A DNA stretch of 32,000 nucleotides from Candidatus Peribacter riflensis. Lineage in GTDB: Bacteria > Patescibacteriota > Gracilibacteria > Peribacterales > Peribacteraceae. The DNA is taken from positions 540,001 to 572,000 of the forward strand of contig CP013062.1 in the NCBI GenBank assembly GCA_001430755.1. The letters are read 5' to 3'. The position numbers were made by a program, and so were the translations under genes. Positions 1 through 32,000 of this stretch are shown in pieces. The notes beneath the pieces were generated by a model. It did no database searches and was not told the origin of the DNA. It saw only the letters and a program-made list of their open reading frames with translations. How positions within the stretch are numbered: position 1 is the first letter of the stretch; the number at the start of each line of letters is the position of its first letter.

Positions 1-159
1 CAGCATCGCCAGACTGTCCTGGACAAGATCAAGACGGAGGAGAAAGACGAAGACGCCCGGTTCACCCAGCAGGATGACTTGCAGAAGCTCGTAGACAAGG
101 CGAACGTGCAGATCGAGGAGCTCCGCAAGAAGAAGGAGCAGGAAGTGATGACGGTCTAG
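1..159 (+). CDS. frr: ribosome recycling factor, C-terminal end (5' part outside window)
   Basis: Frame 1 reads QHRQTVLDKIKTEEKDEDARFTQQDDLQKLVDKANVQIEELRKKKEQEVMTV and stops at TAG 157-159. The charged helical tail with QDDxQKLxD matches the conserved Frr C-terminus as I recall it from E. coli. It is absent from the ORF track because there is no in-window start. Confidence 0.75.
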   Translation, partial: QHRQTVLDKIKTEEKDEDARFTQQDDLQKLVDKANVQIEELRKKKEQEVMTV

Positions 160-188
160 GCCTCGCCACCGGGGGAACCACAGGCGAA

Positions 189-458
189 ATGCCTCTGGCG
201 CACGGCAGGTGTGCTAGAATGATCGTTCGCATGGGTATCCTCACTCCCCTGCTCAGCTGGTGCCTCTTGATCCTCGTCATCGAGATCGCGTTCTGGGGAC
301 TCTTCAGGCGAAAAATCATGCAGATCTGCCTGCCGATCCACGGGGACGCCATCTTCTTTCACTTCTTCACCGTGTGGCGCCTGCGGCTCTTCGCCATCGT
401 GCACACCGTCGCACTCATCCTCTGTGTCATCATCGGTCACCTCCTCCTCTGGCCATGA
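189..458 (+). CDS. small hydrophobic membrane protein (start uncertain: 189, 219 or 231)
   Basis: 89-aa ORF with C-rich third codon positions like neighbouring genes and 2-3 hydrophobic stretches (ILTPLLSWCLLILVIEIAFWGLF; LFAIVHTVALILCVIIGHLLLW). Its TGA (456-458) overlaps the ATG (455-457) of the next gene as ATGA, suggesting translational coupling. Confidence 0.4.
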   Translation: MPLAHGRCARMIVRMGILTPLLSWCLLILVIEIAFWGLFRRKIMQICLPIHGDAIFFHFFTVWRLRLFAIVHTVALILCVIIGHLLLWP

Positions 459-1030
459 GCGATCCCGTCGTCTCCGCCGGCTTCAGCTTTCAGGCAAAGG
501 ATCGTTCCGAGGCCTTTCAGTTCTACTTCCACCAGCACTGGGTCCGCCTCGTCTGGCCCTTCCTGCGCCTGATCCTCTGGAACGTGCTCATCGCCGGAAC
601 CGGACTCACCATGGTCTTCGGCGGCACCTTTGACGAGCCGCGCACCCGCCACACCATCCTCATCATTCTCACCACGTTCTTCCTGCTCGCGCACTTCGAA
701 TTCCTGGCACGCTTCTACCACTACCTGCTGTACGTGATCGTGGTGACGGACAAGCGCATCCACCGCATCAAGAAAACACTCCTCACGATGGATGATCAGG
801 AATCGACGGATCTGTGGGTGCTGCAGGACATCCACAAGCGTCAGCACGGCATCATTCAAAATATCCTCGGCTACGGCAGTCTCATTCTGCAGGCGCAGGA
901 TACGGAAGTGCGCATCCACTTCACTCCGGCAATCAACAAGCGCTATGCGGCCCTCACGCGTCTGCGGGAGCAGGCACGTGTCTTCGTGAGCCGCTTAGAA
1001 GAGTCTTTTCGCAAATCGCGGACCCCCTAA
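455..1030 (+). CDS. membrane protein with C-terminal bacterial PH-like (YdbS/YdbT-type) domain
   Basis: Internal ATG of track ORF 260..1030, chosen because of the ATGA junction with the upstream ORF. It has two hydrophobic helices (LILWNVLIAGTGLTMVFGG; ILIILTTFFLLAHFEFLA). These are followed by YVIVVTDKRIHRIKKTLL...GYGSLILQ, a pattern typical of bPH_2 domains. Family call is from memory. Confidence 0.55.
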   Translation: MSDPVVSAGFSFQAKDRSEAFQFYFHQHWVRLVWPFLRLILWNVLIAGTGLTMVFGGTFDEPRTRHTILIILTTFFLLAHFEFLARFYHYLLYVIVVTDKRIHRIKKTLLTMDDQESTDLWVLQDIHKRQHGIIQNILGYGSLILQAQDTEVRIHFTPAINKRYAALTRLREQARVFVSRLEESFRKSRTP

Positions 1031-1070
1031 AGATACTCAAGAACACAACCGCCTGCGCTCGTCAGTGCAC

Positions 1071-1091
1071 GTTCCTTCACAGAGAAGGAAC
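1071..1091 (+). other. perfect 8-bp stem-loop in the intergenic spacer (gttccttc-acaga-gaaggaac), no T-tract
   Basis: Read directly from the sequence. It lies between the stop at 1030 and the start at 1115. With no U-run it is not a canonical intrinsic terminator. Confidence 0.3.
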
Positions 1092-1114
1092 TGCAGTGGT
1101 ACAAATCCGCTCCT

Positions 1115-1663
1115 TTGCGAAGGACACTCATCCTCATCGGCGTGCTGTCTCTGTGTGTGGTCAGCCCCGTGCTCGCGGCGACAAAAGACTGTGCGAGCGT
1201 GCAGCAGAAGAGCGGCGGTGCCACGGCGGTCGCGACCGCCGGTGGCGGTGCCGCGTACCAGAAATGCCTCTTCGACGAGCAGGAAGCAACCATCAAACAG
1301 CAGCTCGCTTCGTACAAGAATCTGATCGACCGGAGCAAGGAATCGGTGAAGACCGCATACGATGCGAAGATCAATGAAGAGAATTTCACATGGAAAGACG
1401 TGGACCTGCACATGCAGTCGGAGGAAGCCGAGCGAAAACTCCGCGTGGCCCAATTGGGCAAAGACAAAGAGCATGCGGAACAGGTTCAGATCGAGAAGAA
1501 TCTCCTCTCCCGCCTGCAGAAGATCCGCTCCCTCACCTCTTCGGTGCACAGCAAGAAAGTGGGCCGCCTCCAGAAGCGCAGGGAAGCCGAATTATCGGAT
1601 TACGACAGTTCCCTGGCGGAATACGAGCTGAAATTGAGACAGCAGAAAATGGCAGCATTCTAG
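1115..1663 (+). CDS. secreted coiled-coil protein, unknown function
   Basis: N-terminal signal peptide MRRTLILIGVLSLCVVSPVLA|ATK. The remainder is rich in K/E/Q/L heptad-like sequence. Confidence 0.6.
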   Translation: MRRTLILIGVLSLCVVSPVLAATKDCASVQQKSGGATAVATAGGGAAYQKCLFDEQEATIKQQLASYKNLIDRSKESVKTAYDAKINEENFTWKDVDLHMQSEEAERKLRVAQLGKDKEHAEQVQIEKNLLSRLQKIRSLTSSVHSKKVGRLQKRREAELSDYDSSLAEYELKLRQQKMAAF

Positions 1664-1766
1664 AGAGGAATGATTAGGACACACCATTTTTCTAAGTCCA
1701 CCAGTCCATCTTGACGCAGATTCTCTCTACGAGGATCCTAACCCTCCTTCCTTCATCTCAAACCCT

Positions 1767-2159
1767 ATGAAGAAGCTCCTCCTTATCTCGGCAACGCTCC
1801 TCCCGCTCCTGTTCCTGGCTTCGAAAGCCCATGCACAGGACTACTCCTACGATTGTCTGTGTTTATTCTCAGACCCAAACGGGACCTGCCGCGAATATAC
1901 GTGCGACGCCTACGAGCGCCGCTCGTACTACAACAACGACTATGACCGCAATGATTATCGTCCCTGCGGAAGTTCCCGCTACTGTGCGTCCTCCACCACC
2001 TACCGGCCGCGCTACTGGAACACTTCCACTTCAAGCCAGTACTACTACAACAACGACAGTCGCTACGACTACGACTGGTACTACCGCCGGTACTCGAGCC
2101 GCACGAGCTACTACAACAATCAGCCCTACTACAACAATAATCCGTATTACTATTACTGA
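1767..2159 (+). CDS. secreted Tyr/Asn/Arg-rich low-complexity protein
   Basis: Clear signal peptide MKKLLLISATLLPLLFLASKAHA|QD. The mature part has a Cys-containing head (CLCLF..C..YTC..C..C) followed by YYNN/YDY/RRY repeats, ending NPYYYY. The overlapping Thr-rich frame (1831..2262) has no signal peptide and is rejected. Confidence 0.6.
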   Translation: MKKLLLISATLLPLLFLASKAHAQDYSYDCLCLFSDPNGTCREYTCDAYERRSYYNNDYDRNDYRPCGSSRYCASSTTYRPRYWNTSTSSQYYYNNDSRYDYDWYYRRYSSRTSYYNNQPYYNNNPYYYY

Positions 2160-2192
2160 AACTGAAGCAGATCTTCAGGAGGAACGAGAATC

Positions 2193-2227
2193 CCCCGCGC
2201 CCTCGACAACGACGGCACGGGGTTTTT
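2193..2227 (+). terminator. intrinsic terminator candidate
   Basis: ccccgcgcc (2193-2201) pairs with ggcacgggg (2214-2222) in 8 of 9 positions around a 12-nt loop. It is followed by ttttt (2223-2227), 34 nt after the stop of the Tyr-rich gene. Confidence 0.5.
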
Positions 2228-2234
2228 CGAGTAA

Positions 2235-2263
2235 TTGTCTAATTATATATTATATGTTATAAT
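2235..2263 (+). promoter_or_regulatory. sigma70-like promoter candidate for pyk
   Basis: TTGTCT (2235-2240), 17-nt AT-rich spacer, TATAAT (2258-2263), 45 nt upstream of the pyk ATG. Confidence 0.45.
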
Positions 2264-2307
2264 AACTATTCGGAGAATAGGCTACCCGTTGCTACCATTG
2301 CGCGCAC

Positions 2308-3735
2308 ATGACTGATCCCAAACCCATACGGCTCACCAAAATCATCTGCACCCTCGGACCCTCTTCTAAAACCCCGGAGCAGCTGAAGGCGTTGGCCGCA
2401 GCCGGCATGAACGTCGCGCGCATCAACCTCTCGCACGGATCGCGCGAGGAACATGCGAAGGCCATCCGGCTGGTGCAGGATCTCAATACGGAGAGCTGTT
2501 GTGTGGCCAGTCTGCTCGACACGCGCGGCGCGGAAATCCGCACGGGAGTCGTCATCCAGCCCATTCCCATCGCCGTCGGACAGGAAATTGTCTTTTCCAA
2601 TAACCCGCAGCACCGTGACCCAAAAGGCCGGGTGGTGATCGAGGTCAACTACGACGGATTCGCCAATGACGTGCGCGAGACGAATACGATCCTCATCGAC
2701 AACGGCACTATCTCGTGCGCGATCGTCTCGATCGAGCCGGACGGCAGCGTGGTGGCCCGTGCGCAAGACGCCGGCATGGTCGGCTCGCGTCGACACATCA
2801 ACCTGCCGGGAGCCGACATCGACCTCCCCTCCCTCACCAAGAAAGACTGGGATGACATCGCCTTCGGTGCGGAGCAGGGCGTGGATTTCGTGGCGCTCTC
2901 GTTCATCCGCAATGCCGAGGAAATCGCCGAAGTGCGCTCGCTGCTGCGGAAGAAAGGCAGTGACATGCAGATTCTCACAAAGATCGAGACACGGAGCGCC
3001 GTCGAAGAGAACCTGGCCAGCATCATCGCGGCCTCCGACGGCATCATGATCGCGCGCGGAGACCTGGGCACCGACATCCCCATCGAGGAGCTCCCCGCGT
3101 ACCAGGATGAGATCGTCATCCGCTGCCGCGATGCCGGTAAGCCCGTGATTGTCGCCACACACATGCTCGAGAGCATGAGCGCGTTCCCCATCCCCACCCG
3201 CGCCGAAGTCACCGATGTCGCCCATGCAGCCACGAGTCGTGCCGATGCAACCATGCTCTCGGGCGAGACCGCAACAGGCAAGCACCCCGTGAAGTGCGTG
3301 GAGATGATGGATCGCATCCTCCGGGCCACTGAGACACACGAAGCGAGGCTGCAGGAGCGGCCGGAGGTCGCCGTGCACAACGAGCGCGAAGCCCGCGCCG
3401 ACGCCGCCGTCACGCTCGCCTATTCCACCCGGGCAGATGCCATCGTGGCCTTCACGCGGTCGGGCCAGACCCCGCGCGACATCGCGAAGTTCCGTCCCAT
3501 GATTCCGGTGATTGCCATCACGCCCGAAGCCACCGTACAGAGAAAACTATCCCTCATCTACGGCGTGTGTGCCCTGCAGGTGCCGTTCGCCGCTCCCGAA
3601 ACGACCATCGCCTCGGGCATTGAAGCGGCAAAACGCCGTGGCATAGTGAAACGGGGCATGCGCGTGGTGCTCCTCGCCGATGCGCCCACGCACGATCAAA
3701 ACGTCAGCACCGTGCAGATGCGGGACATCACGTGA
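2308..3735 (+). CDS. pyk: pyruvate kinase
   Basis: 475 aa. TKIICTLGPSS, GMNVARINLSHG, MIARGDLG and the ATHMLESM..PTRAEVTDVA motif are all canonical pyruvate kinase signatures. Confidence 0.95.
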   Translation: MTDPKPIRLTKIICTLGPSSKTPEQLKALAAAGMNVARINLSHGSREEHAKAIRLVQDLNTESCCVASLLDTRGAEIRTGVVIQPIPIAVGQEIVFSNNPQHRDPKGRVVIEVNYDGFANDVRETNTILIDNGTISCAIVSIEPDGSVVARAQDAGMVGSRRHINLPGADIDLPSLTKKDWDDIAFGAEQGVDFVALSFIRNAEEIAEVRSLLRKKGSDMQILTKIETRSAVEENLASIIAASDGIMIARGDLGTDIPIEELPAYQDEIVIRCRDAGKPVIVATHMLESMSAFPIPTRAEVTDVAHAATSRADATMLSGETATGKHPVKCVEMMDRILRATETHEARLQERPEVAVHNEREARADAAVTLAYSTRADAIVAFTRSGQTPRDIAKFRPMIPVIAITPEATVQRKLSLIYGVCALQVPFAAPETTIASGIEAAKRRGIVKRGMRVVLLADAPTHDQNVSTVQMRDIT

Positions 3736-3761
3736 GAACAGTGAGGTCAGCACCCTTCGGC

Positions 3762-5753
3762 CTAGCGCTTGTCCCACTTGTGCCACGGCATCTCCAGTTC
3801 ATCCAGAGGAATGTCATCCAGTGAGACACCGGGGCCCGACACTTTCTTCGAGAGAGAGAAGAGCGAGAAGAGACGCCGGCGGAAGACGATCGACAGAACA
3901 AAACTGATCACCAGCACCGCAACGCCTGTCGATGTCAGGGCCGTGGAATACTGCTCGACGAATGTCACGCGGGAACACTCCGGCGTGCAGGCATTGCCGC
4001 CGTCGCACTCCTCTGCAGCATCGACGATGTGGTCCCCGCAGACCGGCTTGCGGCAGGAGAGTCGGCACGTATTCGGAAGCGTATCGGAATTGGAGATGCC
4101 GTCATCGCACTCCTCTCCGGTCTGCAATACGCCATCGCCGCACTTCTCCAGGCGACATCCGCTGCTGCAGCCATCCCCTCCCTCTGCGTTGCCGTCGTCA
4201 CACTGCTCACCCGCCTCCACCACGTTGTTCCCACAGGTGGGAAGACGGCAGGTATTGGGGCAGCCGTCATCATTGAATTGATTGCCGTCATCGCACTGCT
4301 CGCGTCCCTCCAGCACACCATCGCCGCAAATCGGCAACTTGCAGCTCAGAGGGCACTCGTCGAAGGCATTCCGGTTGCCGTCGTCACACTCCTCACCCGG
4401 CTGGATCGCCCCGTCGCCGCAACGGGCCTTCTTGCAGGAATTGTTGCACAGGTCATCATTCAGGCGGTTGCCGTCATCGCACTCCTCATTCTCCTGGATG
4501 ATGGCATCGCCGCAGCGGGCCCGCTGGCAGCCATTGGTGCAAGAATCGTCGTTCGCCAGATTGCCGTCATCGCACTCTTCACCACGCTGCACAACACCGT
4601 CGCCGCACAGAGGGAGCACGCAACTGTTGGAGCAGGTATCGGTATCGGTGCGGTTGCCGTCGTCGCACTCCTCCGATCCTTCGCGAATGCTGTTGCCGCA
4701 CACGGGCAGTCGGCAGTTATTGGGGCACGGATCCCAGTTATTGAAATTGCCGTCGTCGCACTGTTCGCGTCCCTCGGCCACTCCGTCACCGCAGACCGTG
4801 AGCATGCAGTCATTCGGACAATCATCCAGATTGCTGCGGTTTCCGTCATCGCACTCCTCAACGATTTGCTGCATCCCATCTCCGCAACGGGACGTCTTGC
4901 AGGAGTTGTTACAGGCATCTTCGTTCACACGGTTGCCGTCGTCGCACTCCTCGTTCTGCTGGACAATGTTGTCACCGCAACGCGGTCGCGTGCATTCATT
5001 CGTACAACCGTCCTCCTGTACCTGATTGCCGTCATCGCACTCCTCACCATTCGACACCTCTCCATCACCGCAGCGTACCTGCGGCTGCTCGGGGAGGGAG
5101 GAGACGGAAGAAGACGAAGACGCGGCAGCGTGAAATTCCTCAGAGGAGCTCGCAGGGGCCGGAATACTCTCGGCAGACGCACTGGATGAAGTGTCTGAGG
5201 CAGCTGTCGATTGTTCAGACGATGCCTCTGAAGAAAGCAGAGAGCTGCTCCGCGATGAAGGGCAGGCCGGGAGGAATTTCCACTGACAGCCCCCTTCGCA
5301 GTAGCCGTCGCTGTCGCATGCCGGGGCACCGCACACTCTCCCGCACGTTCCCTCCGCATACTGGATCTTGGTCGTGAGAAGATTCGTCGTGGGATCCAAG
5401 ACATACACCTCCTGCACAGGCGGTTCGCACTCTTCGCCCAGGTAAGGCGTCACCGCCCCATCCCCGCAGAAGAGCGCCGTGCACGTGAGGGAGCACATGC
5501 TCAACCCGTTGAACCGGCCCAAATCGCACTGTTCGCCCTCGCTCTCCTGCAGGAAACTGTCTCCGCAATGAGGGGGAACGCTCTGGGAAGACGAAGAGCT
5601 GGTGCGCGTCGGACAGCCGGGCGTTCCGTAGGGCTGACCGATGCAGTCCAGCACAGGATTCTGTGCGCGCGTGGTCGTGTGCAATGACGTCGCGAGCGTG
5701 ACGAGTCCGACGCTGCAGAGTACGACCGCCAGAAGATGGTGTTTTCTGTGCAT
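3762..5753 (-). CDS. type-I membrane protein with tandem cysteine-rich CGDG...EECDDGN repeats (Myxococcus-type cysteine-rich repeat / DUF4215-like)
   Basis: 663 aa. The N-terminal signal sequence [23 protein letters not shown] is followed by 2 degenerate repeats, a Ser-rich linker and 12 well-formed ~30-aa repeats (CGDGxxxxxEECDDGNxxxxDxCxxxCxxxx). It ends with a TM helix ([14 protein letters not shown]) and a 39-aa charged tail. Confidence 0.85.
3984..5105 (-). repeat. in-frame array of about 12 tandem ~90-nt coding repeats inside the Cys-rich gene
   Basis: CGD/CGN ... (E/Q)CDDGN recurs with a ~30-aa period. Boundaries were estimated from residue positions ~217-590. Confidence 0.75.
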
Positions 5754-5820
5754 GTTTCTAACTATTCTATCACTTTTTGATCACCGTGGCACTCCTCCAA
5801 TAGTTGCAATATCTATTGTT

Positions 5821-6249
5821 CTATTTTGTAATATCTATCCCATTCGGATCCTGCACAGAAGCCACCGTCGTATCCTCCTCGATGTAGAGCGGTCGTTTGA
5901 CCGCCACCATCGCCTGAACCACGGGATCCGAAGAGAGCCGGTGGAGCGCCTGTGATTCGGCCACCTGCATATTGAGGATCTCCTCTTCGAGCAACAGCTG
6001 GGAGCGCTCCCGCTCGAGGTTACGCAGCTGATAGCCCTTCGTCGCGGTCGCATTCTGGTGAAAGAGAATGAGGAGCGCAAGCAGGAGGATGAGCGAACCG
6101 ATGCTCACCATGAGCAGAATCGTGCTCTGATTCACCATGCGTCCGAGACTGGCACGGGAGGTTTGGGCCGAGAGAGCGGTAAGTGCATCAGACACGCGTA
6201 AGGGGGAGTATAACAGAGAGACAAAGGAATCACGCTGGCGTTGCAGCAC
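5821..6249 (-). CDS. ftsL: FtsL-like cell-division protein (alternative start at 6138)
   Basis: Lies immediately downstream of rsmH, as in dcw clusters. It has a single TM (ILLMVSIGSLILLLALLILF) followed by a coiled coil (LRNLERERSQLLLEEEILNMQV). The long form overlaps rsmH by 20 nt; an ATG at 6138 gives a 105-aa form. Confidence 0.55.
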   Translation of the reverse strand: MLQRQRDSFVSLLYSPLRVSDALTALSAQTSRASLGRMVNQSTILLMVSIGSLILLLALLILFHQNATATKGYQLRNLERERSQLLLEEEILNMQVAESQALHRLSSDPVVQAMVAVKRPLYIEEDTTVASVQDPNGIDITK

Positions 6250-7141
6250 TTCGCATGATCACGCGCAACTTCGCGCTGCGCGAACGCGGATTCCGGCTCT
6301 GTTCGGCATCGGAGGGAACAATGGCTTTACGGGTGAGCAGAGCGAAAAGAGCGGGATGCAGATCCTGGCCGGTGTCGGGGTGGACCGGGGCAGTGGTCAG
6401 TGTGCGAAAGACCTGCTTCACCCGGCGGTCCTCGAGAGAATGGTAGCTGATCACCCCCATCCGCCCCCCGGGTTTGAGGAGTGAAGGACCAGCAGCCAAG
6501 AGTGAGTCGAGTGCTCCAAGCTCATCGTTGACGGCAATGCGCAGCGCCTGAAACACCTGCGCCATCACGGTCTTTGCGCGCCAGCCGAATGCGGCTTCCA
6601 CCGCGTGCACCACATCGAAGGTGGTGTGCATGATGTGCTCTTTGAGCCTCTCAGCAAGACGACGCGCCCCGCGAACTTCTCCAAATTCCTGCAGGGCATG
6701 CGTGAGATCTTCCTCGGAAATCTGCTGCAGCCATGCGGCAGCGGATACACCCCGGGTGCGATCGAAACGCAGATCCAACGGCACATCCTCACGAAAGGTA
6801 AACCCGCGCTTCGCATCGTCCACGTGCGGCGAACTCAGACCCAGATCTGCGAAGAGCACATCCACCTGCGGGAGTGACAGTTGCTGCAGATCTCTGAAGT
6901 TGGCATGCCGCAGATCCAGATGGCCGGGCAGGGATTTCAGGCGTTCCTCTGCTGAAGCCAGATTTTGGGCATCCGCATCAAGGCCGATGAGCGTGCCGCC
7001 CGACGCCACCTTCTGCAGAAAAGCCTCCGCGTGCCCGCCCAGCCCCAGCGTGACATCGCAGACCGTCTCGCCTTCTTGGGGGTCGAGGAGCGTGAGGGCT
7101 TCTTGGAGCAGAACCGGTGTGTGCACGGGTGAGGGAACCAC
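6230..7141 (-). CDS. rsmH: 16S rRNA (cytosine1402-N4)-methyltransferase
   Basis: 303 aa. HTPVLLQE, DVTLGLGGH, DLGLSSPHVD and ISYHSLEDRRVK are the RsmH/MraW signature motifs. Confidence 0.95.
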   Translation of the reverse strand: MVPSPVHTPVLLQEALTLLDPQEGETVCDVTLGLGGHAEAFLQKVASGGTLIGLDADAQNLASAEERLKSLPGHLDLRHANFRDLQQLSLPQVDVLFADLGLSSPHVDDAKRGFTFREDVPLDLRFDRTRGVSAAAWLQQISEEDLTHALQEFGEVRGARRLAERLKEHIMHTTFDVVHAVEAAFGWRAKTVMAQVFQALRIAVNDELGALDSLLAAGPSLLKPGGRMGVISYHSLEDRRVKQVFRTLTTAPVHPDTGQDLHPALFALLTRKAIVPSDAEQSRNPRSRSAKLRVIMRSAATPA

Positions 7142-7294
7142 AGGCGAAGTGTAGTCGGCACCCCCCGTGATTCAACGGATTCACCTTGCGTCTTCGCGTC
7201 GGCGTTTCGCTGTATACAAAATTTGTACGAAATTACCATTTTTTTGAGATGGCTGAAGCACTGAAATGGCTATTAAACGCGGTATAGTGGTGCA

Positions 7295-7322
7295 TTGACA
7301 TAACTTTATAAACACCTATAAT
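7295..7322 (+). promoter_or_regulatory. near-consensus sigma70-like promoter
   Basis: TTGACA (7295-7300), 16-nt spacer, TATAAT (7317-7322). It sits in the AT-rich divergent region between rsmH and the L,D-transpeptidase gene. Confidence 0.5.
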
Positions 7323-7330
7323 ACTTCGCT

Positions 7331-7879
7331 TTGATCCCGCTCATCCCCCTCGCGTTGGGCGTCTCTCTCGCTATGAGCCCAACCCCTTCGGCCCCCGTCC
7401 CCTTCCCCGTTTCCCAGACGGAGTGGAGAGTGCAAATCGGCGACCGCATCGTCGTCGACACGCAGGAGAATCAGGGCTTTCTCATCCACCGCGACGGGCG
7501 GTACCTGCAGTTTCCGGTGGCCACGGGACAGCGCCGTTTCGTCTGCTATATCGGCCGCTGCTACAACGCCAGGACCCCCGAGCGCACATGGCAGGTCCAG
7601 GCGAAAGACATCAAGGGCGATCACATCACCTTCGGACCGAGCGGCCGGTTCCTGCGCCTGTTCTGGAAAGACGAGAGTACGCCGTACGGCTTTCACGAGT
7701 ATGGGTACGAAGAGAGGATGTTCGATGACCAGCCGCGCTTCAAGAGCATGGGCTGCATCATCGTGAAGAAGGACGTGATGGATCTTCTCGACCGGACGTA
7801 CGCCGTGAACGAAGGCAAGGTGGATGTGGTGACGAAATTCGGAGTAGAGGAACCGATCAGACTCGCGTTTGCTCAGTAA
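7331..7879 (+). CDS. L,D-transpeptidase (YkuD) family protein; start uncertain (TTG 7331 or ATG 7373)
   Basis: FHEYGYEERMFDDQPRFKSMGCIIVKKDVMDLL fits the YkuD catalytic pattern H-x(n)-S-x-G-C-(I/V)-x. The N-terminus MIPLIPLALGVSLA is hydrophobic. Confidence 0.6.
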   Translation: MIPLIPLALGVSLAMSPTPSAPVPFPVSQTEWRVQIGDRIVVDTQENQGFLIHRDGRYLQFPVATGQRRFVCYIGRCYNARTPERTWQVQAKDIKGDHITFGPSGRFLRLFWKDESTPYGFHEYGYEERMFDDQPRFKSMGCIIVKKDVMDLLDRTYAVNEGKVDVVTKFGVEEPIRLAFAQ

Positions 7880-7950
7880 GCATAATCGCGCGGGGAAACC
7901 CGTTTTGATCTGGCGTCTCACAGGGGGCTCTCTTATACTTTTGCCGGCGT

Positions 7951-8042
7951 GGAGAGGTGGCTGAGCGGCCGAAAGCACCACACTGCTAATGTGGTATACG
8001 GGTAAAACCGTATCGAGGGTTCGAATCCCTCCCTCTCCGCCA
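7951..8042 (+). tRNA. tRNA-Ser (anticodon GCU), CCA encoded
   Basis: Hand fold. Acceptor GGAGAGG/CCTCTCC and D arm GCT-GAGCGGCCGAA-AGC. Anticodon stem CCACA/TGTGG with loop CT-GCT-AA. Long variable arm ATACGG/CCGTAT and T arm GAGGG-TTCGAAT-CCCTC. Discriminator G followed by CCA. Confidence 0.9.
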
Positions 8043-8062
8043 CGTCGTTCGCGAACGACGTG
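8041..8062 (+). terminator. 22-nt perfect palindrome directly after tRNA-Ser (cacgtcgttcg|cgaacgacgtg)
   Basis: Read directly from the sequence; it starts within the CCA end. It may be a processing or termination hairpin, but has no T-tract. Confidence 0.3.
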
Positions 8063-8078
8063 GCTCCGCCACTCCTCC

Positions 8079-8342
8079 ATGAACATGTGGTACTTCTACG
8101 TTCTCCAGAGCACGAAGAATCCCGATTACTTCTATAAGGGATCAACGGATAATTTGCAGAGAAGATTACGGCAACACAACCAGAGCTTGGTCACATCAAC
8201 GAAGCCCTTTGGACCATTTCGTCTCGTCTACTATGAAGCATATCTTAGCGAACACGGAGCACGCATCCGCGAGGCTTCCGTCAAGAAAAGCGGCTCCGTT
8301 TCCGTTCCTCTCTTACGAAGAATACGAGACAGTCTTTCTTGA
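8079..8342 (+). CDS. small GIY-YIG nuclease-superfamily protein (UPF0213-like)
   Basis: 87 aa from the internal ATG at 8079. The track ORF start at 7989 would overlap the tRNA. WYFYVLQS...YFYKGSTDNLQRRLRQHN...YYEAY matches the GIY / YIG / R..H.N / E layout of stand-alone GIY-YIG proteins. Confidence 0.7.
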   Translation: MNMWYFYVLQSTKNPDYFYKGSTDNLQRRLRQHNQSLVTSTKPFGPFRLVYYEAYLSEHGARIREASVKKSGSVSVPLLRRIRDSLS

Positions 8343-8423
8343 ATCTGGAACGCCCCCCACCCCGCCAGAAAAACTAAGCATTGAAATGATCCAAGTATTC
8401 CGAATACATGATAGGATCAAATT

Positions 8424-8696
8424 ATGATTCGATATATTTGGATAATTTTTACGGTTATATTTTTCTTGTTTTCTCTTTATCACTTTTATCGTGCAACAAA
8501 GTCCTTTAATAGGGCTCCTAACGTTTCATCAGTAAAAACTATCAATGGCCTTCCTCTAGGAATACACGAGTTCATCGAAAGTTTTAACTCCTATATTGAT
8601 ACGTTGAATAAAGATAATAGAATAATAAATATTGTTACTGGTCTGGCTTATTTAAGTGCCTCTGCCACTTCCCTCTTCTCTTCTTTCTTAAGTTAA
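8424..8696 (+). CDS. two-TM membrane protein encoded in an AT-rich islet, unknown function
   Basis: 90 aa with an N-terminal TM (IWIIFTVIFFLFSLYHF) and a C-terminal hydrophobic segment (IVTGLAYLSASATSLFSSFL). The first 60 nt contain 14 G+C by hand count, far below the surrounding genes. Confidence 0.5.
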   Translation: MIRYIWIIFTVIFFLFSLYHFYRATKSFNRAPNVSSVKTINGLPLGIHEFIESFNSYIDTLNKDNRIINIVTGLAYLSASATSLFSSFLS

Positions 8697-8717
8697 TTAC
8701 AGCACCAATTCCCTCAT

Positions 8718-9575
8718 ATGCCTTCAGTACTCGGAGTTGATCTCGGCGGGACGAAGCTGGCCATCGCACGCTTTGAAACGCAATCATGGGCCATTCAGGG
8801 TGCGGAAACGGTGCCCACCGCAGGCAAATCTTTTCCGGTGATCGTGGAAGAGATGCTCGCGGGAATCACAAAATTCCGCACCGCGGATACGCAGGCAGTC
8901 GGCATCGGCGTACCGGGACTCGTCGACCGATCGGGACGCATCCACACCACTCCCAACATCCCCGGCGGAGACGGGTTCCCGCTCCTCGAAATGCTGAAGA
9001 AAGAATGGAAGCTCCCCATCACGATCGAGAACGATTCCTCCTGCTTCACACTGGCCGAGGCCCTGCAGGGCGCAGGGAGGGGGCACCGCGTGGTCGTCGG
9101 CATCACCATGGGAACGGGCGTCGGAGGAGGAATCGTGATCGACGGCAAAATTTTCTCCGGCGAACACGGCTTCGCCACTGAGTTCGGCCACATGCTGCTC
9201 AAGCCGGGAGCTCCTCCGTTCGATTCTGCAAACAAACGCGGAGAAATCGAGCAATTCCTCTCGGGAACAGCGCTCAGAAAACGCTGCCCGGCCGCCAAAC
9301 GTCCCGAGGAAACACTCACGGGACCGACCTGCGCGCATCTGCACGAGACCGTGGTGCGTGAGATCGTCTGGATGAGTTGCAGCCTCATTCACTGTATCGA
9401 TCCCGGCATCATCGTCTTCGGCGGCAGCGCGGGACGGGCACTGCGGCCGCACCTTCCGGCCATCGAGAAAGAACTGAAGAGCTGGCTGCTGCCGAAAAGC
9501 CCCATTCCACACCTCGCCATCGGGGCACTGGAGCATGCGGGAACACTGGGGGCGGCGTTATTAACACAGAAATAG
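8718..9575 (+). CDS. glk: ROK-family glucokinase
   Basis: VLGVDLGGTKLA, GIGVPGLVD, ENDSSCFTLAE and GITMGTGVGGGIV are ROK sugar-kinase motifs. There is no N-terminal HTH, so this is a kinase rather than a repressor. Confidence 0.8.
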   Translation: MPSVLGVDLGGTKLAIARFETQSWAIQGAETVPTAGKSFPVIVEEMLAGITKFRTADTQAVGIGVPGLVDRSGRIHTTPNIPGGDGFPLLEMLKKEWKLPITIENDSSCFTLAEALQGAGRGHRVVVGITMGTGVGGGIVIDGKIFSGEHGFATEFGHMLLKPGAPPFDSANKRGEIEQFLSGTALRKRCPAAKRPEETLTGPTCAHLHETVVREIVWMSCSLIHCIDPGIIVFGGSAGRALRPHLPAIEKELKSWLLPKSPIPHLAIGALEHAGTLGAALLTQK

Positions 9576-9637
9576 TGTCACCCTGAGCACTGTCGAAGGG
9601 TGACACGTGCCATGGTTCGACAGAGCTCACCATGACA
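9575..9637. repeat. two hairpin-repeat units (A: 9575-9606; B: 9608-9637, inverted) between convergent glk and tal
   Basis: Unit A is gtgtcaccc-tgagcactgtcgaa-gggtgacac. Unit B is tgccatgg-ttcgacagagctca-ccatgaca, carrying the same 14-nt loop in reverse complement. Confidence 0.75.
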
Positions 9638-9646
9638 CTTTCCTAT

Positions 9647-10288
9647 TCACTTCTTCACCTTCTCCCAGTCATCCATAAATTTCTTCAGGCCCGTATCCGT
9701 GAGCGGATGCAGGGGGAGCTCTTTGAAAACCGCATACGGGATCGTGGCGATGTGCGCGCCGAGGACTGCTGAACGCAGAATATGCTCCGGCTTTCTGGTG
9801 GAGGCCACCAATACTTCCGTCGGAAACTTATAGTGCTCCCAAGCTTTCATGATATCCGCGATGAGCAACATGCCATCACCGCCCGCATCATCGATGCGTC
9901 CGACAAAGGGGCTGATGATCGAAGCGCCTGCCTTGGCGGCGAGAACGGCTTGAGGGACGGAAAAGACCAATGTGCAATTCGTCTTGATCCCCTTCTCACT
10001 GCAGAATTTCAGCGCCTTGAGCCCCTCCACTGTCATGGGGACCTTCACGACGACATGCTTGTGCCACTTGCTGTATTCCACGGCCTGCTTCTTCATTCCT
10101 TCGGCATCGGTGGCCGTCACCTGCGCGCTGACGCATGGCACGAGCGCGCACATCGCTAGCACTGTCTCTTTAAAATCTTTGCCTTCTTTAGCAACGAGCG
10201 AAGGATTGGTGGTGACGCCGTCCAGCACACCCCACGAGGCAATCTCGGCGACCTGATCGACATTGGCTGTGTCCAAAAATAATTTCAT
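9647..10288 (-). CDS. tal: transaldolase / fructose-6-phosphate aldolase (short type 3B)
   Basis: 213 aa. MKLFLDTANVDQV...GVTTNPSL and the VKVPMT Schiff-base lysine context are typical of the ~215-aa Tal/FSA subfamily. Confidence 0.9.
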   Translation of the reverse strand: MKLFLDTANVDQVAEIASWGVLDGVTTNPSLVAKEGKDFKETVLAMCALVPCVSAQVTATDAEGMKKQAVEYSKWHKHVVVKVPMTVEGLKALKFCSEKGIKTNCTLVFSVPQAVLAAKAGASIISPFVGRIDDAGGDGMLLIADIMKAWEHYKFPTEVLVASTRKPEHILRSAVLGAHIATIPYAVFKELPLHPLTDTGLKKFMDDWEKVKK

Positions 10289-10455
10289 AAGAAAGGAAGA
10301 AAAGAGAAGCGGCTTGCCCTGAAGTCACCGAAGCGTAGCGGAGGTGTACTTCGGGGTATCAAGAAAAAACTTCATAGGCACAGTATGCCCATTGCCTGAG
10401 CGTTACACCAGGTTTTGGGTGAAATGGCTGGCAGGCGCATCCCCTCCTCTGCACA

Positions 10456-11253
10456 ATGCAAGTGATGAAACGGCTCCCATTGCTTCTGGCTCTTTGCCTC
10501 CTCACAGCCTGCACCGCAGAGCCGAAAGAGGCCTCGTCGATTTCTTCTGCATCCTCGGCATCGTCCCTCGACTCCGCTCGGGATGACACTGGGGTGTCAT
10601 CGGCATCTTCTCTTTCTTCTACATCCTCTATTTCTTCTCTTGCCTCTTCCTCCTCTGTTTCCTCCCCTAACCCTACCCCTACCCCTACCCCCTACACCCT
10701 ACGTCTCTCCGTCCCCTTCTCGCCCCAGGCCCCCTTTGCGCAATGGGATGCCCTGCATGAAGAGGCCTGCGAAGAGATGAGCCTGCTGCTCGTGCACCAC
10801 TTTCTCGACGGAACGGACCTAAGCCGTGAGCAGGCGGAAACGGAGCTCCTGGCTCTCATGCAATGGGAAGAGGAACACGGCTACCCACAAGATGTGACGG
10901 TTCAGGAGTTGGGAGAAATTGCGGAGAAGTATTTCGGCTACCAGTCCCGCATCATCGAGAACCCGATGGGAGAGGACTTAAAGCGGCTGCTCGCAGACGG
11001 GCACCCCGTCATCGTGCCCGCAGCGGGAAGGGACCTGAAGAATCCCTTCTTCTCGGGCGACGGTCCCTGGTACCACATGCTCGTGCTCACGGGGTATAAC
11101 GAATTCTTCTTCATCACGAACGACGTGGGGACGAAGCGCGGCGAAGGATACGTCTACCGTTTCGGCACCCTGATGAACGCCATCCACGATTGGACCGGTA
11201 TCAAAGAAAACATCCGGCAAGGGACACGAAGAGCACTGATCATCGAAAAATAA
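10456..11253 (+). CDS. lipoprotein with C39-like cysteine peptidase domain (Peptidase_C39_2-like)
   Basis: Lipobox LLTAC in the signal peptide, then a Ser-rich and PTPTPTP linker. This is followed by VPFSPQAPFAQWDALHEEACEEMSLLLV and GHPVIVP...WYHMLVLTGY. Cys and His occur in the contexts I remember for C39-like domains. Confidence 0.65.
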   Translation: MQVMKRLPLLLALCLLTACTAEPKEASSISSASSASSLDSARDDTGVSSASSLSSTSSISSLASSSSVSSPNPTPTPTPYTLRLSVPFSPQAPFAQWDALHEEACEEMSLLLVHHFLDGTDLSREQAETELLALMQWEEEHGYPQDVTVQELGEIAEKYFGYQSRIIENPMGEDLKRLLADGHPVIVPAAGRDLKNPFFSGDGPWYHMLVLTGYNEFFFITNDVGTKRGEGYVYRFGTLMNAIHDWTGIKENIRQGTRRALIIEK

Positions 11254-11264
11254 TCCGTGCCGAA

Positions 11265-11294
11265 GTGGTGGGTGACTCTGTCGGGCCCCACCAC
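11265..11294 (+). repeat. hairpin-repeat unit E (degenerate loop) 11 nt after the C39-like gene stop
   Basis: gtggtggg-tgactctgtcgggc-cccaccac. It has a perfect 8-bp stem of entirely different sequence. Its loop is related to tgagctctgtcgaa. Confidence 0.6.
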
Positions 11295-11361
11295 TGGAGG
11301 CACACCGCTCAAAGGGAAAGAGAGTACGCGAGAGAAAACCGCAGGTTTGCTTTCGCGCATA

Positions 11362-11493
11362 AACGACGTGGGAACGAAGCGCGGAGAAGACTACGTCTAC
11401 CGCTTCGCAACACTCCTCAATGCCATTCATGACTGGACAGGAGTCAAAGAGGAGATTCGTTCTGGAGCGCGACGCGTACTCATCGTGGAATAG
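11362..11493 (+). pseudogene. orphan second copy of the C39-like gene 3' end (last 43 codons)
   Basis: NDVGTKRGEDYVYRFATLLNAIHDWTGVKEEIRSGARRVLIVE aligns without gaps to NDVGTKRGEGYVYRFGTLMNAIHDWTGIKENIRQGTRRALIIE (11119-11250). The upstream part of track ORF 11257..11493 has no similarity to the parent gene. Confidence 0.6.
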
Positions 11494-11495
11494 GA

Positions 11496-11570
11496 TGTCA
11501 TGGTGAGCTCTGTCGAACCATGACATGCGCCGAATTGTCGCAGTTCGACAGTGCTCACTGTGACAATTCG
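11496..11570. repeat. two hairpin-repeat units (C: 11496-11525; D: 11531-11570, inverted)
   Basis: Unit C is tgtcatgg-tgagctctgtcgaa-ccatgaca, whose 27-nt core tgtcatggtgagctctgtcgaaccatg equals the reverse complement of 9611-9637 in unit B. Unit D is cgaattgtcgcag-ttcgacagtgctca-ctgtgacaattcg, a 13-bp stem with one G-T pair. Confidence 0.75.
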
Positions 11571-11588
11571 AATAAGGCTTTCCAAAAA

Positions 11589-11632
11589 ATTTGCGATTCG
11601 GAATCCAAATCGCAAATCTCTCAATCGCAAAT
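11589..11632. repeat. cluster of three AATCGCAAAT 10-mers (one inverted)
   Basis: atttgcgatt 11589-11598, aatcgcaaat 11608-11617, aatcgcaaat 11623-11632. The first two form an inverted repeat around cggaatcca. Confidence 0.6.
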
Positions 11633-11909
11633 TCCTTATCGTGCGATGAGCATCATCAGTGACAACAGAACAATCACCGAGATATTGATGCCCATAAATG
11701 GAACACCGGACGTTCTCTTCCTGATTGGATAACGCATAAGTGGAGAAAAATGAAAGATCGGGGGAAGCCTAGGGACGGGGGGTGAGGAGGGCAATCAACT
11801 GCCCTTGATCACCTACGGAAACAGCAGTGTGATTCTGAGCAAATTTTGTACCCGGCTTTACTCATCCGCCGTAGAAATCTACACTCCTGCTACCTCCTCT
11901 CCCGATCCT

Positions 11910-14258
11910 ATGCAAACAGGAAGACCTGATGTGCAATCACTCATTGGGAAGCCATCGAAAGATGTTCCGATGTCACTTCAGCGTGTCGCAAAAAGTATAC
12001 AGACCGGCGAGCGGATTTGGGTGGGTCCCCAGGAAAGCACGCCACTCACGACGGAGGAACAGAAGGCCTACGACCTCGCGAAGACCATCCTCTGTCACTT
12101 GGCTGTGCAAGCGCCGACCACGCACGCCTCGGGGCACCCCGGCGGCCCGCTCTCGGCCTTCACCTTCGCCTACCTGCTCTCGGCAGCACGAGACCCGCTC
12201 GTTGATCAGCCGCTCCGCATGAGTGCGGGGCATCTGTCGCTGCTCGCCTACGGCCTGCAGTGGCTCTTCGGCCGGGAGGGCAACGATGCACGCCTGGCCT
12301 CCCCGCAGACGATCATCGACACCTTTCGCACGGCTCAGGGGCTGCCCGGGCACATCGAAGCCGGCATCGGCGATATCCCCTTCGGAACAGGCCCGCTGGG
12401 CAAGGGCGTGAGCAATGCCCTTGGCGCCGCTTTCGGTCTTCACTATCTCCGCAACCTCTCCCCTAACCCTAATCCTAGTCCTATCGTGGATGTGCTGCTG
12501 GCGGATGGCGATGCGGAAGAGGGACAGGTGATGGAGGCATTCCGCCTCGCTTCGCGCCTGCAGGTCGATCACCTCATCGTCCACGGGGACTTCAACGACA
12601 TGCAGCTCTCGGGCCTGCCGTCCCAAACGGTCGCCGCGGATTTTGCGGGGATCGCCCACGCCGCAGGATGGCACGTGATCGAGGTGCAGAACGGCAATGA
12701 TCCCGAACAAGTGCATGCAGCCATCACCAAAGCAACGGCCCTCACGGGCAAGGGCCACCCCATCTTCGTCTGTTACTACACCACAATGGGACACGGCATC
12801 CCCTTCATGGAGGAAGGATCGAATACGGGCAAGAAGAACTACCACGGCTCTCCCTTAAGCAAAGAGGAGGCCACACAGGCACTCGCGCTGCTCCCGCATC
12901 TGGAAGAAACCGTGCGCGCCTACGAGCCTTTCCGCGCACGAGAGAAGAAACGCTGCGCTACGGGCAAATGTACTCTGACCGATTTGCCGCTGAAGTTCTC
13001 GGCGTCCTCGCTCAAAGGGTACAAGCGCACGATCACGGATCAGAAAGGCGCCGCCCGCAGGGATTTCGGAGCGACGCACATCAAGGCCCTCATGGCCGCG
13101 GATCCGCGCATCGTCGTGCTACACGCAGACCTCGCGGGATCGGGCGGATTTGATGAAGTGGCGAAGGAATTTCCCGACCGCGTGATCAATGTCGGGGTCG
13201 CCGAGGCGAACATGCTCATGATGGCCGCGGGCATGCGGCAGGTCGGCCTGTTTCCCGTCACCTACACGTTCGCCGCGTTCGGGACCAACGAGGCGCGGGC
13301 GAATGCGCGCCTGATCGACATCAACTGCGGCCACACGCGCTGCGGGATTCTGAATGACTGCACCCATGCGGGCCTGAGCGTGGGCGAGGATGGCGAAACC
13401 CATCAGGAACAGAACTATTTCAACCTTCCCTTCCGGCACACGCAGGTCTGGGCTCCGGCCGACTCGAACCAGGCCGCCGCGATGGCGGAAAAAGCGATGG
13501 AAATCATCGCCGAAGGGCATCAGTCCGTCTTCGTCTTCTCGCCGAGGACAGGGCACGCGCAGCTCACCGACAGCGCCGGCAAACTGATCTACGGAGCGGA
13601 CTACACGTTCGAAGGCAAAGCGGATCTCATCCGGGGATCGGATGATGTGCTGGATCAGGTGACGATCATCGCTACGGGCATCCCCGTACACCGGGCAGTG
13701 GAAGCGGCGGATCAATTGCTCGCACGCCCCGAAAAAGTGCGTGTGCGTGTGCTCAACGTGGGCAGTATCCGGCCGATCGATGCAGCGGCGGTACTGAAAG
13801 CTGCCCTCGAAACCGGACGGCTAATCGTGGCCGAAGATCACAACAGCGAAGGGGGTCTCGCCGCGCAGGTGGCGGACATCATTGCCGATTTCGCCCTCCC
13901 CTGCTCTCTCCGGCGCCTCGGCTTGAACCAGTACTTCCCGTCCGCCAAGGCGGAAGATTTGGAACTCATGGCGGGGTTGGATACCGAGAGCATCCTCAAT
14001 GCCGTCTTAGACGAAATTCATGCCGAAGTGCGCGGCGGCGAAGACGCCTTCGTAAGCTCTCTCTTCGAAATGGCGCACCATTTGCGCTTCAGCCGCTTTC
14101 GGGCAACGGCCCTCCCCTTTGTCGAGAAACTCCTCTCGGAGGAAGGCTACCTGGACTTGCTCCGTACGCACTTCGCCCGGCGCGCCTGCCCGGCGGGCAG
14201 ACTCCCGAAGAATGATCAGCTACTGGAACGGCTGCAGGAAGAAACGCAGGCTGTCTGA
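11910..14258 (+). CDS. tkt: transketolase, single-chain, with C-terminal extension (start uncertain: TTG 11805, ATG 11910 or ATG 11970)
   Basis: Thiamine-diphosphate motifs SGHPGGPLS and LLADGDAEEGQVMEA. Pyrimidine-binding region INVGVAEANMLMMAAG. C-terminal domain VRVLNVGSIRPID. About 80 further residues follow the last conserved block. Confidence 0.9.
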   Translation: MQTGRPDVQSLIGKPSKDVPMSLQRVAKSIQTGERIWVGPQESTPLTTEEQKAYDLAKTILCHLAVQAPTTHASGHPGGPLSAFTFAYLLSAARDPLVDQPLRMSAGHLSLLAYGLQWLFGREGNDARLASPQTIIDTFRTAQGLPGHIEAGIGDIPFGTGPLGKGVSNALGAAFGLHYLRNLSPNPNPSPIVDVLLADGDAEEGQVMEAFRLASRLQVDHLIVHGDFNDMQLSGLPSQTVAADFAGIAHAAGWHVIEVQNGNDPEQVHAAITKATALTGKGHPIFVCYYTTMGHGIPFMEEGSNTGKKNYHGSPLSKEEATQALALLPHLEETVRAYEPFRAREKKRCATGKCTLTDLPLKFSASSLKGYKRTITDQKGAARRDFGATHIKALMAADPRIVVLHADLAGSGGFDEVAKEFPDRVINVGVAEANMLMMAAGMRQVGLFPVTYTFAAFGTNEARANARLIDINCGHTRCGILNDCTHAGLSVGEDGETHQEQNYFNLPFRHTQVWAPADSNQAAAMAEKAMEIIAEGHQSVFVFSPRTGHAQLTDSAGKLIYGADYTFEGKADLIRGSDDVLDQVTIIATGIPVHRAVEAADQLLARPEKVRVRVLNVGSIRPIDAAAVLKAALETGRLIVAEDHNSEGGLAAQVADIIADFALPCSLRRLGLNQYFPSAKAEDLELMAGLDTESILNAVLDEIHAEVRGGEDAFVSSLFEMAHHLRFSRFRATALPFVEKLLSEEGYLDLLRTHFARRACPAGRLPKNDQLLERLQEETQAV

Positions 14259-14267
14259 CACCTTGGA

Positions 14268-14284
14268 ATGGCGGAAGCGGGAGG
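14268..14284. repeat. 17-nt direct repeat of the tRNA-Ser(UGA) 3' end (att-like)
   Basis: atggcggaagcgggagg at 14268-14284 is identical to 14387-14403. The latter comprises the 16 3'-terminal nt of the tRNA plus 1 flanking nt. Confidence 0.7.
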
Positions 14285-14387
14285 CCGTCTCCGTTCGGCT
14301 TCACTTTGTTCCGCCCGAACTTCGCCGTGCCTATCTGCATTTTCTGGCTCATAGCCAATCACGGCGTAGTCCGCAGACGAAGCCGGA

Positions 14388-14477
14388 TGGCGGAAGCGGG
14401 AGGATTCGAACCTCCGAGACCCTTGCGGGTCTACCTGTTTTCAAGACAGGCCCGATCGACCACTCTGGCACGCTTCC
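14388..14477 (-). tRNA. tRNA-Ser (anticodon UGA), CCA encoded
   Basis: Reverse complement GGAAGCG-TG-CCAGAGTGGTCGATCGGG-CCTGT-CT-TGA-AA-ACAGG-(long variable arm TAGACCCGCAAGGGTCTC)-GGAGG-TTCGAAT-CCTCC-CGCTTCC-G-CCA. Confidence 0.9.
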
Positions 14478-14592
14478 GTAACGGAATAGTACCAGAAAAG
14501 ACGCGATGCGCATGCCGTTACGCAGGACCATCGCAAAAGCTCCGCAACATGCAGCACACGTACAGATCTGCCATAAAAGTTCATCAGGATCA

Positions 14593-14622
14593 TGGACAGT
14601 TAGACACATGTTCTGCTATAAT
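14593..14622 (+). promoter_or_regulatory. promoter candidate for the first giant gene
   Basis: TGGACA (14593-14598), 18-nt spacer containing an extended -10 TGC, TATAAT (14617-14622), 25 nt upstream of the ATG at 14648. Confidence 0.45.
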
Positions 14623-14647
14623 GACCTGATACAAACACATACTCCTG

Positions 14648-17600
14648 ATGACAGTATCTTCCTCATTCAAACGCGGCGATATCGAGCAAATTCTGAAGAA
14701 AGCAGACATCTTCCATCTGAGCGCGGAGGCTCGTGTACGTCTCAACTGCTTGCTGTACTACTTCACGCACGGCAGGAACGCTTCCGAGACCGCGTGCCAT
14801 TTCGGCATTGCACGTGCAACGTTCTACAACTGGCTGAAGAAAATTAATCTCCATGATCTCTGTGCACTCGAAAATTGCTCAAAGGCCCCGAAGCACGTAC
14901 CGCAACCGATAACGGACGAGCGAACGGTGGATCTGATCCGCAGGCATCGTATGAGCGATCCTCTCCTCGGAAAGAAGAAGCTCAGCAAACACCTGCGCTC
15001 CGCGCATGGCATCTCTCTCTCTGCATCCACGGTCGGGCGCACCATCAACCGACACGGCTTCTACTTCGCCGATACGCCTGCGCACCGCGCAAAGCGTGAC
15101 GAACGCAGGCTGGATGGATGGCGGAAGGCAGTGGTCCTCGTGAGCACCGCCACAGGCGCCTCCCTCCTCGCCGATGTTCCGTTCGCTCACGCACTGGAAG
15201 GTTCAATCTATGAGCTGCATCCGACATCCCCCGATCAAACTGGTGATGGAGTCCTCGAGGGATCGGCGTTCACCCTGCAGGAAGGGGGCATAACAGACAC
15301 AGCACAACCGCTCCAGGGTTCCGTTTTCACAATCACGATACCGGCAGCCGCTTCGTCTTCCTCTCTGTCGTCGTCTTCCCCATCCGCAACACCGGCTGGC
15401 GGTCCTGCGACGGGCGGAGGACGCCGCACGATCCCCGTCGTGCAATTGCCGTCCTCTCCCTCCTCACCGGCTTCTGCCCCCTCTCCCCCCTCCACACCCT
15501 CTCCACTCAAATTCGGAGAATCTCTCTATGCAGTCCCCTCCCCGACGCTTACGGGGACAGCGAAGACCGGCACTCCCGCGAAAGTGACCGACAGCAAGAC
15601 AGGATCTGCCGTGCCTCCTCCCACCCATACCGACCAAACCGGTTCCTACCGCGAAGCAGCCCCGCCGCTGCCACCTGTCGTCGTTACGCCTTCGTTTGCA
15701 GAAACATGGCTGCCCAGCGTGATCTCTGCAGCAGTCGTATTGACAGTGCTCGCAGGTCTCATCGGCCGTACATGGCTGTACCACGTCATCACCAACGGGT
15801 TGGGATGGCGCTCGTTGCGAACCGTTGCGACGCTCTCGCGCAAGTCTTTCTTCGTGTCTCTGATGGGCGCCTCACTCCTCTTCGCCCTCCTCTGGAACAT
15901 CACATCGGCCAGCGCCGCAACGACCGTGCCGCTCACGCGCTGGTATCAGGGACATCTGCTCAACGCGGATGGAAGCGCGGTCACGACAGCCGTGACCATC
16001 CGGTTCAGCGAATGGAAGAGCGCCGATTTCACCGCCGCTGACCTCACGGCGACCGGCTCGATCAACACATCGGCAACCCACTACGTGAACTGGCAGGAGG
16101 AACACACACTGACACCCACAAGCGACGGATCCTTTGCGGTCGAACTGGGATCCGTCAACGCCCTGCCCGACCTGAGCGCGCTGCCCCCCAGCACGCTGAC
16201 GAGCCTCTACCTGCAAGTGGATGTGAAGGTATCGGGCGCGGCAGACTCGACGTACGACCTGCTCGATTCCAACACGAGCAGTGCAACGACAGACAGAACC
16301 TCGATTCTCTCTCTGCCCTTCGCACGCACTGCCGATCTCTTGGACCAGCGCGACACCGGCACGGCAAGCGGCTCCATCCCCGTGCTCACGACGGGTGGCG
16401 CGCTCTCGCTCGACGGAGACCTGACCATCAATGCGGATAATGAAGCAAGTGACGCCACCCTCACCTTCGGCAACAACCTCCTCAACGAAACGCTCAAGTT
16501 CTCGGCAACTCTCAACCGCTTCGACTTCAGTGATGATGTGTCGATCGGCGGAGACCTGGAGGTGACGGGGACGATGTCGGGAGCATTCCTGCAGATCACA
16601 GGGACAGGGGCATCCCCCCTCATCAAAACTCAGGGGGGGAATATCGGCATCGGCACCGCCACACCAGCAGCGCAGCTGGATGTCACCATCTCCATCGGAC
16701 TCAATGGCGAAACCATCGAACATTGGGACGAGGTGCCGCTGGATGATCCCTACAAACTCAAAGACTGGTTTGATACCACGCAGGGAGCAGGACGCATCAG
16801 CGGCGGCAGAATCACCGCCAACGCCGACGGAACCGTCACGGTCCTCGCGGGCTCGGGCCTCGTGCACATCACCGAGGCAACCGTGCAGGAAAACCCCCTC
16901 GACTGTTCCACATGCGGCCAGATCTCGGATCTCGAATACATCACATGGACCGGCACCTCCGCCCTCGTCCTCACGAACAACGATTACAACTACATCTACT
17001 ATGACTACGAAACGGCCAGCGTGCGCGCCACGACGGATTTCAACGCGATCTCCTTCACGCGGGAGTTCACGCTGGGACGCGCGTACCGCAGGGACACTGA
17101 AGTCATCGTGCGTCTCTGTGGCACGAACCTCTGGAACTTCAACCGCAGAGTGCAGCTCTTCGGCGAGGAGGTGTACCCCATCGTGCGGGCAACCGGCATG
17201 GCGATCTCAGAAGTGGGGACACGGGGACTGGCCGTCACTGCGGGTGTGCTCTGGGCGGAACTGGTCAACCGCTTCGTCACCGATGCCTTCTCGACGGCCA
17301 CCGGCACCTTCTCGACATGGCACAGGGACGGGAGCGGCGGCTGGACGGAGACCACGGGCCAGACACAACTGTCCAATACATCCTACGACGACGGAGATGG
17401 CGTGCTGGGAACTCTGACCAACGGACGGTACGGCATCCACTTCATCTACGTGCTGCACGATTCCACGGTGCACTCGGTCTACGGCCAGGTACAGAACTAC
17501 ACCCAACTCCAGGCAGAGGCGGCCCAGCCTCCGGCATCCATTCCGGACCTGCTGGCTTCGTATGCAACACTCATCGGCAAAGTGATCATCCAGAAGAACG

Positions 17601-18013
17601 GCGCCAACTTCGCCGAAATACAGTCCGCCTTTGAACAGACGTTCGCGGGCGCGGGAACCGTCATCCACAATGACACCTCGGGATTGCAGGGTGGAGTGGC
17701 AGCAGAGTACTACCACCTGACCTCGAGCGAATACACGGGAACAGGATCGGGGGTGTTCGTACGCGCCACCTCTCCGACATTCGGCGGTTCCGTCACCCTG
17801 CCGCTCGGCATCTGGAACTCCACCGGCCGCGTGGGCATTGGTACAGCAACACCAGAGACAGAGCTGGAAGTCATCGGCACCCTGTCGGGTTCCTCCATCG
17901 TCAACTCCAGTGGAGGGGGCTACGTAGGCGCTGCAGCCTGTTACCTCGCCAACGGCACGCTCGGCCATTGCACCAGTGCCGATGGGTCATCCTGCGGGTG
18001 CACGGCGAATTAA
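14648..18013 (+). CDS. giant surface protein 1: IS481/IS3-type HTH module, 3 TM segments, tail-fibre-like ectodomain, Cys-rich C-terminus
   Basis: 1121 aa. Residues 1-145 carry HTH ASETACHFGIARATFYNWLKK, then NCSKAPKH, then STVGRTINRHGF. TM segments lie at ~160-180, ~355-375 and ~401-423, and ASA|ATTVPL follows residue 423. The ectodomain carries GNIGIGTATPAAQLDV and GRVGIGTATPETELEV and ends CYLANGTLGHCTSADGSSCGCTAN. Confidence 0.85.
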   Translation: MTVSSSFKRGDIEQILKKADIFHLSAEARVRLNCLLYYFTHGRNASETACHFGIARATFYNWLKKINLHDLCALENCSKAPKHVPQPITDERTVDLIRRHRMSDPLLGKKKLSKHLRSAHGISLSASTVGRTINRHGFYFADTPAHRAKRDERRLDGWRKAVVLVSTATGASLLADVPFAHALEGSIYELHPTSPDQTGDGVLEGSAFTLQEGGITDTAQPLQGSVFTITIPAAASSSSLSSSSPSATPAGGPATGGGRRTIPVVQLPSSPSSPASAPSPPSTPSPLKFGESLYAVPSPTLTGTAKTGTPAKVTDSKTGSAVPPPTHTDQTGSYREAAPPLPPVVVTPSFAETWLPSVISAAVVLTVLAGLIGRTWLYHVITNGLGWRSLRTVATLSRKSFFVSLMGASLLFALLWNITSASAATTVPLTRWYQGHLLNADGSAVTTAVTIRFSEWKSADFTAADLTATGSINTSATHYVNWQEEHTLTPTSDGSFAVELGSVNALPDLSALPPSTLTSLYLQVDVKVSGAADSTYDLLDSNTSSATTDRTSILSLPFARTADLLDQRDTGTASGSIPVLTTGGALSLDGDLTINADNEASDATLTFGNNLLNETLKFSATLNRFDFSDDVSIGGDLEVTGTMSGAFLQITGTGASPLIKTQGGNIGIGTATPAAQLDVTISIGLNGETIEHWDEVPLDDPYKLKDWFDTTQGAGRISGGRITANADGTVTVLAGSGLVHITEATVQENPLDCSTCGQISDLEYITWTGTSALVLTNNDYNYIYYDYETASVRATTDFNAISFTREFTLGRAYRRDTEVIVRLCGTNLWNFNRRVQLFGEEVYPIVRATGMAISEVGTRGLAVTAGVLWAELVNRFVTDAFSTATGTFSTWHRDGSGGWTETTGQTQLSNTSYDDGDGVLGTLTNGRYGIHFIYVLHDSTVHSVYGQVQNYTQLQAEAAQPPASIPDLLASYATLIGKVIIQKNGANFAEIQSAFEQTFAGAGTVIHNDTSGLQGGVAAEYYHLTSSEYTGTGSGVFVRATSPTFGGSVTLPLGIWNSTGRVGIGTATPETELEVIGTLSGSSIVNSSGGGYVGAAACYLANGTLGHCTSADGSSCGCTAN
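15911..16540 (+). repeat. shared block, copy 1 (collinear with 18887-19516)
   Basis: Constant offset of 2976 nt with no indels. The blocks include a 50-nt identical run (16088-16137 = 19064-19113). Most differences I inspected are at third codon positions. Confidence 0.8.
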
Positions 18014-18238
18014 CGTCGCCGCACGGGGCATAACCCCCTAGTGCGACCCCGCCCACGCTACGGCGCACGTGAGCATCACGGCACGACCTCCCTCCCCTCC
18101 CAAGCGGAGAGGAGCTATGCGCGTACTTGCATGTTGCGGGAGGTACGTACTGCAGAGAAGGGCCCGATGACGTGGTCGGGAACTCACGAATACGAAAAGT
18201 CCACAGAGATCCGAAAGATCCGAAAGTCCAGATACATC

Positions 18239-18267
18239 TTGTAAAATCCTCGATTTTGCTGTACGAT
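18239..18267 (+). promoter_or_regulatory. weak promoter candidate for the second giant gene
   Basis: TTGTAA (18239-18244), 17-nt spacer, TACGAT (18262-18267), within the 309-nt spacer between the two giant genes. Confidence 0.3.
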
Positions 18268-18322
18268 AACACGAAAACCCGACATCTCCACCAAAAACTC
18301 ACCACACCCACCACCCCACAGC

Positions 18323-21300
18323 GTGCTGCGCCCGGAATCACGCCCCCAGAGGGAAGACATCGAGAAGCTTCTCCATGAAGCGGAGCGCCTCCAGTTGAGC
18401 GGCGGCGTGCAGCAGAAACTCCAGTGGTTTCTCTACGCCCTCGACCACGACAATGATCCGAAGAGTGTCAGCGAAGAGTTCAATATTTCCTCTTCGACAT
18501 TCCGCCGCTGGCTCAAGCGTTTTGATCCGGATGATATCACCTCCCTCGAAGAGAAATCGCGGAGACCCCATACGGTCCGTGAGCCCGACATCCTCCCGGA
18601 GGTCGTCGAGCTGATCCGCCAGTACCGCGCGCAGTACCCGACGATGGGCAAAGAGCGCATTCACGAGGCCCTGCAGAGAGAACACGACATCGTTGTCTCT
18701 CCTTCGAGCATCGGTCGTATCATTCAACGCGAACGTTTCTTCTTCGCAGATACCTTTTCGCACCTGAAGAAACTCAATCCCAATCCTCCGCCTGCATCAT
18801 CTTCGACTTCCCAACCGGGTGTATCCGCACTCCTCCTGCTCTTCTGCGCCGCCACCGCGGTCTTCCTCTCTGGAACGCCGCAGGCGAGCGCCGCAACGAC
18901 TGTTCCGCTCACGCGCTGGTATCAGGGCCACCTGCTGAACAGCGACGGCAGCGCCGTCACCACAGCCATCACCATCCGGTTCAGCGAGTGGAAGAGCGCG
19001 GACTTCACCGCCAGTGACCTCACCGCGACCGGCTCGATCAATACATCGGCAACCCACTACGTAAACTGGCAGGAGGAACACACACTGACACCCACAAGCG
19101 ACGGATCCTTTGCAGTCGAACTCGGCTCCATCACGGCGCTTCCGGATCTGGCCACGCTCCCGCCCGCAACGCTCCAGAACATGTACCTGCAGGTGGAAGT
19201 GAAGACCTCGGGTGCGGCAGATTCCACCTATGACCTCCTGGATAGCAACACGAGCGATACGGCCATCGACCGCACATCGATCCTGTCGCTCCCCTTCGCC
19301 CGCAATGCAGACCTCCTCGATCAGCGCGATACGGGCACCGCGAGCGGTTCCATTCCCGTGCTCACGAACGGAGGCGCGCTCTCCCTCGACGGTGATCTCA
19401 CCATCAATGCCGACAACGCAGCAGCGGATGCTGTGCTGACCTTCGGCAACGCGATCCTCGCCGAAACACTCAGGTTCTCGACGACGAACAGCCGCTTCGA
19501 ATTCAGTGATGATGTCTACGTCGAAGGAACACTCTCGACCTCCGGCGCACTCGTGATTGCACCAAGACCGGGGACGGAGACGGGCACTACCCTCATCGTC
19601 GATACCAAGGGCTTAGTCTACGATGCAACGAACAAGAGGGTGGGTATCGGGACGGCGACGCCGGAGGCCGCACTGGATCTTACGCTCTCCTCCGCAACAG
19701 AAACGGGCATGATCATCAAAGGCGCTGCCTCCCAAACGACCAACCTGCAGGAATGGCAGGCGAATGACGGAACGGTGGTAGGCTCAATCACTCCGCACGG
19801 CGACCTGACGCTGACCGGGACTAACAGCCCCGGAGGAAGATTCATTCAGATTTTCCCGTGGAACCAGCACGACAATAATTCAGCCAAGATCGCTATCTGG
19901 TCGAGCAATTTGAATTATTCAACGTTGCAGGGCACTTCACTGACGTTCAACAACAATAATATCGGATCTGCAGGGGTCGGACTCGGAAACGGATCCAATC
20001 TTTCGGTGATTGATGCTTCAGGTAACCTGACCACGGCGAATGCCGGCGGACTTGCAATCGGCGCAGCCGGAACCGCAACACCCTTTGGCACCCCGCCTTC
20101 AAATGGAGCAATCATCAGCGGTAACGTCGGCATCGGCACCACCGCACCCGAAACCAAGCTCGAAGTCGTCGGAACGATGAGCGGTACGAAACTCAAGATC
20201 ACCGGAACGGGATCCCTCAGCGATCTTACGTTCCCGTCCATGCAGCTCGGCACATCCACCTATTCCACGGTGCGAGACTTCATGAATTCTTTCGGCTCCA
20301 CCGGCCGCAAATCAGGGGGCGTCATTGCTGATGCCGGATCCTCGACCGTGGCGGTGACGGGAGGAACGGGTTTCATCAAGGCAACGGACGATGACGACGC
20401 CCCGTTGCTGTTCTTCGACTTCCCCGCCCCGGCCAACATCAGCATCCCCGCCGGTTCCACACGGTACATCGGCGTCGAGTACAACAGCGGCTCCCCACAG
20501 GTCGTCGCCCGGACGTCATGGAACTGGAACCTGGATACCGAGTTCCCCTTGGGCGCGGTCATCAACGAAAACGTGGGCGGCATCGACGAGCTGTACATCG
20601 AAAACAATCCCTGGTGGGTGACGGATGGCACAACGAACATCATCGAAGCCATCAGAAGCCTCGGGCTCATTCGCAGGGACCAGACAACGGGAGGCCTCAT
20701 GCTCTCTGTCACGGGAACCCGCAACATCGCTGTCAGCGCAGGAACGCTGTGGAGCAACTTAAATGAGTTCGACTTGGCTGCCGTCGATACCTCCGCGGCG
20801 GGAACAATAGAGTACTACTGGTACAAAGCGGGAACCGGCTGGCAAACATCGGATGTTTCGCAGTACTCAGTGACGCAGTGGAACGATGTCACGCAGGCGG
20901 CACTGCAAACCATGGAGAACAACAAGTACGGGAACGTCTGGGTGTACACGGAAGTGGTCAATGACAACCCCTCGGTGGCCTTGCTGTACCCGCAAGCCCA
21001 GTATAACACCGCTGCGGAGGCAGAGGCCACGAATGCCCCCTCCAACATCCCGACGCACATTACCGAAATGGGAATGCTGATCGGACGGATCATCATCAAG
21101 AAAGGGGTGGATACCCCGGTTGCGGTCGAATCGGCATTCGGAACAACCTTCAGCGCCAGTGTCACCACGGACCACGGCAATCTGGCGGGCCTCACGGACG
21201 ACGACCACACGCAGTACCTCCTCTTAACTGGTAGAAGTGGACAGCGCGTGAATGACTCCGTGGAATTCACCGGAACGGCCTCCGGACGCATCTTAAGCTT

Positions 21301-23182
21301 CGGCACGCGACTGACGGGATCAGGCAATGTCTCCATCCGCACCCTCACGGACTCCACCACCGCCTTCCAGGTGCTCGATGCTGACGGAGGTAATCCCGTC
21401 TTCAACATCGATACGGACAATGAGCGCGTGGGCATCGGCACCACCGCGCCCGAAACCGCACTCGAAGTCGTGGGCACCGCCTCGGGCAACTACATTTTCG
21501 GGCAGCAGGGACTGGGCTCCTCGGGGGCGCTCGCAGTCCTCGGGAACATCTATAACAGAGCGGATAATGCGAAGCATTACTTCGGCGCGGGCAACGACGC
21601 CTCCATTACCTACGACGGAACGAATATGTTGATAAACCCCAAGGAAGTGGGGACGGGGGAGTTGAGGGTTTCGGGCAACGTGAACATCGGCTCAACAACC
21701 ACAGCAAACATGGCGCAGGTTGCAGAGCTGAATGTAAGAGGGACGGATGCGGGCATTTTGATTGACGGCAATAATTCCAACAACTGGCTCAAACTCCAAT
21801 ATTCAACTGGCGGGGGCCATGTTCTCTTCACAACCCCAGCAGTCGAGTGGGTCTACCGTCTTAACCAAGCAAGTCTTGACGCTGATTTCGTGATTGGCAG
21901 GTACGCAGCCAATATCGTTGAGATGCGAGGCAGGTACAACTACAACGCTGGGGTAAGCCACAGCCTTCTTTTGACAGGTGGGCGATGGAATAATGCCCCC
22001 GCTGGGAATCTCTACCTTCGTGGAGGACAGGGGCTTGGAGTCGGTGCGCCTGGTGTCATTAAGCTTCAATCACCCGACGGAACGCAGGATATTCTTACGA
22101 CCAGCGCAACAGACAATCACCTTCATTCTCCAGACAACATCAAGCACCTATACGGCACAGGGGACGACGCCTCCATTACCTATGACGGGACGAACATGGT
22201 GATCAATCCGAAGGAAGTGGGAAGTGGATACCTGAAAATCCCCGGCACCGCCTCGGGCAATTACATCTTCGGGCAGCAGGGGCTCGGCGCATCGGGTGCC
22301 GTGGTGATCAAAAAACTCTCCGGCACGGGCACGGGCAACATCTTCATCGTCGATACCAAGGGACTCGTCTACGATGCGACGAACAAAAGAGTGGGGATTG
22401 GGACGGCAAGTCCGGAGTATACACTCGACGTGAACGGAGGGGCGGCTGTGAGCAATCTCCAAATGGGAGATGTGGGGTACGGGGCGTTCTTCCCGGGCCT
22501 GACGTACAAGGGAAACGCAGCGGGAGGCTACGCGATGTTCACCACAAACGGAGGGGCCTACACCGTCCTGAATAAGAGCACCGCCGACGGACACATCGGA
22601 TTCAGGGTGAACAACGTGGACAAGATGGTCGTCGATGAAAACGGCAACGTGGGCATCGGCACAATCACTCCCGAAAACAGGCTCGAAGTCGTCGGCTCCA
22701 TGTCCGGCCGCACGCTGCAGGTGACGGGCACGGGGGCGGCACCGTTGATCTACACGGATACGACAACGGGAAGAGTGGGCATTGGCACAGCAACACCGGG
22801 CTACGTGCTCGATGTGCAGCACGCCACCGACAAGATCAACTCCAAGAACGGCTACCTGACGGACGGAGCCGACTACGCCGAGTACTTCCCGAATGAAGAG
22901 AATATTCTGGAAGGTTCGCTCGTCGGCATCAACATGGAAACGGGCAAGGCGCGCCGGTACCGCTTCGGCGACGAATTCATCGGCATCGCATCGGATGGAC
23001 ACGGATTCGTGGGCAACGGGAAGAGGGGCATCGAAGATAACCCGAAGTATGCGCTCGTGGGGCTGCTCGGCCAGCTCACCGTTCGTCCGGAGGAAGTGAC
23101 GATCAGGGGACGCCTGGTCTTTACCCGGGACGGCAAACGGATCGGTCTCTTGCTCGAGAACGGAAAAGTGCTGCTGCGGTGA
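18323..23182 (+). CDS. giant surface protein 2: IS481/IS3-type HTH module, single signal-anchor, tail-fibre-like ectodomain, Peptidase_G2-like C-terminal domain (GTG start)
   Basis: 1619 aa. HTH VSEEFNISSSTFRRWLKR, then EKSRRPH, then SSIGRIIQRERF. The hydrophobic segment GVSALLLLFCAATAVFLSGTPQASA|ATTVPL follows. There are six xxVGIGTxxPExxL(E/D)V motifs. The C-terminus reads GYLTDGADYAEYFPNEENILEGSLVGINMETGKARRYRFGDEFIGIAS. Confidence 0.85.
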   Translation: MLRPESRPQREDIEKLLHEAERLQLSGGVQQKLQWFLYALDHDNDPKSVSEEFNISSSTFRRWLKRFDPDDITSLEEKSRRPHTVREPDILPEVVELIRQYRAQYPTMGKERIHEALQREHDIVVSPSSIGRIIQRERFFFADTFSHLKKLNPNPPPASSSTSQPGVSALLLLFCAATAVFLSGTPQASAATTVPLTRWYQGHLLNSDGSAVTTAITIRFSEWKSADFTASDLTATGSINTSATHYVNWQEEHTLTPTSDGSFAVELGSITALPDLATLPPATLQNMYLQVEVKTSGAADSTYDLLDSNTSDTAIDRTSILSLPFARNADLLDQRDTGTASGSIPVLTNGGALSLDGDLTINADNAAADAVLTFGNAILAETLRFSTTNSRFEFSDDVYVEGTLSTSGALVIAPRPGTETGTTLIVDTKGLVYDATNKRVGIGTATPEAALDLTLSSATETGMIIKGAASQTTNLQEWQANDGTVVGSITPHGDLTLTGTNSPGGRFIQIFPWNQHDNNSAKIAIWSSNLNYSTLQGTSLTFNNNNIGSAGVGLGNGSNLSVIDASGNLTTANAGGLAIGAAGTATPFGTPPSNGAIISGNVGIGTTAPETKLEVVGTMSGTKLKITGTGSLSDLTFPSMQLGTSTYSTVRDFMNSFGSTGRKSGGVIADAGSSTVAVTGGTGFIKATDDDDAPLLFFDFPAPANISIPAGSTRYIGVEYNSGSPQVVARTSWNWNLDTEFPLGAVINENVGGIDELYIENNPWWVTDGTTNIIEAIRSLGLIRRDQTTGGLMLSVTGTRNIAVSAGTLWSNLNEFDLAAVDTSAAGTIEYYWYKAGTGWQTSDVSQYSVTQWNDVTQAALQTMENNKYGNVWVYTEVVNDNPSVALLYPQAQYNTAAEAEATNAPSNIPTHITEMGMLIGRIIIKKGVDTPVAVESAFGTTFSASVTTDHGNLAGLTDDDHTQYLLLTGRSGQRVNDSVEFTGTASGRILSFGTRLTGSGNVSIRTLTDSTTAFQVLDADGGNPVFNIDTDNERVGIGTTAPETALEVVGTASGNYIFGQQGLGSSGALAVLGNIYNRADNAKHYFGAGNDASITYDGTNMLINPKEVGTGELRVSGNVNIGSTTTANMAQVAELNVRGTDAGILIDGNNSNNWLKLQYSTGGGHVLFTTPAVEWVYRLNQASLDADFVIGRYAANIVEMRGRYNYNAGVSHSLLLTGGRWNNAPAGNLYLRGGQGLGVGAPGVIKLQSPDGTQDILTTSATDNHLHSPDNIKHLYGTGDDASITYDGTNMVINPKEVGSGYLKIPGTASGNYIFGQQGLGASGAVVIKKLSGTGTGNIFIVDTKGLVYDATNKRVGIGTASPEYTLDVNGGAAVSNLQMGDVGYGAFFPGLTYKGNAAGGYAMFTTNGGAYTVLNKSTADGHIGFRVNNVDKMVVDENGNVGIGTITPENRLEVVGSMSGRTLQVTGTGAAPLIYTDTTTGRVGIGTATPGYVLDVQHATDKINSKNGYLTDGADYAEYFPNEENILEGSLVGINMETGKARRYRFGDEFIGIASDGHGFVGNGKRGIEDNPKYALVGLLGQLTVRPEEVTIRGRLVFTRDGKRIGLLLENGKVLLR
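18887..19516 (+). repeat. shared block, copy 2 (collinear with 15911-16540)
   Basis: See copy 1. It encodes ATTVPLTRWYQGHLLN...LTINADN...LTFGN...FSDDV in both genes. Confidence 0.8.
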
Positions 23183-23261
23183 TATCTGAGGAACCGGTGC
23201 ATACACGTTTGCGGACGTATTCAGCGACTGTTACGATAACGCAGGCTTCCCCTTTCACTAC

Positions 23262-24302
23262 ATGGTGCCTCCGACGCTCCTCACCAAGACGTGCACGTCT
23301 GTTTTCGTGCTCTCTCTGCTTTTGCCCTCAATGGCATCAGCAGCAGAAACCGCCGCGTTCAAAGACATCCCATCGGGTTCGCCCGTGGCGGAAGCTGCAG
23401 AGTATCTGCGCAGTGTCGACATCCTGAGTGGATATCCCGACGGTACCTTCCGTCCCGACCAGAAGGTGAACCGCGCAGAGGCGATCAAAGTCATCATCGG
23501 TCCCCTGCTCAAGAAAGAAGCGCTGCAGGAGCTCATCTCGACCCCATTCACGGATATCAAAACCGGAGAGTGGTACCTGCCCTACGTGGAGGCAGCCCGT
23601 CAGAACTCCATTGTGGATGGCCCGCCCATGAGGGCCGCATTCAACGGCACGAAGCCCGTGACCAAAATGGAATTCATCAAGATGCTCCTGCTCGCCTATC
23701 GCATTGACCCCAGCTCTTATAGCGAGATCCGCCTGCCGCTCTCACAGGATGCCACCGATCCAGCCGCGTGGTACTACCCCTACTTGCGCTACGCCATCAC
23801 CGCATCCATGACCGCAGTGACGGACAAGGGCACCTTCGATCCGGGGCGGGAACTCACGCGCGGCGACACTGCACTCATTCTCTACCGCTTTCTCATGTAC
23901 CGATCGGGCAAGCGCACGCAGGCCCTCCTCTCGGAGGCGGAGAGCGAGATCCTCGTCGTCCTGAGCAGCCTGGAGCAGAACAATCCCGAACAGGCCGAGT
24001 ACGCCTCGGCCCGCGCCCTGCTCGCTGCCCGCGGCGCGAATGCAGGAACCCCCAATCAGCCTCTCGTACAAGGCGCGCTCAAGATCACCGAGGCATTCCG
24101 TGCGATTGTGCGCGCGTACCGCGCCGGCTTGAGCCAGCAGTTTGATGAGACCATCCGCCTGTGCGGGGATGCCTGGAATCTGGCCACCCGCGGCAAGGAG
24201 TTGAGTCCCGGCTTGGCGGACCTGAGCGATCAGGTGCAGGCACTCGCCAAGAATCTCGCCGACAGTGCGAGGGCGGCGAAGGCCGGACCCGCCACCCCAT
24301 GA
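23262..24302 (+). CDS. SLH (S-layer homology) domain protein
   Basis: Signal peptide ending SMASA|AE. Two SLH-like units are present: FKDIPSGSPVAEAAEYLRSVDILSGYPDGTFRPDQKVNRAEAIKVI and FTDIKTGEWYLPYVEAARQNSIVDG...TKPVTKMEFIKMLL. The C-terminal half is helical. Confidence 0.75.
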   Translation: MVPPTLLTKTCTSVFVLSLLLPSMASAAETAAFKDIPSGSPVAEAAEYLRSVDILSGYPDGTFRPDQKVNRAEAIKVIIGPLLKKEALQELISTPFTDIKTGEWYLPYVEAARQNSIVDGPPMRAAFNGTKPVTKMEFIKMLLLAYRIDPSSYSEIRLPLSQDATDPAAWYYPYLRYAITASMTAVTDKGTFDPGRELTRGDTALILYRFLMYRSGKRTQALLSEAESEILVVLSSLEQNNPEQAEYASARALLAARGANAGTPNQPLVQGALKITEAFRAIVRAYRAGLSQQFDETIRLCGDAWNLATRGKELSPGLADLSDQVQALAKNLADSARAAKAGPATP

Positions 24303-24694
24303 AGAGCCCCGCTTCGCTCTCTCTTCCCGCTTTCACGGCGCGCGTCGTGAAGGGGTCGGGGCGCGGCCGCATCATCGGTTCCCCCACACTCAATCTGTCT
24401 CTGAGCGATGTCCCCCGCCCTCTCGAGTGCGGAATCTACGCCTGCCGTGTCCGGTGGAATCGGCACACCGCGGGCGCGGCGATGCACTTCGGGCCCCGCC
24501 CGGTGTTCAGAGCGGGCATCGCCTGCGAGGTGCATGTGATCGGCCTCACTATTCGCCGCGCCCCTCCGCGCATCGAAGTGGAGGTGGTGAAACGGCTGCG
24601 CAACATCGAACACTTTCAGTCCGTTGAGCTTCTGCAAGAGCAGATTGCACGGGACATCGAACAGACGAAACGCCTGATAAATGGAGGGAAATGA
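24299..24694 (+). CDS. stand-alone riboflavin kinase (RibF C-terminal-domain type)
   Basis: Internal ATG at 24299 forms ATGA with the SLH gene stop. VVKGSGRGRIIGSPTLNL...GIYACRV...HFGPRPVF...CEVHVIGL...RLRNIEHFQSVELLQEQIARDI matches the flavokinase pattern. No FAD-synthetase domain is present. Confidence 0.7.
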   Translation: MKSPASLSLPAFTARVVKGSGRGRIIGSPTLNLSLSDVPRPLECGIYACRVRWNRHTAGAAMHFGPRPVFRAGIACEVHVIGLTIRRAPPRIEVEVVKRLRNIEHFQSVELLQEQIARDIEQTKRLINGGK

Positions 24695-24731
24695 TGAGAT
24701 CCCTCGAAGAGAGTGATACTCTTTCCGTACA

Positions 24732-26039
24732 GTGAAACGGCTCCTCCGCTCCCTCAAGAAAGCAATCTCCCAGCGCAGTCCCGTGCGCCTGGTCTGGCAC
24801 CATGCCAAGGCCTTCGTGGCCGCCCTCGTGTACGGATTCCCCGCACGAAAACTCACCGTCATCGCAGTCACCGGCACCGACGGCAAGACGACGACGGTCG
24901 GCATGACGGCGCACATTCTGGCCGATGCAGGCATCCGGGCGGGCGCGCTCTCCACGGCTTTTCTGCGCATCGGGGATCACACGGAATGGAACGCCACCCA
25001 GAAGACCTCTCCCTCCCCGTTCCTCATTCAGAGATTCCTGCGCCGCCTGGTGTCGGCGGGCTGCACCCACGCCGTACTGGAGGCCTCCTCTCACGGATTG
25101 GTACAGGGACGTCTGTGTTTCACCTGGCCAAGCATCGCCGCCGTGACGAACGTGACGCCCGAACATCTCGATTACCATGGCACGATGGAGCAGTACCGTC
25201 GCGACAAGGGGCTGCTCTTCATGATGCTCCAGGGAAGAGGAACGAAAGTCCTCAATCGCGATGACGAGAGCTTCACAACATTCAGCCGCATCCCATCGGC
25301 GCAGACGCTCTCCTTCTCCGTGCGGTCCGACGATGCAGATTGCTCGGCGACGGACATCGTCGAGACAGCCGAGGGCACGCAATCCATGCTGCGCACCAGA
25401 GAACGGAGCACGCTCCTGCCGCTTTCGCTCAGACTCCTCGGCGCATTCAATGTTGAGAACGCCCTGTGCGCCATTGCCTGCGCTCATGCCTGCGCTGTAT
25501 CGGTGGATCACGCCGTGAAAGCACTCAGGAATTTCGCCGGTGTTCCGGGGAGGCTGGAACGAATCGATGCAGGGCAGGATTTCGCGGTGTACGTGGATTT
25601 CACCGTCACTCCCGCCGCGTACGAGAAGACCCTTCTGACCCTGCGCGCCACCCTGCAGCCGGGGAACCGACTGCTCGTGCTCACAGGCAGCTGCGGGGAC
25701 CGCATGCGCGAGAAGCGCCCGATCGTGGGCCGTCTGTGCTCTACGCTCGCCGACATCGTCGTGATCAGCAACGAAGACCCCTACACCGAAGATCCGCAGC
25801 AGATCATTGACGAGGTGTGGGCGGGCATCGATCCATCGCACTGCGAGGCGCACAAGATTTTTGACCGGAGGGAAGCCATGGAGTTTCTCTTCCACAAAGC
25901 CGGACCCGGCGACGCTGTGATCCTCTGCGCCAAAGGCGCCGACACGACCATGATGACCGCCGGGGGGCAGATCCCGTGGAACGAGCGTGAAATTGCACGG
26001 GAGCTTCTGAAGAAGATGTCTGGCGAAACCCTTGGGTAA
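24732..26039 (+). CDS. murE: Mur ligase family, MurE-like (GTG start), short N-terminal domain
   Basis: P-loop VTGTDGKTTT at residues ~47-55, then TPEHLDYHG, NRDD, and GSCGDRMREKRP aligning to the MurE GCGGDRDxGKRP region. NEDP occupies the position of the DNPR motif. Confidence 0.75.
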   Translation: MKRLLRSLKKAISQRSPVRLVWHHAKAFVAALVYGFPARKLTVIAVTGTDGKTTTVGMTAHILADAGIRAGALSTAFLRIGDHTEWNATQKTSPSPFLIQRFLRRLVSAGCTHAVLEASSHGLVQGRLCFTWPSIAAVTNVTPEHLDYHGTMEQYRRDKGLLFMMLQGRGTKVLNRDDESFTTFSRIPSAQTLSFSVRSDDADCSATDIVETAEGTQSMLRTRERSTLLPLSLRLLGAFNVENALCAIACAHACAVSVDHAVKALRNFAGVPGRLERIDAGQDFAVYVDFTVTPAAYEKTLLTLRATLQPGNRLLVLTGSCGDRMREKRPIVGRLCSTLADIVVISNEDPYTEDPQQIIDEVWAGIDPSHCEAHKIFDRREAMEFLFHKAGPGDAVILCAKGADTTMMTAGGQIPWNEREIARELLKKMSGETLG

Positions 26040-26147
26040 AACTGCGAGCGGACACGTTGTGCAACTTTTGGTCAGTGTCCCTTCGCCGTTCTTCCAGTAT
26101 CCTGTAAAAGAGATTGTTGATTTTATACATTATTTCATTTTTGTCAA

Positions 26148-26867
26148 ATGCCGAGGAAACCTGCCCCGTCCGCCGTGACCGCCGGAATTGATGAAGCCGG
26201 CAGGGGCGCTCTGGCAGGCCCGGTCGTTGCGGGAGCCTGCATCCTGCCCAAGGATATTCCCCTGCCCCGCTTCATCCGCGACAGCAAGGTACTCACGCCC
26301 GACGTGCGCGAAGAAGCCTTCGCATGGATCGCGGCACACTGTGCGTACGGAGCCGGTATTGTGGAGGCAGATTTCATCGATCTCCATGGCATCCTTCCGG
26401 CAACCGAGCGGGCGATGCAGCAGGCCGTCGCGGAGCTCGCGCAACGGTGCCGCCCCACGTACCTCCTGGTCGACGGCCGCGACAAATTCTGGTTCGACTA
26501 TCCGCACACCGCCATCATCGACGGGGATGCGCTGGAACCGTGCATCTCGGCCGCCTCGATCGTGGCGAAGGTCACGCGCGACCGGCTGATGGTCGACCTC
26601 GCGAAAGCGTTTCCGCACTACGGATTGGAGGGGCACAAAGGGTACGGAACACCGGAACACTTCACTGCCATCAGAACCCTTGGCCCATGCCGGATCCACC
26701 GCTGTACCTTCCTCTCCTCCATCGCCACCACAGCCCTACCCCCAGCAGGAACAGCGGAAGCGAATACAGCTGACCCTTTGAGAGCACGAGCCACGGGAGC
26801 ACAAGAGTCGGGCTGTCTGGCACGCGCACAAACTCCACGCAAAAGCGGAGCGCGCCGTACAGGATGA
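26148..26867 (+). CDS. rnhB: ribonuclease HII with ~55-aa C-terminal tail
   Basis: GIDEAGRGALAGPVV, DSKVLT, SAASIVAKVTRD, GYGT..H and HRCTF are RNase HII motifs. The ORF continues about 55 codons past the usual end and overlaps lgt on the opposite strand. Confidence 0.85.
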   Translation: MPRKPAPSAVTAGIDEAGRGALAGPVVAGACILPKDIPLPRFIRDSKVLTPDVREEAFAWIAAHCAYGAGIVEADFIDLHGILPATERAMQQAVAELAQRCRPTYLLVDGRDKFWFDYPHTAIIDGDALEPCISAASIVAKVTRDRLMVDLAKAFPHYGLEGHKGYGTPEHFTAIRTLGPCRIHRCTFLSSIATTALPPAGTAEANTADPLRARATGAQESGCLARAQTPRKSGARRTG

Positions 26868-27483
26868 GAAAGAGTGCGAAGGTCCCGCCCGGACGCAGCA
26901 TCCTCGTCCGGTGCAGGTGCCACAGGCACAGAAATGCGATCAGCAGATCCTTCAGGAAAGCGTAGAGCTGCACCGGATGACGCAATCCCTCGACCCCCGG
27001 GATGGCCATGCCAAACGGAAGCGTCGTCACCGTGCCGTAGAGCTCCAGATTAATGAAGTTCCCCACCCTGCCGAGTGCAAGGCCCGCTGCAGCGGGAATG
27101 ACCACAAGATCGAGGAGGCTTGAGAGCGGAATGTGCTGCCGGCGGGCGGCGAACCAGAGCGCGATCCCCACACCGATGAACCCGCCGTGCGACGACATGC
27201 CTCCCCGCCACACGGCCAGAATTTCGAAGGGGTGCGCTGCGTAGGTAAGCGGGTGGTAGAAGAGCACGAAGCCGAGCCTGCCTCCGATGAGCACGCCGAG
27301 GATGCCGGCCGTCAGAAGATCGGCCCAGGCTTCTGAAGAGAGCGCGAGGCCGCGCTGCTTCTGGATGCGCGGAAGGATCAGAAAAGCCAGGAGAAACGCG
27401 GCGACGTAGAGCAACCCGTACCAGTGGATCGGAAAGCCGAACAGGGCGACAGCCACCGTGCGGGAAGGGAAGAAGGTGAGCAC
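26671..27483 (-). CDS. lgt: phosphatidylglycerol-prolipoprotein diacylglyceryl transferase
   Basis: HWYGLLYVAAF, GGRLGFVLFY, WRGGMSSHGGFIG and GRVGNFINLELYG are Lgt signatures. Confidence 0.9.
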   Translation of the reverse strand: MLTFFPSRTVAVALFGFPIHWYGLLYVAAFLLAFLILPRIQKQRGLALSSEAWADLLTAGILGVLIGGRLGFVLFYHPLTYAAHPFEILAVWRGGMSSHGGFIGVGIALWFAARRQHIPLSSLLDLVVIPAAAGLALGRVGNFINLELYGTVTTLPFGMAIPGVEGLRHPVQLYAFLKDLLIAFLCLWHLHRTRMLRPGGTFALFLILYGALRFCVEFVRVPDSPTLVLPWLVLSKGQLYSLPLFLLGVGLWWRWRRGRYSGGSGMGQGF

Positions 27484-27526
27484 GGTAACAGTGTACAGGA
27501 CTGATGGGCGATTTTCTGATTGAGTG

Positions 27527-27592
27527 ATTTGCGATTGATAGATTCACGTGAGCGAACAAATCGCCAATCATCAAATCGTTCAATCGCCAATC
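27527..27592. repeat. AATCG-motif cluster in the sortase-lgt spacer
   Basis: atttgcgatt 27527-27536 is the same 10-mer as at 11589-11598. aatcgccaatc occurs at 27559-27569 and 27582-27592 (23-nt period), with aatcg at 27574-27578 between them. Confidence 0.5.
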
Positions 27593-27597
27593 GTCCC

Positions 27598-28392
27598 TCA
27601 CTCCATCCTCTTTGCCATCACCACGAAACGCTCTTTCGTTGATCCGATCGGGTAACAGGTGATGAGTGTAAGCAGGCTCTCATCATCGCGCTCCGACAGC
27701 AGAATCGACGTGTCGCCCGACGGAACCACCTTCGTTTCTGTGACCACATAGGTCACCGTGTCCGTCGCCGTCCGCAGGATGATCTGTCCACCGATATGCA
27801 GTGTGGGGAGTGCAGCGAAGATCTGCCCGTAGCGGCTCTGGCGGGCGCGATCCGTCGGGGGGCTCGAATGCCCGGCGATGACCATCGTGCCCTTCGTCCC
27901 GGGACGGACGGAGTGCGGGTACGCGACGAGACCGTAGAGCAATCCCACCTGCATCTGGCGCTCGAGCGCATCCCACTCGCGCGCATCCCAGTAACGCCGG
28001 GAGGGCAGAAAGACCGGCGAGCGGATGGAGAGCGACGGAATCGAGAGGGAGTAGGCCTCCTGAATCTCCCACTGTAAGAGCTCCTCCCGGCGCTGATCCA
28101 TACTCGATGTGGAGCTCGCAGCAAAGTGCAGAGAGGGCATCAGGGGGGCGTGGCGCTGCTCCTGCGCTGCCGCAGGGATCGTTGGCGGCTCCGGCAGAGC
28201 GCTCCCGACCGGCACCAACGGCTCCACCCCGACCGGCGAGCTGGAAACCGCAGAAGCCTCAGGCGTTTCCGCTTTCTCCACTGTCACCTGTGCCGTAAGA
28301 TTCTTCAGCAGCATCGACCAGAGCAGCAGCGCTGCCACAAGCGCAAAGGCTGCAAAGGTAAAGGCGTAGAGGCGTTTTTGTTGCTGTTTCAT
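27598..28392 (-). CDS. sortase family transpeptidase
   Basis: N-terminal membrane anchor, then catalytic His (MVIAGHSS), TLxTC-type Cys (LLTLITCYP) and Arg (ERFVVMAKR). Confidence 0.85.
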   Translation of the reverse strand: MKQQQKRLYAFTFAAFALVAALLLWSMLLKNLTAQVTVEKAETPEASAVSSSPVGVEPLVPVGSALPEPPTIPAAAQEQRHAPLMPSLHFAASSTSSMDQRREELLQWEIQEAYSLSIPSLSIRSPVFLPSRRYWDAREWDALERQMQVGLLYGLVAYPHSVRPGTKGTMVIAGHSSPPTDRARQSRYGQIFAALPTLHIGGQIILRTATDTVTYVVTETKVVPSGDTSILLSERDDESLLTLITCYPIGSTKERFVVMAKRME

Positions 28393-28479
28393 GTATTATT
28401 GATATTATACAATAATTGTAGATTCTTAGCAAATATCCCCATACCCTGTACATTTCCCTCCTCTGACCACGCAAGCCTC

Positions 28480-29511
28480 ATGCTCCTCCTCGCCATCGAA
28501 ACATCGTGCGACGAAACCTCGGCTGCCGTCGCGGCAGACGGCACACGGGTCTTGAGTTGCGTCATTGCTTCTTCCAGCACGACATTCGCGCGATCCGGCG
28601 GCGTCATTCCAGAACACGCCGCCCGTGAGCAGATCCGTGCGATCCAGCCGGTCATCGACCAGGCGCTGGAAGACGCGAAGTGTACTCCGGCAGCCTTAGA
28701 CGGACTCGCCGTGACGCGCGGCCCGGGGCTGCTCGGCTCCCTGCTCGTGGGATCGGTGACGGCGCGTGCGCTCGCATCACTCTGGAAAAAACCCCTCATC
28801 GGCGTCCACCACACACTCGGGCACTTGAGCTCGACATGGCTGGATTGCGAAACGCCTCCGCACTTCCCTGTGCTCACGCTCTCGGCATCGGGGGGCCACA
28901 CGGAACTCTGGCTCAGAGAGAGCCACACACGCGGCACACTGCTCGGATCGACACGCGATGACGCTGCGGGCGAAGCCTTCGATAAAGGAGCGAGTCTGCT
29001 CGGGCTCCCCTACCCCGGCGGGCCGGCGATCTCACGGGCCGCAGAAACCGGCAACCCCCTCGCCTTCCCGTTTCCACATCCGCTCAAGAGCGAAGAGACG
29101 CTCGATTTCAGCTATTCGGGCCTCAAGACCGCGCTCAAGTATCTCATCCGGGATCTGCAGGCACAGGGGGTCACCGTTGAGCAGAGACTCCCTGATCTCG
29201 CCGCCTCCTTCGAGCTGGCGATCTGCACTCACCTCTGTGACCGCATCGAGCGTGCGCTCAAGCAGCACCCAGAGGTGCACGAGCTCCATGTGGCCGGCGG
29301 CGTCTCGGCGAACCGGCGCCTCCGCACACTCGTCGCCAAAGCGAGCGGCAACCGGACCGTGCGTTTTCCCACCACACTGCTCTACTGCACCGACAATGCC
29401 GCAATGATCGCGGCAGCCGCGACATTCCTCCTGCAGGAACGAGGCGATGGAGCGAGCCGTGCATTCGAAACTGCAGCTTCGCTCCCATCAGAAACAGTCT
29501 TCGGTGCCTAA
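28480..29511 (+). CDS. tsaD: tRNA N6-adenosine threonylcarbamoyltransferase
   Basis: Internal ATG at 28480 of track ORF 28126..29511. MLLLAIETSCDETSAAV, GVHHTLGHL, DDAAGEAFDKGA and GGVSANRRLR are TsaD/Kae1 motifs. Confidence 0.9.
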   Translation: MLLLAIETSCDETSAAVAADGTRVLSCVIASSSTTFARSGGVIPEHAAREQIRAIQPVIDQALEDAKCTPAALDGLAVTRGPGLLGSLLVGSVTARALASLWKKPLIGVHHTLGHLSSTWLDCETPPHFPVLTLSASGGHTELWLRESHTRGTLLGSTRDDAAGEAFDKGASLLGLPYPGGPAISRAAETGNPLAFPFPHPLKSEETLDFSYSGLKTALKYLIRDLQAQGVTVEQRLPDLAASFELAICTHLCDRIERALKQHPEVHELHVAGGVSANRRLRTLVAKASGNRTVRFPTTLLYCTDNAAMIAAAATFLLQERGDGASRAFETAASLPSETVFGA

Positions 29512-29591
29512 AAGGCAGGCAAGACTGCCGTGAGCGCGATGGCGAGAATGCCGAGGATCGCCAGGAGGCGAATGAGGGATTTCTTCTTCAT
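29508..29591 (-). CDS. 27-aa hydrophobic peptide MKKKSLIRLLAILGILAIALTAVLPAF (not in ORF track)
   Basis: Hand translation of the minus strand. The ATG (29591-29589) overlaps the TGA of the PKD gene (29590-29588) as ATGA. It has a KKK n-region plus one TM helix. Its TAG (29510-29508) overlaps the tsaD stop. Confidence 0.4.
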   Translation of the reverse strand: MKKKSLIRLLAILGILAIALTAVLPAF

Positions 29592-31630
29592 GGCTGTACG
29601 AGAATACGGAGGGGATCGGAAACCGACACACTATCCCCCTCCCGCACGATCAGTGTCACGGTGTATTCGCCGGGCTGCTGAAAATCGTGAATGGGATTCT
29701 TCTGATCGCTCGAGAAGCCGTCGCCGAAATCCCACGCGAAGGTCGTCGTCTGCCCCAGCGTCGAACAGTCGCTGTTGAACTGGACGCCGAGCGGCGCCTT
29801 GCCCTCTGTGCGGCTGGCTGTCAGACATGCATCGATCACCGGCGCACGTACGACGATCGTCTTGCTGGCAGAGTACTCCTTGCCACTGGTCGTGAAGACC
29901 TTGCCGATGATCTCGTACGTTCCGGCGCGCTCGAACGTATGCGATACCTGCGCCCCCTGCTGGTGGGCCGCACCTTGGGGTTCGTCGCTGAACATCCACT
30001 CGAATCCGCTGATCTGCTCGTCGCGGATCGTGGTCTCGGAGGCATCGAACCGCACAGTGAGCGGGGCGGTTCCGCCGTCGGGATCCATGAGGATCGTCAC
30101 GGTGGAGGCGGGCGGCAGCACTTCAACAGTGATGGGCTTGCGCAGAACACGGCCGTCGGGATCCTGCCCGATGAGCCAGAGCGTGTAGACGCCCTCGCGC
30201 CGGTACACCGCCTGAACCGACTCCTTCGTCGATCCGACCGTCGTGGCTTCGGGCACCTCCCAGAAGAACTCAATGAGCGGCATGGTCGTACGAGGCTTGA
30301 GATCAACGATCACCGGCACTTCGCCACTGATTACGTTGTTCTTCACCTCCGGAGACCCACTAAAGGTGAGATCGGCCAGCTGCAGCTCTTCCGTCACCCG
30401 AACCACCTTCGTAATCTTGGCAACCGGACCGGCCTGCGAGCGCAGCTCCGCCGTCACCGGAAAAGCGCCGCGCTGCGTGAAGGTGTGTCCCACCCGCTCG
30501 CCCCGCGCCTCGGCCCCGTCTCCGAAACTCCAGAGAACCACGCGAAGCGGCTCGTCGGTCTGCACCCGGAAAACGCCGCCGAACGGAGAAGGCCCGATGA
30601 GGTGCTCCGGCTCTGCGAAGAACTCCACCGGGAACGGCAACGGGAGGGAACGGAGGACATCGATGGTCCGCTCATAGGTCTGCTGTGCCTTGGTGACGAG
30701 CGTCACCTTCACCGAGACCGGTGTGGGACCCTCCGCGAAGAACGTGTGCACGACATCGAGATTTTTCGTCACCAGGTCCACCTCGCCGTTCCCGTCAAAA
30801 TCCCACTCTGCCTGGTCGAGGTCTTCTTTGCGGGGAACGAGGTGCGCGATACTCAGACGTGCCGGCTCATCGAGCACCGGCTGCGCGGGTGCCACCGAGA
30901 AAACTGCGTCCGAAATCACCAGACGCCGCGAGAGACGGCGCACATCTCCGCCCTTGAGCGCGATGACGGCCGAAACCGGGAACTGACCCTGACGCTCGTA
31001 GGACGCCGTCACTTCGGGATTGGTGGTCTCGGCATTCATCTTGCCGTCACCCTCAAAATCCCAAATGAACTTTTCGGGGATGAGCTGGCGCCGTGCAAGA
31101 ATCTCCACCGCGGAGCGGACACTGAACGTGATCGAGAGCGGCGCAATAAACTGCTCGGCATTCTCGGGCGTCACGACGGTGATCGTCAGGGGAGGCTCCC
31201 GGCGGATGGCGAACGGCACGGCCACGCTGGCAATGAGCCCCGGAAGAATGACGGCAATGACCTTGATCGCCGCGAGCCGGCGGCGCGGGAGGGTCACCGT
31301 CTCGGCCGAACCGATGCGCAGCAGTGCGAAGATCCCGATGCCGATCAGCACCACCGCCACAATGAGCGCCGCCATCGTGCCAGGAGGAATGAAACGGTCG
31401 TACTCCCCCGTCACATCGGGCAGCACCATAAGAAGGAATGCGGACCAGACAAGGTACGAAATGTAGGGGGTGAAGAGCAGCACGAGAAGAACCCTGCGGA
31501 GCAGGCGGCGGGAAGCCACTGCGGGATCCGCGGTCTTCGGCGCAGGCGCGCTCAGGGGAGCCGCCGCCGGAACCGGAGGAGGGGCAATGCCGTCAACGGG
31601 AGGAACGGGTGGCGTGGTCATCGCGCTCAC
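29588..31630 (-). CDS. polytopic membrane protein with multiple PKD/Ig-like repeats
   Basis: 680 aa. A Pro-rich N-terminus is followed by 3-4 TM helices, then repeated ~85-aa units with F.WDF(E/G)(D/G)G...H.F...G.Y.V.L. Examples are FAWDFGDGFSSDQKNPIHDFQQPGEYTVTL, FIWDFEGDG, WSFGDGAEARGERVGHTF and FEWMFSDE. Confidence 0.8.
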   Translation of the reverse strand: MSAMTTPPVPPVDGIAPPPVPAAAPLSAPAPKTADPAVASRRLLRRVLLVLLFTPYISYLVWSAFLLMVLPDVTGEYDRFIPPGTMAALIVAVVLIGIGIFALLRIGSAETVTLPRRRLAAIKVIAVILPGLIASVAVPFAIRREPPLTITVVTPENAEQFIAPLSITFSVRSAVEILARRQLIPEKFIWDFEGDGKMNAETTNPEVTASYERQGQFPVSAVIALKGGDVRRLSRRLVISDAVFSVAPAQPVLDEPARLSIAHLVPRKEDLDQAEWDFDGNGEVDLVTKNLDVVHTFFAEGPTPVSVKVTLVTKAQQTYERTIDVLRSLPLPFPVEFFAEPEHLIGPSPFGGVFRVQTDEPLRVVLWSFGDGAEARGERVGHTFTQRGAFPVTAELRSQAGPVAKITKVVRVTEELQLADLTFSGSPEVKNNVISGEVPVIVDLKPRTTMPLIEFFWEVPEATTVGSTKESVQAVYRREGVYTLWLIGQDPDGRVLRKPITVEVLPPASTVTILMDPDGGTAPLTVRFDASETTIRDEQISGFEWMFSDEPQGAAHQQGAQVSHTFERAGTYEIIGKVFTTSGKEYSASKTIVVRAPVIDACLTASRTEGKAPLGVQFNSDCSTLGQTTTFAWDFGDGFSSDQKNPIHDFQQPGEYTVTLIVREGDSVSVSDPLRILVQP

Positions 31631-32000
31631 TCGGTGGGAGCAATCGCAGAGGTTCCCTCCAACAGGGAGCGTAACTGCTCAAGTTTTTCTGGAGAAAGAG
31701 TGGCCCCGGGTTCCTGCTGCACATCTGTGAGACCGAAGAATGACGCAGGGGAAAGCACCTGCGCATCAGCCGGAGGCGTGATGATGGGAGCCGTATCGAA
31801 CTCGCTGAGGTGGGCTGTGAAAGAGCCACTCAGCACCCCCTGTGCCGTCTGCAGGCTCTCGATGGTCCACAGCACGCGGCGCAGGGCGTAGGTCTCGGCG
31901 TCGATCCACATCTCCCCCGTCGCCTGCAAGTTTTCGATGGCACGGGACATGCCCTCCCGATCAATCGTCTCCTGGCGCGCTGCAGCGAGTTGCTCGATGT
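31627..32000 (-). CDS. hypothetical protein, probably 5'-truncated by window edge
   Basis: The ORF is open to the window end; an ATG at 31950 is possible but the frame stays open upstream. Its TGA (31629-31627) overlaps the PKD gene ATG (31630-31628) as ATGA. Confidence 0.45.
   Translation of the reverse strand, partial: IEQLAAARQETIDREGMSRAIENLQATGEMWIDAETYALRRVLWTIESLQTAQGVLSGSFTAHLSEFDTAPIITPPADAQVLSPASFFGLTDVQQEPGATLSPEKLEQLRSLLEGTSAIAPTE

Follow-up and report, generated by a model that had tools for sequence, protein, structure and literature searches.

Within the 32,000-nucleotide stretch analysed here (the window; contig CP013062.1, positions 540,001 to 572,000) from the genome of Candidatus Peribacter riflensis, a bacterium of the candidate phyla radiation (CPR), a ROK gene and tal converge on a gap of 71 nt. 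This gap is nearly filled by two adjacent hairpins, units A and B, which form twin hairpin 1. The G of the ROK stop codon TAG (9573-9575) is the first base of unit A, and the tal stop codon at 9647-9649 lies 8 nt from the end of unit B. A second pair, units C and D (twin hairpin 2), starts 1 nt past the stop codon of an orphan 3′ fragment of the C39-like gene. The features are:

9575 to 9606, + strand: unit A, partner-type hairpin with inner triplet CCC/GGG (covariance model, 54.4 bits)
9607 to 9638, - strand: unit B, invariant TGG-type hairpin (57.3 bits)
9575 to 9638, - strand: twin hairpin 1, B then A when read on the - strand
11265 to 11294: unit E hairpin, inside a separate conserved element, GUGCC-GAA-hairpin-UGGA-GGCAC
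11363 to 11635, + strand: lineage-specific block of ~273 nt, carrying twin hairpin 2
11363 to 11493: orphan C39 3′ fragment within this block, a duplicated and foreign-looking C39 3′ end
11495 to 11526, + strand: unit C, TGG-type hairpin (55.6 bits)
11532 to 11569, - strand: unit D, partner-type hairpin with inner triplet CAG/CTG (51.3 bits)
11495 to 11569, + strand: twin hairpin 2, C then D

All four units A-D have the loop TGAGC(A/T)CTGTCGAA without any mismatch. Unit A reads gtgtcaccc-TGAGCACTGTCGAA-gggtgacac, unit B on the - strand gtgtcatgg-TGAGCTCTGTCGAA-ccatggcac, unit C atgtcatgg-TGAGCTCTGTCGAA-ccatgacat and unit D, on the + strand, gaattgtcgcag-TTCGACAGTGCTCA-ctgtgacaattc. An earlier note on this DNA had described A-D as hairpins with a shared loop and compensated stems. 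Its description holds, stem by stem, except for a single G.T or C.A position in B and one G.T position in D. It also holds for the core of 27 nt said to be identical in B and C: B, read on the - strand, and C agree in all of their first 27 nt, and the 30-nt arms of B and C are 97% complementary.

Scanning the window for the loop gave the four exact matches and one more with two mismatches. About 1.2 matches with up to two mismatches are expected in the window, and five were reached in none of 100 shuffles. A covariance model of the kind that the earlier note had proposed, built from 76 units of the family described below, matches exactly A-D in the window (51-57 bits, E 1e-14 to 1e-16). The predicted folds of the two composites are stable (z-scores -3.8 to -7.1 as RNA or DNA), each composite being predicted to fold as a long hairpin. 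Rfam at gathering scores gave two tRNA matches in the whole window and nothing at the units; at E<=10 it gave no match in the region 9400-11800.

A fifth hairpin, unit E, had been counted as a member of the same family. The 76-unit model does not match it at E<=10, and the hairpin is instead part of the different structured element listed above, whose stems covary in two sister species as judged by eye. The lineage-specific block further downstream consists of the orphan C39 3′ fragment, the C/D pair and ~65 nt with the palindrome ATTTGCGATTCGGAATCCAAATCGCAAAT. Two of the compared loci (L047 and L048) are without this block though their flanks are conserved.

The claim that the hairpins belong to a genuine repeat family is well borne out. 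Based on the paired-loop pattern, we found 41 more loci, 35 of which are in Peribacter, Peribacteraceae or Peregrinibacteria metagenome-assembled genomes (MAGs). All 38 Peribacteraceae pairs, including the two of the window, combine one TGG unit with one different partner, and their loops are inverted and 16-40 nt apart; few unpaired units were found. Peribacter-type MAGs carry 2-7 exact pairs per genome. The density of extra sites is about 1 per 40-60 kb, and by rough extrapolation a Peribacteraceae genome (~1.25 Mb) holds roughly 10-30 sites, a low copy number for a selfish repeat.

The twin hairpin is ~62-90 bp long and made of two inverted modules of ~30 nt with a short spacer between them. 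One module is near-invariant (TGTCATGG-TGAGCNCTGTCGAA-CCATGRCA). The partner module has the same loop, the same TGTCA/TGACA outer stem and another compensated inner triplet (TCC, CCC, CAC, CAG, CAT or TCT). The two units of a pair are inverted copies sharing TGTCA...TGACA and the loop, that is, terminal inverted repeats.

Stem pairing is clearly maintained across the family. Over the 76 units, 82.5% of stem cells are paired compared to 65.9% in shuffles, and the covariation score, 0.462, compares to 0.188 in shuffles (0.462 being reached in 0 of 500) and to 0.07-0.13 for slid partners. Each of the 76 units keeps its three inner pairs intact; the double changes at these pairs number 17, 37 and 34. 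All 76 units also share an unchanged 5′ arm TGTC, and variation falls in the 3′ arm; positions outside TGTCA vary and are merely complementary. The variable loop bases of the two units show no covariation with each other (13 matches compared to 15.9 expected), as would be looked for in loop-loop pairing. The covariation foreseen from the first five stems is thus present, and the pairing on which selection on the structure had been argued is maintained. The stem variety is nonetheless partly inherited between sub-families (TGG, TCC, CCC, CAC and CAG types) and does not represent many independent events, which qualifies that argument.

The loop core, TGAGC-N2-3-GTCGAA, is also shared by twin hairpins in Proteobacteria, Bacteroidota and phage contigs. 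We found such twin hairpins in Vineibacter, in a betaproteobacterial MAG, in Mucilaginibacter and on Sphingobium, Comamonas, Polaromonas and Methylotuvimicrobium replicons. Viral contigs gave 8 plus 61 such loci, and one of these contigs carries phage tail genes. The plasmid collection held no copy of the Peribacter element. Relatives with a 13-nt loop translate to PFALSLSKG, VRPELVEG, LRQAQHER and FDKLRANG, in agreement with the earlier note, according to which similar palindromes yield SLSKG- and FDKLR-like peptides. A literature search with the peptide strings and with 12-13-mers from the loop brought up primers and proteins that are unrelated, and nothing else.

The family also extends into genes. 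At least 7 of the 38 pairs, about a fifth of the copies, lie in-frame within long ORFs encoding a carbamoyltransferase, a Mur ligase, a GT2 and a GT4 glycosyltransferase, a TsaB-like protein, an SNase-LTD protein and a giant protein. For four of the seven, a Pfam domain spans or flanks the insert (Carbam_trans_N, Mur_ligase_M, Glyco_tranf_2_3, and Glyco_trans_4 with Glycos_transf_1). Such copies add ~22-24 residues to the protein. For example, the carbamoyltransferase with the insert has 608 aa, and its 93%- and 91%-identical orthologues without it have 589 and 586 aa; in this copy a stem mismatch, TGACA to TGTCA, deletes an in-frame TGA. The window's own orthologue of the Mur ligase (24732-26039) is without the 24-codon insert that is present in L027. 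PDB homologues align on either side of both inserts. Intragenic copies survive where length and frame leave the ORF open. All seven in-frame copies point the same way with respect to their host gene, which is not predicted by pure random insertion. The concatenated insert peptides gave one weak match in a protein search, Pfam and NCBIfam hold no family built on the translated repeats, and a literature concept search for palindromic in-frame elements in CPR bacteria found nothing.

Next, we compared orthologous sites. In four sister species, in which tal is 81-89% identical, the order tkt<-C39<-|tal->...<-ROK and the orientation are the same. Three of them have no pair at either window site, and in the fourth, tal is followed by a different pair, oriented oppositely to twin hairpin 1. 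None of the 41 pattern loci is syntenic with the window genes. Among other species, an orthologous site may be empty, or it may hold one unit, a pair, or a partner interrupted by a ~35-nt insertion. Near-identical copies are also found at unrelated sites in different species: twin hairpin 2 matches the in-frame copy in the GT4 gene of L038, a different species, at 96% identity over 75 nt, and a copy in L025 at 94%. Copies have thus been gained, decayed and lost at orthologous sites, and any type of intergenic region is occupied. The comparisons of filled and empty sites fall in diverged loops or spacers where no target-site duplication is readable. The case for transposition thus rests on presence, absence and decay, since neither a duplication nor a clean empty site can be read.

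Taken together, these data make it probable that units A-D belong to a small palindromic repeat that is non-autonomous and present here in two independent copies, a selfish element similar to REPINs or to Rickettsia palindromic elements (RPEs) with a putative mobiliser. The scatter of twin hairpins between genes and in-frame within them is, in our judgement, better read as the behaviour of selfish DNA than as that of a terminator or an inversion switch, and we hold this with reasonable though not full confidence. Among the functions listed in the earlier note, REP-like elements fit best, and terminators and inversion sites do not fit. Both window copies are bystanders at gene ends.

The element would be mobile, now or in the past, at the DNA level, with a single-stranded hairpin as intermediate. 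An enzyme acting in trans may read the loop core together with the invariant 5′ arm TGTC, and the stem would matter as a helix only, which we propose as the reason why it covaries. The heterotypic inner triplets may ensure that the two modules do not add up to a single perfect long palindrome, a structure poorly tolerated by cells. Pair 1 would have inserted between ROK and tal, and pair 2 probably arrived within the ~273-nt block that carries the C39-like 3′ fragment. The conservation of loop and 5′ arm across species and phyla is far beyond neutral and could alternatively reflect a host function.

One such function would be that of a useful RNA at gene 3′ ends, either as bidirectional terminators that lack a U-tract or as stem-loops that protect mRNA, with the forward and the reverse unit serving both strands. 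The window itself suggests this, with pair 1 between convergent stop codons at distances of 0 and 8 nt, pair 2 directly behind a stop codon and stable folds throughout, and the pairs on a phage contig lie between co-directional genes. A position at gene 3′ ends, stated for all units, nevertheless holds for the window only, as copies elsewhere in the family lie upstream of genes and in-frame inside them. Relative to the neighbouring genes, element orientation is tandem on the same strand in 4 cases, tandem on the opposite strand in 9, convergent in 6 and divergent in 5, based on crude ORF calls rather than proper gene prediction. Divergent and tandem-opposite contexts are thus also occupied, at least four copies lie in Pfam-confirmed genes and three more in long ORFs, and sites are not kept in sister species that retain the same genes. 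The asymmetry of G.T and A.C positions favours one strand at 27 positions and the other at 14 and does not identify a particular transcribed strand; hairpin 1 has 11 G.T and 0 A.C at position 6, and hairpin 2 has 13 G.T and 0 A.C at position 4 and 0 G.T and 10 A.C at positions 6-8.

With regard to termination itself, the hairpin has a 14-nt loop and no U-tract, at variance with an intrinsic (Rho-independent) terminator, in which a G+C-rich stem with a short loop precedes a U-tract, and a terminator scan called no terminator-like site at the units and found no T-run after any of them. Terminator function, one of the options first considered, is unlikely, because a U-tract is missing and element orientation shows no relation to the genes next to it; the copies inside the Mur ligase, carbamoyltransferase and two glycosyltransferase genes speak against it as well. 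We regard a host-useful RNA of either kind as improbable.

Another possibility is that the loop and the TGTCA arms form a motif that is bound or recognised in some cellular process, for example as a nucleoid or topoisomerase site or as inverted pairs of a DNA-uptake sequence, with the hairpin being secondary. In Neisseria, DNA uptake sequences are arranged as inverted pairs near gene ends, and the twin hairpins resemble this arrangement. The presumed dependence of CPR bacteria on DNA uptake also counts for this reading, as do the 13-14-nt core conserved across species and the TGTC arm present in every unit. However, a density of about one site per 40-60 kb is far below that of known uptake sequences, sites are freely gained and lost, and the same core occurs in unrelated phyla and phages, unlike a species-specific tag. 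Inner and outer stem positions covary and are not conserved in sequence, which points to a folded single strand rather than to a duplex site. We give such a motif little credence.

We also considered whether the twin hairpin is a strict REPIN mobilised by a RAYT (REP-associated tyrosine transposase) that is divergent, distant or recently lost. Two inverted palindromic units separated by a short spacer fit the definition of a REPIN (PMC3337134, PMC3116915). A long-hairpin fold, predicted for each composite, also counts for this reading. The cognate RAYT of such repeats, a Y1 HUH transposase, is encoded in the same genome, its gene typically flanked by them. Nonetheless, the RAYT-type transposase that the earlier note had suggested looking for was not found in the data searched. 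RAYT (K07491) and TnpB (K07496) are both absent from the published annotation of the complete P. riflensis genome. A tblastn search with E. coli RayT against 1.08 Mb of element-bearing loci gave nothing better than E=0.5, and the Sphingobium and Comamonas replicons carrying the generic unit have no RayT. A GTAG-like conserved 5′ tetranucleotide reportedly adjoins the REP stem; the twin hairpin has no such foot, and some of its copies are intragenic. A strict REPIN is thus improbable. At the element-bearing loci we saw neither a parent insertion sequence with matching ends nor a full-length element, and no HUH-type gene is linked to the elements at any locus examined. The small GIY-YIG gene of the window was considered as a partner and rejected, as it is not linked to elements elsewhere.

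Finally, the A-B and C-D composites had been said to bracket tal and the C39-like gene, and as recombination sites they might invert or mobilise this 1.85-kb segment like a composite transposon or an invertible segment; the composites are indeed inverted, with B and C 97% complementary over 30 nt and the duplicated C39 3′ end adjoining one of them, but this is very improbable, as tal and the C39-like gene are resident syntenic genes in the same arrangement in four species, three of them pairless, the 24 contigs examined that carry this tal protein show a single arrangement (24 of 24), and twin hairpins stand singly at dozens of unrelated sites. The bracket thus appears coincidental, judged from the comparison of sequences, and the suggestion of an invertible or mobile tal-C39 cassette in the window is removed. 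The five displayed tal contigs are identical over the region except for two small indels in L045. We rejected the 34-nt indel between L044 and L045 as a hairpin insertion, as it lies within the C39 gene body.

Beyond the preferred reading of A-D as copies of a selfish repeat, we tentatively suggest that the Peribacter twin hairpins may be one branch of a RAYT-independent superfamily that spans CPR bacteria, Alpha-, Beta- and Gammaproteobacteria, Bacteroidota and phages. Its loop core would be read by a hairpin-specific enzyme or mobilisation route, and it would be the source of the ubiquitous SLSKG, VRPELVEG and FDKLRANG "hypothetical proteins" and of short peptides written into CPR housekeeping enzymes. 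Translation of a definable DNA element explains these peptides, a very common annotation nuisance, and the consensus and the covariance model now available could serve to mask it. Palindromic insertions within the genes of housekeeping enzymes are tolerated in a CPR bacterium whose genome has 1.25 Mb, and within the literature searchable here, in-frame palindromes at high frequency are described mainly for Rickettsia. The question raised is which enzyme, in genomes without RAYT, reads a loop that is common to CPR bacteria, Proteobacteria and phages.

Among known systems, the twin hairpin is similar to the REPs and REPINs of Enterobacteria and Pseudomonas in that short imperfect palindromes form inverted doublets with a short spacer, are mainly intergenic, fold as one long hairpin and are gained and decay. 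It also has two unit types, comparable to the Y and Z REPs of E. coli BIMEs. It differs in having neither a RAYT in the data searched nor a GTAG-type tetranucleotide, in conserving the loop and 5′ arm rather than the stem, in numbering tens per genome rather than hundreds, and in having about one fifth of its copies in-frame within genes. Its loop core is common to several phyla, whereas REP sequences are lineage-specific.

The folded single strand has a parallel in the hairpin substrates of HUH endonucleases, such as rolling-circle origins, IS200/IS605 ends and the nonanucleotide loops of CRESS viruses. There, too, a conserved loop sits on a variable yet paired stem, as if the enzyme read the folded strand; the likeness is one of logic only, as no HUH-type gene is linked at the examined loci.

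The MITEs Correia, ERIC, RUP and BOX are short, non-autonomous and mostly intergenic elements that are sometimes fused to ORFs (PMC10969869). The twin hairpin shares these properties and the inverted ends, but each of its ends is a hairpin with a non-palindromic conserved loop, and no parent IS with matching ends was seen in the element-bearing loci and no target-site duplication was readable. RPEs, of which ten families of ~100-150 bp are restricted to Rickettsia, are found in-frame inside unrelated housekeeping genes with the protein kept, and their transposase is not known (PMC10969869). The twin hairpin is likewise a palindromic repeat of a small reduced genome, in-frame in unrelated housekeeping genes. 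It is set apart from RPEs by its size of 62-90 bp, by its two loop-conserved hairpins and by its host phylum: it belongs to CPR bacteria, and related elements are found in phages and further phyla.

The window carries four hairpins, units A to D, which share a 14-nt loop and are arranged as two twin hairpins: pair 1 (A and B, 9575-9638), between the ROK gene and tal, and pair 2 (C and D, 11495-11569).

Features of the window and, in the last two lines, of contigs from other sources (L047, L048, L108)
8085-8342, +, stand-alone GIY-YIG (K07461) open reading frame of 85 aa, beside a tRNA gene at 7951-8039
8718-9575, +, ROK/glucokinase gene
9575-9606, +, hairpin, unit A
9607-9638, -, hairpin, unit B
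9647-10288, -, tal, transaldolase/FSA-family gene
10456-11253, +, C39_2-like peptidase gene
11254-11362, structured non-coding element including unit E, directly after the C39-like gene
11363-11635, lineage-specific block of ~273 nt with pair 2, missing from L047 and L048, where both flanks are conserved
11495-11526, +, hairpin, unit C
11532-11569, -, hairpin, unit D
from about 11805, +, transketolase gene
14648-18013 and 18323-23182, +, two adjacent paralogous ORFs of 1121 and 1619 aa, 80% identical over 656 nt
L047 6678-7058 and L048 6691-7062, 23S_rRNA_IVP / bAvd-like four-helix-bundle gene in the tal-ROK gap, the site of twin hairpin 1 in P. riflensis
L108 3923-3962, 6880-6919 and 9224-9263, three TGTCA-type twin hairpins with a 13-nt loop, between co-directional genes

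Four sites in the window match the loop pattern TGAGCNCTGTCGAA exactly, and just one more does so with two mismatches; the chance expectation is about 1.2, and none of 100 shuffles gave five. Over 30 nt, B is 97% complementary to C, and the composites A/B and C/D are inverted relative to each other. From 76 units a covariance model was built; in the window it detects exactly A to D (51-57 bits) and nothing else credible. Rfam gives no match at their positions. In the alignment of the 76 units, neither the loop nor the 5′ arm TGTC varies, whereas the 3′ arm does. Stem cells are paired in 82.5% of cases compared to 65.9% in shuffles, and the covariation score is 0.462 compared to 0.188 (0 of 500 shuffles reached 0.462; slid partners score 0.07-0.13). 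The three inner stem pairs are never broken, and all four Watson-Crick types occur at the two pairs outside TGTCA. The variety in the stems is partly inherited between sub-families and is therefore not a count of many independent events; the outer pairs, however, vary from copy to copy. An earlier note on this DNA had proposed a five-unit family with a common loop and individually compensated stems; this description holds for A to D, and both the model scan, which finds further copies, and the covariation check agree with it.

The fifth unit, E, does not belong to this family: the covariance model does not find it at E<=10, and it lies within a different element. The E hairpin (11265-11294) is enclosed in GUGCC-GAA-[hairpin]-UGGA-GGCAC. 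In the L048 orthologue of this spacer, CGUGGG/CCCGCG forms the inner stem; in L047, a UUCG loop closes the inner stem ACAGGC/GCCUGU, and the outer stem is AUCGC/GCGAU. A second hairpin downstream, with the conserved loop AAAACCGYAGGUUUG, has the stem CGCGAGAG/CUUUCGCG in the window and CAUGAGAG/CUCUCAUG in L048. By eye, both stems of the 11254-11362 element change with compensation in L047 and L048, the automatic three-sequence alignment being poor. Rfam has no match to it. From these sequences, it looks like a separate conserved structured element.

One genome per species was scanned for the paired pattern TGAGCNCTGTCGAA-N12-42-TTCGACAGNGCTCA, with stems unconstrained. This yields 41 loci. 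Peribacter, Peribacteraceae or Peregrinibacteria MAGs account for 35 of them and hold as many as seven pairs each; another is on a duplicate contig listed under an archaeon. Vineibacter (two), a betaproteobacterial MAG, Mucilaginibacter and Marinifilum supply the other five. The make-up is the same in all 38 Peribacteraceae pairs, the window's two included: one TGTCATGG/CCATGRCA-stem unit and one inverted partner with the inner triplet TCC, CCC, CAC, CAG, CAT or TCT and an always matching 3′ triplet. Over 313 kb, the covariance model adds about nine units to the seeded copies, which suggests very roughly 10-30 sites per genome.

The family may be one branch of a wider superfamily. Vineibacter combines the same stems (TTCATGG/CCATGAA) either with the 14-nt loop or with one of 13 nt, TGAGCTTGTCGAA, and three pairs lie in 2.5 kb with a third hairpin in each spacer. 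Mucilaginibacter has three tandem units of ~120 nt with one pair in each. Since Peribacteraceae loci also contain the loop centres GTA, GGA and GTC and 13-nt loops, the conserved core is TGAGC-N2-3-GTCGAA. A collection of viral contigs contains 8 loci matching the general 14-nt pair pattern and 61 matching the 13-nt one; by our own estimate, no chance matches to a pattern of 22 fixed bases are expected there. Most of these loci are G+C-rich, with the consensus CCGTTCG-nnn-TGAGCYTGTCGAA-n'n'n'-spacer-mmm-TTCGACARGCTCA-m'm'm'-CGAACGG. The low-G+C contig L108 encodes a tape-measure-like protein and a glucosaminidase and is thus a phage; phages may carry or spread the twin hairpins.

The generic unit reaches 13 copies per replicon in Sphingobium and is also found in Comamonas, Polaromonas, Methylotuvimicrobium, Sphingomonas and Novosphingobium, nearly always outside annotated genes. 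Translated, superfamily elements read PFALSLSKG, VRPELVEG, LRQAQHER and FDKLRANG, in kind the SLSKG- and FDKLR-like peptides that the earlier note had mentioned. Pfam and NCBIfam hold no family built on such peptides, and a literature search found no paper describing them.

The tal region was compared with tal-bearing contigs of four other Peribacteraceae species (tal identity 89, 88, 83 and 81%). In the earlier note, the two pairs bracket tal, the C39-like gene and its orphan 3′ copy. Instead, the order tkt<-C39<-|tal->...<-ROK and its orientation are kept in all four species, three of which have a twin hairpin at neither site; in two of these three, the tal-ROK gap is taken by the small 23S_rRNA_IVP-family gene. 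In the fourth (L050), a pair lies directly after tal in the opposite orientation, with loop centres GTC and GTA. Accordingly, the tal-C39 segment is resident, is inverted in no species examined and was not brought by the hairpins.

The 273-nt block with pair 2 consists of a 131-nt C39 3′ fragment (11363-11493), the C/D pair and ~65 nt with another palindrome (11589-11632; ATTTGCGATTCGGA/TCCAAATCGCAAAT, then a further AATCGCAAAT copy). The orphan fragment is 87% identical to the L048 gene and only 73% to the resident gene 110 nt upstream. This closer match to another species' gene suggests import or gene-end replacement rather than simple local duplication. Separately, a ~125-nt non-coding stretch upstream of transketolase (11636-11760) is almost invariant in an alignment of three species. 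It contains CCUGAUUGGAUAACGC, a sequence loosely reminiscent of a TPP riboswitch; Rfam has no match at E<=10.

The tal protein is also encoded on CP013064.1 (1,248,112 bp, GCA_001430845.1), which is 100% identical to the window over 20,288 nt, and on many Rifle-type metagenome contigs. In the published P. riflensis annotation, glk is preceded by a putative endonuclease gene (86 aa), the two starts being 633 nt apart (PMC4736985, supplement 2); this spacing corresponds to window positions 8085 and 8718, so the published layout is that of the window. The small GIY-YIG gene at this position, one of about three in P. riflensis, is absent from the gene-caller lists of L047, L049 and L050 and has a 44%-identical copy at the same place in L048. 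It has no link to hairpin elements at other loci.

The window genes have no syntenic counterpart at any of the 41 loci. Among loci syntenic with each other, orthologous sites present every state. Pairs are conserved between L022 (3855) and L029 (4005) and between L013 and L021; the L039 pair at 3191 faces a single unit in L022 (1752), the partner there being split by ~35 nt; between L005 and L007, a pair is matched by a single unit whose loop centre differs; and some elements face unrelated sequence.

On a crude ORF map, 12 pairs lie inside long ORFs. Seven of them are read through in frame as CHGE(L/P/R)CRTMT...(S)FD(R/S)AQxDx; the carbamoyltransferase copy has only its FDRAQDD half in that frame. 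The insert is spanned by Carbam_trans_N (L003), Mur_ligase_M (L027) or Glyco_tranf_2_3 (L034), and in L038 it is flanked by Glyco_trans_4 and Glycos_transf_1. The L003 carbamoyltransferase has 608 aa compared to 586 in most homologues; its two nearest homologues (93% and 91% identical in the alignment; 589 and 586 aa) are without the 22 residues; the insert occupies a variable loop bounded by GKG and ILKE. This copy has TGTCA in place of TGACA in its 3′ arm, and the in-frame TGA is thereby gone. The window itself holds an empty-site orthologue of the L027 gene (56% amino acid identity), a Mur-ligase-like gene (24732-26039, +) without the 72 nt. The TGG-type unit comes first on the sense strand in all seven in-frame copies; open frames exist in the other orientation too.

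Other carbamoyltransferase orthologues have unrelated inserts in the GKG-ILKE loop and in two further loops. Many lineage-specific inserts, in three loops, are seen in the Peregrinibacteria proteins P0124-P0129, P0141, P0163, P0186, P0191, P0209, P0215, P0218 and P0230, a recurrent one being (A/E)xPRTxEPRSGDxGSR. Because these other inserts also look palindrome-encoded by eye, in-frame repeat insertion may be general in the phylum.

Single units are predicted to form hairpins, with energies of -10.4 and -8.6 kcal/mol as DNA and z near -4. The lowest-energy structure of either composite, however, joins both units into a single long hairpin: loop pairs with loop, and the differing inner triplets become internal loops, or G.T pairs in C/D. 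The folding model thus allows a REPIN-like long hairpin. Comparative evidence favours two separate hairpins, since the inner triplets are complementary within a unit in every case and the variable loop base shows no covariation between units. In our own model, the conserved loop flanks could lengthen each stem (U-A, G.A, A.G, G-C) around a variable apex.

Taken together, the twin hairpin is probably a non-autonomous selfish palindromic element. This reading rests on copies scattered over unrelated sites, near-identity between copies of different species, orthologous sites where the element is present, absent or decayed, an orientation without link to neighbouring genes (crude ORF calls), the lack of a U-tract and in-frame survival inside housekeeping genes. 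From such comparisons we infer transposition; no target duplication is readable at the filled and empty sites compared.

The earlier note had suggested searching for a RAYT-type transposase; neither this nor any other mobilising enzyme was found. The complete P. riflensis annotation contains neither RAYT nor TnpB, and a RayT query has no match in 1.08 Mb of element-bearing loci or on the Sphingobium or Comamonas replicons. The only "transposase" entries in the annotation are one K07488 gene and the window's 1121-aa and 1619-aa proteins, which have N-terminal transposase-type HTH_28/HTH_32 domains and are transposases by KEGG (PMC4736985, supplement 2). With large HTH proteins at the same place in L049 and L050, these two look resident rather than mobile. 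The strong conservation of loop and 5′ arm across phyla may reflect a widespread hairpin-reading enzyme or a cellular function.

As a selfish element, the twin hairpin resembles REPINs in architecture (PMC3337134, PMC3116915) and RPEs in behaviour (PMC10969869). The REP-like option among those listed in the earlier note was right in kind. Among such elements it is unusual in having no RAYT found with it, in a loop-centred consensus common to several phyla and phages, and in its in-frame insertions in CPR housekeeping genes.

Follow-up and report, generated by a model that had tools for sequence, protein, structure and literature searches.

A diverged second copy of a C39-like peptidase gene end, set at the 3' end of a structured repeat in Candidatus Peribacter riflensis, as a probable scar of gene-end replacement

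In Escherichia coli, the e14 element and phage 21 integrate at the 3' end of icd and leave a displaced icd 3' pseudo-end behind; this is the site-specific integration of a prophage of 15-20 kb, with an integrase and a fixed att core. A comparable outcome is found in the rhs and cdiA genes, where recombination brings in a new C-terminal end and the older one persists downstream as an unexpressed orphan tip. Finally, classical homology-facilitated illegitimate recombination (HFIR) usually couples insertion with deletion and makes no duplication, and the single-crossover insertion of small re-circularised fragments leaves a duplication of the homologous segment of 109-950 bp (PMC3240628).

The window analysed here comprises 32,000 nucleotides (C1:540001-572000) of the genome of Candidatus Peribacter riflensis (hereafter G000; a single contig of 1.25 Mb, 98% complete), and it was compared with eight congeners (G001-G008) and a short Logan contig (L037, protein P0018). 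In this window, an intact C39-like lipoprotein gene is followed by a structured repeat, element E, and then by a second copy of the gene's own 3' end (Table 1). We refer to the end of the intact gene as tail A (copy X) and to the second copy as fragment B (copy X'). The JGI, NCBI and ENA assemblies agree at the locus with 100% identity and hence the arrangement is real and fixed, not an assembly artefact. Further, 24 same-species contigs encode exactly the same C-terminal 158 residues; three distinct places displayed among them match the window at 100% identity along 3.8-4 kb, and no variant junction is assembled among these 24 gene-carrying contigs. A break in the G002 assembly in the same part of the gene was also considered and is an ordinary contig end, with a 10-nt overlap and no duplication.

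Table 1. Features of the C39-like locus in the window (G000), and gene ends with the same layout in congeners
Feature	Genome	Coordinates	Strand	Basis or remarks
Intact lipoprotein gene, Peptidase_C39_2 (papain-like) domain, 265 aa	G000	10456..11253	+	ORF list, Pfam, AlphaFold
Tail A (copy X), last 44 codons and TAA stop	G000	11119..11253	+	TAA at 11251-11253
Structured repeat element E, between the stop of A and B, 108 nt	G000	11254..11361	+	copies, covariation
Helix P1 of E	G000	11257-11261 paired with 11299-11303		
Helix P2 of E ('hairpin E' of the earlier note)	G000	11265-11294		
Helix P3 of E	G000	about 11326-11358		
Fragment B (copy X'), last 43 codons and TAG stop	G000	11362..11493	+	TAG at 11491-11493
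REP-like 30-nt hairpins, convergent pair (C 11496-11525, D 11536-11565)	G000	11496..11565	.	family pattern
Spacer with TTGCGATT / AATCGCAAAT repeats, 'type S' intergenic region	G000	11566..11635	.	
Conserved 33-aa hydrophobic ORF, next downstream gene	G000	11636..11737	-	synteny anchor across the genus
pheS tail	G001			71 nt; 73% nt, 91% aa identity
tgt tail	G001			stop again within the AATAATC leader
GHMP-kinase start	G007			9/12 differing codons all synonymous; 74% over 43 nt
metG start	G004			95%
GT4 glycosyltransferase start	G003, G005, G006 (flank test); G007, G008 (inspection)			same junction

Compared with the systems described above, the locus shares several features with each and differs from each in others. 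As in icd/e14, the gene end is present on both sides of the insert as a direct repeat, and it is the copy on the insert side that completes the gene; the putatively incoming, mainly synonymously diverged end keeps the gene whole, and the old end would be left downstream. However, the insert here measures 108 nt, the layout is found at gene starts and not at gene ends alone, and there is neither an element-borne integrase nor a common att core at the six target genes (the only tyrosine recombinase of G000 is located elsewhere). As in rhs and cdiA, the putatively replaced C-terminal end persists just downstream, but those systems involve highly divergent toxin tips, immunity genes and diversifying selection, whereas the two tails here are 79% identical, belong to a catalytic fold, and have no partner gene. 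Element E and the neighbouring 30-nt hairpins resemble REP, BIME and REPIN sequences and the Rickettsia palindromic elements in being short, structured, multi-copy and mostly intergenic, and are, like REP-type repeats, occasionally in frame with genes and patchy between species. In contrast to REP/REPIN families, no Y1/RAYT transposase (PF01797) match was found in G000 and, to our knowledge, neither three covarying helices nor a polar relation to displaced gene ends has been described for such families. The proposed one-sided homology, with one joint homologous and the other not, would be like that of HFIR or a single crossover, and dprA, comEC and recA are present in the genome, above Pfam cut-offs. 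The differences are that the presumed resident segment is kept as a duplicate, unlike in classical HFIR, and that the illegitimate joint falls, in six independent loci, beside one particular structured repeat, at its 3' end. Fragment B alone is a scar of recombination of a generally known kind; what is unusual is that six independent gene ends carry the same scar beside a single undescribed structured repeat, at its 3' end.

An earlier note on this DNA had reported, from a hand count, that the last 43 codons of the gene recur in frame with their own stop, with about 36 nucleotide and 9 amino-acid differences and with many codons differing only synonymously. The ungapped alignment of 11119-11247 with 11362-11490 gives essentially the same picture: 35 of 129 nucleotides and 9 of 43 amino acids differ, and the nucleotide differences are distributed 7/4/24 over the three codon positions. 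With the Nei-Gojobori method, 21 synonymous differences over 30.8 sites and 14 non-synonymous differences over 98.2 sites were counted (pS 0.68, pN 0.14, dN/dS ~0.09; Fisher test of synonymous vs. non-synonymous changes, p = 3.5e-8), meaning that both A and B evolved as coding sequence. The amino-acid differences are mostly conservative, and the conserved residues are retained in both copies. Judging from these substitutions, the divergence between A and B appears to be like that between functional orthologues and unlike that of a decaying local duplicate. The view that the fragment accumulated its changes as coding DNA of a diverged homologue, for which the same note had proposed the dN/dS check and named neutral decay as the opposing outcome, is thus upheld, and the grouping of A with B in a tree was also rejected, albeit marginally (p-AU 0.048). 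The stop of tail A, 36 open codons across E, and fragment B are all in one frame. The resulting 78-aa ORF (11257-11493), which overlaps E and B, has no start codon and no Pfam or NCBIfam family, and annotators should be warned that it and similar short calls are not genes. Fragment B is presumably untranslated at present, lying between E and its own original downstream flank.

The host gene carries its domain assignment above the cut-off (Pfam PF13529, E 1.3e-5). NCBIfam gave no match, and the PDB no relative by sequence. The AlphaFold model of the protein, built on 35 homologues, has a mean pLDDT of 84.6, with most of the domain above 90, and matches Alr0975 and the C39-like peptidase 3ERV with a probability of 1.0. 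C105 and H207 are invariant among the 35 homologues and N222/D223 are conserved in at least 90% of them; the protein is accordingly described here as having a predicted papain-like fold with a conserved Cys, a conserved His and a third, Asn/Asp residue. N222-D223, which are nearly invariant, are the first residues of the duplicated stretch, and in the model residues 222-265 contribute two strands to the central sheet and also make up two helices. The 43-residue tail is thereby predicted to be built into the papain-like fold and not to be a module that could be separated from it. One orthologue is present in each congener (71-78% protein identity), and the orthologues of the genus align without gaps over the 185-residue domain. 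Conversion from the dispersed paralogue of the gene at C1:299614 (56% identity) was considered as the origin of one of the tails and rejected, since the tail of this paralogue is only 56-60% identical to either copy.

Element E represents a three-helix repeat of ~100 nt with about 35-37 copies on both strands of G000 and, by BLAST, 9-41 matches in every one of the eight congeners. When 23 copies were aligned, compensatory changes were found in 12 of 22 predicted pairs, and one position of helix P1 shows GC/CG switching in 11 or 12 sequences. The element matched no Rfam family and no ribozyme or intron, and the search of positions 11150-11850 for known RNA families gave only chance matches to miRNA models (E-value >3), which were rejected; the 108-nt insert contains no ORF. 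The stop codon of the host gene sits within the A-rich leader of the element, AATAATC, a motif found directly before P1 in 7 of the 23 aligned copies. The 30-nt hairpins downstream of B belong to a separate REP-like family (TGTCAYSS-TGAGCNCTGTCGAA-SSRTGACA) with 34 matches to this pattern in the genome (up to one mismatch; the full palindromic stem is present in most), often in convergent pairs. The earlier note had assigned the hairpins at 11265 and 11496 to one family, with a member following each copy of the gene end. A hairpin does literally follow each copy, but the one at 11265 is helix P2 of E and the one at 11496 is REP-like; nonetheless, the grouping has some basis because the P2 loop and the REP-like loops have the motif GGTG..CTCTG.CG in common. 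Further downstream, the 33-aa ORF follows the C39 gene in all congeners read (81-88% nucleotide identity) and matched no family.

The similarity between A and B stops at their stop codons because the two continue beyond them into unrelated sequence, i.e., E in the case of A and the REP pair and type-S spacer in the case of B. The only novel joint at the locus is 11361|11362, where helix P3 of E is followed by three bases and then by codon N222 of B. Hairpin E is internal to the element and hairpin C is part of B's own downstream flank, so that, with the sole new joint between the 3' end of E and B, the hairpins do not mark a recombination boundary as had been proposed. The locus was also compared among relatives, as suggested in the earlier note. 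In G008, G006 and G004, E directly follows the stop of the C39 gene (type-E locus), and in G002 and L037 a spacer with AATCGCAAAT repeats stands directly 3' of this stop (type-S locus); both types lie before the conserved 33-aa ORF on the minus strand. The two types, found separately in these relatives, are concatenated in G000, which has tail A, E, tail B, the REP pair, the type-S spacer and the small ORF in series. Such a layout would look like that expected of a recombinant between a type-E and a type-S locus with one non-homologous joint.

The two tails also differ in their affinities. Tail A shows 67-77% nucleotide identity to the orthologues except L037, to which it is 88.4% identical (third positions 77%, pS 0.31), and the segment 11173-11237 is 97% identical to L037 vs. 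60-82% for the other orthologues. The cores of the G000 and L037 genes are 77.9% identical (pS 0.62), and in all other pairs besides A/L037 the similarity of the tails does not exceed that of the cores. Tail A and L037 form a clade in the tail tree with support of 97/94, compared to a weak pairing of G000 with L037 (37/21) in the core tree, and the region downstream of the gene is 82% identical between L037 and G000, the other relatives showing 81-88%, so that outside the tail L037 stands no nearer to G000 than they do. These distances and trees show that tail A has, in all probability, another nearest relative than the core of the gene, which would make the gene a mosaic. L037, this nearest relative, carries the S spacer without E. 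Fragment B, on the other hand, shows 70-77.5% identity to each of the sampled orthologues, as the core of the gene does. Its pN to the orthologues is 0.05-0.18 (<0.14 except to L037) and falls within the range found between the orthologue tails themselves (0.02-0.19, mean 0.11), indicating that B has not been decaying for long. The earlier note had suggested a search for a donor homologue; a donor with tail A followed by E was found neither among the sampled relatives nor in scans of metagenome and genome contig collections with degenerate, back-translated patterns, and these scans gave no further A-type tails. The B-type amino-acid end was found elsewhere only in G008 (genome contigs), with nothing new in the metagenome contigs.

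We also checked the flanks of the E copies of G000, together with ~100 copies from the eight congeners, for direct repeats. In G000, only the copy in the window, 1 of about 37, has such repeats, and in the congeners the same layout occurs seven more times at five loci (Table 1), which corresponds to about 8 of about 135 sampled copies in the genus. In all cases, the intact gene end lies at the 5' leader of E and the fragment runs on into the gene's natural flank; its offset from the 3' end of E is -2 to +6 nt throughout, i.e., in eight of eight cases at six independent loci. The pooled cases show pS of 0.59 and pN of 0.058, a ratio of about 0.05. Where gene starts are affected, the fragment retains the native upstream region and the start codon, and the gene-start fragments read E in antisense, stopping 0-6 nt ahead of the real ATG. 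pheS and metG are essential genes, and therefore the element must have come in at the same time as the spare copy. The GT4 site is empty in G000, G001, G002 and G004. Not all pairs are equally diverged: metG in G004 and GT4 in G007 and G008 have copies that are 95-100% identical, and gene conversion between the copies is visible at GT4 in G005, G007 and G008. The near-identical pairs (metG of G004; GT4 of G007 and G008) fit local duplication or gene conversion as well as they fit import from a close relative.

The same type of scar was also observed with other inserts. A genome-wide scan of G000 for downstream-repeated gene tails revealed one further real case, without E, in an ADP-forming acyl-CoA synthetase-like (acs-like) gene (C1:858207-858760), with an insert of ~410 nt that contains a small lipoprotein-like ORF. 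In metG of G008, a REP-like hairpin, not E, parts a 7-codon fragment from the gene, and the differences are only synonymous. Hence, the scar is a general outcome of gene-end insertions in these genomes. E is the commonest insert, but the congeners were sampled only around E and its enrichment is not statistically established; the constant position of the fragment at the 3' end of E is a stronger regularity than the enrichment.

Taken together, we consider it reasonably probable that fragment B once formed the 3' end of the gene and was displaced by the one-step, homology-anchored insertion of a foreign 'replacement end + E'. According to this explanation, a block from a related lineage, with tail A directly followed by E, would have recombined into the gene at codon 222 in a single step. 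Donor DNA ending at the stable 3' hairpin of E would pair with the gene on one side, by ordinary homologous recombination, and on the other side the 3' end of E would be joined non-homologously to the resident gene. The process would be HFIR or an equivalent ends-in or small-circle single crossover, and natural transformation seems a plausible route; both the mechanism and the route are inferred. The gene would remain intact throughout, and B would be left between E and the native flank (REP pair, type-S spacer and small ORF). A difficulty is that in some pairs the identity between X and X' is too low for a crossover inside the duplicate (e.g., 74% over 43 nt in the GHMP kinase gene), so that the homologous anchor would have to lie deeper in the gene. 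The non-homologous joints themselves show no common sequence among the six target genes; there is a possible TCATGA microhomology at the pheS joint and nothing clear at 11361|11362. That the joint always falls at the 3' end of E could reflect a protected, hairpin-capped DNA end or a polar mobilisation of E. The earlier note had described B as a displaced or alternative C-terminal cassette, and the first of these terms remains appropriate.

As to the direction of the exchange, the import of A into a gene with B as the resident end appears the likelier course, mainly by analogy with the GT4 gene. In G006, this gene carries the insertion and its body is 95-98% identical to that of the 'empty' sister G004. 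The G006 fragment has kept three synonymous states specific to the sister and has acquired extra changes of both kinds, and the gene-side copy differs from G004 only synonymously; the junction codons match those of the fragments of other species. The fragment in G006 is, by its sister-specific states, the resident copy, now decaying, and B would by analogy more likely be the resident end, with A and E as the import.

Alternatively, the exchange may have run in the opposite direction: tail A and E would be native, as in a type-E locus, and B with the REP hairpins and S spacer would have been imported, anchored by homology in the small ORF or on the transketolase side, with an illegitimate joint where E ends at its 3' side. 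This topology is no less simple; a native type-E locus is plausible because three congeners have E after the C39 gene, and the core tree weakly sets G000 beside L037, which has tail A in common, so that tail A could be native and the similarity of the tails the result of a separate exchange. This second exchange is, however, an extra requirement, needed to account for a tail A that is closer to L037 than the core is. In addition, the fragment abutting the 3' end of E in the G006 vs. G004 comparison is the resident allele, and the distance of B to all orthologues equals that of the core. We therefore regard the opposite direction as unlikely.

It is also conceivable that the insertion of E itself makes long target duplications (50-130 nt), whose copies then diverge in place while the fragment is kept coding-like, e.g., by intermittent use after excision or by gene conversion. 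Such a process would account for the fragment abutting the 3' end of E and the intact end abutting the 5' leader in all eight cases, for X/X' identities that span about 100% to 73% as among ageing duplicates, and for the gene conversion noted above in G005, G007 and G008. Yet an unused copy drifting neutrally after local duplication is expected to approach a dN/dS of 0.5, against 0.09 here and about 0.05 in the pooled cases, and the 9/12 differing codons of the GHMP kinase gene are all synonymous. We know of no transposition that yields duplications of this length. Flank duplication is moreover rare among E copies (1 of ~37 in G000, ~8 of ~135 in the genus), and the same scar is found with the non-E inserts of the acs-like gene and of metG in G008. 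Hence, we find target duplication quite unlikely.

The intact frame and coding-type divergence of B would equally be expected if B were the remnant of a tandem paralogue that later lost its first 221 codons, and a dispersed paralogue is present at C1:299614. This origin is nonetheless highly unlikely given that the search of 24 other genomes of the family (40 relatives in total) gave no tandem C39 pair, that an A-B divergence equal to the divergence between species would require many independent losses, that there is no second E after B, and that the deletion would need to stop precisely where E ends at its 3' side. It would also leave unexplained why five other genes show the same layout, gene starts included. 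Finally, it is very improbable that B serves as a functional alternative C-terminal cassette giving two isoforms through DNA recombination, RNA-level joining or translational bypass: although A, its stop, the open codons of E and B share one frame, the conserved residues persist in both copies, and dual use would explain the long coding constraint, the three distinct places displayed among the 24 gene-carrying contigs are identical, the tails differ at nine mostly conservative positions and form the core of the predicted fold, E is without ribozyme or intron match and has an in-frame stop at pheS (G001), an identity of 73% is poor for RecA-mediated switching, and there is just one spare copy. 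A diversity-generating retroelement was rejected as well (mismatches between the copies are T/C, G/C, C/T and others, not adenine-specific, and likewise at pheS; no reverse transcriptase match, PF00078, in the 98%-complete single contig of G000), and a pilE/pilS-type silent cassette is not supported (no variant junctions or mosaics in the three distinct places displayed).

Returning to the displacement of a resident end by an imported one, a further and more tentative reading concerns E itself, which might possibly be a non-autonomous mobile element, passed from one Peribacter lineage to another together with the neighbouring gene end ('adjacent gene end + E'). Such a unit would have a fixed terminus at the 3' hairpin of E and a variable reach into the neighbouring gene, and would integrate via the borrowed homology of the gene end, by which it could land in essential gene ends without breaking them. 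E would then supply the stop codon through its sense leader, or the start codon through its antisense leader, and the resident end would become a fossil. If so, a polar, hairpin-defined end would point to a new way of spread for small structured repeats. More generally, the genes affected include the essential pheS and metG in ultra-small CPR bacteria. If the association with E is mechanistic, it would show an abundant folded repeat spreading between lineages with host genes undamaged, and the displaced fragments would be datable fossils of the alleles resident before each event, giving a handle on the rates and partners of gene exchange in uncultivated bacteria.

Two flank repeats noted during the survey of E copies do not represent gene-end duplicates and were set aside: the one on contig L097 consists of two adjacent E copies, and the other flanks the E copy at 827 kb in G000. 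A short tRNA 3'-end fragment abuts E at the latter copy.

The window copy of element E, the structured repeat of about 100 nt between the two ends of the C39 gene (window 11254-11361), comprises 36 codons that are free of stops in the frame of that gene and run in frame with both its own tail A and fragment B, the displaced copy of its last codons. This shared open frame may be due to chance (about 10%), and in the pheS case E likewise lies in frame, but with a stop. The antisense strand of E is an open frame, with the consensus FV.GKPTVFLPRT.LSL...APAREPARPALR..., in the cases at gene starts (loci L125, L130, L113 and L114); the displaced start fragment there reads across antisense E, and its frame either stops 0-6 nt upstream of the real ATG or overlaps it. 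This position of the fragment stop looks like termination-reinitiation coupling.

On the leader side, the stop of the upstream gene falls inside the A-rich leader of E (AATAATC) at window 11244-11256, at L011 and L013 in the congeners G006 and G004, respectively, and at the tgt gene of G001 (L126), and the C39 protein of G006 and G004 is 6-7 residues longer, extending up to that stop. At the other end, in the species with E directly after the C39 gene stop, the stop codon of a 33-aa ORF lies directly against the 3' end of E. Every congener read keeps this ORF 3' of its C39 gene (81-88% at the nucleotide level), and the ORF matches no family in Pfam or NCBIfam.

Locations of three features
Feature	Location	Strand	Remark
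33-aa hydrophobic ORF (MRYPIRKRTSG...)	window 11636-11737	-	downstream of C39 gene
tRNA 3'-end copy near intact tRNA gene	G000:C1:827285-827310 and 827424-827497	- (tRNA gene)	
ADP-forming acyl-CoA synthetase-like gene, duplicated end	G000:C1:858207-858760 (locus L096)		outside window; domains CoA_binding, Succ_CoA_lig, ATP-grasp_5

The duplication at the synthetase-like gene is the same type of scar as that at the C39 gene, with element E absent: a second copy of the last ~23 codons lies ~410 nt downstream (88% nucleotide identity, differences mostly synonymous), and a small lipoprotein-like ORF is found between the two copies. At the start of metG (L169 of G008 compared with L167, L168 and L170), the insert in G008 follows codon 7 and consists of a REP-like hairpin and a leader rich in A/T, with codons 1-7 duplicated and all three differences between the copies synonymous, while G004 carries E after codon 19. 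The native second codon is replaced by a new start codon in both insertions, and the site is empty in G000, the P. riflensis genome, and in G006.

The transaldolase-C39 segment is flanked by two convergent REP-like hairpin pairs (window 9576-9637 and 11496-11565), with 30-mers at 9608-9637 and 11496-11525 that are 97% complementary; since gene order matches that of relatives, nothing points to an inversion. The G007 locus (L038/L039, 657-2941) has three additional genes in this neighbourhood, none present in G000. One, located between the genes for the ROK kinase and the transaldolase, encodes a four-helix protein that is 23S_rRNA_IVP/bAvd-like; the other two are family-less ORFs between the transaldolase and C39 genes.

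Finally, at a different E copy in G000, the 3' end of E adjoins a ~23-nt duplicate of a tRNA gene 3' end, which lies ~110 nt away from the intact tRNA. It is similar to the 17-nt tRNA-Ser 3'-end repeat that the earlier note had observed at window 14268-14403.

Follow-up and report, generated by a model that had tools for sequence, protein, structure and literature searches.

We describe two adjacent genes of Candidatus Peribacter riflensis, a very small uncultured CPR bacterium (Peregrinibacteria), in which a transposase-type HTH module is joined, in one reading frame, to a large fibre-like ectodomain. We consider it fairly probable that both are "polyprotein" forms, made by gene fusion, of a surface-fibre operon conserved in Peribacteria, with cleavage of the products and autoregulation. 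Related genomes carry the parts as separate neighbours, and from these sequences the locus therefore has the look of a conserved operon of regulator and fibre in which fusion into one "polyprotein" has occurred repeatedly. Literature searches returned no published description of an HTH-fibre fusion, which agrees with the earlier sequence-only reading of this DNA, where the fusion was not recognised as a described family.

Two adjacent HTH-fibre genes

The window (the 32,000 nucleotides of contig CP013062.1 that were analysed) carries both genes on the forward strand, with housekeeping genes as their neighbours. Gene 1 (positions 14648 to 18013; ATG start, 1,121 amino acids [aa]) is the full polyprotein form, running from the HTH through a first signal peptide (SP1), stalk, transmembrane segment (TM2), loop, and second signal peptide (SP2) to the fibre. 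Gene 2 (18323 to 23182; GTG start, 1,619 aa) is a short polyprotein form consisting of HTH, signal peptide, and fibre. Both ORFs lie where the sequence-only reading had placed them, and our profile searches agree with the architecture it described: an IS481-type HTH without a DDE domain, a hydrophobic segment with an AxA site, and a tail-fibre-like ectodomain. The window DNA is high in GC and contains many long spurious ORFs.

An assembly, sequencing, or annotation artefact, with a hidden stop or frameshift between an HTH ORF and a fibre ORF, might be suspected, as high-GC DNA yields many long spurious ORFs and the genes are truly separate in relatives. However, the exact 1,619-aa product of gene 2 is encoded without interruption on 24 or more contigs, assembled independently and in 6 cases longer than 1 Mb, and several deposited Ca. 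Peribacter riflensis records agree: a near-identical gene 1 protein is found in four accessions (ALM09909 and others) and on 23 contigs. The frame is also kept in both paralogues and in more than 30 other lineages, and gene 2 has no alternative start codon. We regard an artefact as extremely improbable. Because the exact gene 2 product recurs on so many independently assembled contigs, the HTH-fibre fusion in genes 1 and 2 is real, and the earlier claim of a fusion holds against a hidden stop or frameshift.

The N-terminal HTH modules

The HTH module occupies aa 1 to 155 of each protein (14648 to 15112 in gene 1 and 18323 to 18787 in gene 2, both on the forward strand) and is of the IS481-type bipartite kind. 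In both proteins, aa 31 to 134 match Pfam HTH_28/HTH_32, and the HTH_32 match of gene 2 (43.9 bits) exceeds the Pfam cutoff. The NCBIfam IS481 transposase profile (NF033577) is matched only at its positions 2 to 120 of 284 (E = 1.5e-14 and 2e-17), with scores of 54 and 64 bits for the two proteins against a cutoff of 224 bits. These matches bear out the transposase-type HTH that had been claimed for each N terminus, and so does the Pfam and NCBIfam result for the claimed lack of a catalytic domain, as neither search found an rve/DDE domain anywhere in the two proteins. A more distant HTH relative, P0203, is a true insertion sequence in which the HTH is followed by rve_3. Among the names found in databases are "transposase" and "integrase catalytic subunit."

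Identity between the two HTH modules is 35% over 142 aa, and their net charges are +14 (gene 1) and −1 (gene 2). Conservation peaks in the two recognition-helix regions (F53, T59, W63, and R66; S128, G131, and R132). The AF2 model of the gene 2 module has a pLDDT of >90 at aa 10 to 150, and its best fold matches are the Pax paired domain and the DNA-binding domains of TnsB, MuA, and SETMAR; on this model, the HTH looks like a DNA-binding domain with a paired-type transposase fold. As judged from substitution rates, the HTH in the fused genes is under purifying selection (dN/dS between loci L001 and L002: HTH, 0.13; base domain, 0.14; leader, 0.30).

Conservation and fold also bear on whether the HTH binds DNA at all. 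Having lost DNA binding, it could instead work in the cytoplasm on the export of the giant fibre, in assembly, targeting, or quality control; it might, for instance, keep the nascent chain at the membrane or recruit a partner. Tight translational coupling with the fibre gene, repeated fusion to the fibre signal peptide, the TM that some HTH proteins have of their own, and the net charge of −1 in gene 2 would all suit such a role. We nevertheless find it quite improbable: conservation is highest in both recognition-helix regions, paired and transposase domains bound to DNA have a matching fold, the gene 1 HTH is strongly positive (+14), and a conserved repeat block stands at the promoter.

Hydrophobic segments at the junctions

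Gene 1 encodes three hydrophobic segments (at about aa 161 to 180, 350 to 381, and 400 to 421), and gene 2 encodes one (aa 163 to 188). On the forward strand, with a hyphen marking the predicted cleavage site, the first internal signal peptide of gene 1 (aa 161 to 182; 15128 to 15193) reads ...DVPFAHA-LEGSIYEL, the second (aa 400 to 423; 15845 to 15916) reads ...LLWNITSASA-ATTVP, and the signal peptide at the gene 2 junction (aa 163 to 190; 18809 to 18892) reads ...FLSGTPQASA-ATTVP. As had been claimed, in both proteins a hydrophobic segment ends in an AxA that immediately precedes the shared sequence ATTVPLTRWYQGHLL; DNA similarity between the two genes (80%) begins about 6 codons ahead of this site. 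The reported lack of an alternative start before the gene 2 hydrophobic segment was likewise found, with no in-frame ATG, GTG, or TTG in codons 108 to 287.

The stalk module that follows the first junction of gene 1 (aa 183 to 399; 15194 to 15844, forward strand) contains SxSFxL-type repeats, an S/P/T-rich stretch, a GGGRR motif, TM2 (aa 353 to 377), and a basic loop. It matched no Pfam or NCBIfam family. Among relatives the stalk occurs either free or fused, and in locus L012 it is a free 339-aa gene.

The gene 2 junction has a 16-residue h-region followed by G/P at −7/−6 and A-S-A at −3 to −1. Unfused fibres have ordinary signal peptides ending in AxA-(A/E)TTxP (e.g., P0001, ...VISAGA-ATTGP), and the second signal peptide of gene 1 is the counterpart of the N-terminal one in P0001. 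Directly after the first AxA of gene 1 comes the beginning of the stalk, in agreement with the free L012 stalk gene, and in 51 of 76 long-leader relatives an AxA at the end of TM1 leads into the stalk-type mature N terminus (E/Q)(S/G)xS(F/Y)xL. By these sequence comparisons, every fusion junction is the predicted signal peptide of a formerly separate gene. The "signal-anchor" of the sequence-only reading is thus the counterpart of the ordinary cleavable signal peptide of unfused fibres. An AxA site placed after an N-terminal extension of 160 to 400 aa might be used inefficiently or not at all.

Fibre ectodomains

Each fibre begins with an N-terminal beta-rich base domain (aa 424 to 583, 15917 to 16396, in gene 1; aa 191 to 350, 18893 to 19372, in gene 2; both forward strand), and the two are 75% identical. 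An AlphaFold and Foldseek check of the ectodomains had been proposed earlier. For the gene 2 base domain, AF2 gave a beta-sandwich (pLDDT, 76 to 91, from a shallow input alignment), but Foldseek against the PDB returned generic beta-sandwich matches only, and a PDB profile search with the base-domain family profile gave no match. Bdello_MAT_N (NF053851), the family of the mosaic adhesive trimer (MAT) fibres of Bdellovibrio bacteriovorus (Caulton et al. 2024, PMC10769870), is matched by 24 of 33 family base domains (best E = 1.2e-6, all below the 60-bit cutoff), and no other family match was common to more than one of the 33.

Beyond the base, a shared ectodomain region of about 450 aa is 29% identical between the two proteins (E = 1e-29). 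The fibre shaft and globular module of gene 1 (16397 to 18010, forward strand) has VGIGT capping motifs at aa 666 and 1062 and a Cys-rich C-terminal tail. Canonical VGIGTxxP motifs number eight, as had been counted before (two in gene 1 and six in gene 2), with one further, degenerate copy. PDB entry 8ojn, a MAT fibre, aligns to the VGIGT region at aa 1425 to 1473 of gene 2.

A globular module of gene 2 (aa 645 to 946; 20255 to 21160, forward strand) matches the tail fibre family PHROG 5668 (2e-40) and the tail fibre of Stenotrophomonas phage DLP_6 (33% identity, 6e-29). Gene 2, unlike gene 1, also ends in an intramolecular chaperone-like domain of the Peptidase_G2/phi29 gp12 type (22820 to 23179, forward strand). 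The Peptidase_G2-like end proposed from the sequence is thus seen in the matches, but these are weak: PF11962 at 1.4e-4 (21.7 bits, below the cutoff of 25), the phi29 pre-neck appendage (PDB 3gqh) at 2.8e-4, and the Dpo31 D4 chaperone domain at 1.3e-4. Similarly, the description of the ectodomains as phage-fibre-like is right for the tail-fibre module, with its PHROG and phage matches, but overall they are closer to the Bdellovibrio MAT cell-surface fibres. The fibres of genes 1 and 2 appear to be remote relatives of MAT adhesive fibres that carry phage tail-fibre modules, and their role is presumably adhesive.

Fused and separate parts in related loci

The sequence-only reading had suggested searching related genomes for the same fusion, and it was found: in an exhaustive HMMER search, about 35 cluster representatives matched both the HTH and the fibre base domain. 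Of 14 Peribacteria/Peregrinibacteria loci, 6 (5 distinct) have a fused HTH and 6 a separate one; the other 2 loci are cut off. The separate HTH is a gene of about 180 to 200 aa lying directly upstream of the fibre gene on the same strand, and in five of the six loci the two genes are either 1 to 3 nt apart or share 4 nt. Locus L012 has three separate coupled genes (HTH, 7953 to 8546; stalk, 8549 to 9568; fibre, 9565 to 11142). With the HTH, stalk, and fibre numbered 1 to 3, the fusion states are 1+2+3 (gene 1), 2+3 (about 45 representatives), 1+2 (P0083 and P0113), and 1+3 (gene 2). In addition, P0194 is a free HTH with its own C-terminal TM, and its gene overlaps by 4 nt the gene for a 3,069-aa base-domain protein. 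Read-through or recoding of an in-frame stop in the split loci was rejected, because the HTH and fibre frames differ in most of them.

A gene for an SLH-domain protein (23262 to 24302, forward strand; Pfam SLH, 1.1e-23) is a conserved neighbour: a homologue adjoins every related locus except the 1.6-kb fragment L007, and L012 and L013 also have the remainder of the MurE-RNaseHII-LGT block. Across the Peribacteria, these comparisons point to a conserved three-part locus (HTH, stalk, and fibre) beside an SLH gene, whose product is a candidate cell-wall dock for the fibre. The locus is chromosomal and syntenic and is not phage-borne. A tRNA-Ser gene adjoins gene 1, and the SLH gene contains a 13/15 match to the 3′ end of this tRNA, probably by chance.

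A phage or prophage origin was ruled out, as viral contigs held no HTH or base-domain relatives and the HTH had no match in the phage genome collection. More broadly, the genes could be a mobile element or the wreck of one, that is, an IS481-like element or a prophage tail-fibre cassette with the fibre as its passenger and an accidental, functionless read-through fusion. The IS481-type HTH, the transposase and integrase names in databases, the tRNA-Ser gene beside gene 1, and the phage-like modules are what such a remnant would be expected to display. However, there is no DDE/rve domain, and no convincing terminal inverted repeats or att-like repeats bound genes 1 and 2; the synteny with the SLH gene and the MurE-RNaseHII-LGT block, the lack of viral relatives, the dN/dS of 0.13 in fused HTHs, and the more than 30 divergent fused lineages also speak against it. 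This explanation is already largely refuted, and we consider it very improbable.

Promoters and a candidate operator

Gene 1 is preceded by a promoter-like site (14593 to 14622, forward strand; TGGACA-18-TATAAT with TG) that matches the consensus at 11 of 12 positions and lies 26 nt upstream of the ATG, with AGATC boxes upstream of it. The candidate operator of gene 2 (18207 to 18244, forward strand) abuts the −35 element and comprises two copies of AGATCCGAA (18207 to 18224) and AGATACATC (18230 to 18238), placing three AGATC-type boxes as direct repeats at the promoter (−35 TTGTAA, 18239 to 18244; −10 TACGAT, 18262 to 18267; forward strand). At the locus as a whole, the candidate operator boxes read AGATCCGAA / CAGATACATC. 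The gene 2 operator-region block is conserved with L001, L002, and L013; alignment of the gene 1 upstream region with its gene 2 counterpart is poor. In the DNA that precedes 15 HTH starts, AGATC/GATCT is enriched 6-fold relative to a background of mostly coding DNA, and L005, L006, L009, and L017 have no AGATC within the region scored. We infer that the HTH may bind the AGATC-type repeats as its operator.

The three boxes could also be read in terms of an uncleaved one-component sensor like ToxR or CadC, where the fibre senses host contact and signals through the TM to the HTH. Gene 2 has the topology for this (a cytoplasmic DNA-binding domain, one TM, and a large outside domain), membrane-anchored HTH-only relatives exist, and, as MAT-type fibres are trimers (PMC10769870), a fibre trimer might bring three HTHs together on the three direct repeats. 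However, the HTH is separate and soluble in roughly half of the related loci, with no physical link to the fibre, so that conservation does not extend to a need for covalent signalling. Moreover, the junction is a signal peptide of the canonical cleavable type that is conserved in unfused fibres, and gene 1 has three hydrophobic segments and two AxA sites. Such a sensor seems to us unlikely. As soluble forms of the HTH occur often and the covalent link lacks conservation, the contact-sensing membrane-tethered factor hypothesized in the sequence-only reading is disfavoured; the evidence favours its two other hypotheses, an extended signal peptide with a regulatory role once the fibre is exported and episymbiont attachment fibres with a domesticated IS N terminus.

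Proposed mechanism

In the operon that we propose, part 1 would be a regulator derived from the DNA-binding OrfA/N-terminal part of an IS481-type transposase. Part 2 would be a stalk with a signal peptide, SxSFxL repeats, an S/P-rich stretch, the GGGRR motif, and a C-terminal TM, and part 3 a MAT-like adhesive fibre with a signal peptide, beta-rich base, VGIGT-capped shaft, and variable phage-like tip and chaperone modules. In this genome the stop codons between the parts would have been lost, so that the former signal peptides are now internal hydrophobic segments. The HTH would fold in the cytoplasm, Sec would insert each hydrophobic segment, and type I signal peptidase is predicted to cleave at AHA-LEGS in gene 1 and at ASA-ATTVP in both genes. 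The cleaved fibre would then be released to the surface, where its base domain may dock on an envelope element, for which the stalk and the syntenic SLH protein are candidates. The HTH would stay at the inner membrane face, anchored by the uncleaved helix of the signal peptide, and so end up like the free-standing HTH-TM proteins of relatives. Acting on the AGATC-type repeats beside the −35 element, it could autoregulate the operon, with HTH and exported fibre produced 1:1.

A more tentative extension, which we consider possible but doubtful, is that the regulator is translated as an N-terminal addition to the signal peptide of the protein under its control. Each exported fibre would leave one HTH at the membrane, maybe to be freed later by intramembrane proteolysis, and the cell could in this way count, and feed back on, export.

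The prevailing view of CPR bacteria is that they live in attachment to other microbes; to our knowledge, the means of this attachment and its regulation are largely unknown. The present genes offer a conserved Peribacteria attachment-fibre locus, with fibres that appear related to Bdellovibrio prey-recognition fibres, and make the stalk and SLH proteins concrete candidates for the "surface element" bound by MAT-type base domains. They also suggest a domesticated transposase DNA-binding domain as the regulator of the locus, with a candidate operator; if this is true, such a module has been domesticated as a dedicated regulator of host-attachment fibres across a CPR class. The operon is found in all states from three genes to one, which provides a series of natural controls, and this fusion/fission series suggests that internal signal peptides can serve as polyprotein junctions in bacteria. 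In our literature search such junctions were described for viruses only, in a review on bunyaviruses, with nothing relevant on bacterial internal-signal-peptide polyproteins or on Peregrinibacteria adhesins.

Comparison with known systems

The HTH modules share with IS481/IS3-type transposases and their OrfA the same bipartite HTH (HTH_28 plus HTH_32) in the same motif order, and the small HTH genes couple tightly to or overlap the next gene, as IS OrfA does with OrfB. Unlike those elements, the locus has no catalytic domain and no inverted repeats, keeps a fixed chromosomal position, and has a secreted fibre as the partner. Gene 2 shares with ToxR and CadC the topology of a cytoplasmic DNA-binding domain, a single TM, and an outside domain, but its HTH has a paired-like fold rather than an OmpR-type winged helix, its TM bears a canonical cleavage site, and not all members of its family have the HTH linked to the outside domain.

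In viral polyproteins, the signal peptidase of the host separates the products of one ORF by cutting at internal signal sequences, and a long signal peptide of a virus can have a second function. Our genes likewise combine one ORF, internal signal peptides, and an N-terminal fragment with a probable function of its own, but are bacterial and chromosomal. Among bacterial proteins, the anti-sigma factors RsiV and RsiP are membrane-tethered regulators with a cytoplasmic N-terminal domain that are cut at site 1 by signal peptidase (PMC10202637). The predicted layout of gene 2 fits theirs, with an N-terminal cytoplasmic domain, one TM, a signal peptidase site just outside, and then an extracellular domain, and cleavage would likewise part the outside portion from a membrane-held regulator stub. 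In contrast, the cytoplasmic part here is a DNA-binding HTH instead of an anti-sigma domain (Pfam found no anti-sigma domain in either protein), and the outside part is a structural fibre of 1,000 to 1,400 aa instead of a ligand sensor.

As for phage tail fibres and tailspikes, the middle module of gene 2 is the only part with phage homologues. The MAT paper sets out the same fibre plan as seen here (PMC10769870). The present genes come from another phylum with a Gram-positive-like envelope, their base-domain similarity to MAT is subthreshold, their candidate chaperone is of the phi29 gp12/Peptidase_G2 type rather than S74, and no link or fusion of MAT genes with genes for an HTH protein, a stalk, or an SLH protein has been described. 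In both, the signal peptide leads straight into a conserved beta-rich domain at the base, VGIGTxxPxxxLxV capping-loop motifs punctuate the shaft, and the tip carries exchangeable modules of phage-fibre origin. A self-cleaving chaperone may close the C terminus in both, the gene 2 domain being a candidate for it, and both kinds of fibre belong to cells that live on other cells.

Two adjacent genes join a transposase-type HTH to fibre ectodomains

Gene 1 (14648 to 18013, plus strand, ATG start, 1,121 aa) and gene 2 (18323 to 23182, plus strand, GTG start, 1,619 aa) have the positions and lengths that the sequence-only reading had assigned them. Its claim that both begin with an IS481/IS3-type HTH lacking a DDE/rve domain was upheld: Pfam HTH_28/HTH_32 matched both N termini (aa ∼31 to 134), the NCBIfam IS481 transposase model was matched just over its first ∼120 of 284 positions (E = 1.5e-14 and 2e-17), and neither Pfam nor NCBIfam gave an rve/DDE match along the entire length of either protein. 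Hydrophobic segments follow, one in gene 2 (aa 163 to 188) and three in gene 1 (aa ∼161 to 180, 350 to 381, and 400 to 421), and in both genes ATTVPLTRWYQGHLL comes immediately after an A-S-A site, in agreement with the AxA site described directly before common sequence. The DNA of the two genes is 80% identical beginning ∼6 codons ahead of this site; their HTH modules share only 35% identity. As had been read, gene 2 has no internal start between the HTH and the hydrophobic segment, codons 108 to 287 being free of in-frame ATG, GTG, and TTG when checked codon by codon.

The ectodomains carry the eight VGIGTxxP motifs reported earlier (two in gene 1, six in gene 2) and have a region of ∼450 aa in common (29% identity; E = 1e-29). 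In gene 2, part of this region matches PHROG 5668 "tail fiber" (2e-40) and also genes annotated as phage tail fibres (33% identity; 6e-29), bearing out the proposed tail-fibre likeness. The C terminus of gene 2 resembles the auto-chaperone domains of phi29 gp12 and the Dpo31 tailspike (PDB 3gqh, 2.8e-4); the suggested Peptidase_G2-like end stands as a resemblance, its Pfam score (1.4e-4) being under the cut-off. Gene 1 ends in a Cys-rich tail (17941 to 18010, ...CYLANGTLGHCTSADGSSCGCTAN) that gene 2 lacks and that is found in a relative of unrelated length (P0005, ...CIKTTGEVGICSSAVDADGGCTCN). It may form a small tip that is knotted by disulfides or binds metal.

Fusion is one of several states of a modular, conserved locus

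Used as the query of an exhaustive HMMER search, gene 2 aa 1 to 350 yielded 1,249 relatives, and we sorted the best 150 of these by architecture. Approximately 34 representatives had both halves, following the gene 1 plan of HTH, TM1, SxSFxL-type repeats, S/P-rich stretch, GGGRR, TM2, basic loop, TM3, and AxA↓(A/E)TTxP before the fibre. The short form (HTH, TM, AxA, fibre) was limited to gene 2 and P0032. Fibres with the same long leader but without the HTH numbered ∼45, and ∼40 had a plain signal peptide ending AxA↓ATT (e.g., P0001). The remaining class was the HTH only (27 representatives), either soluble and 180 to 220 aa long (∼11) or with one TM near aa 200 to 235 (∼16).

Could the HTH-fibre fusion be an artefact of assembly or gene calling? 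At least 24 contigs from independent assemblies, 6 of them longer than 1 Mb, have a gene call for the exact 1,619-aa gene 2 product, confirming a real fusion with no hidden split. A near-identical gene 1 protein occurs in four Candidatus Peribacter riflensis accessions and on 23 contigs, labelled "integrase catalytic subunit" or hypothetical. These matches place the window in a Ca. Peribacter riflensis-like genome (Peregrinibacteria, CPR). Together with the representatives that have both halves, the independent gene 2 calls leave the artefact effectively refuted, with next to no probability.

When species-representative genomes were scanned with an HTH profile, 14 loci emerged, all from Peribacteria/Peregrinibacteria bins (one labelled Kaiserbacteria is the same sequence as L004). 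The HTH was fused to the fibre in 6 loci (5 distinct) and was a separate gene of ∼180 to 200 aa, directly upstream on the same strand, in another 6; 2 were cut off. In five of the six split loci, HTH and fibre lie 1 to 3 nt apart or overlap by 4 nt. The apparent gap of 1 kb in the sixth (L012) is a third gene, which starts 2 nt past the HTH stop, overlaps the fibre start by 4 nt, and encodes a 339-aa stalk protein. This protein has a signal peptide (...FAIA↓AESTSFRL), GGGGRR, and, at its C terminus, a TM followed by a basic tail. Because this gap is a separate stalk gene, the locus has three parts: HTH, stalk, and fibre. All three are separate in L012. The HTH stands apart from a stalk-fibre fusion in L006, L008, L009, and L011 and from a fibre in L005; HTH and stalk are fused in P0083 and P0113, all three parts in gene 1 and the ∼34 representatives, and HTH and fibre in gene 2 and P0032. 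The HTH-fibre fusion is therefore one state among several of a conserved modular locus.

Each fusion junction is the signal peptide of a once-separate downstream gene. TM1 ends in AxA followed by the stalk start (E/Q)(S/G)xS(F/Y)xL in 51 of 76 long-leader proteins, and the last TM ends in AxA↓ATT nearly everywhere among the sorted relatives. The gene of P0194, an unfused HTH that has a TM of its own, shares a 4-nt overlap with the gene of a 3,069-aa protein with the same base domain (the N-terminal domain of the fibre) after AHA↓AT; the link between HTH family and fibre class therefore reaches beyond immediate relatives. In that protein (7738 to 14741 of L017, a metagenome contig), Laminin_G_3 and FG-GAP repeats follow the base domain, which is therefore joined to very different giant ectodomains. 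A second fibre-like gene without an HTH directly follows the first in L009 (10868 to 12349), L010 (10998 to 12620), and L005 (8130 to 10328), so tandem fibre genes, such as genes 1 and 2, are common.

The HTH is under constraint and its chromosomal setting is conserved

An AlphaFold2 model of gene 2 aa 1 to 200 (52-sequence alignment) had a pLDDT of >90 across aa 10 to 150. Its best structural matches were the Pax5/Pax6 paired domains (probability, 1.0) and the DNA-binding domains of TnsB, MuA, and SETMAR/Mos1, and as modelled the module is an HTH of the bipartite transposase type. In P0203, which is more distantly related (33% identity), an overlapping rve_3 ORF lies downstream, making it a genuine IS. 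Because of these fold matches and P0203, the module is best read as a domesticated OrfA-like DNA-binding protein. Between the fused genes of L001 and L002, the HTH has a dN/dS of 0.13, compared with 0.14 in the fibre base domain, 0.16 in the remainder of the fibre, and 0.30 in the leader; constraint on the HTH equals that on the fibre.

The HTH unit itself was rejected as an IS, as it has no DDE domain, no bounding inverted repeats (none were found around genes 1 and 2), and a conserved chromosomal position. The HTH had zero matches in the phage genome collection, and no HTH or base-domain relatives were found on viral contigs. That the fusion reflects a mobile element or accidental read-through is likewise effectively refuted and very improbable: inverted repeats are missing, the SLH neighbour is conserved, the HTH is constrained within fused genes, and the same fusion recurs among the relatives with both halves.

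A homologue of the SLH protein (23262 to 24302) adjoins every related locus bar one 1.6-kb fragment, and L012 and L013 keep the whole SLH-flavokinase-MurE-RNaseHII-Lgt block. Among relatives, the SLH gene is mostly divergent from the HTH gene; unlike in most of them, the fibre unit has the reverse orientation to the SLH-MurE block in the window and L003/L004.

The window's other genes are housekeeping genes (pyruvate kinase, RsmH, ROK kinase, transaldolase, transketolase, Mur ligase, RNase HII, Lgt, sortase, and TsaD). Sortase (27598 to 28392, minus strand) and Lgt, a lipoprotein diacylglyceryl transferase (26671 to 27483, minus strand), lie 4 to 5 kb downstream of the fibre genes; no LPxTG motif was seen in stalk or fibre, so there is no evident link. 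An exact 15-nt direct repeat (TGGCGGAAGCGGGAG) occurs at the 3′ end of tRNA-Ser(TGA) (14388 to 14477, minus strand; copy at 14388 to 14402) and 119 nt away, just past the transketolase stop (14269 to 14283). The pair resembles a scar left when something once integrated at the tRNA; it encloses only ∼105 nt, with the fibre genes outside. A 663-aa protein (3762 to 5753, minus strand) has eight DUF4215 cysteine-rich repeats (E = 1.9e-66) and belongs to the large, exported, Cys-rich proteins that the Peribacter genome paper points out. A 265-aa protein encoded between transaldolase and transketolase (10456 to 11253, plus strand) has a weak Peptidase_C39_2 match (1.3e-5).

A candidate operator and a model of polyprotein cleavage

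Upstream of gene 2, AGATCCGAA AGATCCGAA AGTCC AGATACATC touches the −35 element of TTGTAA(−35)-17-TACGAT(−10) (18207 to 18267). The block is also conserved in L001, L002, and L013, loci with HTH regions of only 56 to 68% protein identity to the query; in the inverted arrangement, it travelled with the HTH gene rather than with SLH. For gene 1, there is a strong promoter-like site (14593 to 14622, 11/12 match) with CAGATCTG upstream. AGATC/GATCT occurs 2.0 times per 150 nt at −180 to −30 of 15 HTH genes versus 0.34 in GC-matched windows (a background of mostly coding DNA) and is absent in four loci. We infer that the HTH binds AGATC-type boxes. A role of the HTH other than DNA binding seems improbable, given the conserved recognition-helix positions, the modelled fold, and the promoter motif.

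With its 16-residue h-region, G/P at −7/−6, and A-S-A at −3 to −1, the gene 2 junction is predicted to be a textbook cleavable signal peptide. We lean toward a model in which genes 1 and 2 are polyprotein versions of the HTH-stalk-fibre operon. The HTH would fold in the cytoplasm, the former signal peptides would be inserted via Sec, and type I signal peptidase would cut at AHA↓LEGS (gene 1 only) and ASA↓ATTVP (both genes). The end products would be those of the split loci: a surface fibre, a stalk anchored by its C-terminal TM, and an HTH, here kept at the membrane by the uncleaved signal-peptide helix, as in natural HTH-TM relatives. The HTH would most likely autoregulate through the AGATC boxes, and synteny and fusions suggest that the stalk or the SLH protein is the probable docking site of the base domain. 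A ToxR-like contact sensor that stays uncleaved is a less likely reading that we consider doubtful, as HTH and fibre need not be covalently linked in this family and are joined at a canonical cleavage site.

Comparison with known systems

Signal peptidase can cut proteins bearing a cytoplasmic regulatory N-domain, as in RsiV and RsiP (PMC10202637), a precedent for the cleavage proposed here. For the ectodomains, the same plan is seen in Bdellovibrio MAT fibres: a beta-rich domain, conserved and ∼130 aa long, straight behind the signal peptide and presumed to attach to some unknown element of the cell surface, followed by capping-loop motifs, exchangeable tips, and, optionally, a chaperone that cleaves itself (PMC10769870). 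Gene 2 aa 1425 to 1473 aligns to a MAT fibre (PDB 8ojn), and 24 of 33 base domains match NCBIfam Bdello_MAT_N (best E = 1.2e-6, all under the curated cut-off), the only family common to more than one of them. The base-domain model is a beta-sandwich (pLDDT, 76 to 91 over ∼110 residues) with no significant PDB match, in agreement with the MAT N-domain, for which the MAT paper reports no structural homologue (PMC10769870). Because of the alignment, the family matches, and the common plan, we call the ectodomains MAT-like cell-surface fibres built partly from phage-fibre modules; membership in the MAT family is formally unproven.

The Peribacter genome paper does not mention the gene 1 and 2 proteins, and literature searches of incomplete coverage found no description of the locus, an HTH-fibre fusion, or bacterial polyproteins with internal signal peptides at their joins. 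MAT-like fibres, domesticated transposase HTHs, membrane-tethered regulators, and signal-peptidase site-1 cleavage are already known singly; what is new is their combination, together with the natural fusion/fission series.

What the first reader, a model, noticed from the sequence alone, without database searches (positions are those of the whole stretch)
15911..19516. 630-nt collinear high-identity block shared by the two giant genes, with diverged distal parts
15911-16540 and 18887-19516 align at a fixed 2976-nt offset without indels. They contain a 50-nt identical run (16088-16137 = 19064-19113), while the sequence on either side of the block is much more diverged. The block starts exactly at the AxA|ATT junction. 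Both proteins thus present the same membrane-proximal ~210 aa and different distal modules. That is the layout of receptor-binding proteins with a constant anchor and exchangeable tips. The identity island suggests gene conversion or recombination between the copies.
Basis: seen in the sequence. Interest (0 to 1): 0.6.

Follow-up and report, generated by a model that had tools for sequence, protein, structure and literature searches.

The report
Shared mosaic module in two fibre genes
Two neighbouring giant surface-fibre genes of a Peribacter (CPR) bacterium share one conserved 210-residue module because recombination has repeatedly re-joined that module to different front and back ends, and about 230 bases of it carry extra identity that fits copying between the two genes; this is ordinary mosaic evolution of a surface-protein family, seen here in an uncultured lineage.

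Summary
15911-16540 and 18887-19516 align at offset 2976 without indels, 80.3% nt and 86% aa identical, with an exact 50-nt run at 16088-16137. The rest of the two genes is 29-35% aa identical.

The block is the first module of the mature ectodomain of a Peribacteria-wide family (25 of 41 related genomes). Within the genus it is 74-86% conserved and carries several unrelated distal parts, so "constant base, exchangeable tips" fits.

The island is not one conversion tract. Gene 2 is a chimera: its HTH and first membrane helix belong to another HTH lineage (nearest P0007) and are fused at the AxA site to a gene-1-lineage block (AU p=1.5e-4).

The block itself has three histories:
- 15911-16141: the genes are closest to each other (dS 0.39, against 1.0-1.3 for housekeeping genes between species). 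This fits gene conversion.
- 16145-16342: gene 2 is closest to another species' gene (dS 0.46, against 1.24 to gene 1).
- 16343-16540: ordinary divergence.

A gene1::gene2 hybrid protein in the database comes from a protein-level assembly and is probably an artefact. Reads could not be checked. Anchoring and receptor binding remain inference. Another first-stage note covers the same stretch of this genome.

The parts
14648..18013 (+). Gene 1 (1121 aa).
   Evidence: ORF; translation; HTH_28/HTH_32; IS481-type HTH only, far below cut-off; hydropathy; family alignment
18323..23182 (+). Gene 2 (1619 aa). Order of parts: HTH of a different lineage, one membrane helix, AxA, shared block, long fibre with six GIGT..P repeats, tail-fibre-like module, Peptidase_G2-like C-terminus.
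   Evidence: A database variant starts 19 codons upstream.
15911..16540 (+). Shared block, copy in gene 1 (aa 422-631).
   Evidence: Model: confident beta-sandwich at block residues 10-130, disordered 138-157, beta unit 170-210.
18887..19516 (+). Shared block, copy in gene 2 (aa 189-398).
15911..16141 (+). Segment A (gene 2: 18887-19117). Here the two genes are each other's nearest relatives: 90% nt, dS 0.39, and dS 0.24 in 16024-16141. This is the candidate gene-conversion tract.
16088..16137 (+). Exact 50-nt run (gene 2: 19064-19113). It is the core of 16049-16137, which has 2 mismatches in 89 nt.
16145..16342 (+). Segment B (gene 2: 19121-19318). Gene 1 and gene 2 are as diverged as orthologues (dS 1.24). 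The gene 2 copy is closest to the G005 gene (87% nt, dS 0.46; clade support 99/98).
16343..16540 (+). Segment C (gene 2: 19319-19516). Intermediate divergence (dS 0.82) with no resolved nearest relative. It contains a repeat unit that recurs several times in other family members.
18809..18892 (+). The single membrane helix of gene 2 and its A-S-A site, which is the 5' fusion joint. Up to 'PQA' it follows the first helix of P0007-type proteins. From A-S-A-A onward it follows the gene-1-lineage block.
15908..15916 (+). A-S-A codons of gene 1 at the end of its last hydrophobic segment. Cleavage is predicted after 15916.
   Evidence: By analogy with the third copy in this genome, where a classical signal peptide ends in ASA just before the block.
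20255..21160 (+). Tail-fibre-like module of gene 2 (aa 645-946). Gene 1 aa 697-1010 is 29% identical to it.
   Evidence: phrog_5668 'tail fiber protein' E=2.2e-40
22823..23017 (+). Peptidase_G2-like (intramolecular chaperone) stretch at the end of gene 2.
   Evidence: PF11962, 21.7 bits against a cut-off of 25, E=1.4e-4
23262..24302 (+). Neighbouring SLH-domain gene. It lies next to family members in several relatives and is a possible cell-wall partner (speculative).

Best explanation
The island is the one module that two differently assembled mosaic genes still share. It is the first module of the mature ectodomain of a Peribacteria surface-fibre family: a beta-sandwich, a linker and a first beta repeat. 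It is kept constant by purifying selection, while recombination at its two edges has attached different N-terminal HTH and membrane parts and different distal fibre parts. Gene 2 arose by fusing the HTH and first membrane helix of one lineage, at the short A-x-A-A motif, to a gene-1-lineage block plus a P0006-like long fibre, so it skips the Ser/Pro-rich stretch and the two further helices. Later homologous exchanges patched the block. About 230 nt (15911-16141, core 16049-16137) were homogenised between the tandem copies by gene conversion, after this species split from its sister species. About 200 nt (16145-16342) of gene 2 share a more recent ancestor with another Peribacter species' gene. 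Shown: coordinates, identities, incongruent trees, breakpoints and dS values. Inferred: the RecA-type mechanism, the direction of transfer, signal-peptidase cleavage at AxA, and the roles of the constant module as docking or stalk base and of the distal parts as the binding ends.
For: - **The island.** Searches confirm it.
- **Family spread.** The module matches in 25 of 41 related genomes, 34 loci in species genomes and about 30 HTH-bearing proteins. In the third copy in this genome, and in many relatives with only 29-90 residues upstream, the module follows a plain signal peptide.
- **Distal architectures.** On a block that is 74-86% identical: G005 and G008A end in '...LTYR.R'; gene 1 and G001 have a fibre module and a Cys tail; gene 2 and P0006 have a long fibre and a G2-like end; P0005 and P0008 differ again.
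- **HTH tree.** Gene 2 sits in a starred clade (97/97) with P0007, P0011-13, P0018-19 and L053.
- **Block tree.** Those seven stay together elsewhere (99/94), while gene 2 lies in the starred (100/97) clade with gene 1, G001 and G005. The AU test rejects placing gene 2 with its HTH clade (lnL lower by 216, p=1.5e-4).
- **5' joint.** Gene 2 aa 5-193 is 67% identical to P0007 aa 22-210 through the first helix up to 'PQA.AA'.
- **3' edge.** Gene 2 stays collinear with P0006 at 75% nt from just before the block to 660 nt beyond it. Gene 1 does so for only about 70 nt.
- **dS calibration.** Transketolase G000-G005 gives 1.02 and G000-G001 gives 1.29. Segment A gene 1-gene 2 gives 0.39, against 0.89-3.07 for other pairs. 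Segment B gene 1-gene 2 gives 1.24, but gene 2-G005 gives 0.46.
- **Breakpoint tests.** Nineteen consecutive gene-1-like informative sites are followed by nineteen G005-like sites at about 16141/16147. Max-chi2 p ranges from 0.0002 to 0.007. The longest-run permutation for gene 1-gene 2 gives p=0.002. The segment B tree groups gene 2 with G005 at 99/98, and the AU test against a gene 1+gene 2 clade gives p=0.03.
- **Recombination genes.** recA and ruv genes are reported for Ca. Peribacter riflensis genomes (PMC4736985).
Against: - The nucleotide tests use only 7 sequences and short segments (66-77 codons).
- p-values are not corrected for the 21 pairs tested. With Bonferroni correction the gene 1-gene 2 run test is about 0.04.
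- In the segment A tree, gene 1+gene 2 is not resolved as an exclusive clade against G005: gene 2 has a zero-length branch, and the AU test does not reject gene 2+G005.
- dS of 0.24-0.39 means any conversion is old, so nothing shows an ongoing process.
- Gene 2 is invariant in all near-identical database records.
- Ancestral polymorphism or an unsampled third donor could produce the same mosaic.
- The clade for the AU test was named after identities had been seen.
Confidence: 0.7

Rival explanations
1. Purifying selection only. The block is simply the most constrained domain of two old paralogues, and no exchange has occurred.
For: The block is highly conserved in all genus members at 74-86% aa. 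In the last 130 codons, gene 1-gene 2 dN and dS (0.17 and 0.98) match other pairs.
Against: Constraint on the protein does not lower synonymous divergence in one pair only: segment A dS is 0.39 against 0.89-3.07 for the others. It also does not explain the HTH/block tree conflict, the switch of nearest relative at about 16141, or why the block of gene 2 differs from the block type that accompanies its HTH lineage, which is only 54-62% and 45-49% identical.
Confidence: 0.08
2. Recent tandem duplication of a whole gene, followed by very fast divergence of everything except the block.
For: The two genes are adjacent, have the same orientation and the same overall layout.
Against: The flanks are not fast-diverged orphans. 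Each has closer relatives elsewhere than in the other copy. The HTH of gene 2 is 75% identical to P0007 against 35% to gene 1. The distal part of gene 2 is 73% identical to P0039 and 69% to P0006. The HTH of gene 1 is 71-73% identical to G005 and G001. G001 and the L036 genome hold a single gene at the syntenic site.
Confidence: 0.04
3. An active cassette-type variation system. The block serves as a recombination handle for frequent tip or N-terminus swapping between the tandem genes within a population, including deletion hybrids.
For: The genes form a direct repeat 2976 nt apart with an 89-nt near-identical core. A database protein, P0004, equals gene 1 aa 1-509 plus gene 2 aa 277-1227. Module shuffling is common in the family.
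Against: P0004 exists only in the SRC catalogue, which was built by the protein-level assembler Plass. Plass merges overlaps of at least 90% aa identity and admits chimeras. The junction of P0004 (16160-16174) has 4 mismatches in 15 nt, so a DNA crossover there is unlikely. No contig encodes it. Gene 2 and gene 1 are invariant in about 30 and 23 contigs respectively. The dS values show the exchanges are old.
Confidence: 0.1
4. An assembly or polishing artefact homogenised part of the two copies in this genome.
For: The genome derives from metagenomes, and repeats can be mis-polished.
Against: The contig is a closed 1.25 Mb. The same proteins were recovered on 20+7+2+1 contigs (gene 2) and 23 contigs (gene 1) from several sources. 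The near-identical core of 89 nt is shorter than a read, and the 124 differences are mostly synonymous and in frame.
Confidence: 0.02

Closest known systems
Mosaic phage tail fibres and receptor-binding proteins, with a conserved N-terminal attachment part and exchangeable C-terminal tips (T-even and lambdoid fibres, R-type pyocin fibres; from general knowledge)
   Same: A constant N-terminal module carries several unrelated distal parts. Breakpoints lie at module edges. The distal part of gene 2 is homologous to a phage tail-fibre family (phrog_5668, E=2e-40) and ends in a Peptidase_G2-like stretch.
   Different: These are chromosomal genes among housekeeping genes, not in a phage or tailocin cluster. 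The constant module follows a signal peptide or membrane helix and matches no known attachment domain. An N-terminal transposase-type HTH is fused or adjacent.
Gene conversion between paralogous surface-protein genes in bacteria (Neisseria opa and pilE/pilS, Borrelia vlsE, Anaplasma msp2; from general knowledge)
   Same: A short tract is homogenised between paralogues in one genome, with lowered dS and a sharp change of nearest relative.
   Different: Both genes are complete. There are no silent cassettes. No population-level variants were seen. The tract lies in the constant part, not the variable part, and is old (dS 0.24-0.39).
Tailspike and pre-neck appendage proteins with a C-terminal Peptidase_G2 or S74 intramolecular chaperone
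   Same: The last 120 aa of gene 2 resemble PF11962.
   Different: The score is below Pfam's cut-off. Gene 1, which carries the same constant block, lacks the domain. The domain is not part of the shared island.

Membership tests
Gene-conversion tract between tandem paralogues | The paralogues are closer to each other in the tract than either is to orthologues in sister species. | tested here: met
   Segment A: gene 1-gene 2 is 90% nt identical with dS 0.39. Other pairs are 71-80% with dS 0.89-3.07. Housekeeping dS between species is 1.0-1.3.
Gene-conversion tract between tandem paralogues | Statistically supported fragment and breakpoints (Sawyer-type run test, max-chi2). | tested here: met
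   Run of 24 matching polymorphic sites, p=0.002 uncorrected. Max-chi2 p ranges from 0.0002 to 0.007. These were my own implementations on 7 sequences.
Gene-conversion tract between tandem paralogues | An exclusive gene 1+gene 2 clade in a tree of the tract. | tested here: inconclusive
   In the segment A tree, gene 1, gene 2 and G005 group together, but the order inside the group is unresolved.
Gene-conversion tract between tandem paralogues | The whole 630-nt island is one tract. | tested here: not met
   Segment B: gene 1-gene 2 dS is 1.24, and gene 2 is sister to G005 at 99/98.
Constant-base, variable-tip fibre (RBP-like layout) | The same N-terminal module sits on different distal modules among close relatives. 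| tested here: met
   At least four distal types occur on a block that is 74-86% identical.
Constant-base, variable-tip fibre (RBP-like layout) | The constant module docks the fibre to a conserved partner or to the membrane. | not testable with these tools
   Only the position after a membrane helix and AxA is known. No LPXTG motif is present. An SLH gene is a neighbour in several genomes.
Constant-base, variable-tip fibre (RBP-like layout) | The distal part binds a receptor. | not testable with these tools
   Only homology to a phage tail-fibre family is available.
Phage or prophage tail-fibre gene | Located within a phage, prophage or tailocin gene cluster. | tested here: not met
   Neighbours are transketolase, transaldolase, ROK kinase, Mur ligase, RNase HII, Lgt, sortase and TsaD. 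The site is syntenic in G001, G005 and L036.
Diversity-generating retroelement target | Differences between the copies are concentrated at adenines of one copy. | tested here: not met
   Bases at mismatches are C41/G38/A29/T16 in gene 1 and C45/G34/A27/T18 in gene 2, so there is no adenine bias.
Cassette-type antigenic variation (pilS or vls type) | Silent partial cassettes and frequent variants in the population. | tested here: not met
   Both genes are complete ORFs. Database variants differ by 0-1 aa for gene 2 and 2 aa for gene 1. Reads were not available.

The most novel reading that the evidence does not exclude
The conserved block is a purpose-kept recombination handle that lets Peribacter cells, and different Peribacter species, swap fibre tips and N-terminal HTH and membrane parts. 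This would be a chromosomal host- or partner-range diversification system in a CPR bacterium, analogous to tail-fibre mosaicism in phages. Its output might be coupled to the fused transposase-derived DNA-binding domain.
Probability: 0.12. Interest if true: 0.7.

Novelty: new member of a known kind. Interest (0 to 1): 0.4.

Why it matters
CPR bacteria are uncultured, and how they contact partners or hosts is largely unknown. This locus shows a family of large fibre proteins built like phage receptor-binding proteins: a constant first module, with shuffled distal parts and shuffled cytoplasmic HTH parts. It also carries traces of exchange both within a genome and between species. That gives a concrete candidate for the variable contact apparatus of Peribacteria, and a defined constant domain (block residues 10-130) to express, localise and use as bait. 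As evolutionary genetics it is an ordinary case of mosaicism plus a short, old conversion tract.

Tried and rejected
- **Hybrid protein P0004** (gene 1 aa 1-509 plus gene 2 aa 277-1227). I first read it as direct evidence for a deletion recombinant. I rejected that because its only source is the Plass-built SRC catalogue, no contig encodes it, and its junction has no nucleotide identity.
- **Metagenome scan.** An exact 40-mer from the identical run found nothing; records near this genome appear to be withheld.
- **Fold searches.** The block model had no match at E<=1e-3 against PDB or viral models. It is only a generic beta-sandwich.
- **Sequence searches.** A sequence search of PDB gave nothing useful. 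Pfam has no model for the block.
- **DGR reading.** Rejected, because there is no adenine bias.
- **Sortase anchoring.** No LPXTG-like motif is present.
- **Whole-block protein tree.** It places gene 2 weakly with G005 rather than gene 1. The segment analysis explained this.
- **Possible upstream homology.** A 10-nt 'CCTCTGGAAC' match displaced by 2 nt just upstream of the block was considered as extended homology. I left it as probable chance.
Full report
**Setting.** The window is G000:C1:540001-572000 of a closed 1.25-Mb genome. Related records name its relatives as Candidatus Peribacteria / Peribacteraceae. The surrounding genes are housekeeping genes: pyruvate kinase, RsmH, ROK kinase, transaldolase and transketolase on one side, and an SLH protein, Mur ligase, RNase HII, Lgt, sortase and TsaD on the other. 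A tRNA-Ser lies at 14388-14477. Gene 1 is 14648-18013 (1121 aa) and gene 2 is 18323-23182 (1619 aa).

- At offset 2976, 15911-16540 and 18887-19516 are 80.3% identical without indels. The mismatches fall 23/21/80 on codon positions 1/2/3, and the 50-nt exact run lies at 16088-16137.
- At the same offset, upstream windows give 13-33% identity up to 15879 and 47% at 15880-15909. Windows from 16540 on mostly give 17-43%, with isolated 60-63% windows at 16600 and 16810. The repeat finder finds the same pair independently.
- At protein level the block is 86% identical. The HTH parts are 35% identical, and the only other alignable module is 29% identical.
- Identity begins at about 15907/15908, with the A-S-A codons themselves. 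It is uneven: 89.6% up to 16150 and 74.6% after.

**What the two proteins are.**
- Both begin with a transposase-type DNA-binding part. It matches HTH_28 and HTH_32, and covers only the first 110-120 positions of the IS481 and IS630 models, far below their cut-offs.
- Gene 1 then has a Ser/Pro-rich stretch and two strongly hydrophobic segments at aa 350-381 and 400-420. A first helix ending '...FAHA' is visible in the family alignment.
- Gene 2 has a single hydrophobic segment at aa 163-188. In both genes the block follows an A-S-A motif.
- After the block, both have fibre-like repeats of the GIGT..P type. They also share a module that in gene 2 matches phrog_5668 'tail fiber protein' (E=2.2e-40).
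- Gene 2 ends in a sub-threshold Peptidase_G2 match. Gene 1 ends in a Cys-rich tail.

**The block is a family-wide module.**
- It matches in 25 of 41 related genomes searched, including a third copy in this genome at 44% identity. In that copy it directly follows a classical signal peptide ending in ASA. A scan of species genomes gave 34 loci.
- In most of them the module lies 29-90 residues from the start of the ORF and is followed by a domain of about 280 aa. Others have 270-545 residues upstream, with or without a recognisable HTH.
- An AlphaFold model built on 38 sequences has mean pLDDT 78. It is confident for a beta-sandwich (residues 10-130, pLDDT above 88), disordered at 138-157, and forms a small beta unit at 170-210.
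- Foldseek found no match at E<=1e-3 in PDB or in viral models. The fold is a generic sandwich, and no named family applies.

**Constant module, shuffled flanks.**
- In the same genus, the locus downstream of transketolase holds one or two such genes.
- G001 has one gene. It is orthologous to gene 1 at both ends, but its middle is closer to gene 2 (49%), and it has an in-frame TAA inside the block.
- G005 has one gene with the HTH type of gene 1 (71%) but a different distal domain.
- G008 has an HTH-block gene plus a second 1614-aa gene. That second gene has a plain signal peptide, no HTH and no block, and a C-terminus like that of gene 2 (52%).
- Across these genes the block is 74-86% identical, while HTH and distal parts vary widely. 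This supports the 'constant base, exchangeable tips' layout.

**Gene 2 is a chimera.**
- The database search showed two HTH lineages. Proteins with the HTH type of gene 2 (P0007 at 75%; P0011-13, P0018 and P0019 at 64-69%) carry a different block subtype, only 54-62% and 45-49% identical to the window's block.
- In the HTH tree, gene 2 sits in a starred clade with those proteins (97/97). In the block tree they remain a clade elsewhere (99/94), while gene 2 falls in the starred clade (100/97) with gene 1, G001 and G005. The AU test rejects keeping gene 2 with its HTH clade (lnL lower by 216, p=1.5e-4). G008A and P0021 show a similar conflict, so shuffling recurs in the family.
- The 5' edge of the island is a true joint. 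Gene 2 aa 5-193 aligns with P0007 aa 22-210 at 67%, through the first membrane helix up to 'PQA.AA'. After that, P0007 continues into its long linker, whereas gene 2 continues with the block.
- So the single helix of gene 2 corresponds to the first helix of the long layout. The Ser/Pro stretch and the later helices are missing, and the join sits in the short A-x-A-A motif that ends both kinds of helix.
- The 3' edge is a module boundary, not a joint in gene 2. Gene 2 remains collinear with P0006 (75% nt) for 660 nt beyond the block, while gene 1 does so for about 70 nt.

**Three histories inside the block.** I calibrated with neighbouring housekeeping genes: transketolase gives dS 1.02 against G005 and 1.29 against G001.

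| Segment | Gene 1 coordinates | Gene 1-gene 2 dS | Nearest relative of the gene 2 copy |
|---|---|---|---|
| A | 15911-16141 | 0.39 (0.24 in 16024-16141) | gene 1 (other pairs 0.89-3.07) |
| B | 16145-16342 | 1.24 | G005 (dS 0.46, 87% nt) |
| C | 16343-16540 | 0.82 | unresolved |

- With gene 1 and G005 as references, the informative sites of gene 2 show 19 consecutive gene-1-like sites followed by 19 consecutive G005-like sites, switching at about 16141/16147. Max-chi2 p ranges from 0.0002 to 0.007, depending on the third sequence.
- A Sawyer-type permutation of polymorphic sites gives p=0.002 for the longest gene 1-gene 2 run. This is uncorrected for 21 pairs.
- The nucleotide tree of segment B groups gene 2 with G005 (99/98), and the AU test gives p=0.03 against a gene 1+gene 2 clade. 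Segments A and C are poorly resolved.
- The 50-nt exact run is unlikely under an even spread of mismatches (p=0.0015), but it is unremarkable within segment A (p=0.067).
- The mismatch spectrum shows no adenine bias, so a retroelement-driven mechanism is excluded.

**Reading.**
- The 86% protein identity mostly reflects a strongly constrained module that both genes inherited from the same block lineage.
- The sharp edges are module-swap joints.
- Only about 230 nt at the start carry extra identity that calls for exchange between the two copies. That exchange occurred after the species split but not recently.
- The middle third of gene 2 points to exchange with, or descent from, a G005-like lineage.
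- recA and ruv genes are reported for these genomes (PMC4736985), so homologous recombination is plausible. The mechanism and direction are inferred.

**Is exchange going on now?** I could not test this on reads.
- Database records of gene 2 on about 30 contigs differ by 0-1 residue. Gene 1 differs by 2 residues in one record.
- One record, P0004, equals gene 1 aa 1-509 (100%) followed by gene 2 aa 277-1227 (99%).
- However, it exists only in the SRC catalogue and on no contig. SRC was assembled by Plass at the protein level, which merges overlaps of at least 90% aa identity and acknowledges chimeras.
- The hybrid's junction lies at 16160-16174, where the DNA copies differ at 4 of 15 positions. 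The amino acids there are identical. I therefore treat P0004 as a probable artefact.
- An exact 40-mer scan of the metagenome contigs returned nothing, probably because near-identical records are withheld.

**Function.**
- The module begins where signal peptidase would cut. In simple relatives it directly follows an ordinary signal peptide. It is therefore most likely the N-terminal module of an exported fibre.
- Whether it stays tethered to the membrane part is unknown. No sortase motif is present.
- I infer that the constant module docks or supports the fibre on a conserved envelope component. I infer that the variable distal parts, one of them homologous to a phage tail fibre, make the contacts under diversifying pressure.
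- An SLH-domain gene lies next to family members in this window, in G001, in L036 and, divergently oriented, in L080. It is a candidate partner, but this is speculation.

**Verdict.** This is a new example of a known kind, the mosaic evolution of surface or tail-fibre-like genes with a short, old conversion tract, in a poorly known lineage. The unusual HTH fusion is the subject of another first-stage note on the same stretch, and I do not score it here.

Noticed in passing
window 23262-24302; L034 7041-8054; L036 5989-7026; L080 1276-2424: An SLH-domain protein gene lies directly next to HTH/fibre family genes in this window, in G001, in a Logan contig and, divergently oriented, next to P0007. 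It may be a functional partner.
   Followed up: partly
L036 1966-2802 and 2863-5901; G013, G015, G016, G017: In several relatives the transposase-type HTH sits in a separate 183-278-aa ORF just upstream of the block-bearing ORF instead of being fused to it. The link between HTH and fibre is therefore conserved either as a fusion or as a gene pair.
   Followed up: partly
L034 5094-5096 (G001): The G001 orthologue of gene 1 has an in-frame TAA inside the conserved block. It is either a pseudogene or a sequencing error.
   Followed up: no
L082 13216-14775 versus L081: A large serine recombinase gene (Resolvase, Recombinase and Zn_ribbon_recom domains) is called immediately downstream of P0006 in one assembly but not in the other assembly of the same locus.
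   Followed up: no
L035 11268-11639 and 18088-18465: Two DUF559/MTES_1575 (Vsr-like endonuclease fold) genes bracket a further giant gene of 1823 aa (F5_F8_type_C, YadA_head) downstream of the HTH/block gene in the G005-like genome.
   Followed up: no
P0004 (database protein, no DNA): A gene 1::gene 2 hybrid protein occurs in the Plass-assembled SRC catalogue. It shows how protein-level assembly can fuse paralogues across a conserved module.
   Followed up: yes
window 19571-19677 / 22322-22428, 21572-21680 / 22142-22250, 21473-21528 / 22244-22299: Internal direct repeats (72-88% nt) lie inside the distal part of gene 2, in addition to the six GIGT..P units. The fibre itself is built from duplicated modules.
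   Followed up: partly
window 18266-18322: One database variant of gene 2 (P0061, 1638 aa) starts 19 codons upstream of the GTG at 18323, so the true start of gene 2 is uncertain.
   Followed up: no
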